DNA of 64,000 bases from Vicinamibacterales bacterium (lineage in GTDB: Bacteria; Acidobacteriota; Vicinamibacteria; Vicinamibacterales; UBA8438). Numbering within the stretch: position 1 is the stretch's first letter; each line of letters starts with the position of its first letter. The position numbers were made by a program, and so were the translations under genes. Below are positions 1 through 64,000 of the stretch, in pieces. The stretch is from assembly GCA_029940535.1 (NCBI GenBank), contig JAPYUM010000009.1, positions 13,607-77,606 of the forward strand. The letters run 5' to 3'. Under the pieces are notes generated by a model. The model ran no database searches. It was not told the DNA's origin and was given only the letters and a program-made list of their open reading frames with translations.

Positions 1-74
1 GTCGGCGCGACCCGCACCGGGTCGCTCTGCAGCACCGCGGTGACAGCGAGGAACAGCGCAACGATGAAGGTCAT
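1..74 (-). CDS. 5' end of a CDS that runs off the left edge (visible N-terminus MTFIVALFLAVTAVLQSDPVRVAP, hydrophobic)
   Basis: ATG at 72-74 (minus) with GAGGAG 6 nt upstream (complement of 81-86). Frame stays open to the window edge. Only 24 codons are visible. Confidence 0.35.
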   Translation of the reverse strand, partial: MTFIVALFLAVTAVLQSDPVRVAP

Positions 75-160
75 GGGGTTCTCCTCATGGTGTCTTGGCG
101 AGGAAAGTCTACCTGCGTCCTGCACGGAGCGGTCCGACGGATTAAGATCGCCATCGAACC

Positions 161-1708
161 ATGACAATACTGCCGTTGCGTTTGAGTCTCTTGCTCGGGT
201 GTGTGGTCGCACTCGCCGTGCCGGCCGCCGCGCAGACTGGCGTCGAGGTGGCGCGCGCCTACCGCGAGACGCACGCTTCGGCGATCGTCCGTGATTTTGC
301 CGAGATGCTGGCGTACCCCAATCGGGCGCGAGATCTCGACGACGTCGCGCGAGCCGCGGCATACATCCGAGACCAGATGCGCGACGCTGGGGTCGAGACG
401 CGGTTGCTCACCCTCGACGGCGTTCCGCCGATGGTCTTTGGCGAGCTGCGGAGGCCGGGCGCGACGCGCACGCTCGGCCTCTATGCCCACTACGACGGTC
501 AGCCGGTCGATCCGTCGAATTGGACCCACCCGCCGTTCGAGCCAACGCTCTACACCGCGGCGATGGACGCCGGTGGGCAGCCCCGCGATTTGCCCATGGA
601 CACCGAGGTGGTCGATCCCGAATGGCGTATCTACGCTCGGTCGGCCGGCGACGACAAGGCGCCGATCCAGGCATTCCTGTCCGTGTTGCGGGCGTTCCGA
701 GACGGCGGCATCGCTCCGACCTCCAATCTCATCTTCTTGTTCGATGGGCAGGAGGAGGCGGGGTCGCGTCGGCTCGGCGACTACATGGAACAGGTGCGTG
801 ATCGCGTCGACGATGTCGATGTGTGGCTGTTCTGTGACGGGCCGGCGCATCAGAGCGGCCGCCCGCTGCTGGCGTTTGGTGCGCGTGGATCGATGGGGAT
901 GGAAGTCACTGTCTACGGCGCCATCCGCAACCTGCACTCGGGACATTACGGGAACTGGGCGCCGGACACGGGGATGATTCTCGCGCGCTTGTTGTCGTCG
1001 ATGAAGGACGAGCGCGGGCGGGTCCTGGTCGACGGGTGGTATGACACGACCGAGCCGCTGGGGGCGGAAGCGGCGGCGGCGCTGCGGGCGATGCCCGACT
1101 GGGATGACGAGCTGAAACGGGAGCTGGGTCTCGTCCGCACGGAAGGCGAGCCCCAGACCCTGCCCGAGCGGCTCATGGTGCCGGCGTTGAATGTGCGGGG
1201 AATGACGAGCGGAAACACCGGGTCGCTGGCCCGCAATATCATTCCGAACACCGCGGTGGCGGCGTTGGGCATCCGGCTCGTCCAGGGCAACGACCCGGCT
1301 CAGCTGCGTCAGCTCATCGTCGACCACATCGAGCGACAGGGCTTTCGCGTGGTGGCCGACGATCCCGATGTCGACACCCGACTGCGCTATCCGCTCATTG
1401 CGAAGGTGACCGGTGGCGGTGGCTCGGTGGCCGCCCGCACGCCGATGTCAGACCCATTCGTCCAACAGGTCATCGCGGCCGCGACCGAGGCCGCTGACCG
1501 TGCGTTCGTGGAGGGCGCGTTGGTGCTGTCGCCCGGACTGGGTGGCACGCTCCCGATCGCGTTGTTCACCGACGTCTGGCGAAAGCCGGCTATCGTGGTG
1601 CCGGTCGCGAACCACGACAACAATCAGCACGCGCCGGACGAGAACCTGCGACTCGCCAACCTCTGGTATGGCATCGACCTGTTCTCCGAGATCATGACGA
1701 TGCCCTGA
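161..1708 (+). CDS. Secreted M20-family metallopeptidase (dipeptidase / ArgE-DapE-like)
   Basis: 515-aa ORF with a signal peptide ending AVPAAAQ. SAGDDKAPIQAF motif and length are typical of M20 dipeptidases. Confidence 0.85.
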   Translation: MTILPLRLSLLLGCVVALAVPAAAQTGVEVARAYRETHASAIVRDFAEMLAYPNRARDLDDVARAAAYIRDQMRDAGVETRLLTLDGVPPMVFGELRRPGATRTLGLYAHYDGQPVDPSNWTHPPFEPTLYTAAMDAGGQPRDLPMDTEVVDPEWRIYARSAGDDKAPIQAFLSVLRAFRDGGIAPTSNLIFLFDGQEEAGSRRLGDYMEQVRDRVDDVDVWLFCDGPAHQSGRPLLAFGARGSMGMEVTVYGAIRNLHSGHYGNWAPDTGMILARLLSSMKDERGRVLVDGWYDTTEPLGAEAAAALRAMPDWDDELKRELGLVRTEGEPQTLPERLMVPALNVRGMTSGNTGSLARNIIPNTAVAALGIRLVQGNDPAQLRQLIVDHIERQGFRVVADDPDVDTRLRYPLIAKVTGGGGSVAARTPMSDPFVQQVIAAATEAADRAFVEGALVLSPGLGGTLPIALFTDVWRKPAIVVPVANHDNNQHAPDENLRLANLWYGIDLFSEIMTMP

Positions 1709-1753
1709 GGGCGGCGCCGAGCCGCGCGGCGCGTTGCGATACCATGGGGCCGC

Positions 1754-2860
1754 ATGCAGCGGCAGTTTCAACCCGTGTCCAGGACACTTGGCGCCGTGTT
1801 CGCCCTGTTCTTGGTCGGGGCCACGCCGGCCTCGGCGCATCCGGCGCCGTTCAGTTTTGTCGATGTCCGCGTTGACGCGACCACCGTCGATCTGGAGGTG
1901 GTGCTGCATGTGTTCGACGTCGCCTACGAGTTGGGGGTCGAGCCGTCGGAGGTGTTCACCTCTGGCGTTCTCGAAACCGCGGGCACGCGTCTGGCCAATC
2001 TGCTGCGTGAGCGACTGCACTTCACCGTCGACGGGCGGCGGCTGGTGGTCGATGCGACGGCGTGGTCCGCGCCGGATCCGCTGGTGGAGCGACAGTCGGT
2101 GAGTCTGCGGGCGCGGGTAGCGCTCGAGCGGGGACCAGGCGTATTCGAGGTCGCGGCCGAAATGTTTCCATACGACCCGGCCCACCAGACGTTTATCAAT
2201 TTTTATGATGCCGGCGAGCTGACCTCGCAGGCGATTCTCGGTGGCGATGACACGAGCGCGGAGTACTTTGTCGGCAGCCGCCAGGGGACTCTGGCGGTCA
2301 TCCAGAAGTTCGTGCCGCAGGGCGTCTATCACATCCTCATCGGACCGGACCACCTCCTGTTTCTCGTCGGGTTGCTCCTGCTCGGCGGTCCGATTCGCCG
2401 CTTGCTTCTGGTTATCACTGGGTTTACGGTGGCCCACAGCGTCACCCTGGTGCTGGCGGTGCTCGGGCTGGTATCGCCGCCTGGCGGCGTGGTTGAGCCG
2501 ATCATCGCGCTCAGCATCGTGTATGTTGGAGCTGATAACCTGCTGGTGCGCGAAGGGCGGGACATGCGGGTCTGGATTGCCCTCGTGTTTGGCTTGATCC
2601 ACGGGTTCGGATTTGCCAGCGTGTTACGTGAAATGGGTTTGCCGAGCGGCGCTCTTGGCTGGTCGCTCTTTTCGTTCAATATTGGCGTAGAAATCGGGCA
2701 GGTGGCGGTCGCGGTGGTGGTCGCCTCGGCTCTGATGGCGCTCCGGCGGCGCAGCGACCTGGTCGGGCGCCGGGTGGCGGTCATCGGCTCCATCGCGGTG
2801 ATGGCGGCCGGGGCGTTCTGGTTCATTCAACGGGTCTTTTTTTCCGGAGGCATGGCATGA
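1754..2860 (+). CDS. HupE/UreJ-family membrane protein with an N-terminal exported domain
   Basis: Signal peptide (ATPASAHP). The C-terminal half is multi-TM with HILIGPDHLLFLVGLLLL, FTVAHSVTL and HGFGFASVL motifs. Confidence 0.8.
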   Translation: MQRQFQPVSRTLGAVFALFLVGATPASAHPAPFSFVDVRVDATTVDLEVVLHVFDVAYELGVEPSEVFTSGVLETAGTRLANLLRERLHFTVDGRRLVVDATAWSAPDPLVERQSVSLRARVALERGPGVFEVAAEMFPYDPAHQTFINFYDAGELTSQAILGGDDTSAEYFVGSRQGTLAVIQKFVPQGVYHILIGPDHLLFLVGLLLLGGPIRRLLLVITGFTVAHSVTLVLAVLGLVSPPGGVVEPIIALSIVYVGADNLLVREGRDMRVWIALVFGLIHGFGFASVLREMGLPSGALGWSLFSFNIGVEIGQVAVAVVVASALMALRRRSDLVGRRVAVIGSIAVMAAGAFWFIQRVFFSGGMA

Positions 2861-3825
2861 AAAGGGAAGTCGCGCTGGGAGTGTTGGTACTGGGCGGTGC
2901 GCTGGTGATGGCCTGCGCGGGTGGGCAGGAAGCTGAGCCGATGGCTGAGGCACCGGCTGAGGCACCGGCGGAGGCGCCGGCCGAGGCACCGCCTGAGAAC
3001 GTCGTCGAGGTCGAGCGCCTCGAGGACAACCTGTTCGTGCTCCGGGGCGGCGGCGGCAACTCGGCTGCGTTCATCACCGCCGATGGCGTCGTCCTGGTTG
3101 ACACGAAGCTGACGGGCTGGGGCCAACCGCTCATCGACGCCATCGGCGAGCTGACATCGAACCCGATCACGACCATCATCAACACCCACGCGCATTTTGA
3201 CCATGTGGACGGCAGCGTCGAATTTCCGGCGACGGTCGAGTTCGTGGCCCACGAGAACACGCAGCGGCTGATGCGGGAAAACAACGCGGTGCGCGGCATT
3301 CAGCCGGAGCCGCGGCCCAGTCCCTTTGATGGAGACGACGGCGTCGGGATCCCCGAGCGGACCTTTACGGACACGCTGACCCTCGGGAGCGACAGCGACA
3401 CCGTCGAGTTGCACTATTTCGGGCGCGCCCACACCGGTGGCGACATCTGGGTCGAGTTTCCCTCGCTGCGCACCGTGCACGCCGGTGACGCGTTCCCAAA
3501 CACCATGGTCCCGATCATGGACTCGAACAACGGTGGGAGCGGCGTCGACTATCCTGAGACGCTCCGGAGCGCGTCGGAGGGCCTCACGGACATCGATCGG
3601 GTGATTACGGGGCACGGCCCGGTCATGACATTCGACGGCCTGGGCGAGTACGCTGATTTTGTGGCCGGTTTCGTCTCGGCGGCACAGGCGGCGAAGGCGG
3701 CCGGCACGTCGGCCGCCGACTTCGTGGCCGGCTGGGAACCCTCGGGCGACTATGCCGACTACACCAAGGGGCCGGCCGAGCGTCTGACGGTGTATGTGCA
3801 GGACATCTACGACGCCACGGAGTAG
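2857..3825 (+). CDS. MBL-fold metallo-hydrolase, predicted lipoprotein
   Basis: ATGA start/stop overlap with the upstream gene. Lipobox LVMACAGG and an (AEAP)n linker. INTHAHFDHVDG is an HxHxDH-type metal motif. Confidence 0.85.
   Translation: MKREVALGVLVLGGALVMACAGGQEAEPMAEAPAEAPAEAPAEAPPENVVEVERLEDNLFVLRGGGGNSAAFITADGVVLVDTKLTGWGQPLIDAIGELTSNPITTIINTHAHFDHVDGSVEFPATVEFVAHENTQRLMRENNAVRGIQPEPRPSPFDGDDGVGIPERTFTDTLTLGSDSDTVELHYFGRAHTGGDIWVEFPSLRTVHAGDAFPNTMVPIMDSNNGGSGVDYPETLRSASEGLTDIDRVITGHGPVMTFDGLGEYADFVAGFVSAAQAAKAAGTSAADFVAGWEPSGDYADYTKGPAERLTVYVQDIYDATE
2944..2991 (+). repeat. 12-bp tandem repeat x4 (gctgaggcaccg and variants) encoding an AEAP linker
   Basis: Four consecutive in-frame 12-mers are read directly from the sequence, with flanking degenerate copies. 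Confidence 0.9.
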
Positions 3826-3942
3826 CGTCGGAGGCCCCGGCATCGACAATAAGGGGTGACCGGACATCGCCGGATCGGGATAATAGCGCCAGGACATGCA
3901 GCGGTTGCCTCCACACAACCGCTTGAGAAAGGGATCGACCAT

Positions 3943-5106
3943 ATGTCGAAGCAGACCACCCGTCGCGAAGTGCTCAAGGGGGGCGCGGCCATGGCCGGGC
4001 TCGGTGCGCTCGGTTTTCCTCAGTGGGGCCTCCCAGCGCTGGCCCAAGGCGAGACGCTCGTCGAGTTCACCGATCTGCCGGATGAGATCGTGTTGGAACG
4101 GACGCCTGACCGCCGGATCATCGAGGTCCGCGACATCGACGGACCGATCACACCGGCCAATAAATGGTTTACGACCCAGCACTACGGCCACCCGGCCGTC
4201 GACCGGGCGACCTATCGGTTGCGGGTCTCCGGAATGGTCGACTCCCCGCTTGAGCTCTCGCTGGCGGACCTTCGTGCGATGCCCAGCCGGGAACTCGTCT
4301 TCGGGTTCGAGTGCTCAGGCAATCGAGGCCCGCAGAATGGGCTCTCGAGCAACGGCCGGTGGAACGGCGTCTCGTTGCGCACCGTGCTCGATCGAGCCGG
4401 CATCCAGGATGCGGCCAGCGAGTTTGTTTTCTTCGGGGCGGACCGCGGGGAGGAAGAGGTCAATTTTCGTGGTCGCATGACGACCGTGGAGCAGCAGTAT
4501 GGGAGGAGCCTGCGCCGTCACGTCGCCCTGTCGGACGAGCCGATGCTGGCCTATGCCCTGAACGGCGATCCCTTGACCGTTCACCAGGGGAGCCCGCTGC
4601 GTCTCCTGGTGCCGGGATGGTACGGCGCCCCGAACGTCAAGTTCCTCTCCGAGATACATGTGCAAGAGGACCAGTATCTTGGCAAGTTCCAGACGCACTG
4701 GTATCGCACGCTGAAAGGCGAGAGGATCAACGGCGAGATGAAATGGGTGGAGACCGCCATCAGCAAGATGCGGCTGAAGTCCTACATCGCGCGGGTGACC
4801 AAGTTGGGGAACCAGCACAAGGTGTTCGGCGTGATCATGCACGACGGCACCCCGATCCAATCGGTCGAGGTCCGCATCGACGATGGTCCCTGGCAGGCGG
4901 CGACGCTCGACCCGTCGACCAGCGAGAAATACTCGTGGAAGTTCTTCAGCTACGACTGGATGGGCGCGACGCCGGGTGAGCACACCGTGACGTCACGGGC
5001 CACTGACACCAGCGGCTATGTGCAGCCGACGTCCGAAGAACTCGAGGTCAAGAAGACCTTCCTTGAGCAGAACAATCAGCATCCGCGGACGTTGATCATC
5101 ACGTAA
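3943..5106 (+). CDS. TAT-exported molybdopterin oxidoreductase of the sulfite-oxidase (SorA/SUOX) family
   Basis: Twin-arginine leader MSKQTTRREVLKGGAAMAGLGALG. FECSGNRGP resembles the Mo-ligand Cys motif. The C-terminal part looks like a Mo-co dimerisation domain. I prefer the ATG at 3943 over the ORF-track start at 3856. Confidence 0.85.
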   Translation: MSKQTTRREVLKGGAAMAGLGALGFPQWGLPALAQGETLVEFTDLPDEIVLERTPDRRIIEVRDIDGPITPANKWFTTQHYGHPAVDRATYRLRVSGMVDSPLELSLADLRAMPSRELVFGFECSGNRGPQNGLSSNGRWNGVSLRTVLDRAGIQDAASEFVFFGADRGEEEVNFRGRMTTVEQQYGRSLRRHVALSDEPMLAYALNGDPLTVHQGSPLRLLVPGWYGAPNVKFLSEIHVQEDQYLGKFQTHWYRTLKGERINGEMKWVETAISKMRLKSYIARVTKLGNQHKVFGVIMHDGTPIQSVEVRIDDGPWQAATLDPSTSEKYSWKFFSYDWMGATPGEHTVTSRATDTSGYVQPTSEELEVKKTFLEQNNQHPRTLIIT

Positions 5107-5170
5107 AGGAACGAAGCGGTGAGCCCAGGGCATCGGGCTTCAGGCTACGGTTCTCGGACAGACACGGCAG

Positions 5171-5201
5171 CGGCCCTCCGGATGTGAAATCTGGAGGGCC
5201 G
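5171..5201 (+). terminator. Putative intrinsic terminator hairpin
   Basis: cggccctccgga / tctggagggccg stem of about 12 bp with one G-U pair and a short loop, followed by tttgtcgtg. It lies between convergent genes. Confidence 0.5.
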
Positions 5202-5279
5202 TTTGTCGTGTACGCGCGAACAGTGTGAAGGCTCTTGGTACGGCGTCCTCGACGGGGACGATCCGCGTGCATCCTCAAC

Positions 5280-6041
5280 TCAGTCGATCGCAAAACAATA
5301 GAACAGTCCGGCGCCGCCGGTGGCCACCAAATCCTCCTGGCCGCAGCCGCGTGACGGGTGCTCCGAGTTCCACGAGTTGACGCCGTCACCACGGCCGATG
5401 CGGTCGTGATGGCCCAGCATGGCGCTGCCGTCATCGCTGGATGTCCAGTTGCCGCACGAGCGGTCCTCGCCGGCCGGAAACGCGGTGCCGTCCGCTTGCG
5501 ACCCGGTCAGGATATCGTGGCGATTGGGGTCGTCGCCGACGCCGTTCACCGGGTCCAGTCGCTCGGTGGTGGCGCGTTCCTTGTTCACGTTGTTGTCGTC
5601 GCTGTGCAGCGTGTCGACACTGGCCGCAATCAACAGCGCCTCGGCGTTGTACCAGGGACCCGTGCCGATCCGGTCGCGCGCGTGCACGGCGGGCCCCGTG
5701 TCCGTCGCCGAGGTGCTCAGATACGCGCGCCACGTGTGGTCACCGGCATACTCCGCCTGGGCCAGTGCCTGGCAGTGGGCGTCAGCCCCCTCCAGACCGC
5801 CAAGATCGCCGCCATTGCCTGGCCCGACACTGGTTATGAAGAAGGTCGTGACTGACTTGGCGCCGCCCATCTCGATCATGTCCGGCACGGCGGTTTCTGG
5901 CTCCGCCTCGGGCGGCGCGGTGGGCGCGGTTGCGGCCGACTCCGGCGCCGGGGCTTCGGCCGTATCACCGCAAGCGACGAGGCCGACCGACAAGAGGCAG
6001 GCCAGACTGGCGATACTGAGTGTGCGCGTGAGGTGCGTCAT
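5280..6041 (-). CDS. Lipoprotein of unknown function (possibly DUF1554-like)
   Basis: AGGAGA RBS and lipobox LVACGD. Pro/Ala-rich linker, then GNGGDLGGLEGADAHCQ and several conserved Cys. The family assignment is only a recollection. Confidence 0.7.
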   Translation of the reverse strand: MTHLTRTLSIASLACLLSVGLVACGDTAEAPAPESAATAPTAPPEAEPETAVPDMIEMGGAKSVTTFFITSVGPGNGGDLGGLEGADAHCQALAQAEYAGDHTWRAYLSTSATDTGPAVHARDRIGTGPWYNAEALLIAASVDTLHSDDNNVNKERATTERLDPVNGVGDDPNRHDILTGSQADGTAFPAGEDRSCGNWTSSDDGSAMLGHHDRIGRGDGVNSWNSEHPSRGCGQEDLVATGGAGLFYCFAID

Positions 6042-6222
6042 CTGAGTTCTCCTGTCCGGTATTCTCCCTCTTCTCGCTTCCTGAGGGAACGTGGGAGCCG
6101 GCGGTCTTCAGACCGGCCGGGGGCGGGCCTGAAGACCCGCGGCTACGAAAGACGAGACGCCGTCGGTATAATCGCTCCACTTCTCGTTACAACTGAACGG
6201 ACGTGTGAGGTATCACGACGGC

Positions 6223-6918
6223 ATGGAACCGAAACGATTCTTGATCACGGGGGGGAGCCAGGGGATCGGCGCCGCGCTGGTCCGATTGGCGCGAGCGGCT
6301 GGGCACACCGTGGTGTTCACCGGCCGGCACGACGAGACCCTCACCCAGGTAGCGACCGAGACCGGCGCATTCGGGCTCAAGGCCGACAGTGGCATCGACA
6401 CCGAGAACGAGATGACGGTCGACGTCTGCCGGCAGCGTATGGGTGGCATCGACGTGCTGGTCAACAACGCCGCGTCCTGGTATGACGCCGCCATCGGTGA
6501 GCTCGACCTCGGGGCGATGCGCCGGCTGTTCGACAGCAACGTCTTTGGCATGGTCGATCTGACGAATCGGGTGGTGCCCCTCATGAAAGCCCAGGAGCGC
6601 GGCGACATTGTCAACCTGTCTTCGACCTCCGGTACCAAGGGGCGCAAGCTCGGAACCGCCTACGCCGCCAGTAAGTGGGCCGTGCGCGGCATTACCCAGT
6701 GCTGGCAGGCCGAACTCCGTCCTCATAGCATTCGCGTGGTGAGCATCTGTCCATCCGAGGTCCAGACGCGGTGGGGCGGTCGGGAGGGGCGTGACAATCC
6801 GAACAAGCTGTACGCGGTCGATATTGCCGAGACGGTCATGGCCGCGCTGGCGATGCATCCGCGGGCATTCTGGCCGGAGCTGTCGGTGTTTGCCACGAAC
6901 CCGTGGAACGAAGAGTAA
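6223..6918 (+). CDS. Short-chain dehydrogenase/reductase (SDR)
   Basis: ITGGSQGIGAALV (TGxxxGIG motif), NNAA, and the YAASKWAV catalytic YxxxK. Confidence 0.9.
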   Translation: MEPKRFLITGGSQGIGAALVRLARAAGHTVVFTGRHDETLTQVATETGAFGLKADSGIDTENEMTVDVCRQRMGGIDVLVNNAASWYDAAIGELDLGAMRRLFDSNVFGMVDLTNRVVPLMKAQERGDIVNLSSTSGTKGRKLGTAYAASKWAVRGITQCWQAELRPHSIRVVSICPSEVQTRWGGREGRDNPNKLYAVDIAETVMAALAMHPRAFWPELSVFATNPWNEE

Positions 6919-8480
6919 TGAAGAGCGAGGGGGCTGCGATGACGGCGCGTGACGCATTCGGATATCGATGGAGGTGGGTCGGCGTCGTCGTGGTGGTGCT
7001 GTCGACCGCGGTCGCCGCAGCGGCTCAGCCGGCGCCGCTGGTGAATGCCGCCGGCGAGGTGCGTGAGGAAGCCTACGACCATTTGCGGCGGGCCCTGTCT
7101 GGGGCTGACCAGGCCTATGGTCGGATCGATGGACGCGAACTGAAGGGCTGGATGAACGACGTCGTGGCGATCTCCCGTCAGAGTCGTGACGACGGTCACC
7201 GGTATTGGGGCCGGATTGCCGGCACCGAGTATGAGGTCTTGGCGGCCGACTGGACCGAGCGGCACTTTCGCCGGCTGGGCATGGAAACCGTACATCGGGT
7301 CGACTTCGACCTGCGGCCGCAGTGGTTCCCGGTGGACTGGAGCCTGACCGCCAGCGGCGGCGGCCAGCAATTGACTTTCGCGTCGGCGAACCCGGCGACC
7401 GGGTCGCCGTCGTTCCCCCAGGGCATCGAGGCGGAGGCGGTGTGGGTCGGGCTCGGGACCGCGGCCGATTTCGCCGGGCGTGACGTGGCCGGCAAAGCGG
7501 TGATCATTCAGACGATCTTGGCGCCTGGGCAGATGGGGAACTCTGCCTCGTGGGAAGGCGCGACCATCCGGGCTGAGGCGGCCGGTGCGGCGCTGATTGT
7601 CGGCATCTGGGGCTACGGAGGCAATCTCGCCGTCTGGCAGAGCACGAACGCGTTTCAGATGGTGCGCAACGACGACGGGACCTCCCGCTACGTGAGCGAG
7701 AGTGTCGACACCCCTGGGTTCTTCATGGGGTTCGAGGACGGTCGCACGTTGCGAGACCTGGTGGCGACGGGGCAACCGGTCACCGTGTCGGCGCGGGCCG
7801 AGACCGAGACCCGCGAAGGGCTGTGGAGCCCGAGTATTTACGGAACCTTGCCCGGGACGACTGACGAGACCATCTACGTCATGGCGCACATGGATGGGTA
7901 CTACGACGCGGCCCTCGACAACGCGTCCGGCATGGCGGTCATGATCGGGCTGGCCGAGCAGTTCGCCCGGGTCCCCGACGCCCAACGTCGCCGGAACATC
8001 ACGTTCATCGGCACCGCCGGCCATCATGTCGGTTCGCCGAACGCGCCGTATCTCCGCGACCAGGGCATGCTCGAGAAGGCCGCGCTGATGCTGAACCTCG
8101 AGCACATCGCGCCCACGCAGTTCATCGCCTTCAACAATGAGCTGCGATTGACCAACACCGTGTCTCCGCGCCGATGGTGGGTGCATGGGAGCTCACGTCT
8201 GTTGGATATCACCCTGGACGCTTACCGCACGTTCGGGGTCACGCTCATCGGCGAGATGGATGGGCGGGCGACGGGAGAAATGATGGCCATCGACAAAGAC
8301 GCGCCGTCGGTGCAGTTGATCCGGTCGCCCGAGCACAAACACACCGACGGCGACATTCCGGCCCTGGTGCCGGCGGCCGGGCTCGAGGCGGTGGCCCGCG
8401 CGTTCGCGAAAATCATCGACCAGGTCAATACGTTGGATCTGGCCGAGCTGCAGCCGGCGCCGATGCGGTCGAGCCGGTAG
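6918..8480 (+). CDS. Secreted M28-family aminopeptidase with PA domain
   Basis: TAATG overlap with the SDR stop codon, and a signal peptide. HMDGYYDAALDNASGMAVMIGLAE is a typical M28 zinc site. Confidence 0.85.
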   Translation: MKSEGAAMTARDAFGYRWRWVGVVVVVLSTAVAAAAQPAPLVNAAGEVREEAYDHLRRALSGADQAYGRIDGRELKGWMNDVVAISRQSRDDGHRYWGRIAGTEYEVLAADWTERHFRRLGMETVHRVDFDLRPQWFPVDWSLTASGGGQQLTFASANPATGSPSFPQGIEAEAVWVGLGTAADFAGRDVAGKAVIIQTILAPGQMGNSASWEGATIRAEAAGAALIVGIWGYGGNLAVWQSTNAFQMVRNDDGTSRYVSESVDTPGFFMGFEDGRTLRDLVATGQPVTVSARAETETREGLWSPSIYGTLPGTTDETIYVMAHMDGYYDAALDNASGMAVMIGLAEQFARVPDAQRRRNITFIGTAGHHVGSPNAPYLRDQGMLEKAALMLNLEHIAPTQFIAFNNELRLTNTVSPRRWWVHGSSRLLDITLDAYRTFGVTLIGEMDGRATGEMMAIDKDAPSVQLIRSPEHKHTDGDIPALVPAAGLEAVARAFAKIIDQVNTLDLAELQPAPMRSSR

Positions 8481-8566
8481 GCGGTGCGTGCTCAACGTCA
8501 CACCCGCTCGGTCACGATAGATTCGTAGCCGCGGGTCATCAGACCCGCTCAGGGAGCCCCGACGCG

Positions 8567-9808
8567 ATGCGTGTAATTCTTTCTTCTCGGCGATGCCCGG
8601 GTTCGACCGCCGTGGTGGCGGCTATCACGCTGCTACTGGTCGGCGCCGTCGGCGCCACAGCTCAGCCGCCCGGGCTGCCGCCACTGCCCCTGCCGGATGG
8701 CCCACGAGTGTTCGACACGGCAGAGCATCCCCAGGTGCGCCTGGTTGTCGTGACGAAGGGCCTGTCACATCCATGGGGCCTGGCGTTTCTCCCGGACGGG
8801 CGTCTTCTCGTGACGGAGCGAGACGGTCGCCTCCGGGTCATTCGCGACGGTCTACTCGACCCCGAACCGGTGTCCGGCGTGCCGGCGGTCCACGCCCGGG
8901 GGCTCGCAGGGTTGATGGACGTTGCGATTCATCCACAGTTCTCTGAGAATGGACTGGTCTACCTCGCCTACTCCAAGCCGATGGGCCCCACCGAGAACGA
9001 TCGGGTGGAGGTGCGAGTGGCGCTCGCCCGGGGTCGGCTGGATGGGATGGCGCTGCGGGACGTGCGCGATCTGTTCGTGTCGGATCCGGTGGGTGGCGGT
9101 GGCACCGCGGCCTCGCGGGTGGTCTTCGGCCCCGACGGCACCGTATTTATGACCGTGGGAGGCGCGTTTGGCGCCAGCGCCGGAGGACAGCGCGCTCAGG
9201 ACCCCGCCAACACGATCGGCAAGCTGGTGCGGCTCACGGACGACGGTGGCATCCCGGCCGACAATCCGTTCGTGGGTCGAGACGGCCACCGGCCGGAAAT
9301 TTTTTCCTCAGGACATCGCAATCAGCTCGGTCTGACCATTCATCCCGAGACCGGGGCGGTCTGGGCGCACGAGAACGGGCCGCAGGGCGGAGACGAGGTG
9401 AACCTCATTCGCGCCGGGGCCAACTATGGGTGGCCGGTCGTCTCCCATAGTCGGGAGTACACCGGCGGTCGCGTAGCGGATCGTACCTGGCAGGAGGGGA
9501 TGACGCCGTCCGAGATCGTGTGGCTGCCGGCAATCGCCCCGTCCGGCATGGTCTTCTATGACGGCGACAGGTTTCCCGCGTGGCAGGGTAATCTCTTCGT
9601 CGGTTCCCTCAGAATCGGAAGCATCCGCAACACCGGGCATCTGCAACGGATTGTCTTCAACGAACGTGGCGAAGAGGCGCGCCGAGAATCACTCCTAATG
9701 GAACTCAGACAGCGGATCCGAGACGTGCGGCAAGGGCCTGATGGTCTGCTTTACGTTCTCACCGACGCCGATGAAGCGGCGCTCCTGAGGATCGAACCGG
9801 TCGATTAA
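8567..9808 (+). CDS. PQQ-dependent sugar dehydrogenase (soluble glucose/sorbosone dehydrogenase family)
   Basis: AGGGAG RBS and a signal peptide. LSHPWGLAFLPDGRLLVTERDGRLRVI and GHRNQLGL motifs. The N-terminal extension from 8174 is rejected. Confidence 0.9.
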   Translation: MRVILSSRRCPGSTAVVAAITLLLVGAVGATAQPPGLPPLPLPDGPRVFDTAEHPQVRLVVVTKGLSHPWGLAFLPDGRLLVTERDGRLRVIRDGLLDPEPVSGVPAVHARGLAGLMDVAIHPQFSENGLVYLAYSKPMGPTENDRVEVRVALARGRLDGMALRDVRDLFVSDPVGGGGTAASRVVFGPDGTVFMTVGGAFGASAGGQRAQDPANTIGKLVRLTDDGGIPADNPFVGRDGHRPEIFSSGHRNQLGLTIHPETGAVWAHENGPQGGDEVNLIRAGANYGWPVVSHSREYTGGRVADRTWQEGMTPSEIVWLPAIAPSGMVFYDGDRFPAWQGNLFVGSLRIGSIRNTGHLQRIVFNERGEEARRESLLMELRQRIRDVRQGPDGLLYVLTDADEAALLRIEPVD

Positions 9809-9907
9809 CGGGGCGCTGGCGAGTCGGTAGGGCGTGCCTGTCCGGTACTGCCGCGAGGGGTTGGAAAGAGGCGCTCGAGTGCGCGGCCATCGTAGTCGGT
9901 GCGAGAT

Positions 9908-9935
9908 TGTTTTAATGTGCTACAATGTAGCACAT
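9908..9935 (+). promoter_or_regulatory. Putative promoter/operator of the phd-vapC module
   Basis: TG-n-TTTAAT (9908-9916) and TACAAT (9921-9926) are -10-like boxes. A 21-bp perfect palindrome ATGTGCTACA-A-TGTAGCACAT (9915-9935) overlaps the ATG at 9934. Confidence 0.45.
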
Positions 9936-10209
9936 GTCCACGGTTGGAATCCGAGCCCTCAAACAAAACGCGTCGGCCGTTGTGGCGGAAGCGGCCAGTG
10001 GCGCACTCGTCACGATCACCGATCGTGGCCGCCCGGTCGCGCAATTGGTGCCGGTCACCGGGAGCCGGGTCAAGGCGCTTATCGCCGCGGACCGAGCGCG
10101 ACCGGCGCGACGCCCCCTGAGTGAGCTTGCGGCTCCACCACGACGACGACGAGGTCGTCGAGCGCTGTCGGCAGAACTGGAGCGGATGCGTCAGTCGGAG
10201 CGGTACTGA
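9934..10209 (+). CDS. Type II antitoxin, Phd/YefM family
   Basis: MSTVGIRALKQNASAVVAEAASGALVTITDRGRPVAQLVPV is a typical Phd/YefM N-terminus. It sits directly upstream of a PIN toxin. Confidence 0.85.
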   Translation: MSTVGIRALKQNASAVVAEAASGALVTITDRGRPVAQLVPVTGSRVKALIAADRARPARRPLSELAAPPRRRRGRRALSAELERMRQSERY

Positions 10210-10211
10210 GC

Positions 10212-10601
10212 GTGTTCTACCTGGACACATCGGCCGCCGTGAAGCTGGTCGTGGCCGAACCGGGTACGACGGCACTCCGGAGGTGGCTGACGCCGCGCGA
10301 CGGCCAGATTGCCTCGAGCGATCTTCTGCGCACCGAGCTCTTGAGAGCGACGCGACGGGTTGCCCCCGAGCAGATGGTGTTGGCTCGCGCCGTACTCGAT
10401 GCGCTCATCCTCGTGACGCTGCCATCGTCGGTGTTCGAGCGGGCGGCGATGCTCGAGCCCGATCTGCTTCGCAGTCTGGACTCGCTCCACCTGGCCGCGG
10501 CGCTCGAACTGGGTGATGAACTGGACGGAATCGTGACGTATGACCGTCGACTTGCGGCCGGAGCCCAAGCGGTCGGGATTCGAACGGTCGCTCCGAATTG
10601 A
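10212..10601 (+). CDS. vapC: Type II toxin, PIN-domain ribonuclease VapC
   Basis: GTG start 2 nt after the antitoxin stop codon. MFYLDTSAAVKL provides the first acidic residue, and LDSLHLAAA plus TYDRRL are PIN-like. Confidence 0.85.
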   Translation: MFYLDTSAAVKLVVAEPGTTALRRWLTPRDGQIASSDLLRTELLRATRRVAPEQMVLARAVLDALILVTLPSSVFERAAMLEPDLLRSLDSLHLAAALELGDELDGIVTYDRRLAAGAQAVGIRTVAPN

Positions 10602-10678
10602 GCCCGCCTTCGCCGAGGCTACGGCGGGCGGGCCCGCCAGGTGACGGTATGGTGTGGGGAGTCCGCTCCCGGTGACGC

Positions 10679-11674
10679 CTACTCGATCACCGTGACCGTG
10701 ACGTCCGAGTCGACACCCAGGGCGCCATCAGACGCGAGGCACCGCAGCACATATGTACCCGGCTCGTCAAAGGTCACTTCGGTTTCGAAGACGCCGTCCT
10801 CGGGGAGGGGCGGCGGATACCAGTAGTTGGCCCACGGCGAGTTCGCGTGTACCCGGGTGTCTTCCCAGACCTTGGTCTGCTCGGGGGCGAACGTGACCAG
10901 TCCCGAGCCTCGATACACATACCAGGACAGCCGTAGTCCGGTTGCGCTGCCGACCGTGATCTGTCGCGGCTTCATCCATCCGGTCGGCACATCCGACGCG
11001 GCGCGACCGAACGGGCTGGTGCTCCGGCGAGGTTCGGTGGTCTTGGGTACCCCGTCGTCGGTCGCTACCGCAGTGAGCGTGAGCGGTTCGCCGACCTGGA
11101 CCGTGTGTGCCCCGTCGCCACGGACGGTGAGTGTCGGGGCCACGTTGGCCCGGATCACGGGGTCCGTCGTGCCGGCACCGATCGCGCCCTGCTCCGACGC
11201 TTTGATCAAGCCGTCGACCCGGTAGTCGAGCCGGAGCGACGCGTAGGCGCTCACGGTCGTGCCATTCGCGGTGAGCGTCCAGACGACCTCGTCCTGTTCC
11301 CTGAATCCCTCCGGCACCGGCACCCGAAATACGAAACGGTTGCGCCGGGGGAGGAAGTGGGTCGGTTGTCCCTGGTCCGCCACCGCGGCGTCGAAAGTCG
11401 CAGACTCGGGGCTTCCGGTTCCCGCCTCGCCCAGGACGAAATAGTTGTCAGGACCGACCGGGATGTCCAGCTCCTGCTCCCAGTTCGAGTTCATGTAGCC
11501 GAAGAGAAAGTATCTGCTCCCATCCTCCTCGTCTTCCCAGCCCTCGAAGGCGGTCGACACCGGCTGTCCGGAGCGGTAGGTGAGCTGCGCCTCGGCGGCG
11601 GGTGCGACCAGCAGCATGGCGGCCAGGGCCGGGAGCGCGACTGCGGCGACGACACGTCGAAGTGTGACGATCAT
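10679..11674 (-). CDS. Secreted protein of unknown function with Ig/PKD-like C-terminal modules
   Basis: Signal peptide (LVAPAAEAQ). ATGA overlap with the upstream haem protein gene. TLTVRGDGAHTVQVGEPLTLTAVATDDG and GTYVLRCLASDG look like beta-sandwich modules. Confidence 0.7.
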   Translation of the reverse strand: MIVTLRRVVAAVALPALAAMLLVAPAAEAQLTYRSGQPVSTAFEGWEDEEDGSRYFLFGYMNSNWEQELDIPVGPDNYFVLGEAGTGSPESATFDAAVADQGQPTHFLPRRNRFVFRVPVPEGFREQDEVVWTLTANGTTVSAYASLRLDYRVDGLIKASEQGAIGAGTTDPVIRANVAPTLTVRGDGAHTVQVGEPLTLTAVATDDGVPKTTEPRRSTSPFGRAASDVPTGWMKPRQITVGSATGLRLSWYVYRGSGLVTFAPEQTKVWEDTRVHANSPWANYWYPPPLPEDGVFETEVTFDEPGTYVLRCLASDGALGVDSDVTVTVIE

Positions 11675-13200
11675 TGCTGCTGACCACCTGCCGCTTCCGC
11701 CGCGGCCTTGGCCGCCTCGGCCGCAGCCTCAGCCTCCTTGAGCGAGGTGCGTGCGTCTTCCACCTGCTTCTCGGCCCGTGCCAGCTCGTCAGCCGGGCTC
11801 ACCTCTTCGGGAATGACGAGGCACAGCGGGCACCCGATAACATGGTCATTCCGCGTCAGGTTGTGCTGATCGCGGCGCTCGCTCATCGCCGCCTGGAACT
11901 GGTCGTCGGTCAACGAGACGCCGTTGCCCAGGTCGATGAACATGTTCGAGACCGACCGGTTGCCAGAGCCCTGCCAGTTCCGCGGGTCCGGGATGTTCTT
12001 GTTGGACTGGGTGTTGTCCATCTCGCCGGTGATGTGCAGAATCGTGCCTTTCGGCAGCAGCGGCTCGTAGCCATGCGCGTATTGATACCCACGCACCCAG
12101 TTGTGGTCGTATCCCACGCAGGTGAGCGTCTCGACGTTGATGCCCCAGATCGCCTCCAGGCACATCCGTGCCCCCGGTGCGTGCAGATGCGGTTCGAACG
12201 TCGTGATCTTGGTGTTCTGCGGCAGGACGTAGTAGGCGTGGAGTTCCTGATTCTTCTGGTTCGGCAGGATGTCGATGTCTACCCCATTCCCGAGCGGACG
12301 AAGTGCCCACTGGAACTTCGGCTCGTAGTCTTTCGGCTGGAAGCGCCAGCCGATTTCCAGGTGCGACTTGGTGTCCTTGCCGTTGGAGTGCAGGTGGACC
12401 GAGTCCGACACCACCTTGCTGCCCGCGTGTAGCAACGGTGACCCGTCCGGGTCGAAGACATCGGCGTTGCGACCGACCTCGTGCACCGGCCAGAACGACC
12501 CGCCGGTTGGTTTGCCGTCCTCGCCCATCGCCTGCGTGCTCCAGATCATGTGGTGGAAGATGAACCGACCACCCACGGTCTCGCGCGAGTCCTCGGTATC
12601 CAGCACATCATTGATTTCGCGAATCTCGACCGAGGCCACATACCTGTCTTCCGTGATGCCCACGTCGACCGGGGTAATCTCGCCCCACCAGTCAGGGGCT
12701 TCACCGGCCAGGATGAGCTCGTCGGTGACGGTGATCAGGTCCGGTTCACCGGCCGTCCAGAGCCCGGCCCCACCGGTCGGCTTGGGCGGTGGCATGTCGG
12801 CCGGGTTCCCGCGGGGCGCGCCGGCGTCGGCCCAGGCGGCCACTTTCGCCACCTCCTCGTCGCTGAGCGAGGGGTCGAACTGATACTCCTGGATGCCGAT
12901 GTTCCTCTCGACATACCACGGCGGCATCACCCCGGCCACCGGTCCCATCCCGGTCCGCATCTTTATCGCGCGGGCCCAGGGACGTACTTCGTCGTAGGTG
13001 ATCAGTGACATCGGCGCCACGGACTCCGGCTGATGACAGTGCTGGCAGCTGCGTTGCAGAATCGGCGCGATGTCTTTGGTGAATGTCACCTCGTGGTCGG
13101 CCGGCGCCGACTGACCCACGGATACACCGGGAACCGCGAGGACGGCCACGAATGCCGCGCCCATGCCAAATTTCACGCTGCGAGTAAGATGCGAACTCAT
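11671..13200 (-). CDS. Secreted haem-c protein with copper-monooxygenase-like His motifs
   Basis: Signal peptide. KDIAPILQRSCQHCHQ gives a CxxCH haem site in a PSCyt-like context. FHHMIW, VHLHSNG and PHLHAPG are His motifs. The C-terminal tail is Ala/Glu-rich. Start taken at the ATG at 13200. Confidence 0.75.
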   Translation of the reverse strand: MSSHLTRSVKFGMGAAFVAVLAVPGVSVGQSAPADHEVTFTKDIAPILQRSCQHCHQPESVAPMSLITYDEVRPWARAIKMRTGMGPVAGVMPPWYVERNIGIQEYQFDPSLSDEEVAKVAAWADAGAPRGNPADMPPPKPTGGAGLWTAGEPDLITVTDELILAGEAPDWWGEITPVDVGITEDRYVASVEIREINDVLDTEDSRETVGGRFIFHHMIWSTQAMGEDGKPTGGSFWPVHEVGRNADVFDPDGSPLLHAGSKVVSDSVHLHSNGKDTKSHLEIGWRFQPKDYEPKFQWALRPLGNGVDIDILPNQKNQELHAYYVLPQNTKITTFEPHLHAPGARMCLEAIWGINVETLTCVGYDHNWVRGYQYAHGYEPLLPKGTILHITGEMDNTQSNKNIPDPRNWQGSGNRSVSNMFIDLGNGVSLTDDQFQAAMSERRDQHNLTRNDHVIGCPLCLVIPEEVSPADELARAEKQVEDARTSLKEAEAAAEAAKAAAEAAGGQQQ

Positions 13201-13368
13201 GAGGGACCCCTTGTTTGCGAGCGACACTCCGGTACCTGAATCAAGTACTTCCGCCAGAATACGCTGCCCGCCAGTCAATGTCTATTGGACTTAGGGCCCA
13301 GATCCACCGGTTGGGGGAAGCCTCAGTCGGCCACCAGGGCTGACTCAATCTGATACAGATACACCCGC

Positions 13369-13998
13369 ATGCCAAGACGTGCCGCCGCCTCGTCCCGACT
13401 CGAACTCCATGTGCGCGAGCTGCTCCGCTGCACCAGATGTCCCCAGATGCACCGGCCCGCCGTCAGCGGAGGCGCCGTGCTGAGCAAGGTGCTGCTCGTC
13501 GGTCAAGCGCCTGGAGACAAGGAGCCAAAGCTGGGGCGGCCGTTCGCCTGGACGGCCGGTCGGACGCTGTTTCGCTGGTTCGAGGAGAGTTGCGGGATCG
13601 ATGAAGCCTCGTTCCGTTCGTCCATCTACATGGCCGCGGTCTGTCGATGTTTCCCCGGCAAGAAAGCGTCAGGAGGCGATCGGGTGCCGTCGCGTGACGA
13701 AATTGCCAACTGTGCGGTGTGGCTGCAGGCGGAGTTTGACCTGCTCAAACCGGAACTGGTGATTCCGGTGGGCAAGCTGGCGATCGAGCAGTTTGTGCCA
13801 TGCCCGTCGTTGGTGGAGGTGGTTGGTCGGCGGCTGCGGGTCCGGTATGCGGGACACACAACCGACTTGATCCCGTTGCCGCATCCGTCCGGTGCCTCGC
13901 CGTGGCCTCGGATGGAACCGGGAAAAACGCTCTTGAGACGTGCGCTCGGGCTGATTTCGGCCCACCCGGCGATCGATGCGGGTGGAGGCGGAAGGTGA
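13369..13998 (+). CDS. Uracil-DNA glycosylase superfamily protein
   Basis: LLVGQAPG (motif 1) and LPHPSGASPW (motif 2). Cys residues may form an Fe-S site. Confidence 0.8.
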   Translation: MPRRAAASSRLELHVRELLRCTRCPQMHRPAVSGGAVLSKVLLVGQAPGDKEPKLGRPFAWTAGRTLFRWFEESCGIDEASFRSSIYMAAVCRCFPGKKASGGDRVPSRDEIANCAVWLQAEFDLLKPELVIPVGKLAIEQFVPCPSLVEVVGRRLRVRYAGHTTDLIPLPHPSGASPWPRMEPGKTLLRRALGLISAHPAIDAGGGGR

Positions 13999-14044
13999 GC
14001 ATCACGCCCCACGGCGCGACGCTCACCATCACTGATGCAGTTTG

Positions 14045-14479
14045 CTAGCGAGCCGGCGAGAAATTGGTGGGGTTGAGGAACATCGACTTGACCTCAGTCA
14101 CGATCGGTCCGTCGGCGACGGAGGCAGCACGCATTGGCGCCCACTCCGGGTTCTCGCCGAATCGCGTCCAGGAGGCCGCCGCCGCTTCCCGGCTCTCATG
14201 CGCGAGCATGTAGACCAAGGTGTTTTCCGACAGCTCGGGATCGTCCGGGACCCAGTAGCCCACGCTGTTCATGCCGGCGCGATGAAACAACGACACTTCA
14301 CCGCCGCTGAACCTGGCGAGCAGATTGGGCAGCCGGCCCTCGGCCGTCGTGTAGGTGCGAAGCTCGTACACCATATTGCTCTGCGCCTTGACGACGGAGT
14401 ACTGGTTCACGGCGATCCCGGCCGCGAACGCGAGGACCACCAGACCGATCGTTTTCGCGTGTCTACGGATCATTTTCAC
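14045..14479 (-). CDS. NIPSNAP-family protein with N-terminal signal/anchor
   Basis: VYELRTYTTAEGRLPNLLARF, VGYW and LVYMLAHESREAA are typical NIPSNAP features. The N-terminus is hydrophobic. Confidence 0.8.
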   Translation of the reverse strand: MKMIRRHAKTIGLVVLAFAAGIAVNQYSVVKAQSNMVYELRTYTTAEGRLPNLLARFSGGEVSLFHRAGMNSVGYWVPDDPELSENTLVYMLAHESREAAAASWTRFGENPEWAPMRAASVADGPIVTEVKSMFLNPTNFSPAR

Positions 14480-14499
14480 TCCTAGTTTCTATCTGGCGG

Positions 14500-14958
14500 C
14501 TACTTGAGGTTCGAGTAGTCCGTGGGACTCATGTAGTAGACCTCCGCGCTGATCGGCACCGGGTACTTGGCGAGAAGGGCGTCCCAGGCGGGATCGGCAC
14601 CGAACTTTTGCCAGACGTCCTGGCGATGCTCGAGATCGCGATACGCCAGCATCCACACCAGGGTGTTCGGATCATCGAGACGCTGCCAAACGGCGATCAC
14701 TTCCGCCCCATGCTTCTCGAAGATGGACACTTCTTCCTCACGGAAGCGCTGATGCAATGTGTTGATGTCGCCGCCTTCATCCGCATTCGCGGTATACATG
14801 CGAATTTCAAAACAGCGGGCGGTGGGCGCCACGTTCTTGGAGAAGTCGGCCGGAAGCTGGCTCTGGGGTCCGCACGGCGGCGGCCCGGGGCGCTGGGCCT
14901 GCGCCGTCCCAGTGAATGTGAAACCGAGGACAACGGCGGCGAGAATCGCTCTCTTCAT
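14500..14958 (-). CDS. NIPSNAP-family protein with signal peptide
   Basis: AGGGAGA RBS and MKRAILAAVVLGFTFTGTAQAQ leader. CFEIRMYTA and LVWMLAYRDLEHRQ motifs. The long N-terminal ORF extension is rejected. Confidence 0.8.
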   Translation of the reverse strand: MKRAILAAVVLGFTFTGTAQAQRPGPPPCGPQSQLPADFSKNVAPTARCFEIRMYTANADEGGDINTLHQRFREEEVSIFEKHGAEVIAVWQRLDDPNTLVWMLAYRDLEHRQDVWQKFGADPAWDALLAKYPVPISAEVYYMSPTDYSNLK

Positions 14959-15046
14959 GCTTTGTCTCCCTCTGAAATGGTTGGCGGTCCTCGCGACACA
15001 TCCTCCGTCGCGACAGAGACCGGTTCTAGATATACGTCGACACGGC

Positions 15047-15052
15047 ATTATA
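15047..15052 (-). promoter_or_regulatory. Perfect TATAAT -10 box (minus strand) upstream of the NIPSNAP gene
   Basis: attata on the plus strand reads TATAAT on the minus strand, about 90 nt upstream of the ATG at 14958. The -35 element is weak. Confidence 0.3.
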
Positions 15053-15236
15053 GGGAAGTTGTCGGCGTCTCGGAAGCGGGGGCTCGGGACGGTTCGGCTC
15101 GGATAACGATCGGGCGGGGCCCGTCGACGTCTCGGCAGACGTCGCCGCGAGACCCCGGTCCAAGCCACTCGAGTTCCTCGGCCGAGGCTCGACGACGGTG
15201 TGTCATGGGATGCAACCTGCATCGTAGTTGCCAGCC

Positions 15237-15359
15237 TCAACCGAACACGAGGTCGAGCCGGCCGGGGCAGTCCGCGACAGAGCAGGCGTCGCCCAACCGG
15301 TCGGCGGCCGACAAGGTCTGCGCGAAGGGTGTTCCGGCGACGACGGTCTCGCTGTCCAT
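15237..15359 (-). CDS. Candidate small protein (40 aa, MDSETVVAGTPFAQTLSAADRLGDACSVADCPGRLDLVFG)
   Basis: GGAGG lies 7 nt upstream of the ATG. I counted 35 of 39 codons ending in G or C. It is too short for the ORF track. Confidence 0.3.
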   Translation of the reverse strand: MDSETVVAGTPFAQTLSAADRLGDACSVADCPGRLDLVFG

Positions 15360-15391
15360 GTGCGCGCCTCCGATGTGGCCGAGTCACAGAA

Positions 15392-15847
15392 TCATAACGC
15401 GACCTGGCGGCGGGCCTGAAGCACGCGTCGGGCTCCGAGCTCCCTCAATCGTCCTGTCAATTCCTCGACCGCCTCGACCCTGGGGCAGGTCTCGGCTACA
15501 TACCCGGCCCAGTTCGCCGCATACCGTTCGAGCCAGCGCTCATATTCGTGCCGAGCGTCCGGAGTTGAGACGACTGCGAGGCCCCGCTCGGTCCAGATGT
15601 TAAAACGTTCCACCGCCAGATCGAACAACTGGGAGCGGTACACGGTGGGGTCGAGCGTGACCTGCGCCGTGGTCGCGATCCGAGCGTCCATGTCGCGCAG
15701 CCGGTTGCGGGCGGTTCGGGTGGCCGCCACCCACACTGAGTGCTGGGGCGAGTCTGGATCGAACGGATTGTCGCGCTCGATCGGATCGCGATGCGACCAG
15801 CGCGGCTGGGCAGAATCGAGCGCCGTGGATGGAAACTCTTCGGCCAC
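15392..15847 (-). CDS. Hypothetical protein (151 aa)
   Basis: Composition is protein-like with no signal peptide. I recognise no motif. Confidence 0.55.
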   Translation of the reverse strand: MAEEFPSTALDSAQPRWSHRDPIERDNPFDPDSPQHSVWVAATRTARNRLRDMDARIATTAQVTLDPTVYRSQLFDLAVERFNIWTERGLAVVSTPDARHEYERWLERYAANWAGYVAETCPRVEAVEELTGRLRELGARRVLQARRQVAL

Positions 15848-16014
15848 TCGAAGAGTATAACTGCCCGATTGTTTGACGAATGGTGAGTTCCGACGGACAG
15901 CGTCGGGAACCGACCCGGCCCGACGACCACAACATGTGGCGCACGTTTGGTTTACAATGTGCGCTCAGTAGTTGTGACCGGCGAAACGGGCGTGTCGAAT
16001 CGCCCTTGGTGCCT

Positions 16015-17520
16015 ATGAGAAACCTCGCGGTTCTGCTCGGGCTCGTATCGGCGCTTGCGTTTGTGCTCTCGTCGTCGCCCGCGTCGCTTCCCTTTGCCGC
16101 GGCGCGTGCCCAGACGCAACCCCCATTGCCGGCGGTGGAGGCTCCACCCCGGTCGGCGCTGCTCCCGGCCCAGGAGCATGTGCATGCGCGGTATCAGGCC
16201 GATATCGCCGCCGTGCAACGCTTCCGGCCCACCCACCACTTCTGGCGTCACATCTTCACCATTCCTGACGGCAGCATCATTTTCGGGAGCGCCGAGGACG
16301 GGCGGCTGCTAGCGACGTTCCCCACCCAGGGCAACTGGGCCCGCGAGGGCGTCTGGGAGGATGCGGCGCTCGAAGACACGCTCGAAGGGATCCGACTGCA
16401 GTCGCGGTTGACCCGGCGGCGCGACCAGGTGGAGGCGCTGCTGACGCCGATCGTCGGCGAGGTCGTCCACAACCCGACCCGGGGACGGTTCCTGTCGCCG
16501 CACGCCGCGCGCTACGGTGGGTTCCTGGACCAGTGGGGGCTGATTTATGAGCGGTTCGGGGTGCCAGCCGAGATTGGACTGGCGCAGGCGGTCGTCGAGT
16601 CCGGCTTGAACGGGCGAGCCCGGTCTGGGGCGGATGCCCGGGGTTTCTGCCAGTTTCTCCGCCGGAACTGGAATCATCTGGACCGCCTGGCACCCAACGT
16701 GATCGAGGTCTACAACCAGACCACGCAAGCACCCTACTGCGCCGCGTATCTCAGTATTCTGGCGACGATGTACGGCAGCTTCATTCCCGCGTTGTCAGAG
16801 CACCACGCGGGGGGCGTCAACGTCGGGCGCACCGTCATCAATGGTGAGCGGCTCGGTGGGGCTGACACTCGCGAACAGTATCTGATGGGGTCGGAGTTTG
16901 TGCGCGACCTGCGCAATATCTCGATCCGCCGATACCGAGAGCTGTTTCGAACCTACGGTCCACGGTCGTTCCTGTATTCCGAGATGGTGTTCGGCAACAC
17001 CGTCAACGTACAGCAGCTGAGGGTTGGGGCGGTGCAAACCCCAATTTTCGCCATGCGAACAACGCGCAACCTGCCCTTGAGCGAATTGCGGCGAAAGACC
17101 GGGTTGTCGACCACCGAACTGAAACGCTTTAATCCGGCCTTGGTCAAGCAGGTGCCGGCTCGGGCGAACGTCTACCTGCCAGAGTATGTGGAGGAATTCG
17201 GTGAAGACGTGTCGTTCTGGCACCGTCCGGCGACACCATCTTTCGCCGCCGCCCTCAACGATTTTGTACGCCTGGAAGCGGGCGTGGAACGCTGGCACGA
17301 GGCGTCGTTCGAAGCGACGCTGCGCGAGTTTCAGGAGCGGTTTCAGGAGACCGGCACCGAAGAGGGCACGGTGATGGCCACCACCCTGCGCTATGTCATC
17401 GGTGACCTTCGCACGAGTCGGCGTGCCGCGATTCTGTCGGAGTTCCGGACCAACGGACGTATCCTGGACCTGTTTCGACGCGGACTTCAGGAACTACGGG
17501 CGGGGGCGTCCGACGACTGA
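16015..17520 (+). CDS. Secreted lytic transglycosylase (SLT domain) with a LysM-like segment
   Basis: MRNLAVLLGLVSALAFVL signal peptide. GLAQAVVESGLNGRARSGADARGFCQFL resembles an SLT catalytic ES..G.Q motif. LSELRRKTGLSTTELKRFNPAL is LysM-like. Confidence 0.8.
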   Translation: MRNLAVLLGLVSALAFVLSSSPASLPFAAARAQTQPPLPAVEAPPRSALLPAQEHVHARYQADIAAVQRFRPTHHFWRHIFTIPDGSIIFGSAEDGRLLATFPTQGNWAREGVWEDAALEDTLEGIRLQSRLTRRRDQVEALLTPIVGEVVHNPTRGRFLSPHAARYGGFLDQWGLIYERFGVPAEIGLAQAVVESGLNGRARSGADARGFCQFLRRNWNHLDRLAPNVIEVYNQTTQAPYCAAYLSILATMYGSFIPALSEHHAGGVNVGRTVINGERLGGADTREQYLMGSEFVRDLRNISIRRYRELFRTYGPRSFLYSEMVFGNTVNVQQLRVGAVQTPIFAMRTTRNLPLSELRRKTGLSTTELKRFNPALVKQVPARANVYLPEYVEEFGEDVSFWHRPATPSFAAALNDFVRLEAGVERWHEASFEATLREFQERFQETGTEEGTVMATTLRYVIGDLRTSRRAAILSEFRTNGRILDLFRRGLQELRAGASDD

Positions 17521-17574
17521 AACAGATTCCGTGGGGAGCAGCGGACCAGACCAGATAGCTTGATGGAGAAAGTC

Positions 17575-18726
17575 ATGCCCAATCGAATGCAGACGGTGCT
17601 CAGGGTTCTCGGCGTGTGTGCCGGTGTCCTGGTTGCCCACTCGAGCACCTTTGCCCAGGGTGGCGCGGAGATACCTCGCACGTCGTCCGGTCATCCCGAT
17701 CTCTCCGGCTCGTATGACACCGCTACGGTGACCCCGCTGCAGCGGCCGCGTGCCTTCGGCGATCGGCTCACGTTGACGGCGGAAGAGGCGGCCATCGTCG
17801 CGTCCGATCCGGACGGGTTGGCCAGTACGTTCAATCTCGCTCCGGCGGGGTCGGATGAGCGACAGGCGGCACGTGAGGAGGCCCAGATCGCCGGGTTCGA
17901 AACTGGTGACGGCAACCGGGAAGCGCCACCGGCTGGGGGCGATGGGTCCGGCGGCGCCGCCGGCAACGTGGGTGGTTACAATACCTTCTGGATCGACCGT
18001 GGCGACGACGCCTTCCAGATCAATGGCGAGATTCGCACGTCCATCATCACGGACCCGCCGAACGGCCGACAGCCGCCTCGTACGGAGGCGAACCGGGCCG
18101 CGATGGCCGCCCGCGCCGGTTCCTTCCGTTCCAACAGCGGTACTGCGTGGTGGCTCGAAGACGATTTGAACGCGACCGGACCCTACGACCACCCCGAACA
18201 GCGCCCGCACGCTGAGCGGTGCCTGATGGGGTTCGGGTCGACGGCCGGTCCGCCGATGTTGTCGGTGCTGTACAACAACATGAAACGGATCGTGCAGACC
18301 GACGACACGGTCATGATTCTGGTGGAGATGGTGCACGACGCCCGCATCGTTCGGATGAACGCCGACCACAATCCGCCGGAGATTCGCAGTTGGTTGGGTG
18401 ACTCGGTTGGGCACTGGGAGGGCGACACGCTCATCGTCGACACCACGAACTTCACTGACAACCCCTCGCTGAGCGGCGCGTCACGCAATCTGCACGTGGT
18501 GGAGCGCTTCTCCCGGCTTGACGCTGACACGCTGCTGTACGGGTTCACGGTCGATGACCCGACCGTCTGGACTGCGCCGTGGAGCGGCGAGTATCCCTGG
18601 CCGTCTTCAGACAACAGGGTGTACGAGTACGCCTGCCACGAGGCGAACTACTCGTTTGGCGGAATTCTTCGGGGCGCGCGAGTGCTCGAGCAAGATGCTC
18701 GAGACGCGGCCGGCGCCCGCGACTGA
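17575..18726 (+). CDS. Secreted protein of an uncharacterised conserved family (paralog 1 of 4)
   Basis: GGAG RBS and a signal peptide. Shares HPDLSGSY, TSIITDPPNGRQPPR, ERC, GPPM, HWEGDTLIVDTTNF, VVERF and YEYACHEANY with the other three copies. It carries an extra Gly-rich insert. Confidence 0.85.
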   Translation: MPNRMQTVLRVLGVCAGVLVAHSSTFAQGGAEIPRTSSGHPDLSGSYDTATVTPLQRPRAFGDRLTLTAEEAAIVASDPDGLASTFNLAPAGSDERQAAREEAQIAGFETGDGNREAPPAGGDGSGGAAGNVGGYNTFWIDRGDDAFQINGEIRTSIITDPPNGRQPPRTEANRAAMAARAGSFRSNSGTAWWLEDDLNATGPYDHPEQRPHAERCLMGFGSTAGPPMLSVLYNNMKRIVQTDDTVMILVEMVHDARIVRMNADHNPPEIRSWLGDSVGHWEGDTLIVDTTNFTDNPSLSGASRNLHVVERFSRLDADTLLYGFTVDDPTVWTAPWSGEYPWPSSDNRVYEYACHEANYSFGGILRGARVLEQDARDAAGARD

Positions 18727-19201
18727 GTCCGTCGGACAAGACGTCCTTACGCACGTAGACGACGCCGGGTTCCCGGAGCGCTGCCACCGACTCCTCCTCG
18801 GTCATATCGTCACGCACGGCCGACTCAAACGGGTCGCCGTGAAACAGCTTGCCGTTCAGCGTCTCCATCGCCGTGTTGACGCGCATGTAGACGTGGGCCG
18901 GTGCCCGGTCCACGATGACTGTGATGCGTGTGTCGCGGACGAGAATGGCCCGCACGTTGGGCAGACTCCGCATACGTCGCACAAAACGTTTGAGTTGCCG
19001 GCGACGACGGTTTCTCACCCAGCGAAAGAGCAGGAGACCGACCACCGCCAACCCCAGCATCACTCCGACGTTGTTGACAGCAACGATCACCCACACCAGC
19101 ACTCCGACCACCAGGGCCGTGACCACCAAGCCGGTGGGCGCGGTCGGTAGGGTATCGCGCACCCAGTCCAGACCCCTCCGTACCCGCTCGTTGCCGGGCA
19201 A
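18545..19201 (-). CDS. Two-TM membrane protein of unknown function (start and C-terminus uncertain)
   Basis: The first canonical start is TTG. Two hydrophobic helices, an RRRR stop-transfer segment and a small soluble domain. The last ~60 codons overlap the convergent gene and look non-coding. Confidence 0.5.
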   Translation of the reverse strand: MPGNERVRRGLDWVRDTLPTAPTGLVVTALVVGVLVWVIVAVNNVGVMLGLAVVGLLLFRWVRNRRRRQLKRFVRRMRSLPNVRAILVRDTRITVIVDRAPAHVYMRVNTAMETLNGKLFHGDPFESAVRDDMTEEESVAALREPGVVYVRKDVLSDGLSRGRRPRLEHLARALARPEEFRQTSSSPRGRRTRTPCCLKTARDTRRSTAQSRRSGHRP

Positions 19202-19303
19202 CGCGCGCTGGACCCCGGAATCCAGGTCGTGCTTGAGCCGGCGCAGATCGTCGGCGAGCGCGGTGACCTGATTGAGCCGGTCCTGAGTCGGTCGTTCACG
19301 TTG

Positions 19304-20257
19304 TCAGTCTGATGACGAGATGACGACCCGAAACCCCATGAACGGTCGTCTCACACCAGGGTCGGCACCGCCTCTGACGGCGGCGCGCACGTTGCGTTCG
19401 GTGTCCGAGAACGAACCGCCCCGTATGACCCACAGCGCGTCGTCACCCAGTCGGTCGCGATCGTCAGCCGCGGAAAACGGATACGGCTGATAGGGGCTCC
19501 GGGTCCACTCCCAGACGTTCCCGCTCATGTCGAACAACCCGAACGGGCACTCAGGGCATGGAAACGTGCCGACCGGTGCGGTGCCCTCGCCGCCGTAGTT
19601 GGCGTGGGCGCGGCCTGGGGGCCCGTTCCAGGGGAACACACGGCCGTCCGTGCCCCGGGCGGCCTTCTCCCACTGGGCTTCGGTCGGGAGCGTGACTCGC
19701 CAGCCCGCGTCGAGGAGCCGGGTGAGCTCTGACGGGGTCTCGGACGACTGGCGGAGGACCCGGTCGAGCCAGCGGCAGTAGGCCAGGGCGTCGGGCCAGG
19801 AGACCGACGACACGGGGTGGTCGGGCGGACCCTGCAGCGTGTCGACGCCGACATCGACGCCGGCGTCTGCGGCGAACGCACCGAACTGGGCCACGGTCAC
19901 CTCGTAGCGACCGATATAGAACGAGACCAGGTCCAGACGACCCTGCGCCTGTCCAGCGGACCACCGCTCGTTGTCGAACGCCATCGGGTCAGTCCGCGCG
20001 TCGTTTCCCATCAGGAACGTGCCGGCCGGGACCTCCACGAACCCGAGGCGCACGTCGTCAGGAAGAAACCAGGCGCCGGCACGGAATCCCGCCAGTGCAG
20101 CCGGCAGGGCGACGACCGACGACTGGGTGTCGCCGGTCGCGGCCTGGTCCGGCCGCTCTGCCCACAACCACCCCGCCACCCCCACGACAAGCAACGCCAA
20201 CACGGACAACCCCACGACCGGGGTCGCCGGGGCCTGGGCGTTCGATTCCTTCGTCAT
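19304..20257 (-). CDS. Formylglycine-generating-enzyme (SUMF1/FGE-sulfatase) domain protein, membrane anchored
   Basis: N-terminal TM segment. YIGRYEVTVAQF, HPVSSVSWPDALAYCRWL, LPTEAQWEKAARG, GNVWEWT, IRGGSF and GFRVV motifs. Confidence 0.85.
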   Translation of the reverse strand: MTKESNAQAPATPVVGLSVLALLVVGVAGWLWAERPDQAATGDTQSSVVALPAALAGFRAGAWFLPDDVRLGFVEVPAGTFLMGNDARTDPMAFDNERWSAGQAQGRLDLVSFYIGRYEVTVAQFGAFAADAGVDVGVDTLQGPPDHPVSSVSWPDALAYCRWLDRVLRQSSETPSELTRLLDAGWRVTLPTEAQWEKAARGTDGRVFPWNGPPGRAHANYGGEGTAPVGTFPCPECPFGLFDMSGNVWEWTRSPYQPYPFSAADDRDRLGDDALWVIRGGSFSDTERNVRAAVRGGADPGVRRPFMGFRVVISSSD

Positions 20258-20360
20258 GGCCAGACCCCCGAGGCATCCAGCCCCGCACACGCCGGCGTAC
20301 GTAGGCGCTGGTCTTCTGATCGGCCAGCCTTGGCACCACACGAAACGTCCGAACGCGGCT

Positions 20361-21965
20361 TCAACATGCGAAGCTCCATCCGTGGTCGCACGCCCGTGCG
20401 AAGAGCGCTGGCTCCGGCATGTCGAGGAGGTTCGGCCCAGCCTCTCGCAGCAGCAGACGGAGATCCAGGGAGCGCGGGTCGGCTGAGAGCGTGTCCCCGT
20501 CCCGGAGGTTCAAGCACGCGGCCTGGAAACGGAGTTCGCAGGCCTTCCCGAAGTACGCGAGGGCCTGCTCGGTGTCGGCGGCCACGAGCGCACCGTCCGT
20601 GAAATGTCGGCCCAGTTCGTTGCAGGCCCAGCCCGCATTGTCGCCGCAATAGTTGGTCTCGATCTGGAGGAGACGCTGGCACGCCAGGGGCCGATCCTCG
20701 GCGCAGGCCTGCTCCCAGAAGGGAACTGTGTCGCCCCGGTGTTGGCCATCGGTGGCGCCAAGCGCCGTCATGGCGCCAAAAAACAGGATCCACGCGGTGA
20801 TGTGCACCAGGTTGGCTCGCGCCGGGCTCCAATTCGCGCCCCACTTCGCCCAGACGGCAGCCCCGCTCGTGCCAAGAGACGCCGCCAGGCGGTCGATCCA
20901 CTGTACGCTGAGATTGAGCAATGGCACACACAGCAATTTGTCATAGAAGGTCGGGATACCCAGTGCCCCGAGCACCGCGTAGAGCACGAACACACCCATG
21001 CCATACAGCATCCCGAACAGCGCTTTCCCGAGTGGTGTCCGGGGCGACGTGGAGGGATCGGTGACCAGCAGATGGAGCCCGAGGAACACCGCGCTCGGAA
21101 TTTCAGAGTCGATGAAGTACGGCACCCCGGTGACGGCGGAGTACAGCGCGCTCGAGCCGAACAACACGATCGCCGCGGACCCGGCGACCAACGTGATCGA
21201 GAAAAAATACATCACCACCAACCCGATCGCGAACAGGAACAGGTAGATGCGCGGCGCGAGCGTGAGTGTCGACGCGATGTCCTGGCCCCAGGTCAGGTCG
21301 GTGGTGCCGGTGACGATCAGAATCAGGGAGAACAACCCGAGCGAGAACGCGGACGGGTTGAAGATGTGCGCGCGGCGTCCGTCGCGTCGCCACTGGACCA
21401 GCTCTTTCCCCAGGAAGCCGGCCGCGATCATCAGGAATTGGAGGTAGAACCAGTCGTCTCGGAACCAGAGGAACAGATTGGTGCTGAAGATGATGGGAAA
21501 CGGTCCGAAGCCCAACGTATAGCGTTCGCGGCGCGACCAGGCCAGTAGCATGTCGAACCCGTAGGCGAAGAGCAGTTGGGCTACCAGCAGCCAGGCATGG
21601 TCATAGACCGGCCGCCAGAAATAGCCCCAGTAGATGAACACCGCGATTTGCACACCCGCCTGGAGGTAGTGCTGGGGACGTAGCACCAGGTGCACGGTGC
21701 GTCCGGCCGTGTCTCGACGGAGTCTGACCAGCAGCAGACCAAGCCACGCCAGCAATCCGGCCCCCGCGGCCCAGACCGAGCTGACGAGGGTGAGGTTGCC
21801 GGATACGCGGGGCATGAGCGACACCGCCAGCAGAGCCGATGCCAAGATGGCGGGGATCCAGAGCGGACGGAGCGAGACCGCGGGCGTGATCGCGGCGCGG
21901 GTCTGTGCCTCGCGGGGGTCGTGTTGGCGTCCCGTCTGGGGGCGCCGTCGTCGTGCGGCTGACAT
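20361..21965 (-). CDS. Polytopic membrane protein with NqrB/RnfD-like motif and a C-terminal Cys-rich Sel1-like domain
   Basis: At least 10 hydrophobic segments. HLLVTDPSTSPRTPLGKALFG resembles the (A)TDP.T.P..GK motif of NqrB/RnfD. The C-terminal ~140 aa contain paired Cys and NELG/AYFGKAC repeats. Confidence 0.8.
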   Translation of the reverse strand: MSAARRRRPQTGRQHDPREAQTRAAITPAVSLRPLWIPAILASALLAVSLMPRVSGNLTLVSSVWAAGAGLLAWLGLLLVRLRRDTAGRTVHLVLRPQHYLQAGVQIAVFIYWGYFWRPVYDHAWLLVAQLLFAYGFDMLLAWSRRERYTLGFGPFPIIFSTNLFLWFRDDWFYLQFLMIAAGFLGKELVQWRRDGRRAHIFNPSAFSLGLFSLILIVTGTTDLTWGQDIASTLTLAPRIYLFLFAIGLVVMYFFSITLVAGSAAIVLFGSSALYSAVTGVPYFIDSEIPSAVFLGLHLLVTDPSTSPRTPLGKALFGMLYGMGVFVLYAVLGALGIPTFYDKLLCVPLLNLSVQWIDRLAASLGTSGAAVWAKWGANWSPARANLVHITAWILFFGAMTALGATDGQHRGDTVPFWEQACAEDRPLACQRLLQIETNYCGDNAGWACNELGRHFTDGALVAADTEQALAYFGKACELRFQAACLNLRDGDTLSADPRSLDLRLLLREAGPNLLDMPEPALFARACDHGWSFAC

Positions 21966-22043
21966 CGGATAGGTCTGCTGCTTGTACCGCACCGGTCGGC
22001 CGGGCGCAAGCCGACACATCAGTCAAGGCGCGCCGGAGCGGCG

Positions 22044-22049
22044 TATAAT
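22044..22049 (+). promoter_or_regulatory. Perfect TATAAT box in the divergent intergenic region upstream of the decarboxylase cluster
   Basis: gcgTATAATgct is read directly from the sequence. I found no convincing -35 element. Confidence 0.3.
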
Positions 22050-22096
22050 GCTGGCACGTCCGGCGCGAACAGGACTCCCCGGCACGTGTAATTTCC

Positions 22097-22243
22097 GTGG
22101 TCACCGCATTCAGCGTCTTCATCAACGGCATCAGCGGCGTGTTCACCGGTATCGCGGTGCTCTATGTGCTGATGAAACTGCTGGCGATCGCCGCACCGCG
22201 TTCGACCGCCGACTCGACCCCGCCCAAACCAACGACCCGCTAG
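22097..22243 (+). CDS. OadG-like small membrane subunit of a Na+-translocating decarboxylase (48 aa)
   Basis: GTG start. VVTAFSVFINGISGVFTGIAVLYVLMKLLAIAA followed by a Pro/Thr tail matches the OAD_gamma pattern. It lies immediately upstream of the beta subunit. No obvious SD, and it is below the ORF-track size cutoff. Confidence 0.5.
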   Translation: MVTAFSVFINGISGVFTGIAVLYVLMKLLAIAAPRSTADSTPPKPTTR

Positions 22244-22253
22244 CAGCCCGTGG
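22241..22253 (+). repeat. Copy 1 of exact 13-mer TAGCAGCCCGTGG (stop of the OadG-like ORF, 6 nt, GTG start of the beta subunit)
   Basis: Read directly from the sequence and identical to 26553-26565 and 62366-62378. Confidence 0.95.
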
Positions 22254-23353
22254 CCTTCTTCGAGCAACTCGGCATTCTGGCCGTCACCCCGGGCATGGTG
22301 GTGATGTGGCTGGTCGCCTTGACGTTGATCTATCTCGCGATCGGCCGGGAGTACGAGCCGCTCCTGCTGCTGCCGATCGGGTTCGGCGTCCTGGTCGCGA
22401 ATCTGCCACTCACTGGGTTGATGACCCCGGGCGAGGGGCTGATCTGGCGGTTCTATCACTACGGCGTGGAGTGGGAAGTCATTCCGCCGCTCATCTTTCT
22501 CGGGCTTGGCGCCCACACCGACTTCGGCCCGCTGCTGTCACAGCCACGGCTGATCTTTCTCGGCGCGGCCGCCCAGGGCGGTGTGTACGCGACGTTCTTC
22601 GCGGCGCAGGCATTCGGCTTCACGCTGCAGGAATCGGCGACGATCGGGATCATCGGCGGCGCCGACGGCCCCACCACCATTTTTCTGGCGGCCCAACTCG
22701 CGCCGCATCTCTTGGGTGCCTGCGCGGTCGCGGCGTATTCCTACATGGCGTTGGTGCCGATCATTCAACCGCCGATCATGCGACTGCTGACCACCGAGCA
22801 GGAACGCAAGATTCGCATGAAGAAGGCGCGCAAGGTGACGGCGCGAGAGAAGCTCTGGTTTCCGGTCACGGCCACCATCGTCATCCTGCTCCTGGTTCCG
22901 GCCTCGGCGCCGCTGATGGCGATGTTCATGCTGGGCAATCTGTTTCGCGAGTCGAAGGTGGTGGAGCGGTTGACCGACACGGCGCAGAACGCGCTGATGA
23001 ACATCACCACCATCTTTCTGGGAGTGGCCGTGGGCGCCACGATGAGCGCCGACGCCTTCCTGCGGGGCGACGTCATTTTTATCTTCGGGCTGGGGTTGGC
23101 GGCGTTTTGCGTCAGTACCGCGTGCGGGCTGCTGCTCGCCAAACTGATGAACCTGTTCACGAACGATAAGATCAACCCGCTGGTCGGTGCCGCCGGAGTT
23201 TCCGCCGTTCCGATGGCGGCACGGGTCGCCCACAAGGTGGGAGCCGAGGCGGACAAGAAGAACTATCTTCTGATGTTTGCGATGGGTCCCAACGTGTCCG
23301 GCGTCATCGGCACGGTGGTCGCGGCCGGTATTTTCTTGACGATGTTGGGGTAG
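22250..23353 (+). CDS. Na+-translocating decarboxylase beta subunit (OadB/GcdB/MmdB family)
   Basis: MAFFEQLGILAVTPGMVVMWLVALTLIYLAIGREYEPLLLLPIGFGVLVANLP aligns by eye with OadB N-termini. The protein is multi-TM throughout. Confidence 0.9.
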   Translation: MAFFEQLGILAVTPGMVVMWLVALTLIYLAIGREYEPLLLLPIGFGVLVANLPLTGLMTPGEGLIWRFYHYGVEWEVIPPLIFLGLGAHTDFGPLLSQPRLIFLGAAAQGGVYATFFAAQAFGFTLQESATIGIIGGADGPTTIFLAAQLAPHLLGACAVAAYSYMALVPIIQPPIMRLLTTEQERKIRMKKARKVTAREKLWFPVTATIVILLLVPASAPLMAMFMLGNLFRESKVVERLTDTAQNALMNITTIFLGVAVGATMSADAFLRGDVIFIFGLGLAAFCVSTACGLLLAKLMNLFTNDKINPLVGAAGVSAVPMAARVAHKVGAEADKKNYLLMFAMGPNVSGVIGTVVAAGIFLTMLG

Positions 23354-23405
23354 CTCGACAGGGTGACACGGGCCGCACCCGGTCTGCCCAGCGGGGGGAA
23401 GCGAC

Positions 23406-23621
23406 ATGGCAGAGGATGTATTGGCGCCGCTGGCCGGCAAAGTGCTGTCGGTGACCGTCGGCGTCGGGGACGTCGTCGAAGAGGACGATGAACTGCTGGT
23501 CCTCGAAGCGATGAAGATGGAGACCGTGGTGTACGCCCCGGCCGATGGCACGGTCAGCACAATCATGGCGCAGGTGGGTCAACAGGTCGAGGAAGACGAT
23601 CCTCTGATGACGCTGGGGTGA
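23406..23621 (+). CDS. Minimal biotinyl carrier domain protein (71 aa)
   Basis: LVLEAMKMETVV contains the E-A-M-K-M biotinylation motif. GGGGAAG RBS. Confidence 0.85.
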   Translation: MAEDVLAPLAGKVLSVTVGVGDVVEEDDELLVLEAMKMETVVYAPADGTVSTIMAQVGQQVEEDDPLMTLG

Positions 23622-23628
23622 GGAGACC

Positions 23629-24786
23629 ATGAATTTCGAGCTGACCGACGAACAGAGGCTGGTGCAGGAGACGGCCCGGGAGTTCGCGCGGAACGACATC
23701 GCGCCGACCCTGGCGGACGAAGAGAAGCGCCACGAATTCCGACTGGACCGGGTGGCCAGGATGGGCGACTTGGGCTTCTTTTCCTGCGGAGTGCCGGAAG
23801 AGTACGGGGGCACCGGATTCGGGTTCATGGAGTCGGTGCTGATGGCCGAACAAGTGGCCAAAGTGTCGGCGTCGTGGCGTTTGCCGTTCAACATGCAGAA
23901 CCTCGGCCCCGCCCTGACGGTGGCGAGATTCGGTAGCGACGAACAGAAGCAACGGTTCATCCCCGGGTGGGTGGACGGCACCCAGATTGGCTTTTTCGGC
24001 ATGACCGAGCCAGACAGTGGCTCTGACGTGGCCAGCATGAAGACCGTGGCTCGCGACATGGGCGACCACTGGGAGGTGACCGGTAGCAAGATCTGGGTCT
24101 CGAACGCGACGCAGGGCGACGCCGGACTTCTGTATGTGATGACAAATCCGGAGAAAAAGCACCGCGGCATGAGCGCGTTCATCCTGCAGCCGAAGGTCGT
24201 CGACGATTTCGTGGCCACTGACATCGAGACCAAACTCGGGTTGCACTGTGCGCCGACCGGTGAGATGGCGTTTCACGGGACAAAACTGCCCAAGGACGCG
24301 TTGCTTGGTCAGGCGGGCGATGGCTTCAAGATCTGCATGTGGCAACTGAACAACACGCGTATCGGCTGTGCGGCCGGGGCGCTGGGCGTGGCCGGGGCGG
24401 CGCTCGACGCGGCCGTCGAGTACGCCAATGAACGTACCCAGTTCGGGAAGCCCATCTCGCAGCACCAGATGGTGCAGGCGCAGATCGCCGAGATGGCGGT
24501 GGAGCACCACGCGGCGCAGTTGCTCGTGTATCGCGCCGCCTGGCTCAAGGACCACGGCAAGCCGAATCAGTACGAAACTTCCATGGCGAAGTTGCAGGCC
24601 TCCGAGGCCGCGGTGCACGCCGCCAACGAGTGCATGAAAATCTTCGGGTCGTACGGGTATTCCACGGAGTATCCGGCCGAGCGCTTGTATCGTGACGCCA
24701 AGTCTCTGCAAGTGGTCGAGGGCACCTCCAACGTGCAGAAGCTGATCATCGCGGGTATCGCGAGCGGTCACGTAGCCAATCGCTGA
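23629..24786 (+). CDS. Acyl-CoA dehydrogenase (FAD)
   Basis: The whole 385 aa look ACAD-like: TDEQRLVQETAREFARNDIAP, GMTEPDSGSD, YEGTSNVQ-like VEGTSNVQKLIIA. Confidence 0.9.
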   Translation: MNFELTDEQRLVQETAREFARNDIAPTLADEEKRHEFRLDRVARMGDLGFFSCGVPEEYGGTGFGFMESVLMAEQVAKVSASWRLPFNMQNLGPALTVARFGSDEQKQRFIPGWVDGTQIGFFGMTEPDSGSDVASMKTVARDMGDHWEVTGSKIWVSNATQGDAGLLYVMTNPEKKHRGMSAFILQPKVVDDFVATDIETKLGLHCAPTGEMAFHGTKLPKDALLGQAGDGFKICMWQLNNTRIGCAAGALGVAGAALDAAVEYANERTQFGKPISQHQMVQAQIAEMAVEHHAAQLLVYRAAWLKDHGKPNQYETSMAKLQASEAAVHAANECMKIFGSYGYSTEYPAERLYRDAKSLQVVEGTSNVQKLIIAGIASGHVANR

Positions 24787-24821
24787 CTGGTCCGCCGCCA
24801 CCTCACTCAAGGATCGACGCC

Positions 24822-26555
24822 GTGAAACCCTATTTCGACACGATGGACCCGTTCGGGAAGGCGCTGAAACCAGGACGCATCAAGCGCGCCGCCTCGAGCG
24901 CCGACGCGCTCCGTGAGGTCGAGGCCGGTATCGGCGAGGCGGTCACGGCCGCCCACGAGGTCGGGTTTCCCACCGAGAAGATCAACAAACGCGGGTGGAT
25001 GACCGTCTACCAGCGACTCGAGTATCTCGTGGACGCCGGTACCTGGTGTCCATTGCATACGCTCTACAACCCCCTGGAGAACGCAGAGGGCACCACCAAC
25101 GTCGTCGATGGCCTGGGACAGATCGACGGTCGGTGGGCGGTTGTCATCGGGTTCGACAACAAGGTGATGGCGGGTGCCTGGCTGCCCGGACAGTCGGAGA
25201 ACATCCTGCGAGCCACCGATCTGGCCGCGCGGTTGCACATCCCGCTGGTCTGGTTGGTCAACTGCAGCGGCGCCAAGCTGCCCGAGCAAGAAAAGTTCTA
25301 CGCCAATCGCCGCGGAGCCGGTACCCCGTTTTACCGCCACGCCGAGTTGGAGCAAGCGGGTATTCCGGTGCTGGCCGGGATCTATGGCACGAATCCGGCC
25401 GGCGGGGGATATCAGTCCATCAGTCCGACCATCCTGCTGGCTCACAAAGATGCCAACATGGCGGTCGGCGGCGTCGGCATCGTGTCCGGGATGGCGCCCA
25501 AAGGCGGATTCGACACGGCCATGGTCGAAGAGCTGATCGCGAAGGCGAATGCGTTCACCGGGCGTCCTCCCGGTGACGTGGCCACCCACCACGACGCCAC
25601 GGGGTTCTTCACGCGGGTCTACGACGAGGAGACCGGTGTCCTCGACGGGCTCAAGGACTACATGCGGGCCATGCCTGCCTACGGCGCGACGTTCTTTCAA
25701 GCGGCTGACCCGAAGGACCCGGCGTTTCCGATCGACGACCTGTACCACCTGCTGCCGGCGAATCCGAAGGAGGTCTACGACTTCGACGAGATCCTGGCCC
25801 GGCTGGTCGACGGCAGCGAGCGACTCGAATTTCGGCCCGACTACGGTCCCGAAGTGTTCACCGGCGTGTGCAAGATCGACGGACGACTCGTTGGGTGTAT
25901 CGGGAATCGTCAGGGGTACTTGGGGAAGGGCTATCCCGAATACGCCGACTATCCCGGCATGGGGGGCAAGCTCTATCGCCAGGGTCTCATCAAGATGAAC
26001 GAGTTCGTGGCTCTGTGCGGGCGCGACCGACTCCCGATCATCTGGTTTCAGGACACTTCAGGCATCGACGTCGGCGAGCTCGCTGAGAAAGCCGAAGTGC
26101 TGGGATTGGGGCAGGGTCTGATCTACTCGATTCAGCAGACCGATGTGCCGATGATGCTCGTCGTGCTGCGCAAGGGAACCGCCGCCGCCCACTACGTCAT
26201 GGGTGGCCCCACCGCCAATCGTCACAACGCCTTCAGCCTCGGCACCCCGGCCACCGAGATCGAGGTCATGCATGGCGAAACGGCGGCCGTGGCGACCTAC
26301 GCCCGACGCGCGGCCAAGGAGCAGGCGGCCGGTCGCTCGCTGGATCCGGTCATCGAGAAGATGAACGAACTCGTTGAGCGCTATCACGAGACCTCGCGAC
26401 CCGCGTATTGCGCGCAGCAGGGGTTCGTAGACGAAGTCGTCAAGCTCACCGAGCTCCGACGCTACCTACAGGCGTTCACCGGCGCCGTCTATCAGAACCC
26501 CACGTCAATCTGTCCCCGTCACCACATGCTGCTACCACGCGTGATACGGGGCTAG
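24822..26555 (+). CDS. Carboxyltransferase subunit (acyl-CoA carboxylase/decarboxylase family, GcdA/MmdA-like)
   Basis: 577 aa with two crotonase-like halves. GGAWLPG, GGGYQS and GPTANRHNAF-type motifs. Confidence 0.9.
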   Translation: MKPYFDTMDPFGKALKPGRIKRAASSADALREVEAGIGEAVTAAHEVGFPTEKINKRGWMTVYQRLEYLVDAGTWCPLHTLYNPLENAEGTTNVVDGLGQIDGRWAVVIGFDNKVMAGAWLPGQSENILRATDLAARLHIPLVWLVNCSGAKLPEQEKFYANRRGAGTPFYRHAELEQAGIPVLAGIYGTNPAGGGYQSISPTILLAHKDANMAVGGVGIVSGMAPKGGFDTAMVEELIAKANAFTGRPPGDVATHHDATGFFTRVYDEETGVLDGLKDYMRAMPAYGATFFQAADPKDPAFPIDDLYHLLPANPKEVYDFDEILARLVDGSERLEFRPDYGPEVFTGVCKIDGRLVGCIGNRQGYLGKGYPEYADYPGMGGKLYRQGLIKMNEFVALCGRDRLPIIWFQDTSGIDVGELAEKAEVLGLGQGLIYSIQQTDVPMMLVVLRKGTAAAHYVMGGPTANRHNAFSLGTPATEIEVMHGETAAVATYARRAAKEQAAGRSLDPVIEKMNELVERYHETSRPAYCAQQGFVDEVVKLTELRRYLQAFTGAVYQNPTSICPRHHMLLPRVIRG

Positions 26556-26565
26556 CAGCCCGTGG
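26553..26565 (+). repeat. Copy 2 of exact 13-mer TAGCAGCCCGTGG (stop of the carboxyltransferase gene)
   Basis: Read directly from the sequence. With its flank it matches copy 1 at 17 of 18 nt. Confidence 0.95.
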
Positions 26566-26636
26566 CGTTCACGGCCGCTTGCTCTCGCTGATTCCAGCGC
26601 TCACGCCACCGCTGGCGACCTCCCCATCCGGTCGGG

Positions 26637-27146
26637 TCAGGCCCGTCCTCGAATGACTTTCAGTGTCGTCCGGATCTGTCCGACGTGCATGGTGGTGTGT
26701 TCAGCCGCGTGAAGAAACAACCCACGGACGGTGGACGGCAGCTCGCCGCGACCGACCGGACGGGGCTCTGGCAGCACGTGGTCCGGTGTCTCTTTCAGCG
26801 TCGTCAGGCAGACGTCGATGCGCGCCAGCGTTGCCTCGAACAGGGCGTCTTTGGAGCGTTGCGCCGCGAATTCCGCCTCGCGCCGAAGATACTCGAGCTG
26901 GGCCGGGTCGAGCGACTCACATCGGGCATAGGTAAACAGGCGGTCCAGGCTGCCGGCGATATGCGCGAGGTGGAACCCGATCGGCGCCGCCCCGCCCGGA
27001 GCGGCACGAATCTCCAGGGCTGAAGTGTCGCGGGCCAGCGCGGTCAGCTCGTGCCGTGCTTGCACGAGTGCATGCGCGACCGGCATGAGGGCGTCCGTAT
27101 GGCCGTCGATGTTGCCAAGGAGCCACGCTTCCGGTTCGGTCACCAC
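26637..27146 (-). CDS. DinB-family (DinB_2) metalloenzyme-like protein
   Basis: Four-helix pattern with HLAHIAGSLDRL and HAAEHTTMHVGQI. The GTG start lies 4 nt after the TAG stop of the upstream PQQ dehydrogenase. Confidence 0.8.
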   Translation of the reverse strand: MVTEPEAWLLGNIDGHTDALMPVAHALVQARHELTALARDTSALEIRAAPGGAAPIGFHLAHIAGSLDRLFTYARCESLDPAQLEYLRREAEFAAQRSKDALFEATLARIDVCLTTLKETPDHVLPEPRPVGRGELPSTVRGLFLHAAEHTTMHVGQIRTTLKVIRGRA

Positions 27147-27150
27147 GAGG

Positions 27151-29208
27151 CTACGACTCGTCGATGGGGAGCGTGAGCGCGATCAATCCGGGGACCTCGC
27201 CGCCAACCGTCAGGGCGATGTACTGCTGCCGACCCAGCATGTAGGTCATGGGCGAACCGAGCGCCCCGCCGGGGAGATCGAGCGAGGCCACTTCCTCGCC
27301 CGTGGTCTTGTCATAGGCGACCAGCCGGGGGCCTCCGTTCGTGCCGCCGGCGACCAGGGCCTGAATCAACAGGGTCTTGGTGAGCAGCGGCCCGGTTCGA
27401 CCCCAGTCGCCCCCAAGCGGTGGCAGGTCGAGGTCACGCAGCATCGGGTGATTGCGGATCCGCTCGCCGGTCCCCATCGGGGTCATCCAGGCGTGGTCGC
27501 CGGTGTTCATGTCGATGGCCGTCATGCGCGAATAGGGCGGCTTCCACAGTGGGAGTCCGCGCGGCATTACCGGACCGGCGGACAGGGACCGGCGGAGATA
27601 GCCGAGCGTTGACTGTTCTTCGCCCGGGCCTGGCGGGCTGAGCCCGATGGTGGAATGTGCATTGACCGATGGCACATAGAGATAGCCGGTGTCGGGGTCG
27701 ACCGCGGCTCCCGACCAACTGGCGCCGCCGCCGACCGACGGTCGCATGATGGTTCCGTTGGTCATCTGAGGGGTGAACAGCGGCCCCAGACGGAAGCCGT
27801 CGACCGCCGCGACTGCGAGCTCTCGAATCTCTGGCGTGAAGTCAACGAGGTCGTCGGCGGAGGTCCCCTGGTATTCGAACGGTAACGGTCGGGTGGGGAA
27901 TGGCTGGGTCGGGGCGGGCTGCTCGCCCTCCAGATCGGTATCGGTCGGCACTTCCCGTTCCTCGATCGGCCAGATCGGCTCTCCCGTCACGCGATCGAAG
28001 GCGTAGACAAACCCCTGTTTACTGACCTGGGCCACCGCCTTGACCTGTCGGCCGTTCACCGTGATGTCGAGCAGATTGGGTGCGGCCGGCAGGTCGTAGT
28101 CCCACAGACCATGGTGGACCATCTGGAAGTGCCACTCACGCCGGCCGGTCTCGGCGTCGACCGCCACCAGGCTCTCGGCAAACAGGTTGTCGCCGAGCCG
28201 GGCCCCGCCGTAGTAGTCGTTGGTCGCGGTGCCGATCGGGAGGTAGACGAGGCCAAGCTCGTCGTCGGCGCTCATGAGCGACCAGACGTTCGTATTCCCC
28301 GAGTAGCGCCACGACTCATTGAGCCACGTGTCGGCCCCGAACTGGTCGGGGCTCTGGGGTACGGTATGAAAATCCCACTTGTGTCGTCCAGTGCGGGCGT
28401 CGTAGGCACGGACCCAGCCCGGCGGCGCCTCCTTTGTCAGCGCGCGGTCGTTGATGCTCGACCCGATCACGACGGTGTCGCCGACCACCATCGGTGGCGA
28501 TTGCGAGCTGATCGGCAGCAGGTTCAACACGTCGAGCTCGCCGCGCGTGGCCCGGGGCAGCCCGTCCATCAGATCGACCCGTCCTTCGTTCCCGAATCCT
28601 TCCGCCGGTAGACCGGTCCTGGCGTCGAGGCCGATGAGAAAGCCGTCGCCCGTGCCCCAGAACACCCGCGCCGCATCGCCACTCTCCCAGTAGGCCAGCC
28701 CCCGGTGACGCCAGGGGAGTGGCGGGGGAGAACCGGACTCGTAGGCCTTCGGGTCGTGAACCCAGAGCGTCTCGCCGGTGTGCGCATCGATCGCGGCGGC
28801 TCGATACAACGCGGTGCTCAGATACAAAACTTCGTCGACCATCAGCGGCGTGCCAACCAGGGCCCGGATGGACGGGCGCGTGAGCGACCGTTGCTTGCCG
28901 TCCCAGTCTGCCCAGCGCTCCGGATTCTCCTCCGCCAACAGGTCGAAGACCGTCTCCGCGGCCAGCAGTGACGAACCCGTCTCGGTCGACCACGGCAGAT
29001 GGGTGTCCACCGTGTCCCAGCGCCAGGCGATCTCGAGGTTGGCGAAATTGTCCGCCGTGATCTGGGCGATCGGCGCGTACTTGGTGGCCCCGTTGTCGCC
29101 CGAGTGGCTCCGCCAGTCGTCGAACGCACCATACTGCGCGGCGGCCGGTAGGGCCGAGAGGCACAGCACGGCCAGCGTTCCTGCTATCAGTCGGTAGTTC
29201 GGTCGCAT
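27151..29208 (-). CDS. Secreted PQQ-dependent dehydrogenase (glucose/quinate/shikimate family beta-propeller)
   Basis: Signal peptide MRPNYRLIAGTLAVLCLSALPAAAQ. Repeated A.D..TG...W motifs, and VHHGLWDYD is typical of quinoprotein glucose dehydrogenases. Confidence 0.85.
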   Translation of the reverse strand: MRPNYRLIAGTLAVLCLSALPAAAQYGAFDDWRSHSGDNGATKYAPIAQITADNFANLEIAWRWDTVDTHLPWSTETGSSLLAAETVFDLLAEENPERWADWDGKQRSLTRPSIRALVGTPLMVDEVLYLSTALYRAAAIDAHTGETLWVHDPKAYESGSPPPLPWRHRGLAYWESGDAARVFWGTGDGFLIGLDARTGLPAEGFGNEGRVDLMDGLPRATRGELDVLNLLPISSQSPPMVVGDTVVIGSSINDRALTKEAPPGWVRAYDARTGRHKWDFHTVPQSPDQFGADTWLNESWRYSGNTNVWSLMSADDELGLVYLPIGTATNDYYGGARLGDNLFAESLVAVDAETGRREWHFQMVHHGLWDYDLPAAPNLLDITVNGRQVKAVAQVSKQGFVYAFDRVTGEPIWPIEEREVPTDTDLEGEQPAPTQPFPTRPLPFEYQGTSADDLVDFTPEIRELAVAAVDGFRLGPLFTPQMTNGTIMRPSVGGGASWSGAAVDPDTGYLYVPSVNAHSTIGLSPPGPGEEQSTLGYLRRSLSAGPVMPRGLPLWKPPYSRMTAIDMNTGDHAWMTPMGTGERIRNHPMLRDLDLPPLGGDWGRTGPLLTKTLLIQALVAGGTNGGPRLVAYDKTTGEEVASLDLPGGALGSPMTYMLGRQQYIALTVGGEVPGLIALTLPIDES

Positions 29209-29255
29209 GATGTCTCGTTCTGCCTCTTGCGCCCACTGCTGGCAGTGGCGCGTGG

Positions 29256-30413
29256 TCACTCCACCCGGTCGAATTTTTGCACTCGTTGGCCCACGTTGAC
29301 CTCTGTCGTGTAGAGGTTGCCCCGGGAGTCGATGGCCAGATTGTGCAGCCGGTAGAACTGTCCCGCGTTCTTCCCAAGGCGTCCGAAATAGTCGCGCACT
29401 TCGAGTGAGGCGCGGTCGAGAATCCACACGACGTTGTTGGTGCCGTCCGGAACGAACAACCATCGCTGCTCCGGGTCTTCGGAGAGGGTGACCCCTGACG
29501 CCGAACCGCTTCCCAGCGTGTCCGGTCGAATGAACGTCTCGGTGACGAACGTGCCGTCCTTTTGAAACACTTGCACCCGGTTGTTGGTGCGGTCGGCGAC
29601 ATAGACCAGGCCATCGTCGGCGATCGCGACGTCGTGCACCGGGCTCCGGTAGCTACGAATCGGAGCCGCGCCCGGGTCGTACGGCGGGAGCGGCGCGTCG
29701 TCCGGCGTGTCGCCATATGCGCCCCAGTGCCGACGGTACTCGCCAGTCTCGGAATCAAACACGATGACCCGCCGGTTACCGTAGCCGTCGGCGATATAGA
29801 CCTCGTTGGCCTCCGGGTCGACCCGGATACCGGCGGGGCGCCCGAGGTCTTCGGTGTCGTTGCTGCCGTCGCTTTGGCCCGCATGTCCGATCTGCAGGAG
29901 GAACTCGCCGTCAGCGGTGAACTTCAGGACATGTGCGTCCTCGGCGGCGTTCCCACCGATCCAGACGTACCCCTCATGGTCAACATGGATGCCGTGTTCA
30001 CTGGACGGCCACTCGTACCCGTCGCCCGGGCCACCCCAGGAGCGTAGGACAGTTCCGTCGAGATCGAGCTCGATGACCGGCGGGGCGGGCACGCAGCACA
30101 TGCCTTCTTCGCCGCGTTGTCTGGCGTCGAGGGTCGCTGGTCGGTGCAGGACCCAGACGTGATCACGGTCGTCGACCGCGACTCCCGACACCTGACCCAG
30201 CATCCAGTTGTTCGGGAGCTCGCGGGCCCAGAACGGATCCACCCGAAACCGCGGGACGTCAGACCCGCTTGACGAGACGGCTGTGGTCGTGGCGCCGGCC
30301 GGGGCGGTGGTGTCCGCGGCTTCCTCAGGTTGTGGCTCGTCAGCGCAGGCCACGACGAACAGTGGGACAAGGAGGCCAACCAAGAACCGGAGGTGCGCTG
30401 ATCGCGTCGCCAT
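29256..30413 (-). CDS. NHL-repeat six-bladed beta-propeller lipoprotein, peptidyl-alpha-hydroxyglycine lyase (PAL)-like
   Basis: Lipobox FVVACAD. VAVDDRDHVWVLHR, HGIHVDHEGYVWIGGN, VYIADGYGNRRVIVFD and VYVADRTNNRVQVF repeats. Confidence 0.75.
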   Translation of the reverse strand: MATRSAHLRFLVGLLVPLFVVACADEPQPEEAADTTAPAGATTTAVSSSGSDVPRFRVDPFWARELPNNWMLGQVSGVAVDDRDHVWVLHRPATLDARQRGEEGMCCVPAPPVIELDLDGTVLRSWGGPGDGYEWPSSEHGIHVDHEGYVWIGGNAAEDAHVLKFTADGEFLLQIGHAGQSDGSNDTEDLGRPAGIRVDPEANEVYIADGYGNRRVIVFDSETGEYRRHWGAYGDTPDDAPLPPYDPGAAPIRSYRSPVHDVAIADDGLVYVADRTNNRVQVFQKDGTFVTETFIRPDTLGSGSASGVTLSEDPEQRWLFVPDGTNNVVWILDRASLEVRDYFGRLGKNAGQFYRLHNLAIDSRGNLYTTEVNVGQRVQKFDRVE

Positions 30414-30505
30414 GGCGGCACGATACACTACAATTCCAGACAACGAACACCATCGAACGCGGGACGTCGCGCGGTTGCGCGCCTCGCGCACCAGGAGATT
30501 GCAAA

Positions 30506-31306
30506 ATGAGGCTGTTCCTGACCGTCGTTGCCCTGGCCGCGCTCGTTTCGCCGGCCTCCGCTCAACTCGCGGTGCCCGACGAGGCGGGGCTGGTCTACGG
30601 GCACGTGCACCTGAACGTTTCCGACATCGACGAACACGAGCGGATCTGGGTCGAGCACTTCGGGGGGGTCGCGTTCCAGAAGGGTCGCCTGCGGGGCGTC
30701 TGGCTTCCGGGCACCCTGATCGCGTTCACCGAGCGAACGCCCACCGGAGGGTCGCAGGGGTCGGTGATGGATCACTTCGGGGTCAAGGTGCGTGACACCG
30801 GCAAGTGGCTCGAGAAGTGGAAGGCGGCCGGCTACACGGTTGACTCCGAGTTCACCGGGGCCGAGGGACAGCATAACGGGTATGTGACATTGCCAGATGG
30901 CGTGCGGGTCGAGCTACAGGAAGACCAGATGCTTCCGGTGGAGGTCGTGGGATACCACGTTCACTATTTCACGCCGGAGTTCGAGTCGCTGCTCGATTGG
31001 TACGTGGACGTGTTCGGTCTCGAGAAGCTGCCCCGCGGCCGGATCGAGACCACCACGAACGTCCCCGGCATGAACATGAGCTTCGGGGGCACCCAGGGCG
31101 GCCACGTGCCCAGCGCGGGCCGCGCGATCGACCACGTTGGCTTCGAGGTGGATGACCTGCAGGCGCTCGTCGCGCGGCTCGAGGCGAAGGGCATCGAGTT
31201 CGACCGCGGCTATAGCGAACTGCCCGATCTGGAACTCAAAGTCGCGTTCCTCACCGACCCGGCCGGTACCCGGATCGAACTGACCGAGGGCCTGGATCAG
31301 TACTGA
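30506..31306 (+). CDS. Secreted two-domain VOC/glyoxalase-family protein
   Basis: CAGGAG RBS and a signal peptide. Two HVHLNV / GYHVHYF and IDHVGFEVDD glyoxalase-like modules. Confidence 0.8.
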   Translation: MRLFLTVVALAALVSPASAQLAVPDEAGLVYGHVHLNVSDIDEHERIWVEHFGGVAFQKGRLRGVWLPGTLIAFTERTPTGGSQGSVMDHFGVKVRDTGKWLEKWKAAGYTVDSEFTGAEGQHNGYVTLPDGVRVELQEDQMLPVEVVGYHVHYFTPEFESLLDWYVDVFGLEKLPRGRIETTTNVPGMNMSFGGTQGGHVPSAGRAIDHVGFEVDDLQALVARLEAKGIEFDRGYSELPDLELKVAFLTDPAGTRIELTEGLDQY

Positions 31307-31375
31307 GACGGGGGCTTCGCCCCCGCCCCCCCACGGCCGCTCCGCGGGGACCCCGAGTGCCCCACTCCGCGGCCG
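31303..31375. repeat. Direct repeat copy A (~73 nt, GC-rich, contains the GGGGGC-TTC-GCCCCC hairpin)
   Basis: Aligns with 32324-32397 at roughly 85 percent identity by eye, with two 1-2 nt indels. It starts at the stop codon of the VOC gene. Confidence 0.85.
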
Positions 31376-31627
31376 CTGGGCGTACATTGTCGCGCGCCCG
31401 GGGGTGGCGCTGCCGCCCTGCTTCCGCGGGGGTGCGCCGCTAACCCCCACACGGACGCTCCGCGGCTCCTACGAGACGACGCATTAACCGTCGTCTACAC
31501 CGGGACAATGGAACGTATTCAGGGCGTATTTAGGGTCGTACCAACGGTCCGGCTCCTCTGAACCGTCGCGCCTTCAGGACCGCGACCGATCCGCCTGGAA
31601 TGTCGCCAGGGCGCGACAGGAGTCAGA

Positions 31628-31640
31628 TATACTACCTATA
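31628..31640 (+). promoter_or_regulatory. TATACT -10-like box 6 nt upstream of the vapB ATG (possible leaderless transcript)
   Basis: gaTATACTacctatATG is read directly from the sequence. No SD sits at functional spacing. Confidence 0.3.
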
Positions 31641-31885
31641 TGAGTACGAGGCTTCAGGTGGTCATGGACGAGGCTGAGGTCGGGGAGTACCGCCGACTCG
31701 CGAAGCGCGATGGGGTCACGCTGGCCGAGTGGGTCCGACAGAGGCTTCGCCGCGCCCGGCGGGAGGAGCCGTCTCGTGACGTCGAACGGAAGCTCGGCGC
31801 GGTGCGTGCCGCGACGAGCCATGAGTTTCCGACGGGCGACATCGAGCAGATGCTGGGTGAGATCGAATCGGGCTACCGGTCGTGA
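31640..31885 (+). CDS. vapB: Ribbon-helix-helix (CopG/VapB-type) antitoxin
   Basis: [38 protein letters not shown] fits an RHH fold pattern. Its stop overlaps the PIN gene start (GTGA). Confidence 0.8.
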
Positions 31886-32280
31886 TCCTGGTCGACTCGA
31901 ACATCCCGATGTATCTGGTCGGGGAGCCGCACCCGCACAAGACCGACGCGCAGCGATTGCTCGAACGGCTGGTGCTCGAGCACCAGCGTCTGGTGAGCGA
32001 CGCGGAGGTGCTGCAGGAGATTCTGCACCGCTACACCGCGATCGACAGACGCGACGCGATCCAGCCGGCGTTCGAGGCGCTGTACGGCGTGGTGGATGAG
32101 GTGTTCCCGGTGACCGCCGAGGTCGTGGGGCGGGCCCGGGAGGTTGTGCTCGCGACACGCGGTCTGTCGGCGCGAGACGCGGTGCATGTCGCGGTCATGC
32201 AGCAGCACGACGTCGCGGAGATACTCTCGTTCGATCGTGGCTTCGACGCGGTCGCCGGTATCAACCGCGTTTCGGCCTGA
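31882..32280 (+). CDS. vapC: PIN-domain toxin VapC
   Basis: [23 protein letters not shown] and ILSFDRGFD provide PIN acidic residues. Confidence 0.85.
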
Positions 32281-32323
32281 GCCGACCGCCCATCTGCCGG
32301 GTTACGGGATTATTCGGTCCTGA

Positions 32324-32397
32324 CTGAGACGGGGGCTTCGCCCCCGAACCCTCCGCGACCGCTCCGCGGGGGTCCCGAGTGCCCCACTCCGGGGCCC
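32324..32397. repeat. Direct repeat copy B (~73 nt)
   Basis: See copy A. It lies about 40 nt after the vapC stop codon. Confidence 0.85.
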
Positions 32398-32839
32398 CCT
32401 GCCACCGCGAAGGGGAGAAGCGACGCAACAAAGAGCGGCTGAAGAACCTGAAGGAAATGCAGAAGCAGAAGATGAAAGATGCGAAGCCCCACGGGGATGA
32501 TGACGGAGAGGAACGGGGCGCGTGAGAACACTACCGCTACTCGATCCGCAGCGAGCGACACACTAGGTCCGTGCTGAGGAGCAACCCAGCGCCAGTCCGC
32601 CGAGCACCGGGCCGCCGGCAACGAGACCGAGTAGTTCACCGGTGCTCGCACCCGACGCCATCCGCACGGCCCGGTTCACGGGTACGCGGTCGCACCCCGA
32701 AGGCCACGACACTGAAGAGACCGACGGTGGCCATGACCACGGTCACCGCCCGCGAAAACACTGAACGCGACTCCAAACAACGAAAGGCCAGGTCGTGACG
32801 ATGACCGCCTGGCGCTCACTCTCACCGATGGCGGGGCGG

Positions 32840-34129
32840 TTACGGCCCAACCCAGGCGGCGCTCAAGCCCGCGCGGTCGACGGCCTCGCCGCGGAGATAG
32901 ACGTTGGCGATGCGCCGGGTGTTGGTGATGTCGTCCAGCGGGTTGGCCTCCAGCACGACGAAATCGGCGCTCTTACCGGCCGCCAGCGTCCCCAGATCGG
33001 CAAGCGCCAACATCTCCGCCGAGTTACCGGTAGCCGCCACCAGTACGTCGGCCGGGCTCATGCCGGCGAGCACCATGTCTTCCATTTCGGTGTGGGGACT
33101 CCAACCCGCGCCGCCGTCGGTACCGAAGGCGATGGTGACCCCTTCGGCACTCAGTCGCGCGAGGTTACGGGCCTGGATGCCGAAGGCCTCCTGGGCGGCG
33201 GGACGGTCGACCGACCGCTCCTGCATCTGCTCGAGTTGGCCCGCCGGGATGGTACCGCTGAGCCAGCTCAGGTCGGCGGCCACACCGCTGCCGGGCAGAT
33301 TCGGCACCAGCACGACGTTCGGACGTTCCTTGAACAGCTCGACCACTTCGTCGTCGACGTCCATGTCGCGGATGCCGTGCGCGAAGGCGTCGAGGCCGGC
33401 ACGTAGCAGGCCCTTGGCATCTTCCAGCGTGTAGACATGCGCGGTGACCCTCAGGCCATTCTGGTGGGCCTCGTCGATGACCGCGCTGTAGAGCTCGGGT
33501 GAGAGTTTGCCGAACTGGCCGCCGCGGTCGTCGACCCAGATCTTCACCATATCGACATTCTGCGGCACGAGTTCCTGGACGGCGGCGCGGGCTTCTTCCT
33601 CCGTCGTGATCCAGGACGGCACTTCGGTCCGGCCTGGTTCCGGCGCCGTGATGCCTCGGCCGACGGTGCGATAGCGGGCCGCGTTCGGGAGGATCTCGTC
33701 CCGGAGCTGGAACGCCATTTCGCTTACGCCACGCCCCAGGCTCAGCACGACGCCGACACCGTAGTAGGCCTTCCGTTGCAAATCTTCGACCCGTTCGTCA
33801 CGCGTCTCTCTGAGGTGCACGTGGGTGTCGATGATGGCCGGCATCACCGTCCGGCCGGTGAGATCGACGCGAGCCGCCCCGGCGGGCACCTCCACGGCGT
33901 CGCCGCTGCCCACGGCGACGAGGCGGTCGTATTCGACCAGCAAGGTGCCGTTCTCGATGACCTGACCGTCTCCGATGATCAAGCGCGCCCCCTCATAGGC
34001 GATGGCGTCGGTGGCAGGGGTCTCTGGCTCGCTGGGAGGCGCGCCACACGCCGACACGAGTACGAGCGTGGACAGCAGGAGAGCCGGCGCGGCGATTGTG
34101 GGATGCGACGGGATGAGCAGACGACGCAT
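32840..34129 (-). CDS. Amidohydrolase-family metallohydrolase, lipoprotein
   Basis: GAGGAGG RBS and lipobox LVSACG. AIIDTHVHLRE HxH motif and a C-terminal GKSADFVVL...P pattern. Confidence 0.85.
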   Translation of the reverse strand: MRRLLIPSHPTIAAPALLLSTLVLVSACGAPPSEPETPATDAIAYEGARLIIGDGQVIENGTLLVEYDRLVAVGSGDAVEVPAGAARVDLTGRTVMPAIIDTHVHLRETRDERVEDLQRKAYYGVGVVLSLGRGVSEMAFQLRDEILPNAARYRTVGRGITAPEPGRTEVPSWITTEEEARAAVQELVPQNVDMVKIWVDDRGGQFGKLSPELYSAVIDEAHQNGLRVTAHVYTLEDAKGLLRAGLDAFAHGIRDMDVDDEVVELFKERPNVVLVPNLPGSGVAADLSWLSGTIPAGQLEQMQERSVDRPAAQEAFGIQARNLARLSAEGVTIAFGTDGGAGWSPHTEMEDMVLAGMSPADVLVAATGNSAEMLALADLGTLAAGKSADFVVLEANPLDDITNTRRIANVYLRGEAVDRAGLSAAWVGP

Positions 34130-34227
34130 GGCAGCCTCCTCGGGACAGTACCTAGAGATACAAAACGGGCCGACGCTGGAGGTCTTGCCAGCATCGGCCC
34201 GTGCCAACGACGGAATTCGGTCTAAGG

Positions 34228-35229
34228 CTACGGACGCAACTTACGACCCTGTCTCTCGAGTTCACGCGCGCCGGCCAGAATGCCGTGCATGCCGATGTTG
34301 CCTTCGTGACAGGCATACTCGAACAGGGGGCCGTCCGTGCGCCGGAACGGCATCATCACCGTGAACGGAGCGGTGTAGACCGTCGGGTCCGTCACGGTGT
34401 ACTCGTAGACCACTCTGTCCGCATTGACCCGGGTGAACCGCTCGACCAGATGCTTGTTGGGGCTGGTGCCGCGGCTTTCGCCCCCACGGAACTGGTCGGT
34501 CTCGACAACCATCGTGTCGCCTTCCCAGTGACCACGCGAGACGCCGGAGAACTGCTTGAACGGCGGTTTGGCGACATCGTCAATCGGGATGACCCGCGCG
34601 TTGTGCACCATCTCGTTGAGAATCACGAGGTGGTCTGGCGTCTGAAAGATCATGACGTTGTTGTTGTAGGCGCCCGACGACATCGGCGGGCCGGCGTTGA
34701 ACCCCATGATGCAGCGGTCCATCATGCTGCGGCTGGTATACGAGTCGTACCGGGCCGCGTTGCGCTCGTCCTCGGCTTCTTCGCTCTGTTCCCTCGGCGC
34801 CCTCACCCCGGGCACGCGTGGTGGCAGCCGTCCATTCGGCGGATCGACGACGAGCGAGGTCCGCTTGTCGTCGGTCAAGTCGATTCCGCGCTCGTACCAA
34901 AATTCGTTGTAGGAGAGCACGCCGCCCTCGGATCGAGGCTGATATCCAGCGCTTCGTGCGCCCGATTCGGGATCGAACAGGTCGCGATTCTGACGAGTGC
35001 GCTCCGACGCCTCGAATGCGGCCGCCGCCTCGGCCGACAGCGTTTCCTGGTCCTCGAACTGCCGAGGGCGCTGGTATGGCGTCAGTGTGCGAAACGTAAA
35101 AATCCCGGAGATGTCCGGCTGGCCATCTGGCCGGCGCATCGGCGCGTCGCTCTGGGCGTCGGCCGCGATCGGTGCCAGGGTCACGACAAGGGCCACCATG
35201 AACACGAGCGCGACGAATTTCTTGATCAT
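34228..35229 (-). CDS. Secreted protein of the uncharacterised family (paralog 2 of 4)
   Basis: GAGGAA RBS and a signal peptide. QPDISGIF, RTSLVVDPPNGRLPPR, DRC, GPPM, HWEGDTMVVETDQF, LVERF and FEYACHEGNIGM motifs. Confidence 0.85.
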   Translation of the reverse strand: MIKKFVALVFMVALVVTLAPIAADAQSDAPMRRPDGQPDISGIFTFRTLTPYQRPRQFEDQETLSAEAAAAFEASERTRQNRDLFDPESGARSAGYQPRSEGGVLSYNEFWYERGIDLTDDKRTSLVVDPPNGRLPPRVPGVRAPREQSEEAEDERNAARYDSYTSRSMMDRCIMGFNAGPPMSSGAYNNNVMIFQTPDHLVILNEMVHNARVIPIDDVAKPPFKQFSGVSRGHWEGDTMVVETDQFRGGESRGTSPNKHLVERFTRVNADRVVYEYTVTDPTVYTAPFTVMMPFRRTDGPLFEYACHEGNIGMHGILAGARELERQGRKLRP

Positions 35230-35392
35230 CTGTGTTCCTCTCAAGGGGCGTCGATGCCAAGCGCACCGAACCCGATCGCACCGCGACGTGAGCGACCGGC
35301 CCGCCATCCTGTCAGATAAATCTACACAAAATATTAAACGGTGGGCGTCTTGTATGCAAGCTGCGGGTCAGAGGTGAAACCTGATCGGGTCC

Positions 35393-36643
35393 TCACTCCG
35401 GTTCTAGGGTCGGGCTCCACTCGCGGGCGCGTTGCTCCGCGACGGCGAGCTGGTCCGGGGGCAGTTGTTGGGCGACGGTGTCTCGCCCCTGGCGCGCGCC
35501 CTCGCGGGCCGATCCGGTGCTGCCGGCGGCGGCCAGGCTCAGCCACACGTGGGCCGAGACGAAGTCCCGAGGGACGCCTTCGCCGTTGGCGTACATGATC
35601 CCGATATTCTGCTGGGCGGACGTTTCTCCCTGTTGGGCGGCCCGTTCGAACCAGCGTGCCGCCTCTGCGGCGTTCCGCTCGACACCGGTTCCGGCGTCGT
35701 AACTCATACCGAGATTGAACTGCGCTCGCGCGAAGCCGTGGTCCGCCGCGAGGTGCATCCACCGTATCGCTTCGCCCGGGTCCCGGGTCACACCCCGTCC
35801 ACTCATATACATGTTACCCAGGGCGAACTCGCCCTCCGCCGTGCCCTGGTCGGCCGCTCGTCTGATCCAGCGGACCGCCTCGGCGTCGTCTTCAGCCACC
35901 CCGGTACCCGCGTCATACAGATAGCCCAGGGTGACCTGCGCCGACGGGTCTCCCTGGACCGCGGCGAGCCGATACCACCGGAAGGCGAGCGAGGCGTCCG
36001 CGGGGACGCCGGCCCCCGTCTCGTACATGCTGGCCAACGTGATCTGGGCGGTGGCGTGGCCCTGCGCCGCCGCGCGCTCGACCCAGCGCGCCGCCTCGGC
36101 GCGATCCGCCTCGACCCCACGGCCATTGAAATACAGTTGTCCCAGGCCATATTGGGCTTCGGCATGGCCCTGGTCGGCCGCAAGCCGGTACCACCGTACC
36201 GCCTCGGCGTCGTCGCTGGTCCGCGTCGCACGCTCGGTTCCTTCCGCGTCCCGTGACAGGTCGGCGCCCTCGGCGTACAGACGTCCCAGCCTGAACTGCG
36301 CCTCCCAATGTCCCTGGTCTGCCGCCAGCCGATACCACCGCGCCGCGTCGGCGTCATCCTCACCGACGCCGGACCCCGTGTCATAGCGCACGCCAAGACT
36401 GTGCTGCGCGCCGGCGTGGCCCTGCTCCGCCGCCAGCCGATACCACCGCGCCGCTTCCTGGTCATCGCGCGGAACACCGGTCCCCGTCACGTATTGGCGC
36501 GCAAGGTTGTACTGGGCGGATGGATTCCCTTGCTCCGCTCGTTCCTGTAGCTCGGTGAGATCCCGCTGAGCGCGCAGCGGCGCGGTGGCTGCGGGTAACG
36601 TCAGGCAGGCCACGAGCCACGCGGTAACGGACCGAAAGGTCAC
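35393..36643 (-). CDS. Sel1-repeat (SLR/TPR-like) secreted protein, about 9-10 repeats
   Basis: Reiterated A.RWYRLAA.QG...AQ..LG..Y..G.GV..D units. The GTG start directly abuts the TAA stop of the upstream gene. Confidence 0.9.
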   Translation of the reverse strand: MTFRSVTAWLVACLTLPAATAPLRAQRDLTELQERAEQGNPSAQYNLARQYVTGTGVPRDDQEAARWYRLAAEQGHAGAQHSLGVRYDTGSGVGEDDADAARWYRLAADQGHWEAQFRLGRLYAEGADLSRDAEGTERATRTSDDAEAVRWYRLAADQGHAEAQYGLGQLYFNGRGVEADRAEAARWVERAAAQGHATAQITLASMYETGAGVPADASLAFRWYRLAAVQGDPSAQVTLGYLYDAGTGVAEDDAEAVRWIRRAADQGTAEGEFALGNMYMSGRGVTRDPGEAIRWMHLAADHGFARAQFNLGMSYDAGTGVERNAAEAARWFERAAQQGETSAQQNIGIMYANGEGVPRDFVSAHVWLSLAAAGSTGSAREGARQGRDTVAQQLPPDQLAVAEQRAREWSPTLEPE

Positions 36644-38329
36644 TTATCGTGCTCGGGTAATCGGGCTTGCGTCCGACAGACCCTCGCCCTCGGTGATCGT
36701 TATGATCTGGTCGGCCTCCACGGGGCCGATTTCGTCAATCTGATCGCCGGGCCAGACGACCTTGATGGCACTCACGGTCGTCGCCTCTCCAAGCCCGAAG
36801 GTCACGGGCAGCTCGCTTTGCGACAGGTAGCTGGACCCGGTCTTGACCAGCTGCCAACGTGTGTCGCCTGCGGCGGTGATCTCCACGCGGGCCCCGATGC
36901 CGTTTCGGTTCGCGGTGGTGCCGGTGAGGCGCACGCGAAGCAGGTGATTGGCATTGCCTCCATCGTTGCGCAGGATGCGGGCCGACCCGCCGTTGGCCGT
37001 CACGACCACGTCGAGGTCGCCATCGTTGTCGATATCGGCGTATGCGGCGCCGCGCCCGACCAGCGGTGTGGCCAGCGCGTTGCCATCGTCGCCCGCCACT
37101 TCTTCGAACCCGCCCTGCGCGTCGTTGCGGAACAGTTGCGGGCGCTGGGCGTGGGTCACTCGGTTTTGGACACGTTCGACCAGATCGTTGACATGGCCGT
37201 TGACGGCAAAGATGTCTGGCCAGCCGTCCAGGTCCACATCGAAGAAGAAGCAGCCGAACGTCAAACTCAGCAGCGAGGCACGACCAACCGCGGTCCGGGG
37301 CCCTTCGTCGATGAACAGGCCGCTGCCTTCGTTGTGATAAAGCGCCATCATCTCGGACGAAAAGTGTCCAATGATGAGGTCGGGTCGTCCAGAACGGTCG
37401 TAGTCGATGGCATCGACCCCCATGCCGGCCCGGGCCACACCAGCGTTACTGAACGCCACACCAGCCAGTACGCCGATATCCTCAAATGTGCCGTCGCCTC
37501 CGTTCTTGAACAGCATGTCCGGTTGCAGGTCGTTGGCCACGAACAGGTCCATCCAGCCATCGCTGTCGAAGTCGAGCATCGTCACACCCAGGGTCTTGGC
37601 GGATGGCGCTCGGAGGCCCGCGGCGGTGGTGACGTCCTGGAAGGTGCCGTTGCCCACGTTTCGATATAGCGTCGGGCTCTGGCCCTGGTACGACTCGGGG
37701 GTGCAGTACGACTTGGCGTCGTCGACAAACGGGCAAAAGAGGTCGGTCTCGGCCGACCACTCGACATAGTTGCCGACGAACAGATCGAGGTGGCCATCCT
37801 CGTCGTAGTCCAGCCACAGCGCGCTGGTTGAGAAGCCGGGGTCCCCGACGCCGGCTTCGGTCGTCACGTCCACAAAGTGCCCGTCACCCTGTCCTTTGAA
37901 CAGCCGATTCGGGCCCAGCGCCGTGACATACACATCGACGAAGCCGTCGTTGTCGAAGTCGGCTGCGGTGCCGCCCAGACCGTAGAGCGGCGTGTCGAGG
38001 CCAGACCCGGCGGTGATGTCCGTGAACGTGCCGTCGCCGGCATTGCGATACAGCGCAGCTGAGGTCGGTGGCCCCTGTTGTTCGGGCCAGGTCGTTCCGT
38101 TGACTAGTAGCAGGTCCTGCCAGCCGTCGGCGTCGACATCGAGCCAGACCGCGCCAGAGCCGAACGTTTCCGGCAAGTACTTCTCGCCGAACGCGCCGTT
38201 GTTGTGTGTGAAGCGGACACCCACCGACTCGGTGATGTCGGTCAAGACCACCGGACCTGCGGCCCGGACGGTCGCGAGTGCGGCGGCAGCGACAGCGGCG
38301 GCGATGGCAACGATCGGAGTCGGTTTCAT
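36644..38329 (-). CDS. FG-GAP/VCBS-repeat protein with ASPIC/UnbV C-terminal domain (CRTAC1-like)
   Basis: Signal peptide. Repeated DxDxDGxxD(L/V)(F/L)V motifs. C-terminal GIGARVEITAAGDTRWQLVKTGSSYLSQSE. Confidence 0.9.
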   Translation of the reverse strand: MKPTPIVAIAAAVAAAALATVRAAGPVVLTDITESVGVRFTHNNGAFGEKYLPETFGSGAVWLDVDADGWQDLLLVNGTTWPEQQGPPTSAALYRNAGDGTFTDITAGSGLDTPLYGLGGTAADFDNDGFVDVYVTALGPNRLFKGQGDGHFVDVTTEAGVGDPGFSTSALWLDYDEDGHLDLFVGNYVEWSAETDLFCPFVDDAKSYCTPESYQGQSPTLYRNVGNGTFQDVTTAAGLRAPSAKTLGVTMLDFDSDGWMDLFVANDLQPDMLFKNGGDGTFEDIGVLAGVAFSNAGVARAGMGVDAIDYDRSGRPDLIIGHFSSEMMALYHNEGSGLFIDEGPRTAVGRASLLSLTFGCFFFDVDLDGWPDIFAVNGHVNDLVERVQNRVTHAQRPQLFRNDAQGGFEEVAGDDGNALATPLVGRGAAYADIDNDGDLDVVVTANGGSARILRNDGGNANHLLRVRLTGTTANRNGIGARVEITAAGDTRWQLVKTGSSYLSQSELPVTFGLGEATTVSAIKVVWPGDQIDEIGPVEADQIITITEGEGLSDASPITRAR

Positions 38330-38456
38330 GGCGATACGCGGGTCGCGACGTGCGGTCAGAGCCCTGAGCGGGTCCTAACATTGTAGTGCCGCGGCTGATT
38401 TCGGAGACCGTCGGGTCGCAGCCGGTATAATTAGGCCGTTTTCCAGGAGGGTACAC

Positions 38457-39470
38457 ATGCGTAGCATCGTGCTCGTCGCCGCGGTCCTGTTTCTGGCCGT
38501 TCCCACCGTCGCGCGGTCCCAGGCTCCCGAGTCGTGGACCATACCGCGCACCCCGGATGGTCGACCCGATCTGCAGGGCCTTTGGACGACGCAGACATTT
38601 ACGCCGCTCCAGCGTCCCCCGCAGTTTGCCGGCCAGGAGTTCTTGACAGAGGATGAGGCCGCGTCACTGGCCGACGTGTTGACCGCCCCGGGTGTCGATC
38701 CGCTGCGCGGCCGAGCGTTCGCCGACGCGTTGGGCGATGACGCTGGGGCGCGAGACGGGGCCACGGTCCAGACGGATCCGACGCACTACGACAACTCGGT
38801 CTGGCTGCGGACACTGGACCCCAAAGGGCTGACGAGTCGGCGCACGTCGCTGATCGTCGATCCCCCGGATGGCCGGCTCCCGGCCCGGACCGAGGACGCC
38901 GCGGTACTGGCCGCCATGCGACGCGAGGCGCGGGGATTCGACAGCTACGAGAACCGGCCCGCCCAGGAGCGGTGTCTGGCCTGGAGCCACGAGGGTCCGC
39001 CGATGATGCCGCCACCCTACAACGACCTGTATCAAATTTTTCAGACCCCCGGCTATGTCGTCCTGTTCCCTGAAATGGCGAACAACCCGGCGCGCATCAT
39101 CTCCACCGACAATCGCGCCCACGTGTCGGACCGGATCCGTCAGTGGCCGGGGCACTCGGTGGGTCGATGGGACGGTGATACCCTCGTGGTCGACACCACG
39201 AACTTCACCATGAAGACTGGTTTCCAAGGCTCTGGCGACGGGTTGCATGTGGTCGAGCGATTCACCCGGGTCGCCGACGACCAGATTCGCTACGAGTTCA
39301 CGGTCGACGATGCGACAACGTGGACCCGGCCGTGGACCGTCGAGATGCCGATGATGCAGTCGGAAGGCCCCCTGTACGAATACACGTGTCACGAAGGGAA
39401 CTACGGCATGAGGAACACCATGCGAGGGGCACGCCTGGCCGACCGGCAGGCGGCCGACGGCCAGCGGTGA
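38457..39470 (+). CDS. Secreted protein of the uncharacterised family (paralog 3 of 4)
   Basis: AGGAGGG RBS and a signal peptide. RPDLQGLW, RTSLIVDPPDGRLPAR, ERC, GPPMM, RWDGDTLVVDTTNF, VVERF and YEYTCHEGNYGM motifs. Confidence 0.9.
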   Translation: MRSIVLVAAVLFLAVPTVARSQAPESWTIPRTPDGRPDLQGLWTTQTFTPLQRPPQFAGQEFLTEDEAASLADVLTAPGVDPLRGRAFADALGDDAGARDGATVQTDPTHYDNSVWLRTLDPKGLTSRRTSLIVDPPDGRLPARTEDAAVLAAMRREARGFDSYENRPAQERCLAWSHEGPPMMPPPYNDLYQIFQTPGYVVLFPEMANNPARIISTDNRAHVSDRIRQWPGHSVGRWDGDTLVVDTTNFTMKTGFQGSGDGLHVVERFTRVADDQIRYEFTVDDATTWTRPWTVEMPMMQSEGPLYEYTCHEGNYGMRNTMRGARLADRQAADGQR

Positions 39471-40927
39471 GCCGCCGACATCTCGCCTGGTCGTTGGTCG
39501 TGGTGGCGGCGCTCAGCACCGCGCTGTGCGCCCCGACGACGGATCGTGCCTGGCTGCCGGGCGACTCGCACATCCATAGTCATTGGAGCGCCGGTGCCGA
39601 CCGACGCCGGACACCGCCGACCCCCATCAAGGGACAGGACGCGCTGTATTCCACGCCGCGTAACGCGGTCATGGCACGCCAGTTCGGATTGCGCTGGATG
39701 GTGACCACGGACCATGGCGGCCCCGACCACGCGAAGCTGAATTTCATGCAGGCGCATCGGGAGCTCACGCTCTCTCGCGAGCTTGTGCCGGACCTGTTGC
39801 AGTTCTACGGCATGGAGCTGAACATGCCCGGCATGGATCACCACACCCTGATCATTCCCAACGCCGACGACGAAGCGACGGTGCTGCGCGAGATCGAGAG
39901 CCGGTTCGACGCGAACCAGGACTGGGCCCTGCCGCCCGATCCGGGGCGGCGGTCCGCCGAAGCGCGCCGGCGGGCACTGGCACATCTGCAATCGCTGGAG
40001 CGACTCCCGGTGCTGTTTGCCAATCATCCATCTCGGTCGGCGACCGGGATCGGGAAGTACGGCCTCGACGAGCCGTGGGAAATCCGCGAGAACAACGATC
40101 TGGCGTCTGATGTGTATAGGGGGATGGAGGGGGCACCGGGGCATCAAGCGTCGACACTGTCAGCCGACGGTAGCCGGCGGCCCGATCCACCAAGGGGACC
40201 ACCGCCAGGCCGAGGCGCCTATCGGAACCCCAACGCCCCGACCTTCGGCGGATTCGATCAAATGACAGCCAAGGTTGGCGGGTTCTGGGACTCGTTGTTG
40301 GGTGAGGGCCGCCGGTTCTGGGTCGTCGCCTCGTCCGACTCGCACGTGCACTACACGGACCCCGTGCGGCGGGGATCGGACTTCTGGCCGGGCGAGTTCC
40401 ACAAGACCTATGTGCTGGCCCGGCCCACATATGACGATGTCCTCGATGGATTGCGCCAAGGACGCGTCTTCGCGGCGGCGGGTGGCCTGGTGACCACGCT
40501 CGACGTCTCCGCCGCCGCTGGAGGGCGGCAGACCGGGGTTGGCGGTACGCTAGACGCGGCCGCGTCCGATTCTGTAGACGTGACCATACGGTTCACCGAT
40601 CCCGAGATAGAGAACGCCGCTGGTGAGGACCCGACGGTCCGACGAGTCGACCTGATCGTGGGCGAGACGCGCGGCCCGGCGTCGGCCCCACACCGTGATT
40701 GGAACTGGACCACGAAAGTCGTCGCACGATTCGGCCCGGCGGACTGGACGCGTGACGGCGACCGCTACACCGTGACCACCTCGTTGCCGGCCTCTGACGA
40801 GGACCGCTACCTTCGCGTGCGGGGCACCAGCACCGAGGCCCTCGAGCCAGCCCCTGATGAGCCGGGCGAGAACCCCTGGCACGACCTCTGGTTCTACTCG
40901 AACCCGATCTTCATCGAGGTCGAGTAG
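39467..40927 (+). CDS. PHP-domain / CehA-McbA-like metallohydrolase, exported
   Basis: The GTG start overlaps the stop of paralog 3 (GTGA). Hydrophobic leader. GDSHIHSHWS and VTTDHGG look like PHP-type metal ligands. The fold assignment is tentative. Confidence 0.7.
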   Translation: MSRRHLAWSLVVVAALSTALCAPTTDRAWLPGDSHIHSHWSAGADRRRTPPTPIKGQDALYSTPRNAVMARQFGLRWMVTTDHGGPDHAKLNFMQAHRELTLSRELVPDLLQFYGMELNMPGMDHHTLIIPNADDEATVLREIESRFDANQDWALPPDPGRRSAEARRRALAHLQSLERLPVLFANHPSRSATGIGKYGLDEPWEIRENNDLASDVYRGMEGAPGHQASTLSADGSRRPDPPRGPPPGRGAYRNPNAPTFGGFDQMTAKVGGFWDSLLGEGRRFWVVASSDSHVHYTDPVRRGSDFWPGEFHKTYVLARPTYDDVLDGLRQGRVFAAAGGLVTTLDVSAAAGGRQTGVGGTLDAAASDSVDVTIRFTDPEIENAAGEDPTVRRVDLIVGETRGPASAPHRDWNWTTKVVARFGPADWTRDGDRYTVTTSLPASDEDRYLRVRGTSTEALEPAPDEPGENPWHDLWFYSNPIFIEVE

Positions 40928-40942
40928 CGGACCGATGCCGCC

Positions 40943-41689
40943 TTGATTCTCGATCCCTGGTTCTATCTCGCGGCCTCGGTCGCCGTCCTGATCGCCGGCA
41001 TCGCCAAGGGCGGGTTGGGCGGTGGCATCGCGGTGGTCGGCGTGCCGCTGATGGCCATGGTCGTGAGCCCGGCGCAGGCCGCCGCGGTGCTCCTCCCCAT
41101 CTTGATGGTCATGGACGTGCTCGCCCTACATGCATACTGGGGCCGATGGGACCGCGGCAATCTGCGTGTCTTGTTGCCAGGTGCGTTGCTAGGCACGACC
41201 CTGGGGTTCCTGACGTTCGGCTATCTGTCGGACGACGGTCTCCGCGTGCTGGTGGCGGCGGTGGCGTTGACCTACGCGGTTCGATACTTCGCGGCGGCGG
41301 GGCCGACCGGGAAGCGACCGGCGTGGGCCCCGGCGGGGCTCTTCTGGGGGGCGTTGTCCGGTTTTACCAGTTTCTCGGTCCACGCGGGAGGGCCGCCGCT
41401 GCAGGCCTACCTGCTACCGCAGCAGATGCACCGGACGCTGTTTCAGGGCACCAGCGTCGTGTTCTTCTTCGTGGTGAACTGGTCCAAGGTGGTGCCGTAT
41501 GCGTGGCTTGGGCAGTGGACGCCGGACAATCTCCAGACCTCGCTCGTGTTGATGCCGTTGGCGCCGCTTGGTATCTGGATCGGTCGCCGCATCCATCTAC
41601 GGGTCAACGACGAGCTGTTCTTCCGCGTCGTGCATGCCTCGCTGTTTGTGATCGGGGTCAAGCTGCTGTACGACGTGGCGCCGTTGTAA
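40943..41689 (+). CDS. TauE/SafE (DUF81) family anion exporter
   Basis: TTG start. AGIAKGGLGGGIAVVGVPLM motif and 7-8 TM segments. Confidence 0.85.
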   Translation: MILDPWFYLAASVAVLIAGIAKGGLGGGIAVVGVPLMAMVVSPAQAAAVLLPILMVMDVLALHAYWGRWDRGNLRVLLPGALLGTTLGFLTFGYLSDDGLRVLVAAVALTYAVRYFAAAGPTGKRPAWAPAGLFWGALSGFTSFSVHAGGPPLQAYLLPQQMHRTLFQGTSVVFFFVVNWSKVVPYAWLGQWTPDNLQTSLVLMPLAPLGIWIGRRIHLRVNDELFFRVVHASLFVIGVKLLYDVAPL

Positions 41690-41792
41690 ACGCGCCTCCC
41701 ATGCGTGAGTCTTGACGGTCCGGGCCGAGGAGACGTGGCTGGACCTCTTGCGTGGTAGGGGCGGGCATCTTAACATTCACTAGGGAGATGCT

Positions 41793-44700
41793 ATGCGGAT
41801 GAGTCTTCGACGGTGTTCGGCGTTGCTGGCGGTGCTGGTGCTCGGTGGCGGCGCTCAGTCCGGCGGCGTGGGTGTCGCATGGGCGCAGGGGCCGGACTCG
41901 ACGGTCACGTTCAATCGTGATGTTCGGCCGATCCTCGCGGAGGGTTGTTACAACTGTCACGGGCCGAACGCCCCCACGCGGCAGGACGGGCTGCGGTTGG
42001 ATATTCCCGAAGGACCGCTCGCCGATCGTGGACGCTACGGTGGGCCGGTCATCGTGCCGGGCAACGCTGACGAGAGCCTGCTGATGCAGCGGGTCACCCA
42101 TGAGAGTGACAGCGCCCGGATGCCGCGAGGGCGCGCCGCGCTGCCGGACGACCAGATCGAGACGCTGCGTCGATGGATCGACCAAGGGGCGGAGTATCAG
42201 CCCCACTGGGCGTTCATCGCGCCCGAGCGCGTGGCGCCGCCGGCTGTGTCAGATGCCGAATGGCCTCGGAACTCCATCGATAATTTTCTGCTCGCCCGGC
42301 TCGAACAGGAAGGGCTGGCGCCGGCAGACGAGGCTGATCGCGCGACGCTGCTCCGTCGGGTGACCCTCGACCTCAGCGGCGTGCCGCCGACCCCGGCCGA
42401 ACTGACCGAGTTTCTGAACACGGACGCGGCTGACGCTTACGAGCAAGTGGTCGACCGGTTGTTGGACTCACCGCGCTACGGCGAGCGGATGGCGGCCGAG
42501 TGGCTCGATGCCGCACGCTATGCCGACACCAATGGGTATCAGACCGACGGGGAACGGCAGATGTGGCGATGGCGCGACTGGGTCATCGACGCCTACAACC
42601 ACAACATGCCGTTCGACCAGTTCACGATCGAGCAACTCGCGGGCGACATGCTGCCGGACGGGACCCTCGAGCAGAAAATCGCCACCGCCTTCAACCGGAA
42701 TCACAGCCAGAACGGCGAGGGAGGTATCGTCTCGGACGAATTCCTGCTCGAGTATGCGGTCGATCGGGTCGCCACGACCGGGACGGTGTGGATGGGACTC
42801 ACGCTGGGGTGTGCGCGTTGCCACGACCACAAGTTCGACCCGATCACGCAAAAAGAGTTCTACGAGGTCCTGGCCAACTTCAACAACATTCCGGAGCGCG
42901 GGAAGGCCTTCAAGTATGTCAATTCGCCGCCGCTGGTGACCGCCCCGACCCTCGAACAGCAGGCGGAGATCGGCGAACTGGATGCGGAGTTGATCGAAGC
43001 GCGCGCGGCGCTGACAGCGCTCGATGCGGACGCCGCCGCAGCCCGAGCGGAGTGGGAGGCGTCGCTCGCCTCTGCGGGTCGCGTCGACTGGTCGCTCCGA
43101 GACGGGTTGCTCGCCTATCACGCGTTTGAAGGCGACCTGGCGGGCACGCAGACGACGGTCGATATTCCGGCGGTCCTCGAAGACGGGCAGCCATCTTTCG
43201 TGCCGGGTCGGGTCGGCACCGCGGCCAGCTTTGACGGCGAGCGATTCGTCAACGCCGGGACCAGCCCCGACCTCGGCTATGACGACGCGTTCAGCCTGGC
43301 GGCGTGGATTTACCCGACCGCGTCCGACGGCGTCATCGTCTCGCGCGCGAGCGCCGGAGACCAGGGCGAGGTCGGGTGGGGTCTCTACCTCGAGGATGGC
43401 AAGGTTCGACTGAGTCTGTCCACGCGGGTGCTCGACGATGGCGTCGCGGCGGAGACGACCGTCGACGTCGTGCTGAATCAGTGGCAGCACGTGGTGGCGA
43501 CCTACGACGGGTCGAAGACGCCGGGTGGTATGCGGGTCTATTTCGATGGCGTGGCGCAAGCGTTGACGCCGCTCCTGGACCTGGTCGGCAACCGCCTGCC
43601 GATGCGTTATCCGCTCCGCATCGGGGCCAGCGGCTCGGACAAGCCACGCTTCCAGGGGCACATCGACGACCTGCGTATCTACGACCGCGTGTTGCCGGCG
43701 CTCCACGCCGCCGTGGTTGCGACCCCGGAGCCGATCAGCGACATTGCGGCAATGGCTCCGGCCCAGCGCGACGCCGCGCAGGCCGAGAAGTTGCGGCTGG
43801 CCTTTTTTACGCAGTACGCGCCGACCGAGATCCTGGCCGCATCGCGCGCCGTCAGCGAGCTCGAGCGTCAGCGCGAGGCCCTGTGGGCCACCTATCCGAC
43901 CGTCATGGTGATGGAAGAGATGGCGGAGCGTCGTCCGACGTTCCGGCTCAATCGTGGCGCCTACGATAGCCCGGCCGAGGAGGTCTTCCCGGGGGTGCCC
44001 GCGGCGTTGCCGCCCTTGCCGGCGGGGACCGAGGCCAACCGACTCTCGTTCGCGAAGTGGCTCGTCGACCCGGCGCATCCGTTGACCGCGCGGGTGACCG
44101 TGAATCGGTTTTGGCAGATGTACTTCGGCACCGGCATCGTCAAGACCGCCGAGAACTTCGGGACCCAGGGTGAGTTTCCGACCCACCCGGCGTTGCTGGA
44201 CTGGCTGGCGACTTCGTTCATCGACTCCGGGTGGGACGTCAAGGCCCTGCAACGGGCGATTGTCAACAGTGCCGCTTACCGGCAGGCCTCGAACATGACG
44301 CCGGCGGAGTTCGAGCGCGACCCGGAGAACCGTCTTGTGGCGCGAGGCCCGCGTCTTCGACTCGACGCGGAGATCATTCGAGACCAGGCCCTGTCGCTGT
44401 CCGGCCTCCTCGTCGAGGAGGTGGGGGGGCCGTCCGTGAAGCCATACCAGCCTGAGGGGCTGTGGACCGACATGGTGGAAGGCGGCTACGGCGACTATGT
44501 CGAGGCCGAGGGGGATGATCTTTATCGTCGCAGTCTGTACACCTTCTGGAAGCGGACCCTGGGCCCGCCCACGATGATGACCTTCGACTCGTCCACGCGC
44601 GAAGTCTGTATCGTGCGGACCGGCGTCACGAACACGCCGATGCAGGCGCTCAGCCTGATGAACGACGTGACCTACGTCGAGGCGGCACGCCGACTGGCGG

Positions 44701-44981
44701 AGCGGATGATGACCGAGGGGGGTGAGACGCCGGACGAGCGCATCGCGTACGCCTACCTGCTGGCGACGGCACACCGGCCCCCGCCACGGGCGGCGGACAT
44801 TCTCGTCCAAGGCTACGGCCGTCATTTCGAGCGCTACCAGGCCGACCGGGCGGCGGCGCTGGCGCTGGTGACCCAGGGACAGTCCGTCCGCGATCAGACC
44901 CTGGACGTCGCGGAGCTGGCGTCCTACACGATGGTGGCCAATCTCATTCTGAATTTCGACGGAACCATTACAAAGGAATAG
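41793..44981 (+). CDS. PSCyt1 haem-c + DUF1549 + LamG-like + DUF1553 giant secreted protein
   Basis: FNRDVRPILAEGCYNCHGPN provides a CxxCH haem site. DNFLLARLE is DUF1549-like. The central block (WQHVVATYDG...IDDLRIYDRVL) is concanavalin/LamG-like. The C-terminal part (TNTPMQAL) is DUF1553-like. Confidence 0.9.
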   Translation: MRMSLRRCSALLAVLVLGGGAQSGGVGVAWAQGPDSTVTFNRDVRPILAEGCYNCHGPNAPTRQDGLRLDIPEGPLADRGRYGGPVIVPGNADESLLMQRVTHESDSARMPRGRAALPDDQIETLRRWIDQGAEYQPHWAFIAPERVAPPAVSDAEWPRNSIDNFLLARLEQEGLAPADEADRATLLRRVTLDLSGVPPTPAELTEFLNTDAADAYEQVVDRLLDSPRYGERMAAEWLDAARYADTNGYQTDGERQMWRWRDWVIDAYNHNMPFDQFTIEQLAGDMLPDGTLEQKIATAFNRNHSQNGEGGIVSDEFLLEYAVDRVATTGTVWMGLTLGCARCHDHKFDPITQKEFYEVLANFNNIPERGKAFKYVNSPPLVTAPTLEQQAEIGELDAELIEARAALTALDADAAAARAEWEASLASAGRVDWSLRDGLLAYHAFEGDLAGTQTTVDIPAVLEDGQPSFVPGRVGTAASFDGERFVNAGTSPDLGYDDAFSLAAWIYPTASDGVIVSRASAGDQGEVGWGLYLEDGKVRLSLSTRVLDDGVAAETTVDVVLNQWQHVVATYDGSKTPGGMRVYFDGVAQALTPLLDLVGNRLPMRYPLRIGASGSDKPRFQGHIDDLRIYDRVLPALHAAVVATPEPISDIAAMAPAQRDAAQAEKLRLAFFTQYAPTEILAASRAVSELERQREALWATYPTVMVMEEMAERRPTFRLNRGAYDSPAEEVFPGVPAALPPLPAGTEANRLSFAKWLVDPAHPLTARVTVNRFWQMYFGTGIVKTAENFGTQGEFPTHPALLDWLATSFIDSGWDVKALQRAIVNSAAYRQASNMTPAEFERDPENRLVARGPRLRLDAEIIRDQALSLSGLLVEEVGGPSVKPYQPEGLWTDMVEGGYGDYVEAEGDDLYRRSLYTFWKRTLGPPTMMTFDSSTREVCIVRTGVTNTPMQALSLMNDVTYVEAARRLAERMMTEGGETPDERIAYAYLLATAHRPPPRAADILVQGYGRHFERYQADRAAALALVTQGQSVRDQTLDVAELASYTMVANLILNFDGTITKE

Positions 44982-44983
44982 CG

Positions 44984-46441
44984 ATGGAATCGCGCCTCGA
45001 CCAGTTGCTCGCCCGTCGACGCTTCCTCGAGTTGGCCGGTACCGGCATCGGCTCAGCCGCGCTGGCCTCGCTGTTCGGCCAGGACCTGCTGGCGCAGACG
45101 TCAGGCGCGACATCGGCCGCCGTTGGTGCGTTGCCCGGGTTGCCGCACCATGCCCCGAAGGCGAAGCGGATCATCTATCTGTTTCAGTCGGGGGCGCCGT
45201 CACAGCACGAGCTCTGGGACTACAAGCCGACGCTGCGGGAGCGGATGGGCGAAGATCTGCCGCCATCGGTACGTGGCGATCAGCGTGTGACCACCATGAC
45301 GGCGGGCCAAGAGCGCTTTCCGCTGGTGCCGTCAAAGTTCAGGTTCGCGCAGCACGGTCAGTCGCGGGCCTGGGTCAGCGACCTGATGCCGCACACCGCC
45401 AAGATCGTCGATGAACTGTGCTTCATCAAGTCGATGCACACCGAGGCGATCAACCACGACCCCGGTATTACCTTCTTTCAGACCGGAGCGCAGTTGGCCG
45501 GCCGCCCCAGCATGGGCGCCTGGCTGTCCTACGGCCTCGGGAGTCTGAACTCCGACCTGCCGACCTTCGTGGCGCTGGTCTCGAAGGGGTCGGCGCAAAC
45601 CGGTCAGCCGCTCTACGACCGACTCTGGGGCAGCGGGTTTCTCCCCTCGCGGTATCAGGGCGTGAAGTTTCTTTCGACCGGCGACCCGGTCCTCTATCTG
45701 TCGAATCCGCCAGGGGTCGATCAGGACACGCGCCGCCGTTTTCTCGACGACCTGGGCGCCCTCAACGGTCTGAAAGAGGAGGAGTTCGGCGACCCCGAGA
45801 CGAGCACGCGTATCTCCCAGTACGAGATGGCGTATCGCATGCAGACCTCCGTGCCTGAACTGGCCGACCTGTCGGATGAACCGGAGAGCACCTTCGAGCT
45901 CTACGGACCCGATGCGCGTGAGCCCGGCACCTTCGCTCGCAATTGTCTCCTGGCCCGACGACTGGCCGAGCGCGACGTGCGTTTTGTGCAGTGCTTTCAC
46001 CGTGGGTGGGATCAGCACACCCGGCTGCCTCAGGGCATCGAGCGGCAGGCGCAGGACGTTGATCAGGCCCAGGCGGCGCTCGTGCAGGACCTGAAGAATC
46101 GCGGGATGCTGGATGACACCCTTGTCGTCTGGGGTGGCGAGTTCGGTCGCAGCGCCTACAGCCAGGGGGTCCTGACCGAGGAGACCTACGGGCGCGACCA
46201 TCACCCCCGCGCGTTCACCATCTGGATGGCGGGTGGGGGGGTCAAGCCGGGCATCACTTACGGCGAGACCGATGAGTTCTCCTACAACATCACCAGCAAT
46301 CCGGTGCATATCCATGACCTGCACGCCACCATGCTGCACCTGCTCGGTATCGACCACACCAAGCTGACCTATCCGTTCCAGGGACGTAACTTCCGACTGA
46401 CCGATGTGTCCGGACGTGTCGTGCAGGACGTCCTAGCCTAG
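44984..46441 (+). CDS. DUF1501 (sulfatase/phosphatase-fold) protein with TAT leader
   Basis: LLARRRFLELAGTGIGSAALASL twin-arginine leader. GGEFGR, GRDHHP and HIHDLHATMLHLLGIDH motifs. Starts 2 nt after the upstream gene. Confidence 0.9.
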   Translation: MESRLDQLLARRRFLELAGTGIGSAALASLFGQDLLAQTSGATSAAVGALPGLPHHAPKAKRIIYLFQSGAPSQHELWDYKPTLRERMGEDLPPSVRGDQRVTTMTAGQERFPLVPSKFRFAQHGQSRAWVSDLMPHTAKIVDELCFIKSMHTEAINHDPGITFFQTGAQLAGRPSMGAWLSYGLGSLNSDLPTFVALVSKGSAQTGQPLYDRLWGSGFLPSRYQGVKFLSTGDPVLYLSNPPGVDQDTRRRFLDDLGALNGLKEEEFGDPETSTRISQYEMAYRMQTSVPELADLSDEPESTFELYGPDAREPGTFARNCLLARRLAERDVRFVQCFHRGWDQHTRLPQGIERQAQDVDQAQAALVQDLKNRGMLDDTLVVWGGEFGRSAYSQGVLTEETYGRDHHPRAFTIWMAGGGVKPGITYGETDEFSYNITSNPVHIHDLHATMLHLLGIDHTKLTYPFQGRNFRLTDVSGRVVQDVLA

Positions 46442-46535
46442 GTTTCCTGCCGATCCGTCCGCCTGACGGCGTTGCTTCCTCGGTCACATGCCACCTGCAT
46501 GCTCCCTGGTCAGTGTCCTAAGCGCGAGCCGGGGG

Positions 46536-47345
46536 CTACAGATAGCGCCAGGCGAGCAGTCGTCGCTCGAGTCGCTCGGCCACGGCGAAGAGCACCAGTA
46601 CGAAGGTCATGATGATGAGGATCAGCGCGATCGTCAGGGCGGCGTTGTAGGTGCTCTGGGCAAATTGCAGCAGATAGCCGAGGCCTCGGCTCGACGCCAC
46701 GAACTCGCCCACGACGGCGCCGGTGAAGGCGAAGCCCACGGCGACCTTGAAGTTGCCCATGACCCAGGCGGTGACCGAGGGCACGTAGACCTCACGCACC
46801 AGGACGCTCCGCCCGCCGCCCAGGGTCTGGATCCGTTCCACCAAGCGTCGGTCTACTTCTTTGATGCCGTTGTAAACGGCAAAGAAGATGAGCACCGTGA
46901 CGAGGATCGTAGCGAGTGCAAGCTTCGACGCCAATCCGATACCGAGCCAGATGACAAACAGTGGAGCCAGGATGACGCGCGGAATGGCGTTGAGCAGGAT
47001 CATGACCGGCTCGAGCAGATCGGCCACCAGGGGGGACAGCGCCGCTGCGAAGCCAAGGCCGATCCCCAGAACCACTCCGAGGAGAAGACCGGCAAATGCC
47101 GCCGTGGCGGTGGCGCCGAGATGGGGCCAGAGCTGGCCGGTGGTCACGAGGTCCACGATCACCCGACCGACACTCGACGGCGGAGGCACGTAGAACGGGT
47201 CCAGCCAGCCGATACGTGACAGCGTCTCCCAGACGGCGAGCAATACCAGCAGGGCCAACGCCCGGCGGATTGCACGTGTCCGACCGGGTCTCGGACTGGC
47301 CGCCGTCGACACCCGAGAGCCACTCCTCTGTGTCTCGGCGGTCAC
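46536..47345 (-). CDS. ABC transporter permease (nitrate/sulfonate/taurine NitT/TauT family)
   Basis: Six TM segments and a binding-protein-dependent signature region (LATILVTVLIFFAVYNG...). 4-nt overlap with the ATPase gene. Confidence 0.9.
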   Translation of the reverse strand: MTAETQRSGSRVSTAASPRPGRTRAIRRALALLVLLAVWETLSRIGWLDPFYVPPPSSVGRVIVDLVTTGQLWPHLGATATAAFAGLLLGVVLGIGLGFAAALSPLVADLLEPVMILLNAIPRVILAPLFVIWLGIGLASKLALATILVTVLIFFAVYNGIKEVDRRLVERIQTLGGGRSVLVREVYVPSVTAWVMGNFKVAVGFAFTGAVVGEFVASSRGLGYLLQFAQSTYNAALTIALILIIMTFVLVLFAVAERLERRLLAWRYL

Positions 47346-48094
47346 GTTGCAATGCCCTCCTCCGCTACCTCGCCGGCCAGCTCGTCCCAGAGAGTCTGCA
47401 GCAGCGGTCCGAAGTCGGGATGCCGCCGCACTTTCAGCACGTTGCGCGGGCGGGGAATGTCGATGGTATGACGGGCGCGGATCGTGGCGCGTGGGCCCTG
47501 ACTCAGCACATGGACTTCGTCAGAGACGCTGATGGCTTCCTCGAGGTCGTGCGTGACCAGCAGCACGGTGAGCTGTTCGCGCTCAACCCAGTCGAGCAGG
47601 TCCTGGGTAATTCTGGTCCGGACGATCGCGTCCAACGCCGCGAACGGCTCGTCCATCAGCAGCAGCTTGGGGCTCAAGGCCAGCACCTGGGCAATCGCCA
47701 CCCGTTTCCGCTGGCCGCCCGAGAGTTGCCCCGGATAGCGGTCGCCAAAGCCCTCGAGCCCGAGTCGTGTCAACCAGTCGTCGGCCTGCGTGTCAGCGTC
47801 GCCGAACGCGACGTCTCGGATTTTGAGACCCAGGGTCACGTTCTGGCGGACCGTCCGCCAGGGCAGGAGTGCGTCGTCCTGGAAGAGGAATCCGATGTCG
47901 CGCGCGTCCAGGTCGAGCTCGACGGAGCCGTGTAGGGGCTGCATCAAACTGGTCACCACGCGGAGAATGCTGGTCTTCCCGGAGCCGGAGGGGCCAATCA
48001 GGCTGGCAAAGCGGCCAGCCTCGAGGTCGAGGTCGACCCCGTCGATGACTGGCTCGCCACCGTAACCGACCGTCAGCCCGCGAACCCGAAGCAT
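47342..48094 (-). CDS. ABC transporter ATP-binding protein
   Basis: Walker A GPSGSGKTS, signature LSGGQRKRV and Walker B LLLMDEPF. Start taken at MLRVRGL, so the ORF-track N-terminal extension is rejected. Confidence 0.9.
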   Translation of the reverse strand: MLRVRGLTVGYGGEPVIDGVDLDLEAGRFASLIGPSGSGKTSILRVVTSLMQPLHGSVELDLDARDIGFLFQDDALLPWRTVRQNVTLGLKIRDVAFGDADTQADDWLTRLGLEGFGDRYPGQLSGGQRKRVAIAQVLALSPKLLLMDEPFAALDAIVRTRITQDLLDWVEREQLTVLLVTHDLEEAISVSDEVHVLSQGPRATIRARHTIDIPRPRNVLKVRRHPDFGPLLQTLWDELAGEVAEEGIAT

Positions 48095-48131
48095 CGTGTC
48101 TGTCAGTGGGTCGTTGCCGTTGTGCCGCGGG

Positions 48132-49238
48132 CTATCCCTGGAGTGCGGCGGTGTCCAGGAGCGTGCCGAGATCGACCTGGCCCGGCTCGAGCAGGCCGGC
48201 GACTTCCTGGGCTCGTACGACCCGCGCCGCGGCGGCGACATCGATGGTGACCGTTTCCGGGTAGAGCGAGAGCCGATATCGGTCGATGATCTGCTCGAGT
48301 TGGGCCACGTCACCGCCGGCGACCAGCTCGCTCGGCAGCGAGGCCACGATCTCGGCTGGCGGCAGGGTCCTGGTCTCGGCCAGCCCGGCTGCGAGTGCCG
48401 CGCCGAGACGCTGGATCTCTTCGTGCCGCTGGTCGCGCTCCGCCGTCCGGACCGACACACCCATGAACTCGTAGGCCCCGCCGAGGTGGGTGCGCGCCTC
48501 ATCGAGCTCCATGAAGTTCACGAGCTCACGGCCGCCATCGGCCGTGATGAGCGACAGTGCGGGTTCCTGCAGCATGGCCGCGTCGACTTGCCCGATGCGC
48601 AGGGCGTCGAAGAGGTTGGTGCCGATGGTAGCGAACTGGATGCCGCTGGTGTCGGCGCCGGCCTGGTCGAGCAGGAAGAGCAGCAGCGCATGGTCCGCGT
48701 TGCCGAGCCCGGAAATACCGACCGTCCGGCCCTCGAGGTCCTTGACCGAGCTGATGGCACCGGCCTGCGCGGGCGCGACCGCGAGGGCGAAGAGCGGCAG
48801 TCGGCCGGTCGACGCGACCCGCCGGATCGGCGCCCCGTGGGCGACGGCCTGCAGGGCGACGTCGAACGACGTGCCGGCGTAATCGACCGCGCCCCCGACG
48901 AGGGCCTGCATCGCGGCGCTGCCGCCGCGGGTATAGACGAGCTCCGCGTCCAGGCCCTGGTCGGCGAAGTGTCCCCGCACCCGGGCCACCTCGTAGGGCA
49001 CGACGCAGAGCAACTGACCGCAGAAGGCCAGACTGACCGGCGTCGCACCAGTGTCCGGGGTCGAGCGACAGCCGCTGACGGCGATGACCCCGGCCGCACC
49101 CAGCAGGCTCTTGAGCGCCGTGCGCCGGTCCCATGTCGCGCCCGGCTCGGGTCGGGGCGGATGTCGGCCTGAACTCGCGTCGGCCGTGTCCGACACGACG
49201 CCAAGCAGCTCCGGATTCGTCGCCTCGCAGCAGCCCAT
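48132..49238 (-). CDS. ABC substrate-binding protein (NMT1/SsuA/TauA-like), TAT/lipoprotein leader
   Basis: WDRRTALKSLLGAAGVIAVSGC leader and a periplasmic binding fold. The exact start is uncertain. Confidence 0.85.
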   Translation of the reverse strand: MGCCEATNPELLGVVSDTADASSGRHPPRPEPGATWDRRTALKSLLGAAGVIAVSGCRSTPDTGATPVSLAFCGQLLCVVPYEVARVRGHFADQGLDAELVYTRGGSAAMQALVGGAVDYAGTSFDVALQAVAHGAPIRRVASTGRLPLFALAVAPAQAGAISSVKDLEGRTVGISGLGNADHALLLFLLDQAGADTSGIQFATIGTNLFDALRIGQVDAAMLQEPALSLITADGGRELVNFMELDEARTHLGGAYEFMGVSVRTAERDQRHEEIQRLGAALAAGLAETRTLPPAEIVASLPSELVAGGDVAQLEQIIDRYRLSLYPETVTIDVAAAARVVRAQEVAGLLEPGQVDLGTLLDTAALQG

Positions 49239-49263
49239 GGCCCGTCTCGTGCGTAGCGTCGTT

Positions 49264-49806
49264 TTAGGGGGTGACGTAGCCGACGGCGAATTCCTTCAGC
49301 CGTTCGCTCCGGAGACCGATGCCTTCGGCCTCCGCCATGGCGCGGTCCTGGGCCCAGCCGTCTTGCTTGACCCGCTTGATGAACCACATGGCGCCCACGC
49401 GGTTCGCCGAGGCGCAGTGAATGTAGGCCGGCTGGTTCGCGCTGTCGGCGATGGCGGACAGGAACTCTTCGGTCGTCTCGTCGGTCGGCGCCCGAAACGG
49501 GATGTGGATGTAGTTCAGTCCCGCCGCGGTCGCCGCGCTCTGACTGGCCCCGATATTGGCGCCTTCCTCCTCGGCGGTGCGGAAGTTGATGACCGACGCG
49601 AAGCCGAGCGCCTTGATGGCCGGCATCGCCTCGGCCGGGGTCGCCCCGGCGCACGCCACGGTGGCGTCGACCCGCGTGTAGTTCACAACGCCTTCGGGGG
49701 CCTCGTCCTGGGCGCCAACGACGATGGGACCGACGGTGAATGCCAGCAGGGCCGCGAAGAGACAGCCACTCAGGGCCGGTCGCGAGTTCTGGGGAAGGCG
49801 TGACAT
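49264..49806 (-). CDS. DUF442 / PTP-like (beta-lactamase hydrolase-like) protein, exported
   Basis: Signal peptide. GFASVINFR, and IHCASANRVG fits the CX5R phosphatase/sulfur-transferase-like loop. Confidence 0.75.
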   Translation of the reverse strand: MSRLPQNSRPALSGCLFAALLAFTVGPIVVGAQDEAPEGVVNYTRVDATVACAGATPAEAMPAIKALGFASVINFRTAEEEGANIGASQSAATAAGLNYIHIPFRAPTDETTEEFLSAIADSANQPAYIHCASANRVGAMWFIKRVKQDGWAQDRAMAEAEGIGLRSERLKEFAVGYVTP

Positions 49807-49992
49807 GGCAACTCTCCTCGAATGCGGGTTAAGGGTGCGGGCCGCCCAGTGACGGCCAATATGATTCCTGTCACGATATCATTTTCACTTGAGACGACGC
49901 CTCCAGGGTGACGCCGGTCGCGCTCAGCGGCGCCTGGACGTGAGAGAATTGTGTCGAGATCTCGGCATGCGATCTGTTTCAGGGAGAGACAC

Positions 49993-50964
49993 ATGAGGAC
50001 GCGGACTGACGGCGCGCGATCGGTGGTGCGGATGGTGTCCGGTTTGATTGCGGGACCGGTGCTAGCCGCGGTGGCGGCGGTATTGATTGCGCCGGACGTG
50101 GCGGTCGGTCAAACTGGCCCCCGAGACCTGCAGGGCGTCTGGGATTTTCGAAGCGTGGTGCCATTCGAACGACCTGACGAGCTGGTCGGGAAAGACACCT
50201 TGACCCCGGAAGAGGCGGCCGCGTTCGCCCAGGAGCGTGTGGACGCGCTGAACGTCGATTTGCGGCGTGACGAGAATGGCCGGGTGCCACTGTCGGGGGG
50301 CTACAACAATTTCTGGTACGACCGCGGGAACTCGCTCGGTGATGAGCGTCGCACCTCATTGGTGGTGGATCCGCCCGATGGGAAGCTGCCAGCCCGGACC
50401 GAGGCGGCGCGGGCCAGAGGCGCCGCGCGAGGCGCGCTCCTGGGTCGTGACGCGTTTGGTCCGGAAGACCGAGGCGCGTTCGAGCGCTGTATTCTCGGGT
50501 TCAACTCCGGTCCGCCCATGAATCCCAGCGCCTACAACAACAACATGCAGCTGTTTCAGACCGACAATCACATCGTCATCCTGAACGAGATGGTCCACGA
50601 CTCGCGCATCATCCCGCTCGATGGGTCAGCGCATCTCCCAGGCGATGTCCGTCAATGGATGGGCGACTCTCGCGGCCGCTGGGACGGCGACACGCTGGTG
50701 GTGGAGACTCGTAACTTCACCGGGAAGACCAGTGTCCGTGGGTCGGGCCCGGAGATGCGGCTGGTCGAGCGATTCACCCGGGCCGACGCCGACACGCTCG
50801 TCTACGAATACACCGTCAGCGACCCCGCGTCATTCGCGCAACCGTGGTCGGTCAGGACCGCCATGCGCAAGTCGGACGCGCAGGTCTACGAGTACGCATG
50901 CCACGAAGGCAACTACGGCATGCAGAACCTGCTGGTTGCCGCCCGCGGCGCCGAGCAGCCGTAG
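49993..50964 (+). CDS. Secreted protein of the uncharacterised family (paralog 4 of 4)
   Basis: AGGGAGAG RBS and a signal/anchor segment. PRDLQGVW, RTSLVVDPPDGKLPAR, ERC, GPPM, RWDGDTLVVETRNF, LVERF and YEYACHEGNYGM motifs. Confidence 0.9.
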   Translation: MRTRTDGARSVVRMVSGLIAGPVLAAVAAVLIAPDVAVGQTGPRDLQGVWDFRSVVPFERPDELVGKDTLTPEEAAAFAQERVDALNVDLRRDENGRVPLSGGYNNFWYDRGNSLGDERRTSLVVDPPDGKLPARTEAARARGAARGALLGRDAFGPEDRGAFERCILGFNSGPPMNPSAYNNNMQLFQTDNHIVILNEMVHDSRIIPLDGSAHLPGDVRQWMGDSRGRWDGDTLVVETRNFTGKTSVRGSGPEMRLVERFTRADADTLVYEYTVSDPASFAQPWSVRTAMRKSDAQVYEYACHEGNYGMQNLLVAARGAEQP

Positions 50965-50979
50965 AAGCTGGAGCGCCTG

Positions 50980-53001
50980 ATGCAGCGACCACCCACCTCC
51001 GTGCCTCGGTTCGCCGGCCTGATCGGGATGCTGGCGATGGCGGTCGTCGGCGCGTCCGCCTCGGCTCAGACGCCCGCCGACCCGCACGAGATCGCCCCAC
51101 TCGTCGAGGAATATTGTTACCGGTGCCATGGGCCGCAAACGCAGACGGCCGGTATCGATCTCTCGACGTTGGTCGAGCAACGTCCGCTGGTGAAGAACCG
51201 CGAGACCTGGACCCGGGTGACCGATGTGCTGGAAGAGGGGAAGATGCCTCCCGCCAGTGCCCCGCAGCCGGCCGACGATGTGCGGCAGCAGATGGTGGGA
51301 CTGCTGAACCGGGACATCGAGCAGTTCGACTACTCGACCATCGATGACCCTGGCTTCGAGTTGATGCGGCGGCTCACCCACGCCGAGTACGACAACACCG
51401 TGCGTGACCTGTTCGGAGTCGAGTTGAACGTCACCGACCGGTTTCCGAGCGAGTTGACGGGGTCGAGTGGGTTCGAGAACTCCGCGAACACGCTCTTCCT
51501 GCAGCCGTCCCTGATGGAACGGTATATCGCGGTGGCCGAGCGGGTGGTGGATGTGGCGCTTCCCACCGCCCCGACGAGCGCCGTCCATCGTGCTTCTCGT
51601 GATTTGATTTTCGTGGCCACGCCCGACGCCCAGACCAGCGACACCGACGCGGCCGACACCGTGTTGCGCCGGTTCCTGACCCGCGCCTATCGCCGTCCGC
51701 CAAGCGAGGAAGAAGTCGTCAAGGCCGCCACCCACTACGCCACGGGGCGCGCGGCAGGCATTGGCTATGAAGACGCCGTCAAGCAGGCGCTCCAGGCGAT
51801 CCTGATTTCGCCGAAGTTCCTGCTGCGAGTGGAGGCGGGCACCGAGACCGACGTCCCGTTTGCGGTCAGCGACTGGGAGCTCGCGTCCAGGCTGTCCTAT
51901 TTCCTCTGGGCGTCGATGCCCGACCAGGAACTGTTCGATCTCGCCGGTCGCGGAGCGTTGAGCGATCCGGACACCCTGGCTGCCCAGGTGTCACGGATGC
52001 TGGCCGACGAGAAAGCGGACACGCTGGGCGACATCTTTGCCGCACAGTGGCTGGGGTTCCAGCACGTCGGCACCCGGATCTGGCTCGACCCGATCGACAA
52101 CCCGTGGTGCACCGACTCGCTGATGACCGCTATGCGCGACGAGTCATCGCTCTTCTTCTTGTCGCTGCTTCGTGAGAATCGACCGATCCGGACGCTCATC
52201 GACGCCGACTACACCTACGTCAACGAAGAACTGGCGACGACGCTCTACGAGATGGAGGGGATCACCGGCGACCACATGCGTCGCGTCAGTCTGACCGATC
52301 CCAATCGTGGCGGGGTCATCGGCCAAGCCAGCATTCTCGCGCTGACGTCGAACTACAAGGATACGAGTCCGGTGAAGCGAGGCTACTACGTGCTCGACAC
52401 GCTGCTGGGCACGCCCCCGCCCCCTCCGCCCCCGAACGCCGGCGTGCTGAGCGAAGAGGTGGCTGACATGCGCGGACTCAGCTTCCGCGAGAAGCTGGAG
52501 ATGCACTCGCAGAACGAGGTCTGCCGGGTGTGTCACAGCAAGATCGACCCCATCGGCTTCAGTCTCGAGAACTTCGATTACTTCGGGAAATGGCGCGCAA
52601 CCTACGATTTCCGCCAGCGGGTCGAAGACCCCGCCGACGCCGACGAGACCATCGAGTTCCAGACCGAGACCAGCCCAGACCCGGTGGTCCGGCACTTCAA
52701 GACCACCCGACGCGCGATCCCGGCCGACGGGGGACTGCCGGACGGCACCACGTTCAGCGGCCCGGCCGGGCTCAAACGGGCGCTGCTCGAGACACGACAT
52801 GACGACCTGGTCCGTCAGGTGGTCTCGAAGATGCTCGCCTACGCGCTGGGTCGGCAGCTCGAGTACTACGACGAGCCGGCGGTTCGCACGGTAATCGCCA
52901 CGCTCGAGACGGACGGCTATCGTTTCCAGACGCTGTTACGGGAGATCGTGACCAGCTATCCGTTCCGATACAAGAAGAACCCCACACGGGAGACCAACTG
53001 A
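50980..53001 (+). CDS. Haem-c protein of the DUF1587/DUF1592/DUF1595/DUF1588/DUF1585 family
   Basis: Signal peptide. VEEYCYRCHGPQ CxxCH haem site. LASRLSYFLWASMPD and C..CH..IDP.GF motifs. Confidence 0.9.
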   Translation: MQRPPTSVPRFAGLIGMLAMAVVGASASAQTPADPHEIAPLVEEYCYRCHGPQTQTAGIDLSTLVEQRPLVKNRETWTRVTDVLEEGKMPPASAPQPADDVRQQMVGLLNRDIEQFDYSTIDDPGFELMRRLTHAEYDNTVRDLFGVELNVTDRFPSELTGSSGFENSANTLFLQPSLMERYIAVAERVVDVALPTAPTSAVHRASRDLIFVATPDAQTSDTDAADTVLRRFLTRAYRRPPSEEEVVKAATHYATGRAAGIGYEDAVKQALQAILISPKFLLRVEAGTETDVPFAVSDWELASRLSYFLWASMPDQELFDLAGRGALSDPDTLAAQVSRMLADEKADTLGDIFAAQWLGFQHVGTRIWLDPIDNPWCTDSLMTAMRDESSLFFLSLLRENRPIRTLIDADYTYVNEELATTLYEMEGITGDHMRRVSLTDPNRGGVIGQASILALTSNYKDTSPVKRGYYVLDTLLGTPPPPPPPNAGVLSEEVADMRGLSFREKLEMHSQNEVCRVCHSKIDPIGFSLENFDYFGKWRATYDFRQRVEDPADADETIEFQTETSPDPVVRHFKTTRRAIPADGGLPDGTTFSGPAGLKRALLETRHDDLVRQVVSKMLAYALGRQLEYYDEPAVRTVIATLETDGYRFQTLLREIVTSYPFRYKKNPTRETN

Positions 53002-54359
53002 TGCGTGCACGCGGTCTGTCACGACGCACGGTGCTTCAGGGGCTTGGCGCCACGGTGGCCTTGCCGCTGCTCGACGTGATGCCGGCGTTCGCCACCGGGC
53101 GGGCCGGCGCGCCGGCCGCGACCGGGGTGAATCGGTTGGCGTATCTGTACTTCCCGAACGGCATCCCACGCGGCATCTGGTATCCGGAAGAGACGGGGCC
53201 GGCCGGTCAGCTGCTGAGACTCAACGAGTGGATGAGCCCGCTGGAGCCCTACAAGGACAACCTCCTCATCCCGAGCAACATCTGGACCCCGGAGGGTAAC
53301 GGCCACGTCAATGGGCCGCCCACATGGCTGACCGGACACAGCTACAACTCGCGCGGCGTCAACGCCGGCGGCGTGTCGGCCGACCAGTTGGCCGCGGCGC
53401 ATGTGCGCGAAGACACCCTGCTGCCGTCGCTGGAGTTGTCGGTGCAGGGCGAGGGGTATTTTTCGAACTCGTTGCCCCGAAACGCGATCTCCTGGTCCGC
53501 TCCCGATCGGCCGATGACGCGTGAGATCGAGCCACGCGCCATCTTCGATCGCATGTTCCGCCCACCCTCGGGCGGCGCGACCAATCGTTCGGTCATGGAT
53601 GCGGTGCTGGCCGACGCCACGGCCCTGGCCGGGTATGTGAGCGCGGCCGACCGCAGCCGGTTGGACGAATACTTCGAATCGATTCGAGCCCTAGAGCGGC
53701 GCATCGAGTTCGCCGAGAGCCGGTCGACCGAGATGCGTGACGATGGCGCGTTGACCGACACCCTGACCACGCCGACCCCTGGTATTCCGGCTGACCACGA
53801 CTCGTACATGCGACTCATGATGGATCTGATGGTCGCCGCGTTTCAGTCGGATGCCACTCGAGTCTGCACGTTCATGCTCGACCATGGGCAGTCGAACCGG
53901 TATTTCAATTTCATCCCGGACGTCACCGGCACCTGGCACGCGTTGTCGCACTACAAGAACGCCTCGGGCAAGACGGAGGATGACGACGGCGTCACGTCAT
54001 GGGAGTCGGTGGAGCAGAAGCGAGCGATGTATGCCGAGGTCATCCGCTGGCACCACGGCCAGGTCGCCTACCTGCTCGACCGGATGCGCTCGGTGGTGGA
54101 GCCCAACGGCGGGACGCTGCTGGACAACAGCATGATCGTCTACGGGGCCAGCCTTGGCGATGGGAACGAGCACGACGCGCAGCACCTGCCGACTCTGATC
54201 GCCGGCGGCGGGGCTGGCACCATCAAGACCGGACGCTTCCTCGAACACGCGGAACCCACGGACCTGTCCGCCGTGCATCTTGGACTGTTGCAGCGCATGG
54301 GACTGCCGATCGATGCGTTCGGCACCGCCGACGGGCCGCTCCCGGGCTTGGCCGGCTAG
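53001..54359 (+). CDS. DUF1552 protein with TAT leader
   Basis: TGATG overlap with the upstream gene. MRARGLSRRTVLQGLGATVALPLL leader and LIAGGGAG near the C-terminus. Confidence 0.9.
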   Translation: MRARGLSRRTVLQGLGATVALPLLDVMPAFATGRAGAPAATGVNRLAYLYFPNGIPRGIWYPEETGPAGQLLRLNEWMSPLEPYKDNLLIPSNIWTPEGNGHVNGPPTWLTGHSYNSRGVNAGGVSADQLAAAHVREDTLLPSLELSVQGEGYFSNSLPRNAISWSAPDRPMTREIEPRAIFDRMFRPPSGGATNRSVMDAVLADATALAGYVSAADRSRLDEYFESIRALERRIEFAESRSTEMRDDGALTDTLTTPTPGIPADHDSYMRLMMDLMVAAFQSDATRVCTFMLDHGQSNRYFNFIPDVTGTWHALSHYKNASGKTEDDDGVTSWESVEQKRAMYAEVIRWHHGQVAYLLDRMRSVVEPNGGTLLDNSMIVYGASLGDGNEHDAQHLPTLIAGGGAGTIKTGRFLEHAEPTDLSAVHLGLLQRMGLPIDAFGTADGPLPGLAG

Positions 54360-54526
54360 CCGGCCTCCGTTGGGCCCGGAAGGATGGAGATGGCAACGTG
54401 GCACCTCCGACACTCCGGCCGATGGGCAGGCCCGGCTGATCGAGGTGCCTTCAGTCCGCAACTGCTACAATCGTCCATCCAGCGACCGCGTCACGAAGGT
54501 GCCGCTTGCTACCAGGGAGACTCGCC

Positions 54527-55309
54527 ATGCGTGTACTCAGTTGCCTTGCCGTCCTGATGCTCGGTGCCACGTCGGTGTCGGCGCAGTCGAGCCGGATCCC
54601 GGCCGAGGACGGCGATATTGTCATCACCCCGATCATTCACTCGAGCGCGCAGGTCGAGCATGCCGGCATGGTGGTCCAGGTCGATCCGTGGAGCGTTGGC
54701 GACCTGTCCTCGGCGAAGCCAGCCGACCTCATTCTGATTACCGATGATCCGGGCCATCATCTCGACCCGGAGGCCATCGCTCAATTACGCAAGCCCGGGG
54801 CGCCGGTCGTGCTGACCGCGACCGCGCACGCGCGATTTGCCGATGGCACCGTACTCTCCAACGGTGAGAGCGGACTGTTTGCGGACATTCATGTGGAAGC
54901 GGTGGGCGCTTACGACATGACACCGGGACGCCCGTTCCACCCCCGTGGGGAAGCGAACGGATATGTGGTAACGCTGGGAGGGAAACGTCTGTTTTTCTCC
55001 GGGGTGGGGCAGTGCGTGCCGGAAATTCAGGCGCTCCAAAGCATCGATGTGGCCTTCATGCCGATGAATCTCCCGGTGGATCGGATGCGGCCGATTCCTC
55101 TGGCCGAATGTGTCAAGACGTTCAAGCCGAAGGTCGTCTATCTCAACCACTACGACCAGACCTACACGCGGTGGCTCTCCAATCCCCAGGGCGCACCGCC
55201 GCCAGACGCGCAGGACACGCCGGCCACGATCCGCGCGTTCCAGGCCGCCATCGACGGCGAGGGTATCGAATTCCGAGACGCCGCGTGGTACCCGCCACGA
55301 GCGCGGTAG
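54527..55309 (+). CDS. Secreted MBL-fold hydrolase (Lactamase_B_3-like)
   Basis: AGGGAGA RBS and a signal peptide. LILITDDPGHHLD motif. Confidence 0.8.
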   Translation: MRVLSCLAVLMLGATSVSAQSSRIPAEDGDIVITPIIHSSAQVEHAGMVVQVDPWSVGDLSSAKPADLILITDDPGHHLDPEAIAQLRKPGAPVVLTATAHARFADGTVLSNGESGLFADIHVEAVGAYDMTPGRPFHPRGEANGYVVTLGGKRLFFSGVGQCVPEIQALQSIDVAFMPMNLPVDRMRPIPLAECVKTFKPKVVYLNHYDQTYTRWLSNPQGAPPPDAQDTPATIRAFQAAIDGEGIEFRDAAWYPPRAR

Positions 55310-55340
55310 CACGGAAGGCCGAGAGACGCGCCGCTCACGT

Positions 55341-58300
55341 CTATGGGGTTGCGAACTGTCGGTCCGTGGTTTGCGGCCGGCGAGTCAGCAGCCGCCGTAG
55401 GTCTTCGACGATCACGTAGCCGGCCGGTACGAGGACGAGGGTGATGACGGTGGCGAACACCACCCCGAAGGCCAGTGAGATCGCCATCGGCACCAGACTC
55501 CGCGCCTGGATGTCGTTGTCGAGAATGATCGGCAACAGACCGGCAAAGGTGGTGAGCGAGGTGAGCAGGATCGGCCGGAACCTCGCCACGCCGGCCTCCC
55601 GGGCGGCTGCCGTCACGTCGGCGTGAGCCAGTCGCTTTCGGTTGATGAAATCGATCATCAGGAGGCTGTCGTTGACCACCACGCCGGCCAAGGCAACCAG
55701 TCCGAACAGCGAAATAAGGGTGAGGGGCACCCCCATGATGACGTGTCCCCAGAAGGCCCCGACCAGACCGAATGGGATCGCCGCCATGATGATCAACGGC
55801 TGTATGTAGGATTTGAGCGGAATCGCCAGCAACGTGTAGATGAGGAGCAGCGCGAACAGGAAGCCCTGCGCCAGCCCTTCCATGCTATCCGCCTGCTCGG
55901 CCAGCATGCCCGCCAGGCTATAGGCAACGCCGGGATGGGTGGCCAGGATCTCCGGCAGCACGGCCGCTTCCAGGTCGCTCACTACGCTACCGGTAGACGT
56001 GTCGGCCCCGACGGCCGCGGTCACGTTGACCGCGCGTTGTCTGTCCACCCGTCGAATAATCGAGAACCCTCGCCCCGTCTCCACCTCGGCCACCGAGGTG
56101 AACGGGACGTCGGCTCCGTCGGGGGTGCGGATACGCATGCGGTCCACGTCGCCGATCGATTGCCGCCCCTCCCGTGGGTACCGCACCATGACCCGCACAT
56201 CATGCCGCCCGCGCTGAATGCGTTGAACCTCTTCGCCATAGAACGCTTGTCGCACCTGCCGGCCGAGGTCTCGCTGTGACAGGCCCAGCAGGGTGGCGGC
56301 CGGCTTGATCCGCATGCGCAGTTCCTGCTTGCCTGGTCGAGCCGAGTCGTTGACGTCATACACGCCAGGATACCGTTCGAGGTGGTTTTGCACCTCGACC
56401 GCGGCCGATTCCAAGGTGGGCAGGTCCGACCCGGTGAGCTGGATGTCGAGGTCCATCCCCGGGCTGAACGAGGAAGCGAGGAACGACAGATCCTCGACGC
56501 CTGGGAGTGGTCCAATGAGGTCGCGCCACTGCGCGGCAATCTCGTCGCCAGAGAGGGTGCGGTTCGGTCCTGACTCGATCTCGATGGTCACTTCACCGAC
56601 ATGGCTTGCTCCCACCGCGATCCCACCGGACATCATGGCTTCGGCCTGCGCGCTGCCGAACGGCTGCTCGCCGACGGCGGCGTACACATGACGCACGCGA
56701 GCCCCACTTGAGCGTTCCCGATACTGGGTGGCGAGCTGGTTGGCGCCGGCCTCGATCCGGGCGACGACGTCCTGGGTCATCTGAATCGGCGCCCCCGGAG
56801 CCAGCGCGACGTCGGCCGTCACATAGTCGCTTTCCGGTGCCGCGAAGAACTCGAATGGCACCCGCCCCGACAGCAGCGCGCCCACCGTGAGCAACAGGAT
56901 GGCGGTGCCGCCGGCCACGGTCAGATAGCGCCATCTGATGCTGGCGTCCAGGACGCGCCCGTAGACCGTATTCGTGAACCACCGCATCCGGCGTCCGGAC
57001 CCGGACTTCGCACCCGACCGGCGCGCCGCGTGTCGACGTCCAGAGTGCGCCAGGTGGGCGGGGAGGATGAGCGTTGATTCGACCAGTGAAAAGCCCAGGC
57101 AGCACATCACGACCATCGGCACCGCCGCGAAGAACTTGCCCATCATCCCCTGCACGAGCATGATCGGGAGAAAGGCGGCGACGGTGGTGAGCACCCCGAA
57201 CGTGACGGGGACGACCACCTCCTGCGCGCCTTCGATTGCCCCGCGCAGCCGATCGCCGTGGCGTTCCTGATGGGTATAGATGTTTTCGCCGACGATAATC
57301 GCGTCGTCCACCACGATGCCCAGCACAACCAGGAAGCCGAACAAGGTCATCATGTTCAGCGACAGGTCGAGGCTCGGCATGAGCATCAACGCGCCGAGGA
57401 ACGAGATCGGGATCCCGAGACCGACCCAGAAGGCGAGTCGGGGCCGGAGGAAGACCGCGAGAAAGACGAAGACCAGCGCGGAGCCAGTCAGTCCGTTACG
57501 GACCATCAGACCGAGGCGGTGTTCGAGTAGGGTCGCCTGGTCTTGCCAGACGGTGAGCGAGACGCCCGGAGGCAGGAAGGTGGGGGCCCGCTCGACATAT
57601 TCATTGACGTTGGCGGCCACCTCCGGGGCGTTCACCTGGTTTGACCGGAACACCTGCAGGACGATCGCGGGGACCCCGTTGAATCGGGCTGCCTGGTCGG
57701 TCTCGGCAAAGCCGTCGACGACCGTCGCGACGTCACCGAGTCTGACGTAGGTGCCATCGGCGCTCGTGAGCAGGGCCAGCGATTCGAATTCCGTGCCCTC
57801 ATACACCTGACCGACGGTGCGGAGCAGGATTTCCCCGGCGTCCGTTCTTACCGATCCACCTGGCAGGTCCAGCGACGCGCCGCGCACCGCGTCGGCCACG
57901 CGGTCGAAGGTCAGACCGTGGCGTCGAAGCGCCGTCTCCGACACTTCGATCGAGATCTCGTACGGCCGAGCGCCCAGCAACTCGACCTGACTCACACCCG
58001 GCAGCGACGAGAGTTCGTCCCGCACGGTGTCCGCCCAGCGGCGCAGCGACAGCTCGTCGACGTCGCCCCACACCGCTACGTGCGTCACCTGGAACTTGGT
58101 GGTGATTTCGCGAATGATGGGCCGCTCGACCTCGGCGGGGAACGTGTCGATCGCATCGACGCCGCCCTTGATGTCATCGACCGCTTTGCGGAGGTCGGCA
58201 CCCAACTCCAATTCGACGACCAGCGACGCCACCCCTTCCGACGCCGTTGACGTCACCTGTTTGATGCCGTCGAGCCCTTGAATCGCCTCCTCGAGGCGCA

Positions 58301-58496
58301 CGCTCACCGCTTCTTCCACCTCGGTCGGGCTGGCCCCGAGATAGGTCACGTTGACCGTGACCATGTCGAGCGCCATCTCCGGGAAGATCTCCTGGCCGAT
58401 CGACGCGGTGGCAAGAAAGCCACTGACGACAATCATCAGCATCGTCAAGTTGGCGGCGACCGGATTGCGGGCAAACCACGCGATGACGCCGTTCAC
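55341..58496 (-). CDS. RND efflux transporter permease (AcrB/HAE family)
   Basis: 1051 aa with 12-TM RND topology. The N-terminus MNGVIAWFARNPVAANL and the repeated halves are typical. Confidence 0.95.
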   Translation of the reverse strand: MNGVIAWFARNPVAANLTMLMIVVSGFLATASIGQEIFPEMALDMVTVNVTYLGASPTEVEEAVSVRLEEAIQGLDGIKQVTSTASEGVASLVVELELGADLRKAVDDIKGGVDAIDTFPAEVERPIIREITTKFQVTHVAVWGDVDELSLRRWADTVRDELSSLPGVSQVELLGARPYEISIEVSETALRRHGLTFDRVADAVRGASLDLPGGSVRTDAGEILLRTVGQVYEGTEFESLALLTSADGTYVRLGDVATVVDGFAETDQAARFNGVPAIVLQVFRSNQVNAPEVAANVNEYVERAPTFLPPGVSLTVWQDQATLLEHRLGLMVRNGLTGSALVFVFLAVFLRPRLAFWVGLGIPISFLGALMLMPSLDLSLNMMTLFGFLVVLGIVVDDAIIVGENIYTHQERHGDRLRGAIEGAQEVVVPVTFGVLTTVAAFLPIMLVQGMMGKFFAAVPMVVMCCLGFSLVESTLILPAHLAHSGRRHAARRSGAKSGSGRRMRWFTNTVYGRVLDASIRWRYLTVAGGTAILLLTVGALLSGRVPFEFFAAPESDYVTADVALAPGAPIQMTQDVVARIEAGANQLATQYRERSSGARVRHVYAAVGEQPFGSAQAEAMMSGGIAVGASHVGEVTIEIESGPNRTLSGDEIAAQWRDLIGPLPGVEDLSFLASSFSPGMDLDIQLTGSDLPTLESAAVEVQNHLERYPGVYDVNDSARPGKQELRMRIKPAATLLGLSQRDLGRQVRQAFYGEEVQRIQRGRHDVRVMVRYPREGRQSIGDVDRMRIRTPDGADVPFTSVAEVETGRGFSIIRRVDRQRAVNVTAAVGADTSTGSVVSDLEAAVLPEILATHPGVAYSLAGMLAEQADSMEGLAQGFLFALLLIYTLLAIPLKSYIQPLIIMAAIPFGLVGAFWGHVIMGVPLTLISLFGLVALAGVVVNDSLLMIDFINRKRLAHADVTAAAREAGVARFRPILLTSLTTFAGLLPIILDNDIQARSLVPMAISLAFGVVFATVITLVLVPAGYVIVEDLRRLLTRRPQTTDRQFATP

Positions 58497-58624
58497 AATA
58501 CGTCCTCGCCGAGTCCTCGTTCATTGGTCATGCTGGATTTAAAAAAAGGCCGATTCAACCCCATTGTAGTTGGCTTCGCGCTACGATCAGGGTTTCCCCG
58601 CGTGGAAAGGGCTCGCACTGGCAC

Positions 58625-59344
58625 ATGGAGACCGTCTTTCTCATCGTGGTCTCCTTTGTGGCCTCGACCCTCACCGCCACCGTCGGTCTCGGTGGCGGCA
58701 TCCTGCTGATTTCGGTGATGCCCGGCCTCATCCCGGCCGCCGCCATCGTCCCGGTGCACGGGGCCGTCCAGCTGGCATCCAATTCGAGCCGGGTCCTGCT
58801 GGGGATGCGACACATCGACTGGCGCGTAGTGTGGCCGTTCGTCGGCGGATCGATTGTGGGCGCCGCCGCCGGGGTTGGCATGGTGGCCCGTTTCAGCTTC
58901 GAACAGCTCCCGCTCTATCTAGGACTCTTCGTGCTCGTGGTGACGTGGATGCCGATCCCGTCGCGCGTGATGGCGTTCCCCGGTCAGTTCGCGGTCCTGG
59001 GCGCGATTCAGACGTATGTGTCGCTGTTCATGGGCGCCACCGGCCCGCTGGCCAGCCCGTTCCTCCTTCGCCGCGGCCTGTCCCAGGACCAACTCGTCAT
59101 CACGCTTGGCACCGTGATGATGGCCATTCACGTGCTCAAGCTTGTGGTCTTCGCGGTGGCCGGGTTCGTGTTCGCGCCCTACCTCTCTTTGGTCGCCGGC
59201 ATGGTGACAGCGGTGGTCCTCGGGTCCTGGGTCGGGACGAAGCTGCGGGGGCGACTGCCGGAACGCGCGCTTCGTCGCAGCCTGAAAGGCCTGATCACGG
59301 TCCTCGCCCTCCGAATGATCGTGGCGGCGGTGCTCGTGCGCTGA
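58625..59344 (+). CDS. TauE/SafE (DUF81) family anion exporter (second copy)
   Basis: TATVGLGGGILLISVMPGL motif and multiple TM segments. Confidence 0.85.
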   Translation: METVFLIVVSFVASTLTATVGLGGGILLISVMPGLIPAAAIVPVHGAVQLASNSSRVLLGMRHIDWRVVWPFVGGSIVGAAAGVGMVARFSFEQLPLYLGLFVLVVTWMPIPSRVMAFPGQFAVLGAIQTYVSLFMGATGPLASPFLLRRGLSQDQLVITLGTVMMAIHVLKLVVFAVAGFVFAPYLSLVAGMVTAVVLGSWVGTKLRGRLPERALRRSLKGLITVLALRMIVAAVLVR

Positions 59345-59533
59345 CGCCGCCCGCCGTCCCGTCCGCATGGCGCACCAAGACCGAATAAAATCACCGGTCA
59401 GGCGTAGGCGTGGGTATGTGGAACAGGTGGTGGAAATTTTCAGAGGTTCGATTGTTGTCTATGCCCGCCGTGGCCCTGGGTCCGCCGTCGGCGTCGCAGG
59501 GCCGCACGGTGCTGATCATGCTGCCAACAGTGA

Positions 59534-59803
59534 TCACGCTGGTGATCCTGACCGGCGCGGAGGTGCTTGGGCTGGCATCCCCGCCCAGAGCAGTATGAAG
59601 ACGGCGGCGAGCAGCGTCCCCGCCCCGACGACCACTGCGACTGTCCGCGTCCACAGGCGCCGCTGAGGCTCCGGGGTCGGCGGACTCCTGGGCGCCGGCA
59701 CGTCCTCGTCGACCACACCGATGACGCAGTTCGGGCAGAAGCCCGTTGGCCCGTCGGATGGCAGCACGGCTCCGCATTGATTACAGCGACGACCTTCGTC
59801 CAT
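59534..59803 (-). CDS. Zinc-ribbon + Pro-rich linker + single-TM protein (anti-sigma-like architecture)
   Basis: GAGGAG RBS. MDEGRRCNQCGAVLPSDGPTGFCPNC gives CxxC...CxxC. TM segment TVAVVVGAGTLLAAVFILLWAG. It lies immediately downstream of the ECF sigma gene. Confidence 0.6.
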   Translation of the reverse strand: MDEGRRCNQCGAVLPSDGPTGFCPNCVIGVVDEDVPAPRSPPTPEPQRRLWTRTVAVVVGAGTLLAAVFILLWAGMPAQAPPRRSGSPA

Positions 59804-59870
59804 GGAGACTCCTCGGGATACTTGTCGTTGCATCCCGTTTGCCTGGGCTACACGGAACGGGGTGCGGAGG

Positions 59871-60524
59871 TTACATCCCGCCGGACAGAATCAGCGTGCG
59901 CCAGCGGCGGAGTTCGCCGTCGACATCGGCGGGGTCGGCGACCGTCTGGGCATCTCCCCCCAGAAAGCCCTTGAGGTGAGCGAAGAGGGTGTCGTGACCG
60001 GCCTCCCGATACTCTCGACCCAGGGTCTCGACCACCTGCACCTGCTCGAGGAGGGTGAAGGCCCAGCGTCGCTCGACAACCTCCTCCGGGGTCGCCGCGG
60101 GCGCGAGTTCCCGTGCGTAGCGGCCCTCAGCGTGCTGGATTCCAGGAAGTCCACCGACGTCGGCGTACGGCCCGCGCCGCGTTTCACCGCGCGCCTCTCG
60201 CTCGTGATTCGAGACAAAGTGTTTGAGCGCCGTCAGCAAAAACGAACGAAACTTGCCACGGCCTGGGTCGGCGACCCCGATGGTGCCTTCCTCCAGGAGC
60301 TTGACGAAGAACGCCTGGATGAGGTCGCGGGCATCTTCGCGAGCGTGTCCCTGGCGGCGCAGGTATGCATACAGGGGGTACCAGTAGGATCGGCACAGCG
60401 TCGCCAGCGCTTGTTCGGCGTCCGGTGACGCCGGGTCAGCGGCCGCGCGCACCACGTGCCATCGCGTAGCCTCGAAGCGGCGGGGGCCGCCAATTCCGGA
60501 GGAAGGGAGGTCGTGGGATGACAT
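59871..60524 (-). CDS. ECF-type sigma-70 family protein, apparently lacking region 4 (possible truncation)
   Basis: TRWHVVRAAAD...LCRSYWYPLYAYLRRQGHAREDARDLIQAFF is a region-2 pattern typical of kinase-associated ECF groups. The ORF stops about where the region 4.2 HTH should begin. Confidence 0.7.
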   Translation of the reverse strand: MSSHDLPSSGIGGPRRFEATRWHVVRAAADPASPDAEQALATLCRSYWYPLYAYLRRQGHAREDARDLIQAFFVKLLEEGTIGVADPGRGKFRSFLLTALKHFVSNHEREARGETRRGPYADVGGLPGIQHAEGRYARELAPAATPEEVVERRWAFTLLEQVQVVETLGREYREAGHDTLFAHLKGFLGGDAQTVADPADVDGELRRWRTLILSGGM

Positions 60525-60670
60525 GTGTCGACCAGACTTCCTCGAACCCATCGGAGCCGGTGCCGGTAGGGACCAATCGGCCGCGGGTGATAGTCTCCCT
60601 GTGCCGGTTGTTCCTCGATGCCTCCGCGTCGTTGAACGACGACCGTCCTGACGCGACCTGGGGGTTACAG

Positions 60671-62368
60671 TTGAAGACTCGTCTGACACACACGTTGCTC
60701 GTTGTCGCACTCGTTGGTCTGGCCCCGGCGGCGCCCGGATTGGCGCAAACGCCGAACATTAGGCCTGTCACCGACGCCACGTTACAGAACCCCGACCCGA
60801 GCGACTGGCTGAGCTGGCGCCGCACGCTCGATGGGTCTGGCTTCAGCCCGCTTGAACAGATCAACACCGACAACGTTGGAGACCTGCGCCTGGCCTGGTC
60901 CTGGGGGCTTGAGCCGGGGGTGTCGCAGACCACGCCGATCGTGCGGGATGGCGTGATGTTCATTGTCAACCCGGGCAACGTGGTGCATGCGCTCGATGCC
61001 CGTACTGGCGAGCTGATCTGGGAGTATCGCTACGAGCTCGAAGAGCGACGCCGTGCCGGCGCGCAGATGCGCAGCCTGGCGATCTATCAAGATCTCATTC
61101 TGCTCAACACCGTCGACGCCCATATGGTTGGGATTGACGCCCGTACCGGCGAGGAGCGCTGGAATACCACCGTCGGCACCGCCGAAGGCTACACCTTCAC
61201 GAGCGGACCGATTGTCGCCAACGGCACGATCGTCACCGGGTTGACCGGGTGCGGCCGGTACCGCGAAGAGACCTGCTACGTCGTCGGTCTCGATGGCCGC
61301 ACCGGCCGCGAGCTCTGGCGCACGTCGACGGTGGCGCTTCCCGGGGAGCCTGGCGGCGACTCATGGAGCGACCTCCCCGTGATGTTCCGGGCCGGCGGGG
61401 ACGCCTGGATTCCGGGGAGCTTTGACCCCGGCACGGGGCTCCTCTTCTGGGGGACGGCGCAGGCGAAGCCGTGGGCGCGCGCCGTGCGGGGCACGGCCGG
61501 CGATGCGCTGTATACCAACTCGACGCTGGCGCTCGACCCGGCCACGGGCGAGCTCCAGTGGTATTTCCAACACATTCCCGGTGACTCACACGATATGGAC
61601 GAGACGTTCGAGCGTATTCTCGTCGACTACGACGGCCGGCAGTCGGTCTTCACCATGGGCAAACTCGCGATCTTGTGGGAGAACGACAGGGAGACGGGGG
61701 AGTTGGTGCGGGCCACCGATCTCGGCTATCAGAATCTGTTCGATATCGACAGTGGGCAGGCGATCTACAAAGACGGCATGGTGCAGGAAATCGGTGACGT
61801 GGTCGACTTTTGTCCGAGCACCGGTGGGTTCAAGAGCCTGCGGGCGATGGCCTACCACCCGGGTATCGAGGCGTTCTACGTACCGCTCAACCTCAACTGC
61901 GAGTCCGCCGCGTTTCTCCCGGTCGAGCGACGTCCCGGGAGCGGGGGCACCGGCGGCGTCCGCGACAAGGTCTATCACTTCCATCCGAAGAGTCCGGATC
62001 ACATCGGCGAGTTCCAGTCGCTGGACCTGCGCACGGGCGCCACCCGGTGGCGGCAGCGTCGGCGGACCCCCTTCAACACCGCGGCGCTCGCGACCGGCGG
62101 CGGACTCGTCTTTGTCGGGGACTGGGAGCGCTATGTCATGGCCTATGACGCCGACAGCGGTGAGGAACTCTGGCAGACCCGCCTGCCACAGATGACCAAC
62201 GGCTTCCCGATTACCTACGCCGTCGACGGTGTGCAGTATGTCGCCATCGGGACCGGCCCATCGATCAGCGCGAGCTGGGCCACGCTGATTCCAGCCGAAC
62301 TGCTCCCCGAGAAGAAGAACCCGCGCACCACCGGCGGCATCTTCGTGTTCGCGTTGCCCTCACAGTAG
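60671..62368 (+). CDS. Secreted PQQ-binding beta-propeller dehydrogenase (quinoprotein alcohol dehydrogenase-like)
   Basis: TTG start giving MKTRLTHTLLVVALVGLAPAAPGLAQ. LSWRRTLDGSGFSPL..IN..NV..L..AW, and repeated DA.TGE..W motifs. Confidence 0.85.
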   Translation: MKTRLTHTLLVVALVGLAPAAPGLAQTPNIRPVTDATLQNPDPSDWLSWRRTLDGSGFSPLEQINTDNVGDLRLAWSWGLEPGVSQTTPIVRDGVMFIVNPGNVVHALDARTGELIWEYRYELEERRRAGAQMRSLAIYQDLILLNTVDAHMVGIDARTGEERWNTTVGTAEGYTFTSGPIVANGTIVTGLTGCGRYREETCYVVGLDGRTGRELWRTSTVALPGEPGGDSWSDLPVMFRAGGDAWIPGSFDPGTGLLFWGTAQAKPWARAVRGTAGDALYTNSTLALDPATGELQWYFQHIPGDSHDMDETFERILVDYDGRQSVFTMGKLAILWENDRETGELVRATDLGYQNLFDIDSGQAIYKDGMVQEIGDVVDFCPSTGGFKSLRAMAYHPGIEAFYVPLNLNCESAAFLPVERRPGSGGTGGVRDKVYHFHPKSPDHIGEFQSLDLRTGATRWRQRRRTPFNTAALATGGGLVFVGDWERYVMAYDADSGEELWQTRLPQMTNGFPITYAVDGVQYVAIGTGPSISASWATLIPAELLPEKKNPRTTGGIFVFALPSQ

Positions 62369-62378
62369 CAGCCCGTGG
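62366..62378 (+). repeat. Copy 3 of exact 13-mer TAGCAGCCCGTGG (stop of the PQQ dehydrogenase gene)
   Basis: Read directly from the sequence. Confidence 0.95.
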
Positions 62379-62393
62379 TGCACCGGGTGACGG

Positions 62394-62825
62394 CTACAGC
62401 ACGCCAGCCTTGATCCGTGTGTCGCCGTCGACACGCTCTCGATACTCGTCGTGGCAGGACTGGCAGGTGGCGGCGAGCGCGTCCCGGGCCGGCGCGATCT
62501 CCTGAAACGCCTGGGCCTCGAGTGCCGCTCTGATCTCGTTCGCGGCCGCGGCCGCCTCGGTCGCAATCGCGGCGGCGGCCGGCACATTGCGGGTCGCCCA
62601 GAACGCCTCGACCTGCTCGAAGATTTCTACCAGCTTGGCGGTGCCGGAGAGGACGGTGTCTCCATCACGCGCGTCCATGGCGCTGTTGAGCGCTCCGAAG
62701 GTGGTGCGGACCTCCTTCATCGTCGCGTCATAATCCTCCACCGAACCGATTTCGTCCGACTGTGCGACAACGATGGCGCTCGCAACGAGGACACTGGCGA
62801 ACGCGACCAGTAACTGCTTATGCAT
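62394..62825 (-). CDS. Class II cytochrome c (cytochrome c-prime / c556-like four-helix bundle)
   Basis: AAGGGGGA RBS and a signal peptide. The protein looks helical with a single C-terminal CQSCHDEYR haem site. Confidence 0.75.
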   Translation of the reverse strand: MHKQLLVAFASVLVASAIVVAQSDEIGSVEDYDATMKEVRTTFGALNSAMDARDGDTVLSGTAKLVEIFEQVEAFWATRNVPAAAAIATEAAAAANEIRAALEAQAFQEIAPARDALAATCQSCHDEYRERVDGDTRIKAGVL

Positions 62826-62883
62826 GGGCTCCCCCTTTTGACGGGCCACTAGTATGCGATCTCTGCACGGCATAAGCGAGGCA

Positions 62884-63291
62884 CTACCGCCTGGTCCGGA
62901 ACTGCGTGTCGGTGCAGCTACTGAAATCGATCACCTCGGCGATCTTCCGCTGGATCGCCTCGAAGTCGTCGTCACCCAGGAGGATCGCGGTGAACGCGTC
63001 TCGGCTCTCCGGATCCGGATGCTGTTCGGTGAAACGGATCTGATTGACCGGCACCGCGAGCGATTGGAACCCGGTCATCCATCGCCCCGTGCGGGCCGTC
63101 ATCTCGGCGCCTGGATACCGCGTGTTGACCAGCGCCACCATCTCCTCGGCCAGGGCTTCGGCGTCTGGCTCTCGGCCCGCTTCGATGTTGCACACGCGTG
63201 AGAACACGACGGGGCGCTCCGATTGCGTCGCCGGCGCCGGCGTCATGGACCAGCCGATGACCAACAAGACGATGACACTCAGGATGTGCAT
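62884..63291 (-). CDS. Hypothetical exported protein (135 aa)
   Basis: Hydrophobic N-terminus MHILSVIVLLVIGW. I recognise no motif. Confidence 0.6.
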   Translation of the reverse strand: MHILSVIVLLVIGWSMTPAPATQSERPVVFSRVCNIEAGREPDAEALAEEMVALVNTRYPGAEMTARTGRWMTGFQSLAVPVNQIRFTEQHPDPESRDAFTAILLGDDDFEAIQRKIAEVIDFSSCTDTQFRTRR

Positions 63292-63368
63292 GGCGTGCTT
63301 CCGACGGCGCCCGTTCGCTGGCCTGTCGACCGCAGCGTGTCGTGGCTGACATGAGATAATAGCGGACT

Positions 63369-64000
63369 GTGTCGAGCAAGAAGAGGGGTCGGCGCACTCG
63401 GGGATCCGCAGTCGGCCTCGCCGCCGCACTGGGCGTGGCCTGCGTGGTCAGTGGCGTGGTCTTGCTGGCCTCGTCTCACCAGGAGCGGCTTGACAGCGCG
63501 GAACCGGGTATCCCGGTGCTTGTGGAGCTGTTTACCTCGGAGGGATGCTCGAGCTGCCCACCGGCCGATGCTCTGTTGATGCGGCTTGACGCCGACCCAC
63601 CGGTGCCGGGCGCTCAGGTCATCGTGTTGAGCGAGCATGTCGACTACTGGGACCGGCTCGGCTGGCGCGATCCGTTCTCGGCGAGGGTGTTCACCGAGCG
63701 ACAGGAGACCTACCGCCAGGCGTTAGGGGCGGAAGCGAGCTATACCCCGCAGATGGTGGTGGATGGCCGGGTCGCGTTCGTCGGGAGCCTGGAGTCCGAC
63801 GCTCGGAGAACGATCGCGCAGGCGACGGCATCACCGAAGGCCGGGATGCATATGCACCAGACCGGTGTGATGGCGTCGAACGCCGTGGCGCTCCAGATAC
63901 GGATTACCAACCTGCCTCGGCTGGCGCACGGCGAGAGGGCTGAGTTGTGGCTTGCGGTGACCGAGACGGGGCTCGTCACCAACGTCCTGCGCGGAGAGAA
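63369..64000 (+). CDS. DUF1223 (thioredoxin-like) protein, 3' end beyond the window
   Basis: GTG start and a TM anchor. VLVELFTSEGCSSCPPAD, LSEHVDYWDRLGWRDPFS and YTPQMVVDG motifs. The frame is open to the window edge, and the ORF is absent from the ORF track because it is incomplete. Confidence 0.8.
   Translation, partial: MSSKKRGRRTRGSAVGLAAALGVACVVSGVVLLASSHQERLDSAEPGIPVLVELFTSEGCSSCPPADALLMRLDADPPVPGAQVIVLSEHVDYWDRLGWRDPFSARVFTERQETYRQALGAEASYTPQMVVDGRVAFVGSLESDARRTIAQATASPKAGMHMHQTGVMASNAVALQIRITNLPRLAHGERAELWLAVTETGLVTNVLRGE

Follow-up and report, generated by a model that had tools for sequence, protein, structure and literature searches.

A published di-haem cytochrome–DUF1552 gene pair and its changeable neighbours in a Vicinamibacterales genome

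Introduction

In the 64,000-nucleotide stretch of Vicinamibacterales DNA analysed here (the window), four co-directional genes encode exported proteins: FAM4, a di-haem PSCyt protein, a DUF1552 protein and an MBL-fold protein. The locus raises the question of whether these four genes form one system, or whether only some of them belong together. A sequence-only reading had proposed a conserved four-gene module, parallel to a second one with DUF1553 and DUF1501 genes.

The names of the PSCyt and PSD domains go back to work on Rhodopirellula baltica by Studholme et al. (2004), according to the citations in PMC3542564 and PMC5615132. The pairing of PSCyt3 with DUF1552 was stated by He et al. (2017) in mSphere (Text S1, PMC5615132), and a module of DUF1501 with PSCyt1/PSCyt2/PSD1 was described by Kamneva et al. 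(2012) in Genome Biol Evol (PMC3542564). The literature treats both pairings as conserved modules without a known function (PMC3542564; PMC5615132 Text S1), which agrees with the earlier statement that no known pathway explains them. Planctomycetota, Verrucomicrobiota and Acidobacteriota carry PSCyt/DUF1501/DUF1552 modules in abundance, and no function has been known for them since the first description (Studholme et al. 2004, as cited in these papers).

Gene arrangement

The window genes were called with a codon log-odds caller. According to ORF and start-codon inspection, FAM4 (49993–50964, + strand) encodes a protein with a Sec signal, from a very large family that carries no annotation. 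GGGAGAG is located 5' of its ATG, and the longest possible ORF starts from GTG 49951. The spacer between FAM4 and the cytochrome gene is 15 nt (50965–50979), and GGAG is located within it. The cytochrome gene (50980–53001, + strand) encodes a di-haem c-type cytochrome-like protein of 673 residues with a Sec signal. The DUF1552/HXXSHH gene (PF07586; 53001–54359, + strand, 452 residues, 248 bits in Pfam) starts within the preceding stop codon with a one-base overlap, TGATG: CAACTGATGCGT. This stop/start overlap suggests translational coupling. The N-terminus of the DUF1552 protein, MRARGLSRRTVLQGLGATVALPLL, is a twin-arginine signal with the motif SRRTVL. The 15-nt spacing after FAM4, the CxxCH protein of the DUF1587/1592/1595/1588/1585 type and the Tat-exported DUF1552 protein with its TGATG overlap were thus found as the sequence-only reading had described them.

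A second pair is located upstream in the window. It consists of a di-haem PSCyt1/DUF1549/Laminin_G_3/DUF1553 protein, identified by Pfam (41793–44981, + strand), and a DUF1501 protein (44984–46441, + strand). Between DUF1501 and FAM4, a four-gene block on the − strand (46536–49806) encodes an ABC permease, an ABC ATPase, an NMT1/SsuA-like binding protein and a BLH/DSP-phosphatase-domain protein; the part from 46536 to 49238 is taken up by the ABC genes and the binding protein of the NMT1 type. This block is missing at the same position in the relatives examined (the L005, L008 and L095 context). A promoter and terminator scan of 49.7–55.5 kb gave nothing above the shuffled expectation.

The cytochrome–DUF1552 pair

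The 673-residue protein matches PSCyt1, DUF1587, DUF1595, DUF1592, DUF1588 and DUF1585 above the Pfam cut-offs. In the PSCyt/PSD nomenclature, these are PSCyt1, PSD3, PSD5, PSD4, PSCyt3 and PSD2. As PSCyt3 (PF07627) and PSD4 (PF07631) are matched together with PSD2, PSD3 and PSD5, the protein belongs to PSCyt group III. Its two CxxCH motifs (C46YRCH and C515RVCH) are predicted haem sites, and both are kept in all 17 homologues (17/17). PDB-chain sequence searches with the protein gave nothing useful, and NCBIfam contained no match for it or for the DUF1552 protein.

The pair in the window is an instance of the 'Planctomycete-type' module known from the literature: it has the domain set of the PSCyt group III–DUF1552 pair, with PSCyt1 N-terminal, and DUF1552 is immediately adjacent here as well. 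The host, however, is an acidobacterium of the Vicinamibacterales type and not a PVC bacterium. The 673-residue subtype is shorter than the versions of roughly 800–870 residues in other acidobacterial loci, and its sequence is kept unusually well between contigs with closest named proteins from different phyla.

No significant sequence match of DUF1552 to solved structures (PDB chains) was found. In a Foldseek search with the DUF1552 model, all of the top 50 matches (50/50) were alkaline-phosphatase-superfamily structures, namely sulfatases, LtaS, YejM and phosphonate monoester hydrolase. The probabilities were about 1 and the E-values 2e-4 to 1e-2, whereas the TM-scores were only 0.35–0.5 and the mean pLDDT of the model was 60.8. 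The best matches of this low-confidence model were S1 sulfatases. Residues 149–263 are unmodelled, and the long helical insertion to which they belong (about residues 150–265) has no confident model. The predicted core fold would be like that of S1 sulfatases, LtaS, YejM and phosphonate monoester hydrolase, whereas the C/S-x-P-x-R formylglycine motif is absent from the DUF1552 sequence and from the conserved columns of a 21-protein DUF1552 alignment, and an Asp-Asp after the first strand is also lacking. According to the model, DUF1552 probably has a sulfatase-like fold of the alkaline-phosphatase superfamily without the sulfatase nucleophile motif. The model's matching of alkaline-phosphatase-superfamily structures alone, combined with the missing CxPxR, is new here.

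The two pairs in the window are built alike: a di-haem multidomain protein comes first and a twin-arginine partner second. Both haem proteins have two conserved CxxCH motifs each, and twin-arginine signals are present in DUF1552 and, in the consensus of homologues, in DUF1501. In an hhalign comparison, DUF1552 and DUF1501 have the C-terminal motif region in common, and this match is weak (E 4e-4, probability 34%). The 'LLDNS...GDGNEHD' region of DUF1552 aligns to the part of DUF1501 with the metal ligands; the corresponding region of LtaS and sulfatases is weakly matched by the DUF1501 profile. The Pfam families of the two modules differ, and Laminin_G_3 is present on the DUF1553-type haem protein and not on the DUF1592-type one. 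The two pairs are plausibly sister systems, as had been suggested; the DUF1552 model, with its matches confined to one superfamily, points the same way as the paired CxxCH motifs, the twin-arginine signals and the weak hhalign match.

A twin-arginine signal implies export in the folded state, which is typical of proteins that gain a cofactor before export. Periplasmic enzymes are known in which the catalytic subunit is exported by Tat and a cytochrome c subunit by Sec, and the layout of the cytochrome–DUF1552 pair resembles them. We presume that DUF1552 would act as the catalytic subunit and would be a divergent alkaline-phosphatase-superfamily enzyme that depends on a metal. Its partner in the periplasm would be the haem protein, with putative physical contact. 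The haem protein may relay electrons between the DUF1552 enzyme and the respiratory chain, or it may modify or activate the enzyme.

The MBL-fold protein

The MBL-fold gene (54527–55309, + strand) probably starts at ATG 54527 (MRVLSCLAVLMLGATSVSAQ) rather than at TTG 54506, and its product carries a Sec signal. The protein matches Lactamase_B_3 (49.3 bits against a cut-off of 24) and is similar to PDB entry 3kl7 (E 3.5e-34). The canonical THxHxDH metal motif, however, is absent from it. TDDPGHH is located at that place, opposite THEHGDH of 3kl7 and THGHGDH of TM1162, and SGVG is located opposite AGDT, which contains the downstream Asp metal ligand. Both substitutions are kept in five MBL orthologs. 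This MBL clade lacks the canonical HxHxDH metal site, which is new here. The secreted MBL hydrolase of the sequence-only reading keeps its fold and its Sec signal but loses the canonical metal motif.

The same reading had placed a metallohydrolase of a different fold beside each pair, and both pairs behind the same family. Next to the DUF1553 pair, the CehA/McbA-like gene (39500–40927) is located between FAM3 and a TauE gene (40943–41689). Its CehA-like match is under the NCBIfam cut-off (65 against 80 bits), and the MBL-fold match stands with the non-canonical motif described above. FAM4 directly precedes the DUF1592-type gene, but the CehA/McbA-like and TauE genes separate FAM3 from DUF1553.

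The FAM family

By tblastn, three further FAM4 paralogs were detected, as had been expected from the sequence, and the window contains four FAM copies in all. FAM1 (17560–18726, + strand, 39% identical to FAM4) follows an SLT-domain gene, and no co-directional gene comes after it as a partner. FAM2 (34228–35307, − strand, 44%) has an amidohydrolase gene (32840–34207) directly downstream. FAM3 (38457–39470, + strand) is 42% identical. The family comprises at least 12,900 clusters at 50% identity (12,912 counted), and FAM is without a sequence match in Pfam, NCBIfam or PDB chains. C166 and C303-H304-E305-x-N307 (FAM4 numbering) are invariant.

In the FAM4 model, the N-terminal half is helical or extended, and the C-terminal half is a calycin-like, closed antiparallel β-barrel (about residues 184–294) whose strands show pLDDT of about 80–92. 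The best PDB matches by Foldseek are calycins (E 1e-3 to 1e-1, target TM-score about 0.45–0.5), and even the top match is weak (E 1.1e-3, TM-score 0.5 relative to the target). The modelled barrel resembles those of FABP, CRABP, SAHS, lipocalins and nitrophorins; the structural likeness is weak and there is no sequence similarity. FAM differs from calycins in an additional N-terminal half of about 140 residues, and its invariant C...CHExN has no counterpart in the matched calycin chains. A Lipocalin_5 domain is fused to one family member. FAM proteins may be exported calycin-like barrel proteins, probably binders of small molecules or enzymes themselves, and the family has expanded in these genomes beside many different exported enzymes.

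Genes at most 300 nt downstream of FAM genes on the same strand were counted (n = 54). DUF6152 is the commonest partner (11/54), while PQQ dehydrogenases follow in three or four cases (3–4/54) and PSCyt genes in three (3/54). The upstream neighbours are just as mixed. No DUF6152 was found in the window, and literature searches on DUF6152, HXXSHH and the Pfam accessions turned up no study of function. FAM is thus a family of generic exported proteins beside many unrelated genes.

Gene order in relatives and its explanation

FAM4 orthologs of at least 74% identity were found in seven contexts. The DUF1592–DUF1552 pair follows in three of them (the window, L005-7 and L095) and is missing in the other four (L008, the P0004 contig, L096 and L001). 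The 683-residue protein encoded after the FAM4 ortholog in L096 was checked as a possible degenerate form of the DUF1592 type; it proved unrelated, without any Pfam match. DUF1552 orthologs at 74–79% identity keep an overlapping or abutting cytochrome partner, which is 65–66% identical to the one in the window. The contigs that bear them have entirely different flanks, with closest named proteins from other phyla, and at these pairs there is no FAM upstream and no MBL gene downstream. The cytochrome–DUF1552 adjacency is also present in L005, L089–L095 and 13 other loci. The MBL gene has AcrB, and not DUF1552, as its stable neighbour in relatives, and in L095 three genes are located between DUF1552 and the MBL gene.

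These results indicate that the proposed four-gene module is not conserved, even among FAM4 orthologs of at least 74% identity. This and the generic nature of the FAM proteins are the outcomes that the sequence-only reading had named as refuting its proposal. FAM4 and the MBL-fold gene are changeable, lineage-specific neighbours and not components of the module. Elsewhere only the haem-protein and DUF1552 genes stay together, so the stretch is not a new four-gene system. The window adds no new system, and the unit to study is the two-gene pair. As the 673/452-residue subtype is strongly conserved with different flanks, it is a good candidate for biochemistry. We consider it probable that the whole is explained jointly: the pair is the only evolutionarily stable unit, FAM4 and the MBL gene are mere neighbours, the mechanism deduced for DUF1552 and its haem partner holds, and FAM proteins are calycin-like barrels.

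Four other explanations were weighed against this joint one. According to the first, FAM proteins are calycin-like partners that capture substrates or carry cofactors for both types of PSCyt/DUF15xx pair, for PQQ dehydrogenases and for hydrolases, and the adjacencies reflect a real, loose coupling. Independent cases of FAM next to a PSCyt pair were found in L029, L054, L076 and L026, and with an extra FAM in L005. In a permutation test within loci only, FAM directly heads a pair three times, against 0.9–1.05 expected (P 0.05–0.07). As this recurrence is slightly above the chance expectation, a loose functional link is possible, but we regard this explanation as unlikely. If it is true, the substrates of PSCyt/DUF1501/DUF1552 modules could be approached by experiment for the first time.

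Alternatively, FAM4 would be the trailing gene of DUF1553–DUF1501, and in some lineages the DUF1592–DUF1552 pair would have come in between FAM4 and the MBL/AcrB side, perhaps after horizontal transfer. FAM4 directly follows DUF1501 in L005, L008 and L095, whether the pair is present or not, the similarity between the window and L008 stops at the FAM4 stop codon, and the pair is 74–79% (DUF1552) and 65–66% (cytochrome) identical to pairs on the other-phyla-like contigs. However, the opposite-strand block of 3.3 kb parts DUF1501 from FAM4 in the window, five unrelated genes are located between them in L096, and FAM trails a pair only once among 70 loci (L026). We judge this insertion rather improbable.

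In the explanation closest to the original proposal, FAM is a dedicated first component of both pair types, such as a substrate-binding or specificity subunit, and FAM4–DUF1592–DUF1552–MBL is one operon parallel to FAM3...DUF1553–DUF1501. The tight co-directional spacing (the 15-nt spacer and the TGATG overlap) is consistent with this, as are the same order in L005-7, and in L095 without an adjacent MBL gene, the independent FAM genes placed immediately ahead of DUF1592 (L029) or DUF1553 (L054, L076 and L005), and the marginal enrichment of three against about one. Against it stand the absence of the pair in four of the seven FAM4 contexts, the orthologous pairs without adjacent FAM or MBL genes, the prevalence of DUF6152 over PSCyt downstream of FAM, and the unstable adjacency of MBL to DUF1552. 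Moreover, the sequence-only reading had asked whether the paralog phylogeny tracks the type of partner pair; in the neighbour-joining tree, neither the FAMs ahead of DUF1592 genes nor those ahead of DUF1553 genes form a single clade, and the tree does not follow the partner type. The operon is largely refuted already and has little chance of being correct.

Least likely of all is an organosulfur-scavenging island, in which sulfatase-like DUF1552 and DUF1501 hydrolases free sulfate or sulfite from organic esters or sulfonates: the S1 sulfatase matches of DUF1552, the weak profile matches of DUF1501 to sulfatases, LtaS and phosphonate monoester hydrolase, the two TauE exporter genes (the second at 58625–59344), the SsuA/NMT1-type ABC genes and an FGE-sulfatase-domain gene (19304–20341) speak for it, but we rate it low because CxPxR is missing in DUF1552 and the ABC block is absent in relatives, and in addition no sulfur theme is seen around orthologous pairs and the di-haem partner is left without a role.

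Apart from the pair, we flag FAM as a very large exported family without a Pfam model, together with its recurrent partner DUF6152. This part of the chromosome has a wealth of genes whose products are exported and of a catabolic type.

Gene organization

The window has a G+C content of 65%, and the gene set studied here consists of four consecutive genes on the + strand. The first gene, FAM4 (49993–50964), encodes a member of an unannotated exported protein family, denoted FAM. GGGAGAG precedes its ATG, and the longest ORF begins from GTG at 49951. After a spacer of 15 nt containing GGAG, the cytochrome-like gene (50980–53001) encodes a protein of 673 aa with two CxxCH motifs (residues 46 and 515) and a signal peptide of the Sec type. 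The domains matched by this protein are PSCyt1, DUF1587/PSD3, DUF1595/PSD5, DUF1592/PSD4, DUF1588/PSCyt3 and DUF1585/PSD2. The TGA of this gene and the ATG of the DUF1552/HXXSHH gene (53001–54359, 452 aa) have one base in common (TGATG), and the N-terminus of the DUF1552 protein, MRARGLSRRTVLQGLGATVALPLL, is a twin-arginine signal. The metallo-β-lactamase-fold (MBL) gene follows after a gap of 167 nt, most likely from ATG 54527 to 55309; its product matches Lactamase_B_3 and carries the signal peptide MRVLSCLAVLMLGATSVSAQ. The identities and arrangement of the four genes are thus as described in the sequence-only reading, with three details corrected.

Three further full-length paralogs with 39–44% identity were detected in the window by tblastn with FAM4: FAM1 (17560–18726, +), FAM2 (34228–35307, −) and FAM3 (38457–39470, +). 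The other pair, a PSCyt1/DUF1549/Laminin_G_3/DUF1553 protein followed by DUF1501, is located at 41793–46441. Both pairs had been proposed to be headed by a FAM gene. This holds for FAM4, which lies immediately before the DUF1592 gene, whereas a CehA/McbA-like gene and a TauE gene separate FAM3 from the DUF1553 gene. No FAM gene is present between TauE and the DUF1553 gene in the window, where the gap is only 104 nt. In the close relatives L005–7, an extra FAM gene (L005:4122–5135) is located at this position, and therefore both pair types are directly headed by a FAM gene there. In the window only, DUF1501 is parted from FAM4 by a 3.3 kb block on the − strand (46536–49806) of four genes, encoding an ABC permease, an ABC ATPase, an NMT1/SsuA-like binding protein and a BLH/DSP-phosphatase-domain protein; the corresponding distance is about 60–130 nt in L005, L008 and L095.

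Conservation of the four-gene arrangement

FAM4 orthologs were compared across seven independent genomic contexts, the window being one of them. The DUF1592–DUF1552 pair is located 3′ of FAM4 in three of the seven. In L005–7 (FAM4 identity 87%), the genes after FAM4 are DUF1592, DUF1552 and MBL, as in the window, and FAM4 directly follows DUF1501. In L095 (86%), DUF1592 and DUF1552 are followed by TonB_C, PadR, a radical-SAM gene and then MBL. The pair is absent from L008 (84%), where an RlmN-like radical-SAM gene, ArsC, MBL and AcrB follow FAM4, and from the P0004 contig (86%), where TonB_C, PadR, radical SAM, MBL and AcrB follow. In L096 (83%), FAM4 precedes an unrelated 683-aa protein without a Pfam match and two PQQ dehydrogenases, and the neighbours are unrelated in L001 (74%). 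Between the window and L008, the nucleotide similarity stops at the FAM4 stop codon.

DUF1552 orthologs show 74–79% identity, and the named cluster members closest to them carry the labels Gemmatimonadota and Pseudomonadota, which derive from metagenome bins. On the contigs carrying these orthologs (L089–L094; marine-metagenome and other contigs), the cytochrome gene is 65–66% identical, and the overlapping or abutting arrangement is retained. These pairs have no FAM gene upstream and no MBL gene downstream. Their flanks differ wholly from contig to contig; a short-chain dehydrogenase, PQQ dehydrogenases, tannase and a PLP decarboxylase are among the genes there. About 3.5 kb from the pair in L093 and L094, past a PQQ dehydrogenase gene and a tannase gene, there is a FAM gene. 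Since the overlap or abutment is kept amid such different flanks without an adjoining FAM or MBL gene, the DUF1592–DUF1552 pair is the conserved unit. The high conservation despite unrelated flanks, together with best-named relatives in several phyla according to the metagenome-bin labels, suggests horizontal spread of the pair, or unusually strong constraint. The loci also contain other DUF1592-type proteins of Acidobacteriota, which have lengths of about 800–870 aa and are only 35–43% identical to the 673-aa subtype.

The MBL protein clearly has the MBL fold, according to a Pfam match above the cut-off and a match to PDB 3kl7 (E 3.5e-34). Its clade carries TDDPGHH in place of the canonical THxHxDH and SGVG in place of AGDT, both kept in five orthologs, and the protein and its orthologs lack the downstream Asp ligand. 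Because of the conserved substitutions, a canonical binuclear metallohydrolase site is unlikely. The CehA-like match near the other pair scores under its NCBIfam cut-off. Of the proposed parallel between two metallohydrolases of different folds (PHP-like and MBL), the MBL fold stands, and the altered metal-site motifs make the parallel weaker than it first seemed. The stable neighbour of MBL across relatives is AcrB, not DUF1552. In the window, an AcrB-type transporter gene (55341–58496, −) adjoins MBL, and an RlmN-like radical-SAM gene often accompanies them in relatives.

Neighbours of FAM genes

We collected 80 loci from species-representative genomes, annotated with our own codon-usage gene caller and tblastn with the window proteins; 70 high-GC loci entered the census. 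Tandem arrays of FAM genes are common, and the DUF1592–DUF1552 pair is located within 10 kb in about one-sixth of the loci, seldom adjoining FAM. Among 54 downstream neighbours (same strand, gap <300 nt), DUF6152 is the commonest partner (11), and PSCyt proteins account for three (DUF1592 type in L029; DUF1553 type in L054 and L076). The others include PQQ dehydrogenases (3–4), amidohydrolases (2), ankyrin-repeat proteins (2) and one case each of tannase, β-lactamase, CoA-transferase and MBL (L015). The upstream neighbours (n = 47) include PQQ dehydrogenases, NHL and GSDH propellers, GDSL lipases, MBL, amidase, carboxylesterase and one DUF1552 (L026). These mixed neighbours speak against FAM as a pair-specific component.

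When the gene order was shuffled within the 13 loci containing both a FAM gene and a pair, FAM directly heading a pair was observed three times against 0.9–1.05 expected (P 0.05–0.07), and FAM trailing a pair once against 0.85 expected. The residual association is weak. Nor does the paralog phylogeny track the partner type as had been suggested. A neighbour-joining tree built from 145 FAM proteins puts the ones encoded directly before DUF1592 genes in distant clades (window and L005 versus L029), and likewise the ones encoded directly before DUF1553 genes (L054 and L076 versus L005). The genes downstream of close FAM4 relatives are unrelated.

Essentially, the four-gene architecture is not conserved elsewhere and FAM is a generic neighbour, and the proposal of a four-gene module headed by FAM lacks support. 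The window offers another example of a two-gene module that is already known but still unexplained, here set in an acidobacterial region with many exported enzymes and adjoined by members of the very large, unannotated FAM family. Its interest lies in what the PSCyt/DUF15xx pairs do and in how large FAM is, rather than in the architecture that had been proposed.

Possible function of the pair

The sequence-only reading was right that no known pathway explains the pairs: the PSCyt2–DUF1501 pairing (PMC3542564) and the PSCyt3–DUF1552 pairing (PMC5615132 Text S1) were both published as conserved gene organizations of unknown function. The CxxCH conservation, the C-terminal alignment of DUF1552 with DUF1501 and the predicted sulfatase-like fold of DUF1552 without the sulfatase motif are new here. 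Both CxxCH motifs are kept in 17 of 17 DUF1592-type and three of three DUF1553-type proteins examined, and thus both types are probably di-haem proteins. In the hhalign comparison of the DUF1552 and DUF1501 profiles, the C-terminal ~100 residues align weakly (E 4e-4, probability 34%), with 'LLDNS..YG...GDGNEHD' of DUF1552 placed against 'MLDDTLVVWGGEFGR...GRDHH' of DUF1501. The proposal that the two pairs are sister systems is supported by this match and by the shared CxxCH motifs. In this region, the DUF1501 profile also has hits, at non-significant E-values, to LtaS, sulfatases and phosphonate monoester hydrolase.

The AlphaFold model of DUF1552 has a mean pLDDT of 60.8, with several core blocks at 85–95 and residues 149–263 unmodelled. 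The top 50 Foldseek matches all belong to the alkaline-phosphatase superfamily (probability ~1, E 2e-4 to 1e-2), and they include S1 sulfatases, LtaS/LtaP, YejM and phosphonate monoester hydrolase. The fold is therefore probably sulfatase-like. The formylglycine motif C/S-x-P-x-R was not found in DUF1552, which rules out an S1 sulfatase. By analogy from the gene layout and the export routes, we infer that the pair may form a periplasmic two-subunit enzyme, in which DUF1552, as the Tat-exported, metal-dependent catalytic subunit, would work with a Sec-exported di-haem protein that either transfers electrons or activates the enzyme.

An FGE-sulfatase-domain gene (19304–20341, −) and two TauE/SafE-type exporter genes (40943–41689, +; 58625–59344, +) are also present in the window. 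As they share it with two partners of putative sulfatase-like fold, there could be a sulfur theme.

The FAM family

FAM has no sequence match in Pfam, NCBIfam or PDB. Two word-indexed searches gave at least 8000 candidates each, and when representatives clustered at 50% identity were searched exhaustively with HMMER, 12,912 clusters matched at E ≤ 1e-3 and 5,797 at E ≤ 1e-10. A pattern scan with one genome per species detected at least 589 relatives; among the relatives listed, most are from Vicinamibacterales and other Acidobacteriota, Bryobacterales and some Gammaproteobacteria. According to a 51-sequence alignment, the invariant residues include R165-C166, E199-M200, E259, E300-Y301, C303-H304-E305, N307 and A317-R318, and the C-terminal ones make up the signature 'YEYACHEGNYG'.

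In the AlphaFold model (mean pLDDT 72.6, pTM 0.70), the N-terminal half is helical, and after it come a conserved but poorly modelled loop (157–181), a β-barrel (~184–294) and a C-terminal helix. Foldseek against PDB gave weak matches only, and every one was a calycin-type barrel (SAHS, FABP, CRABP and nitrophorins); for the top match, E was 1.1e-3 and the target-normalized TM-score ~0.5. Stand-alone barrel-only genes of ~125 aa, corresponding to FAM residues ~185–305, are present in many loci. Rare fusions (P0243, P0292 and P0384) join FAM to a squalene-hopene-cyclase-like domain, a Lipocalin_5 domain or leucine-rich repeats.

A three-gene cassette of barrel-only half-FAM (~125 aa), full-length FAM and DUF6152 (~140–150 aa) recurs in other genomes (L009:9444–11327, L036:10004–11947, L071:10004–12165, L083:5700–7669 and others); the window has no DUF6152 gene. 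After predicted signal-peptide cleavage, the mature N-terminus of DUF6152 would be HHAF, which might be a metal-binding feature. About one-third of the loci have PQQ dehydrogenases no more than 10 kb from the FAM anchor, and the window contains two (27151–29463, −; 60518–62368, +). Hydrolases of different folds are repeatedly located 3′ of FAM paralogs: an amidohydrolase with FAM2 (32840–35307, −) and in L057 and L069, a CehA/McbA-like gene with FAM3 (38457–40927, +), and MBL in L015.
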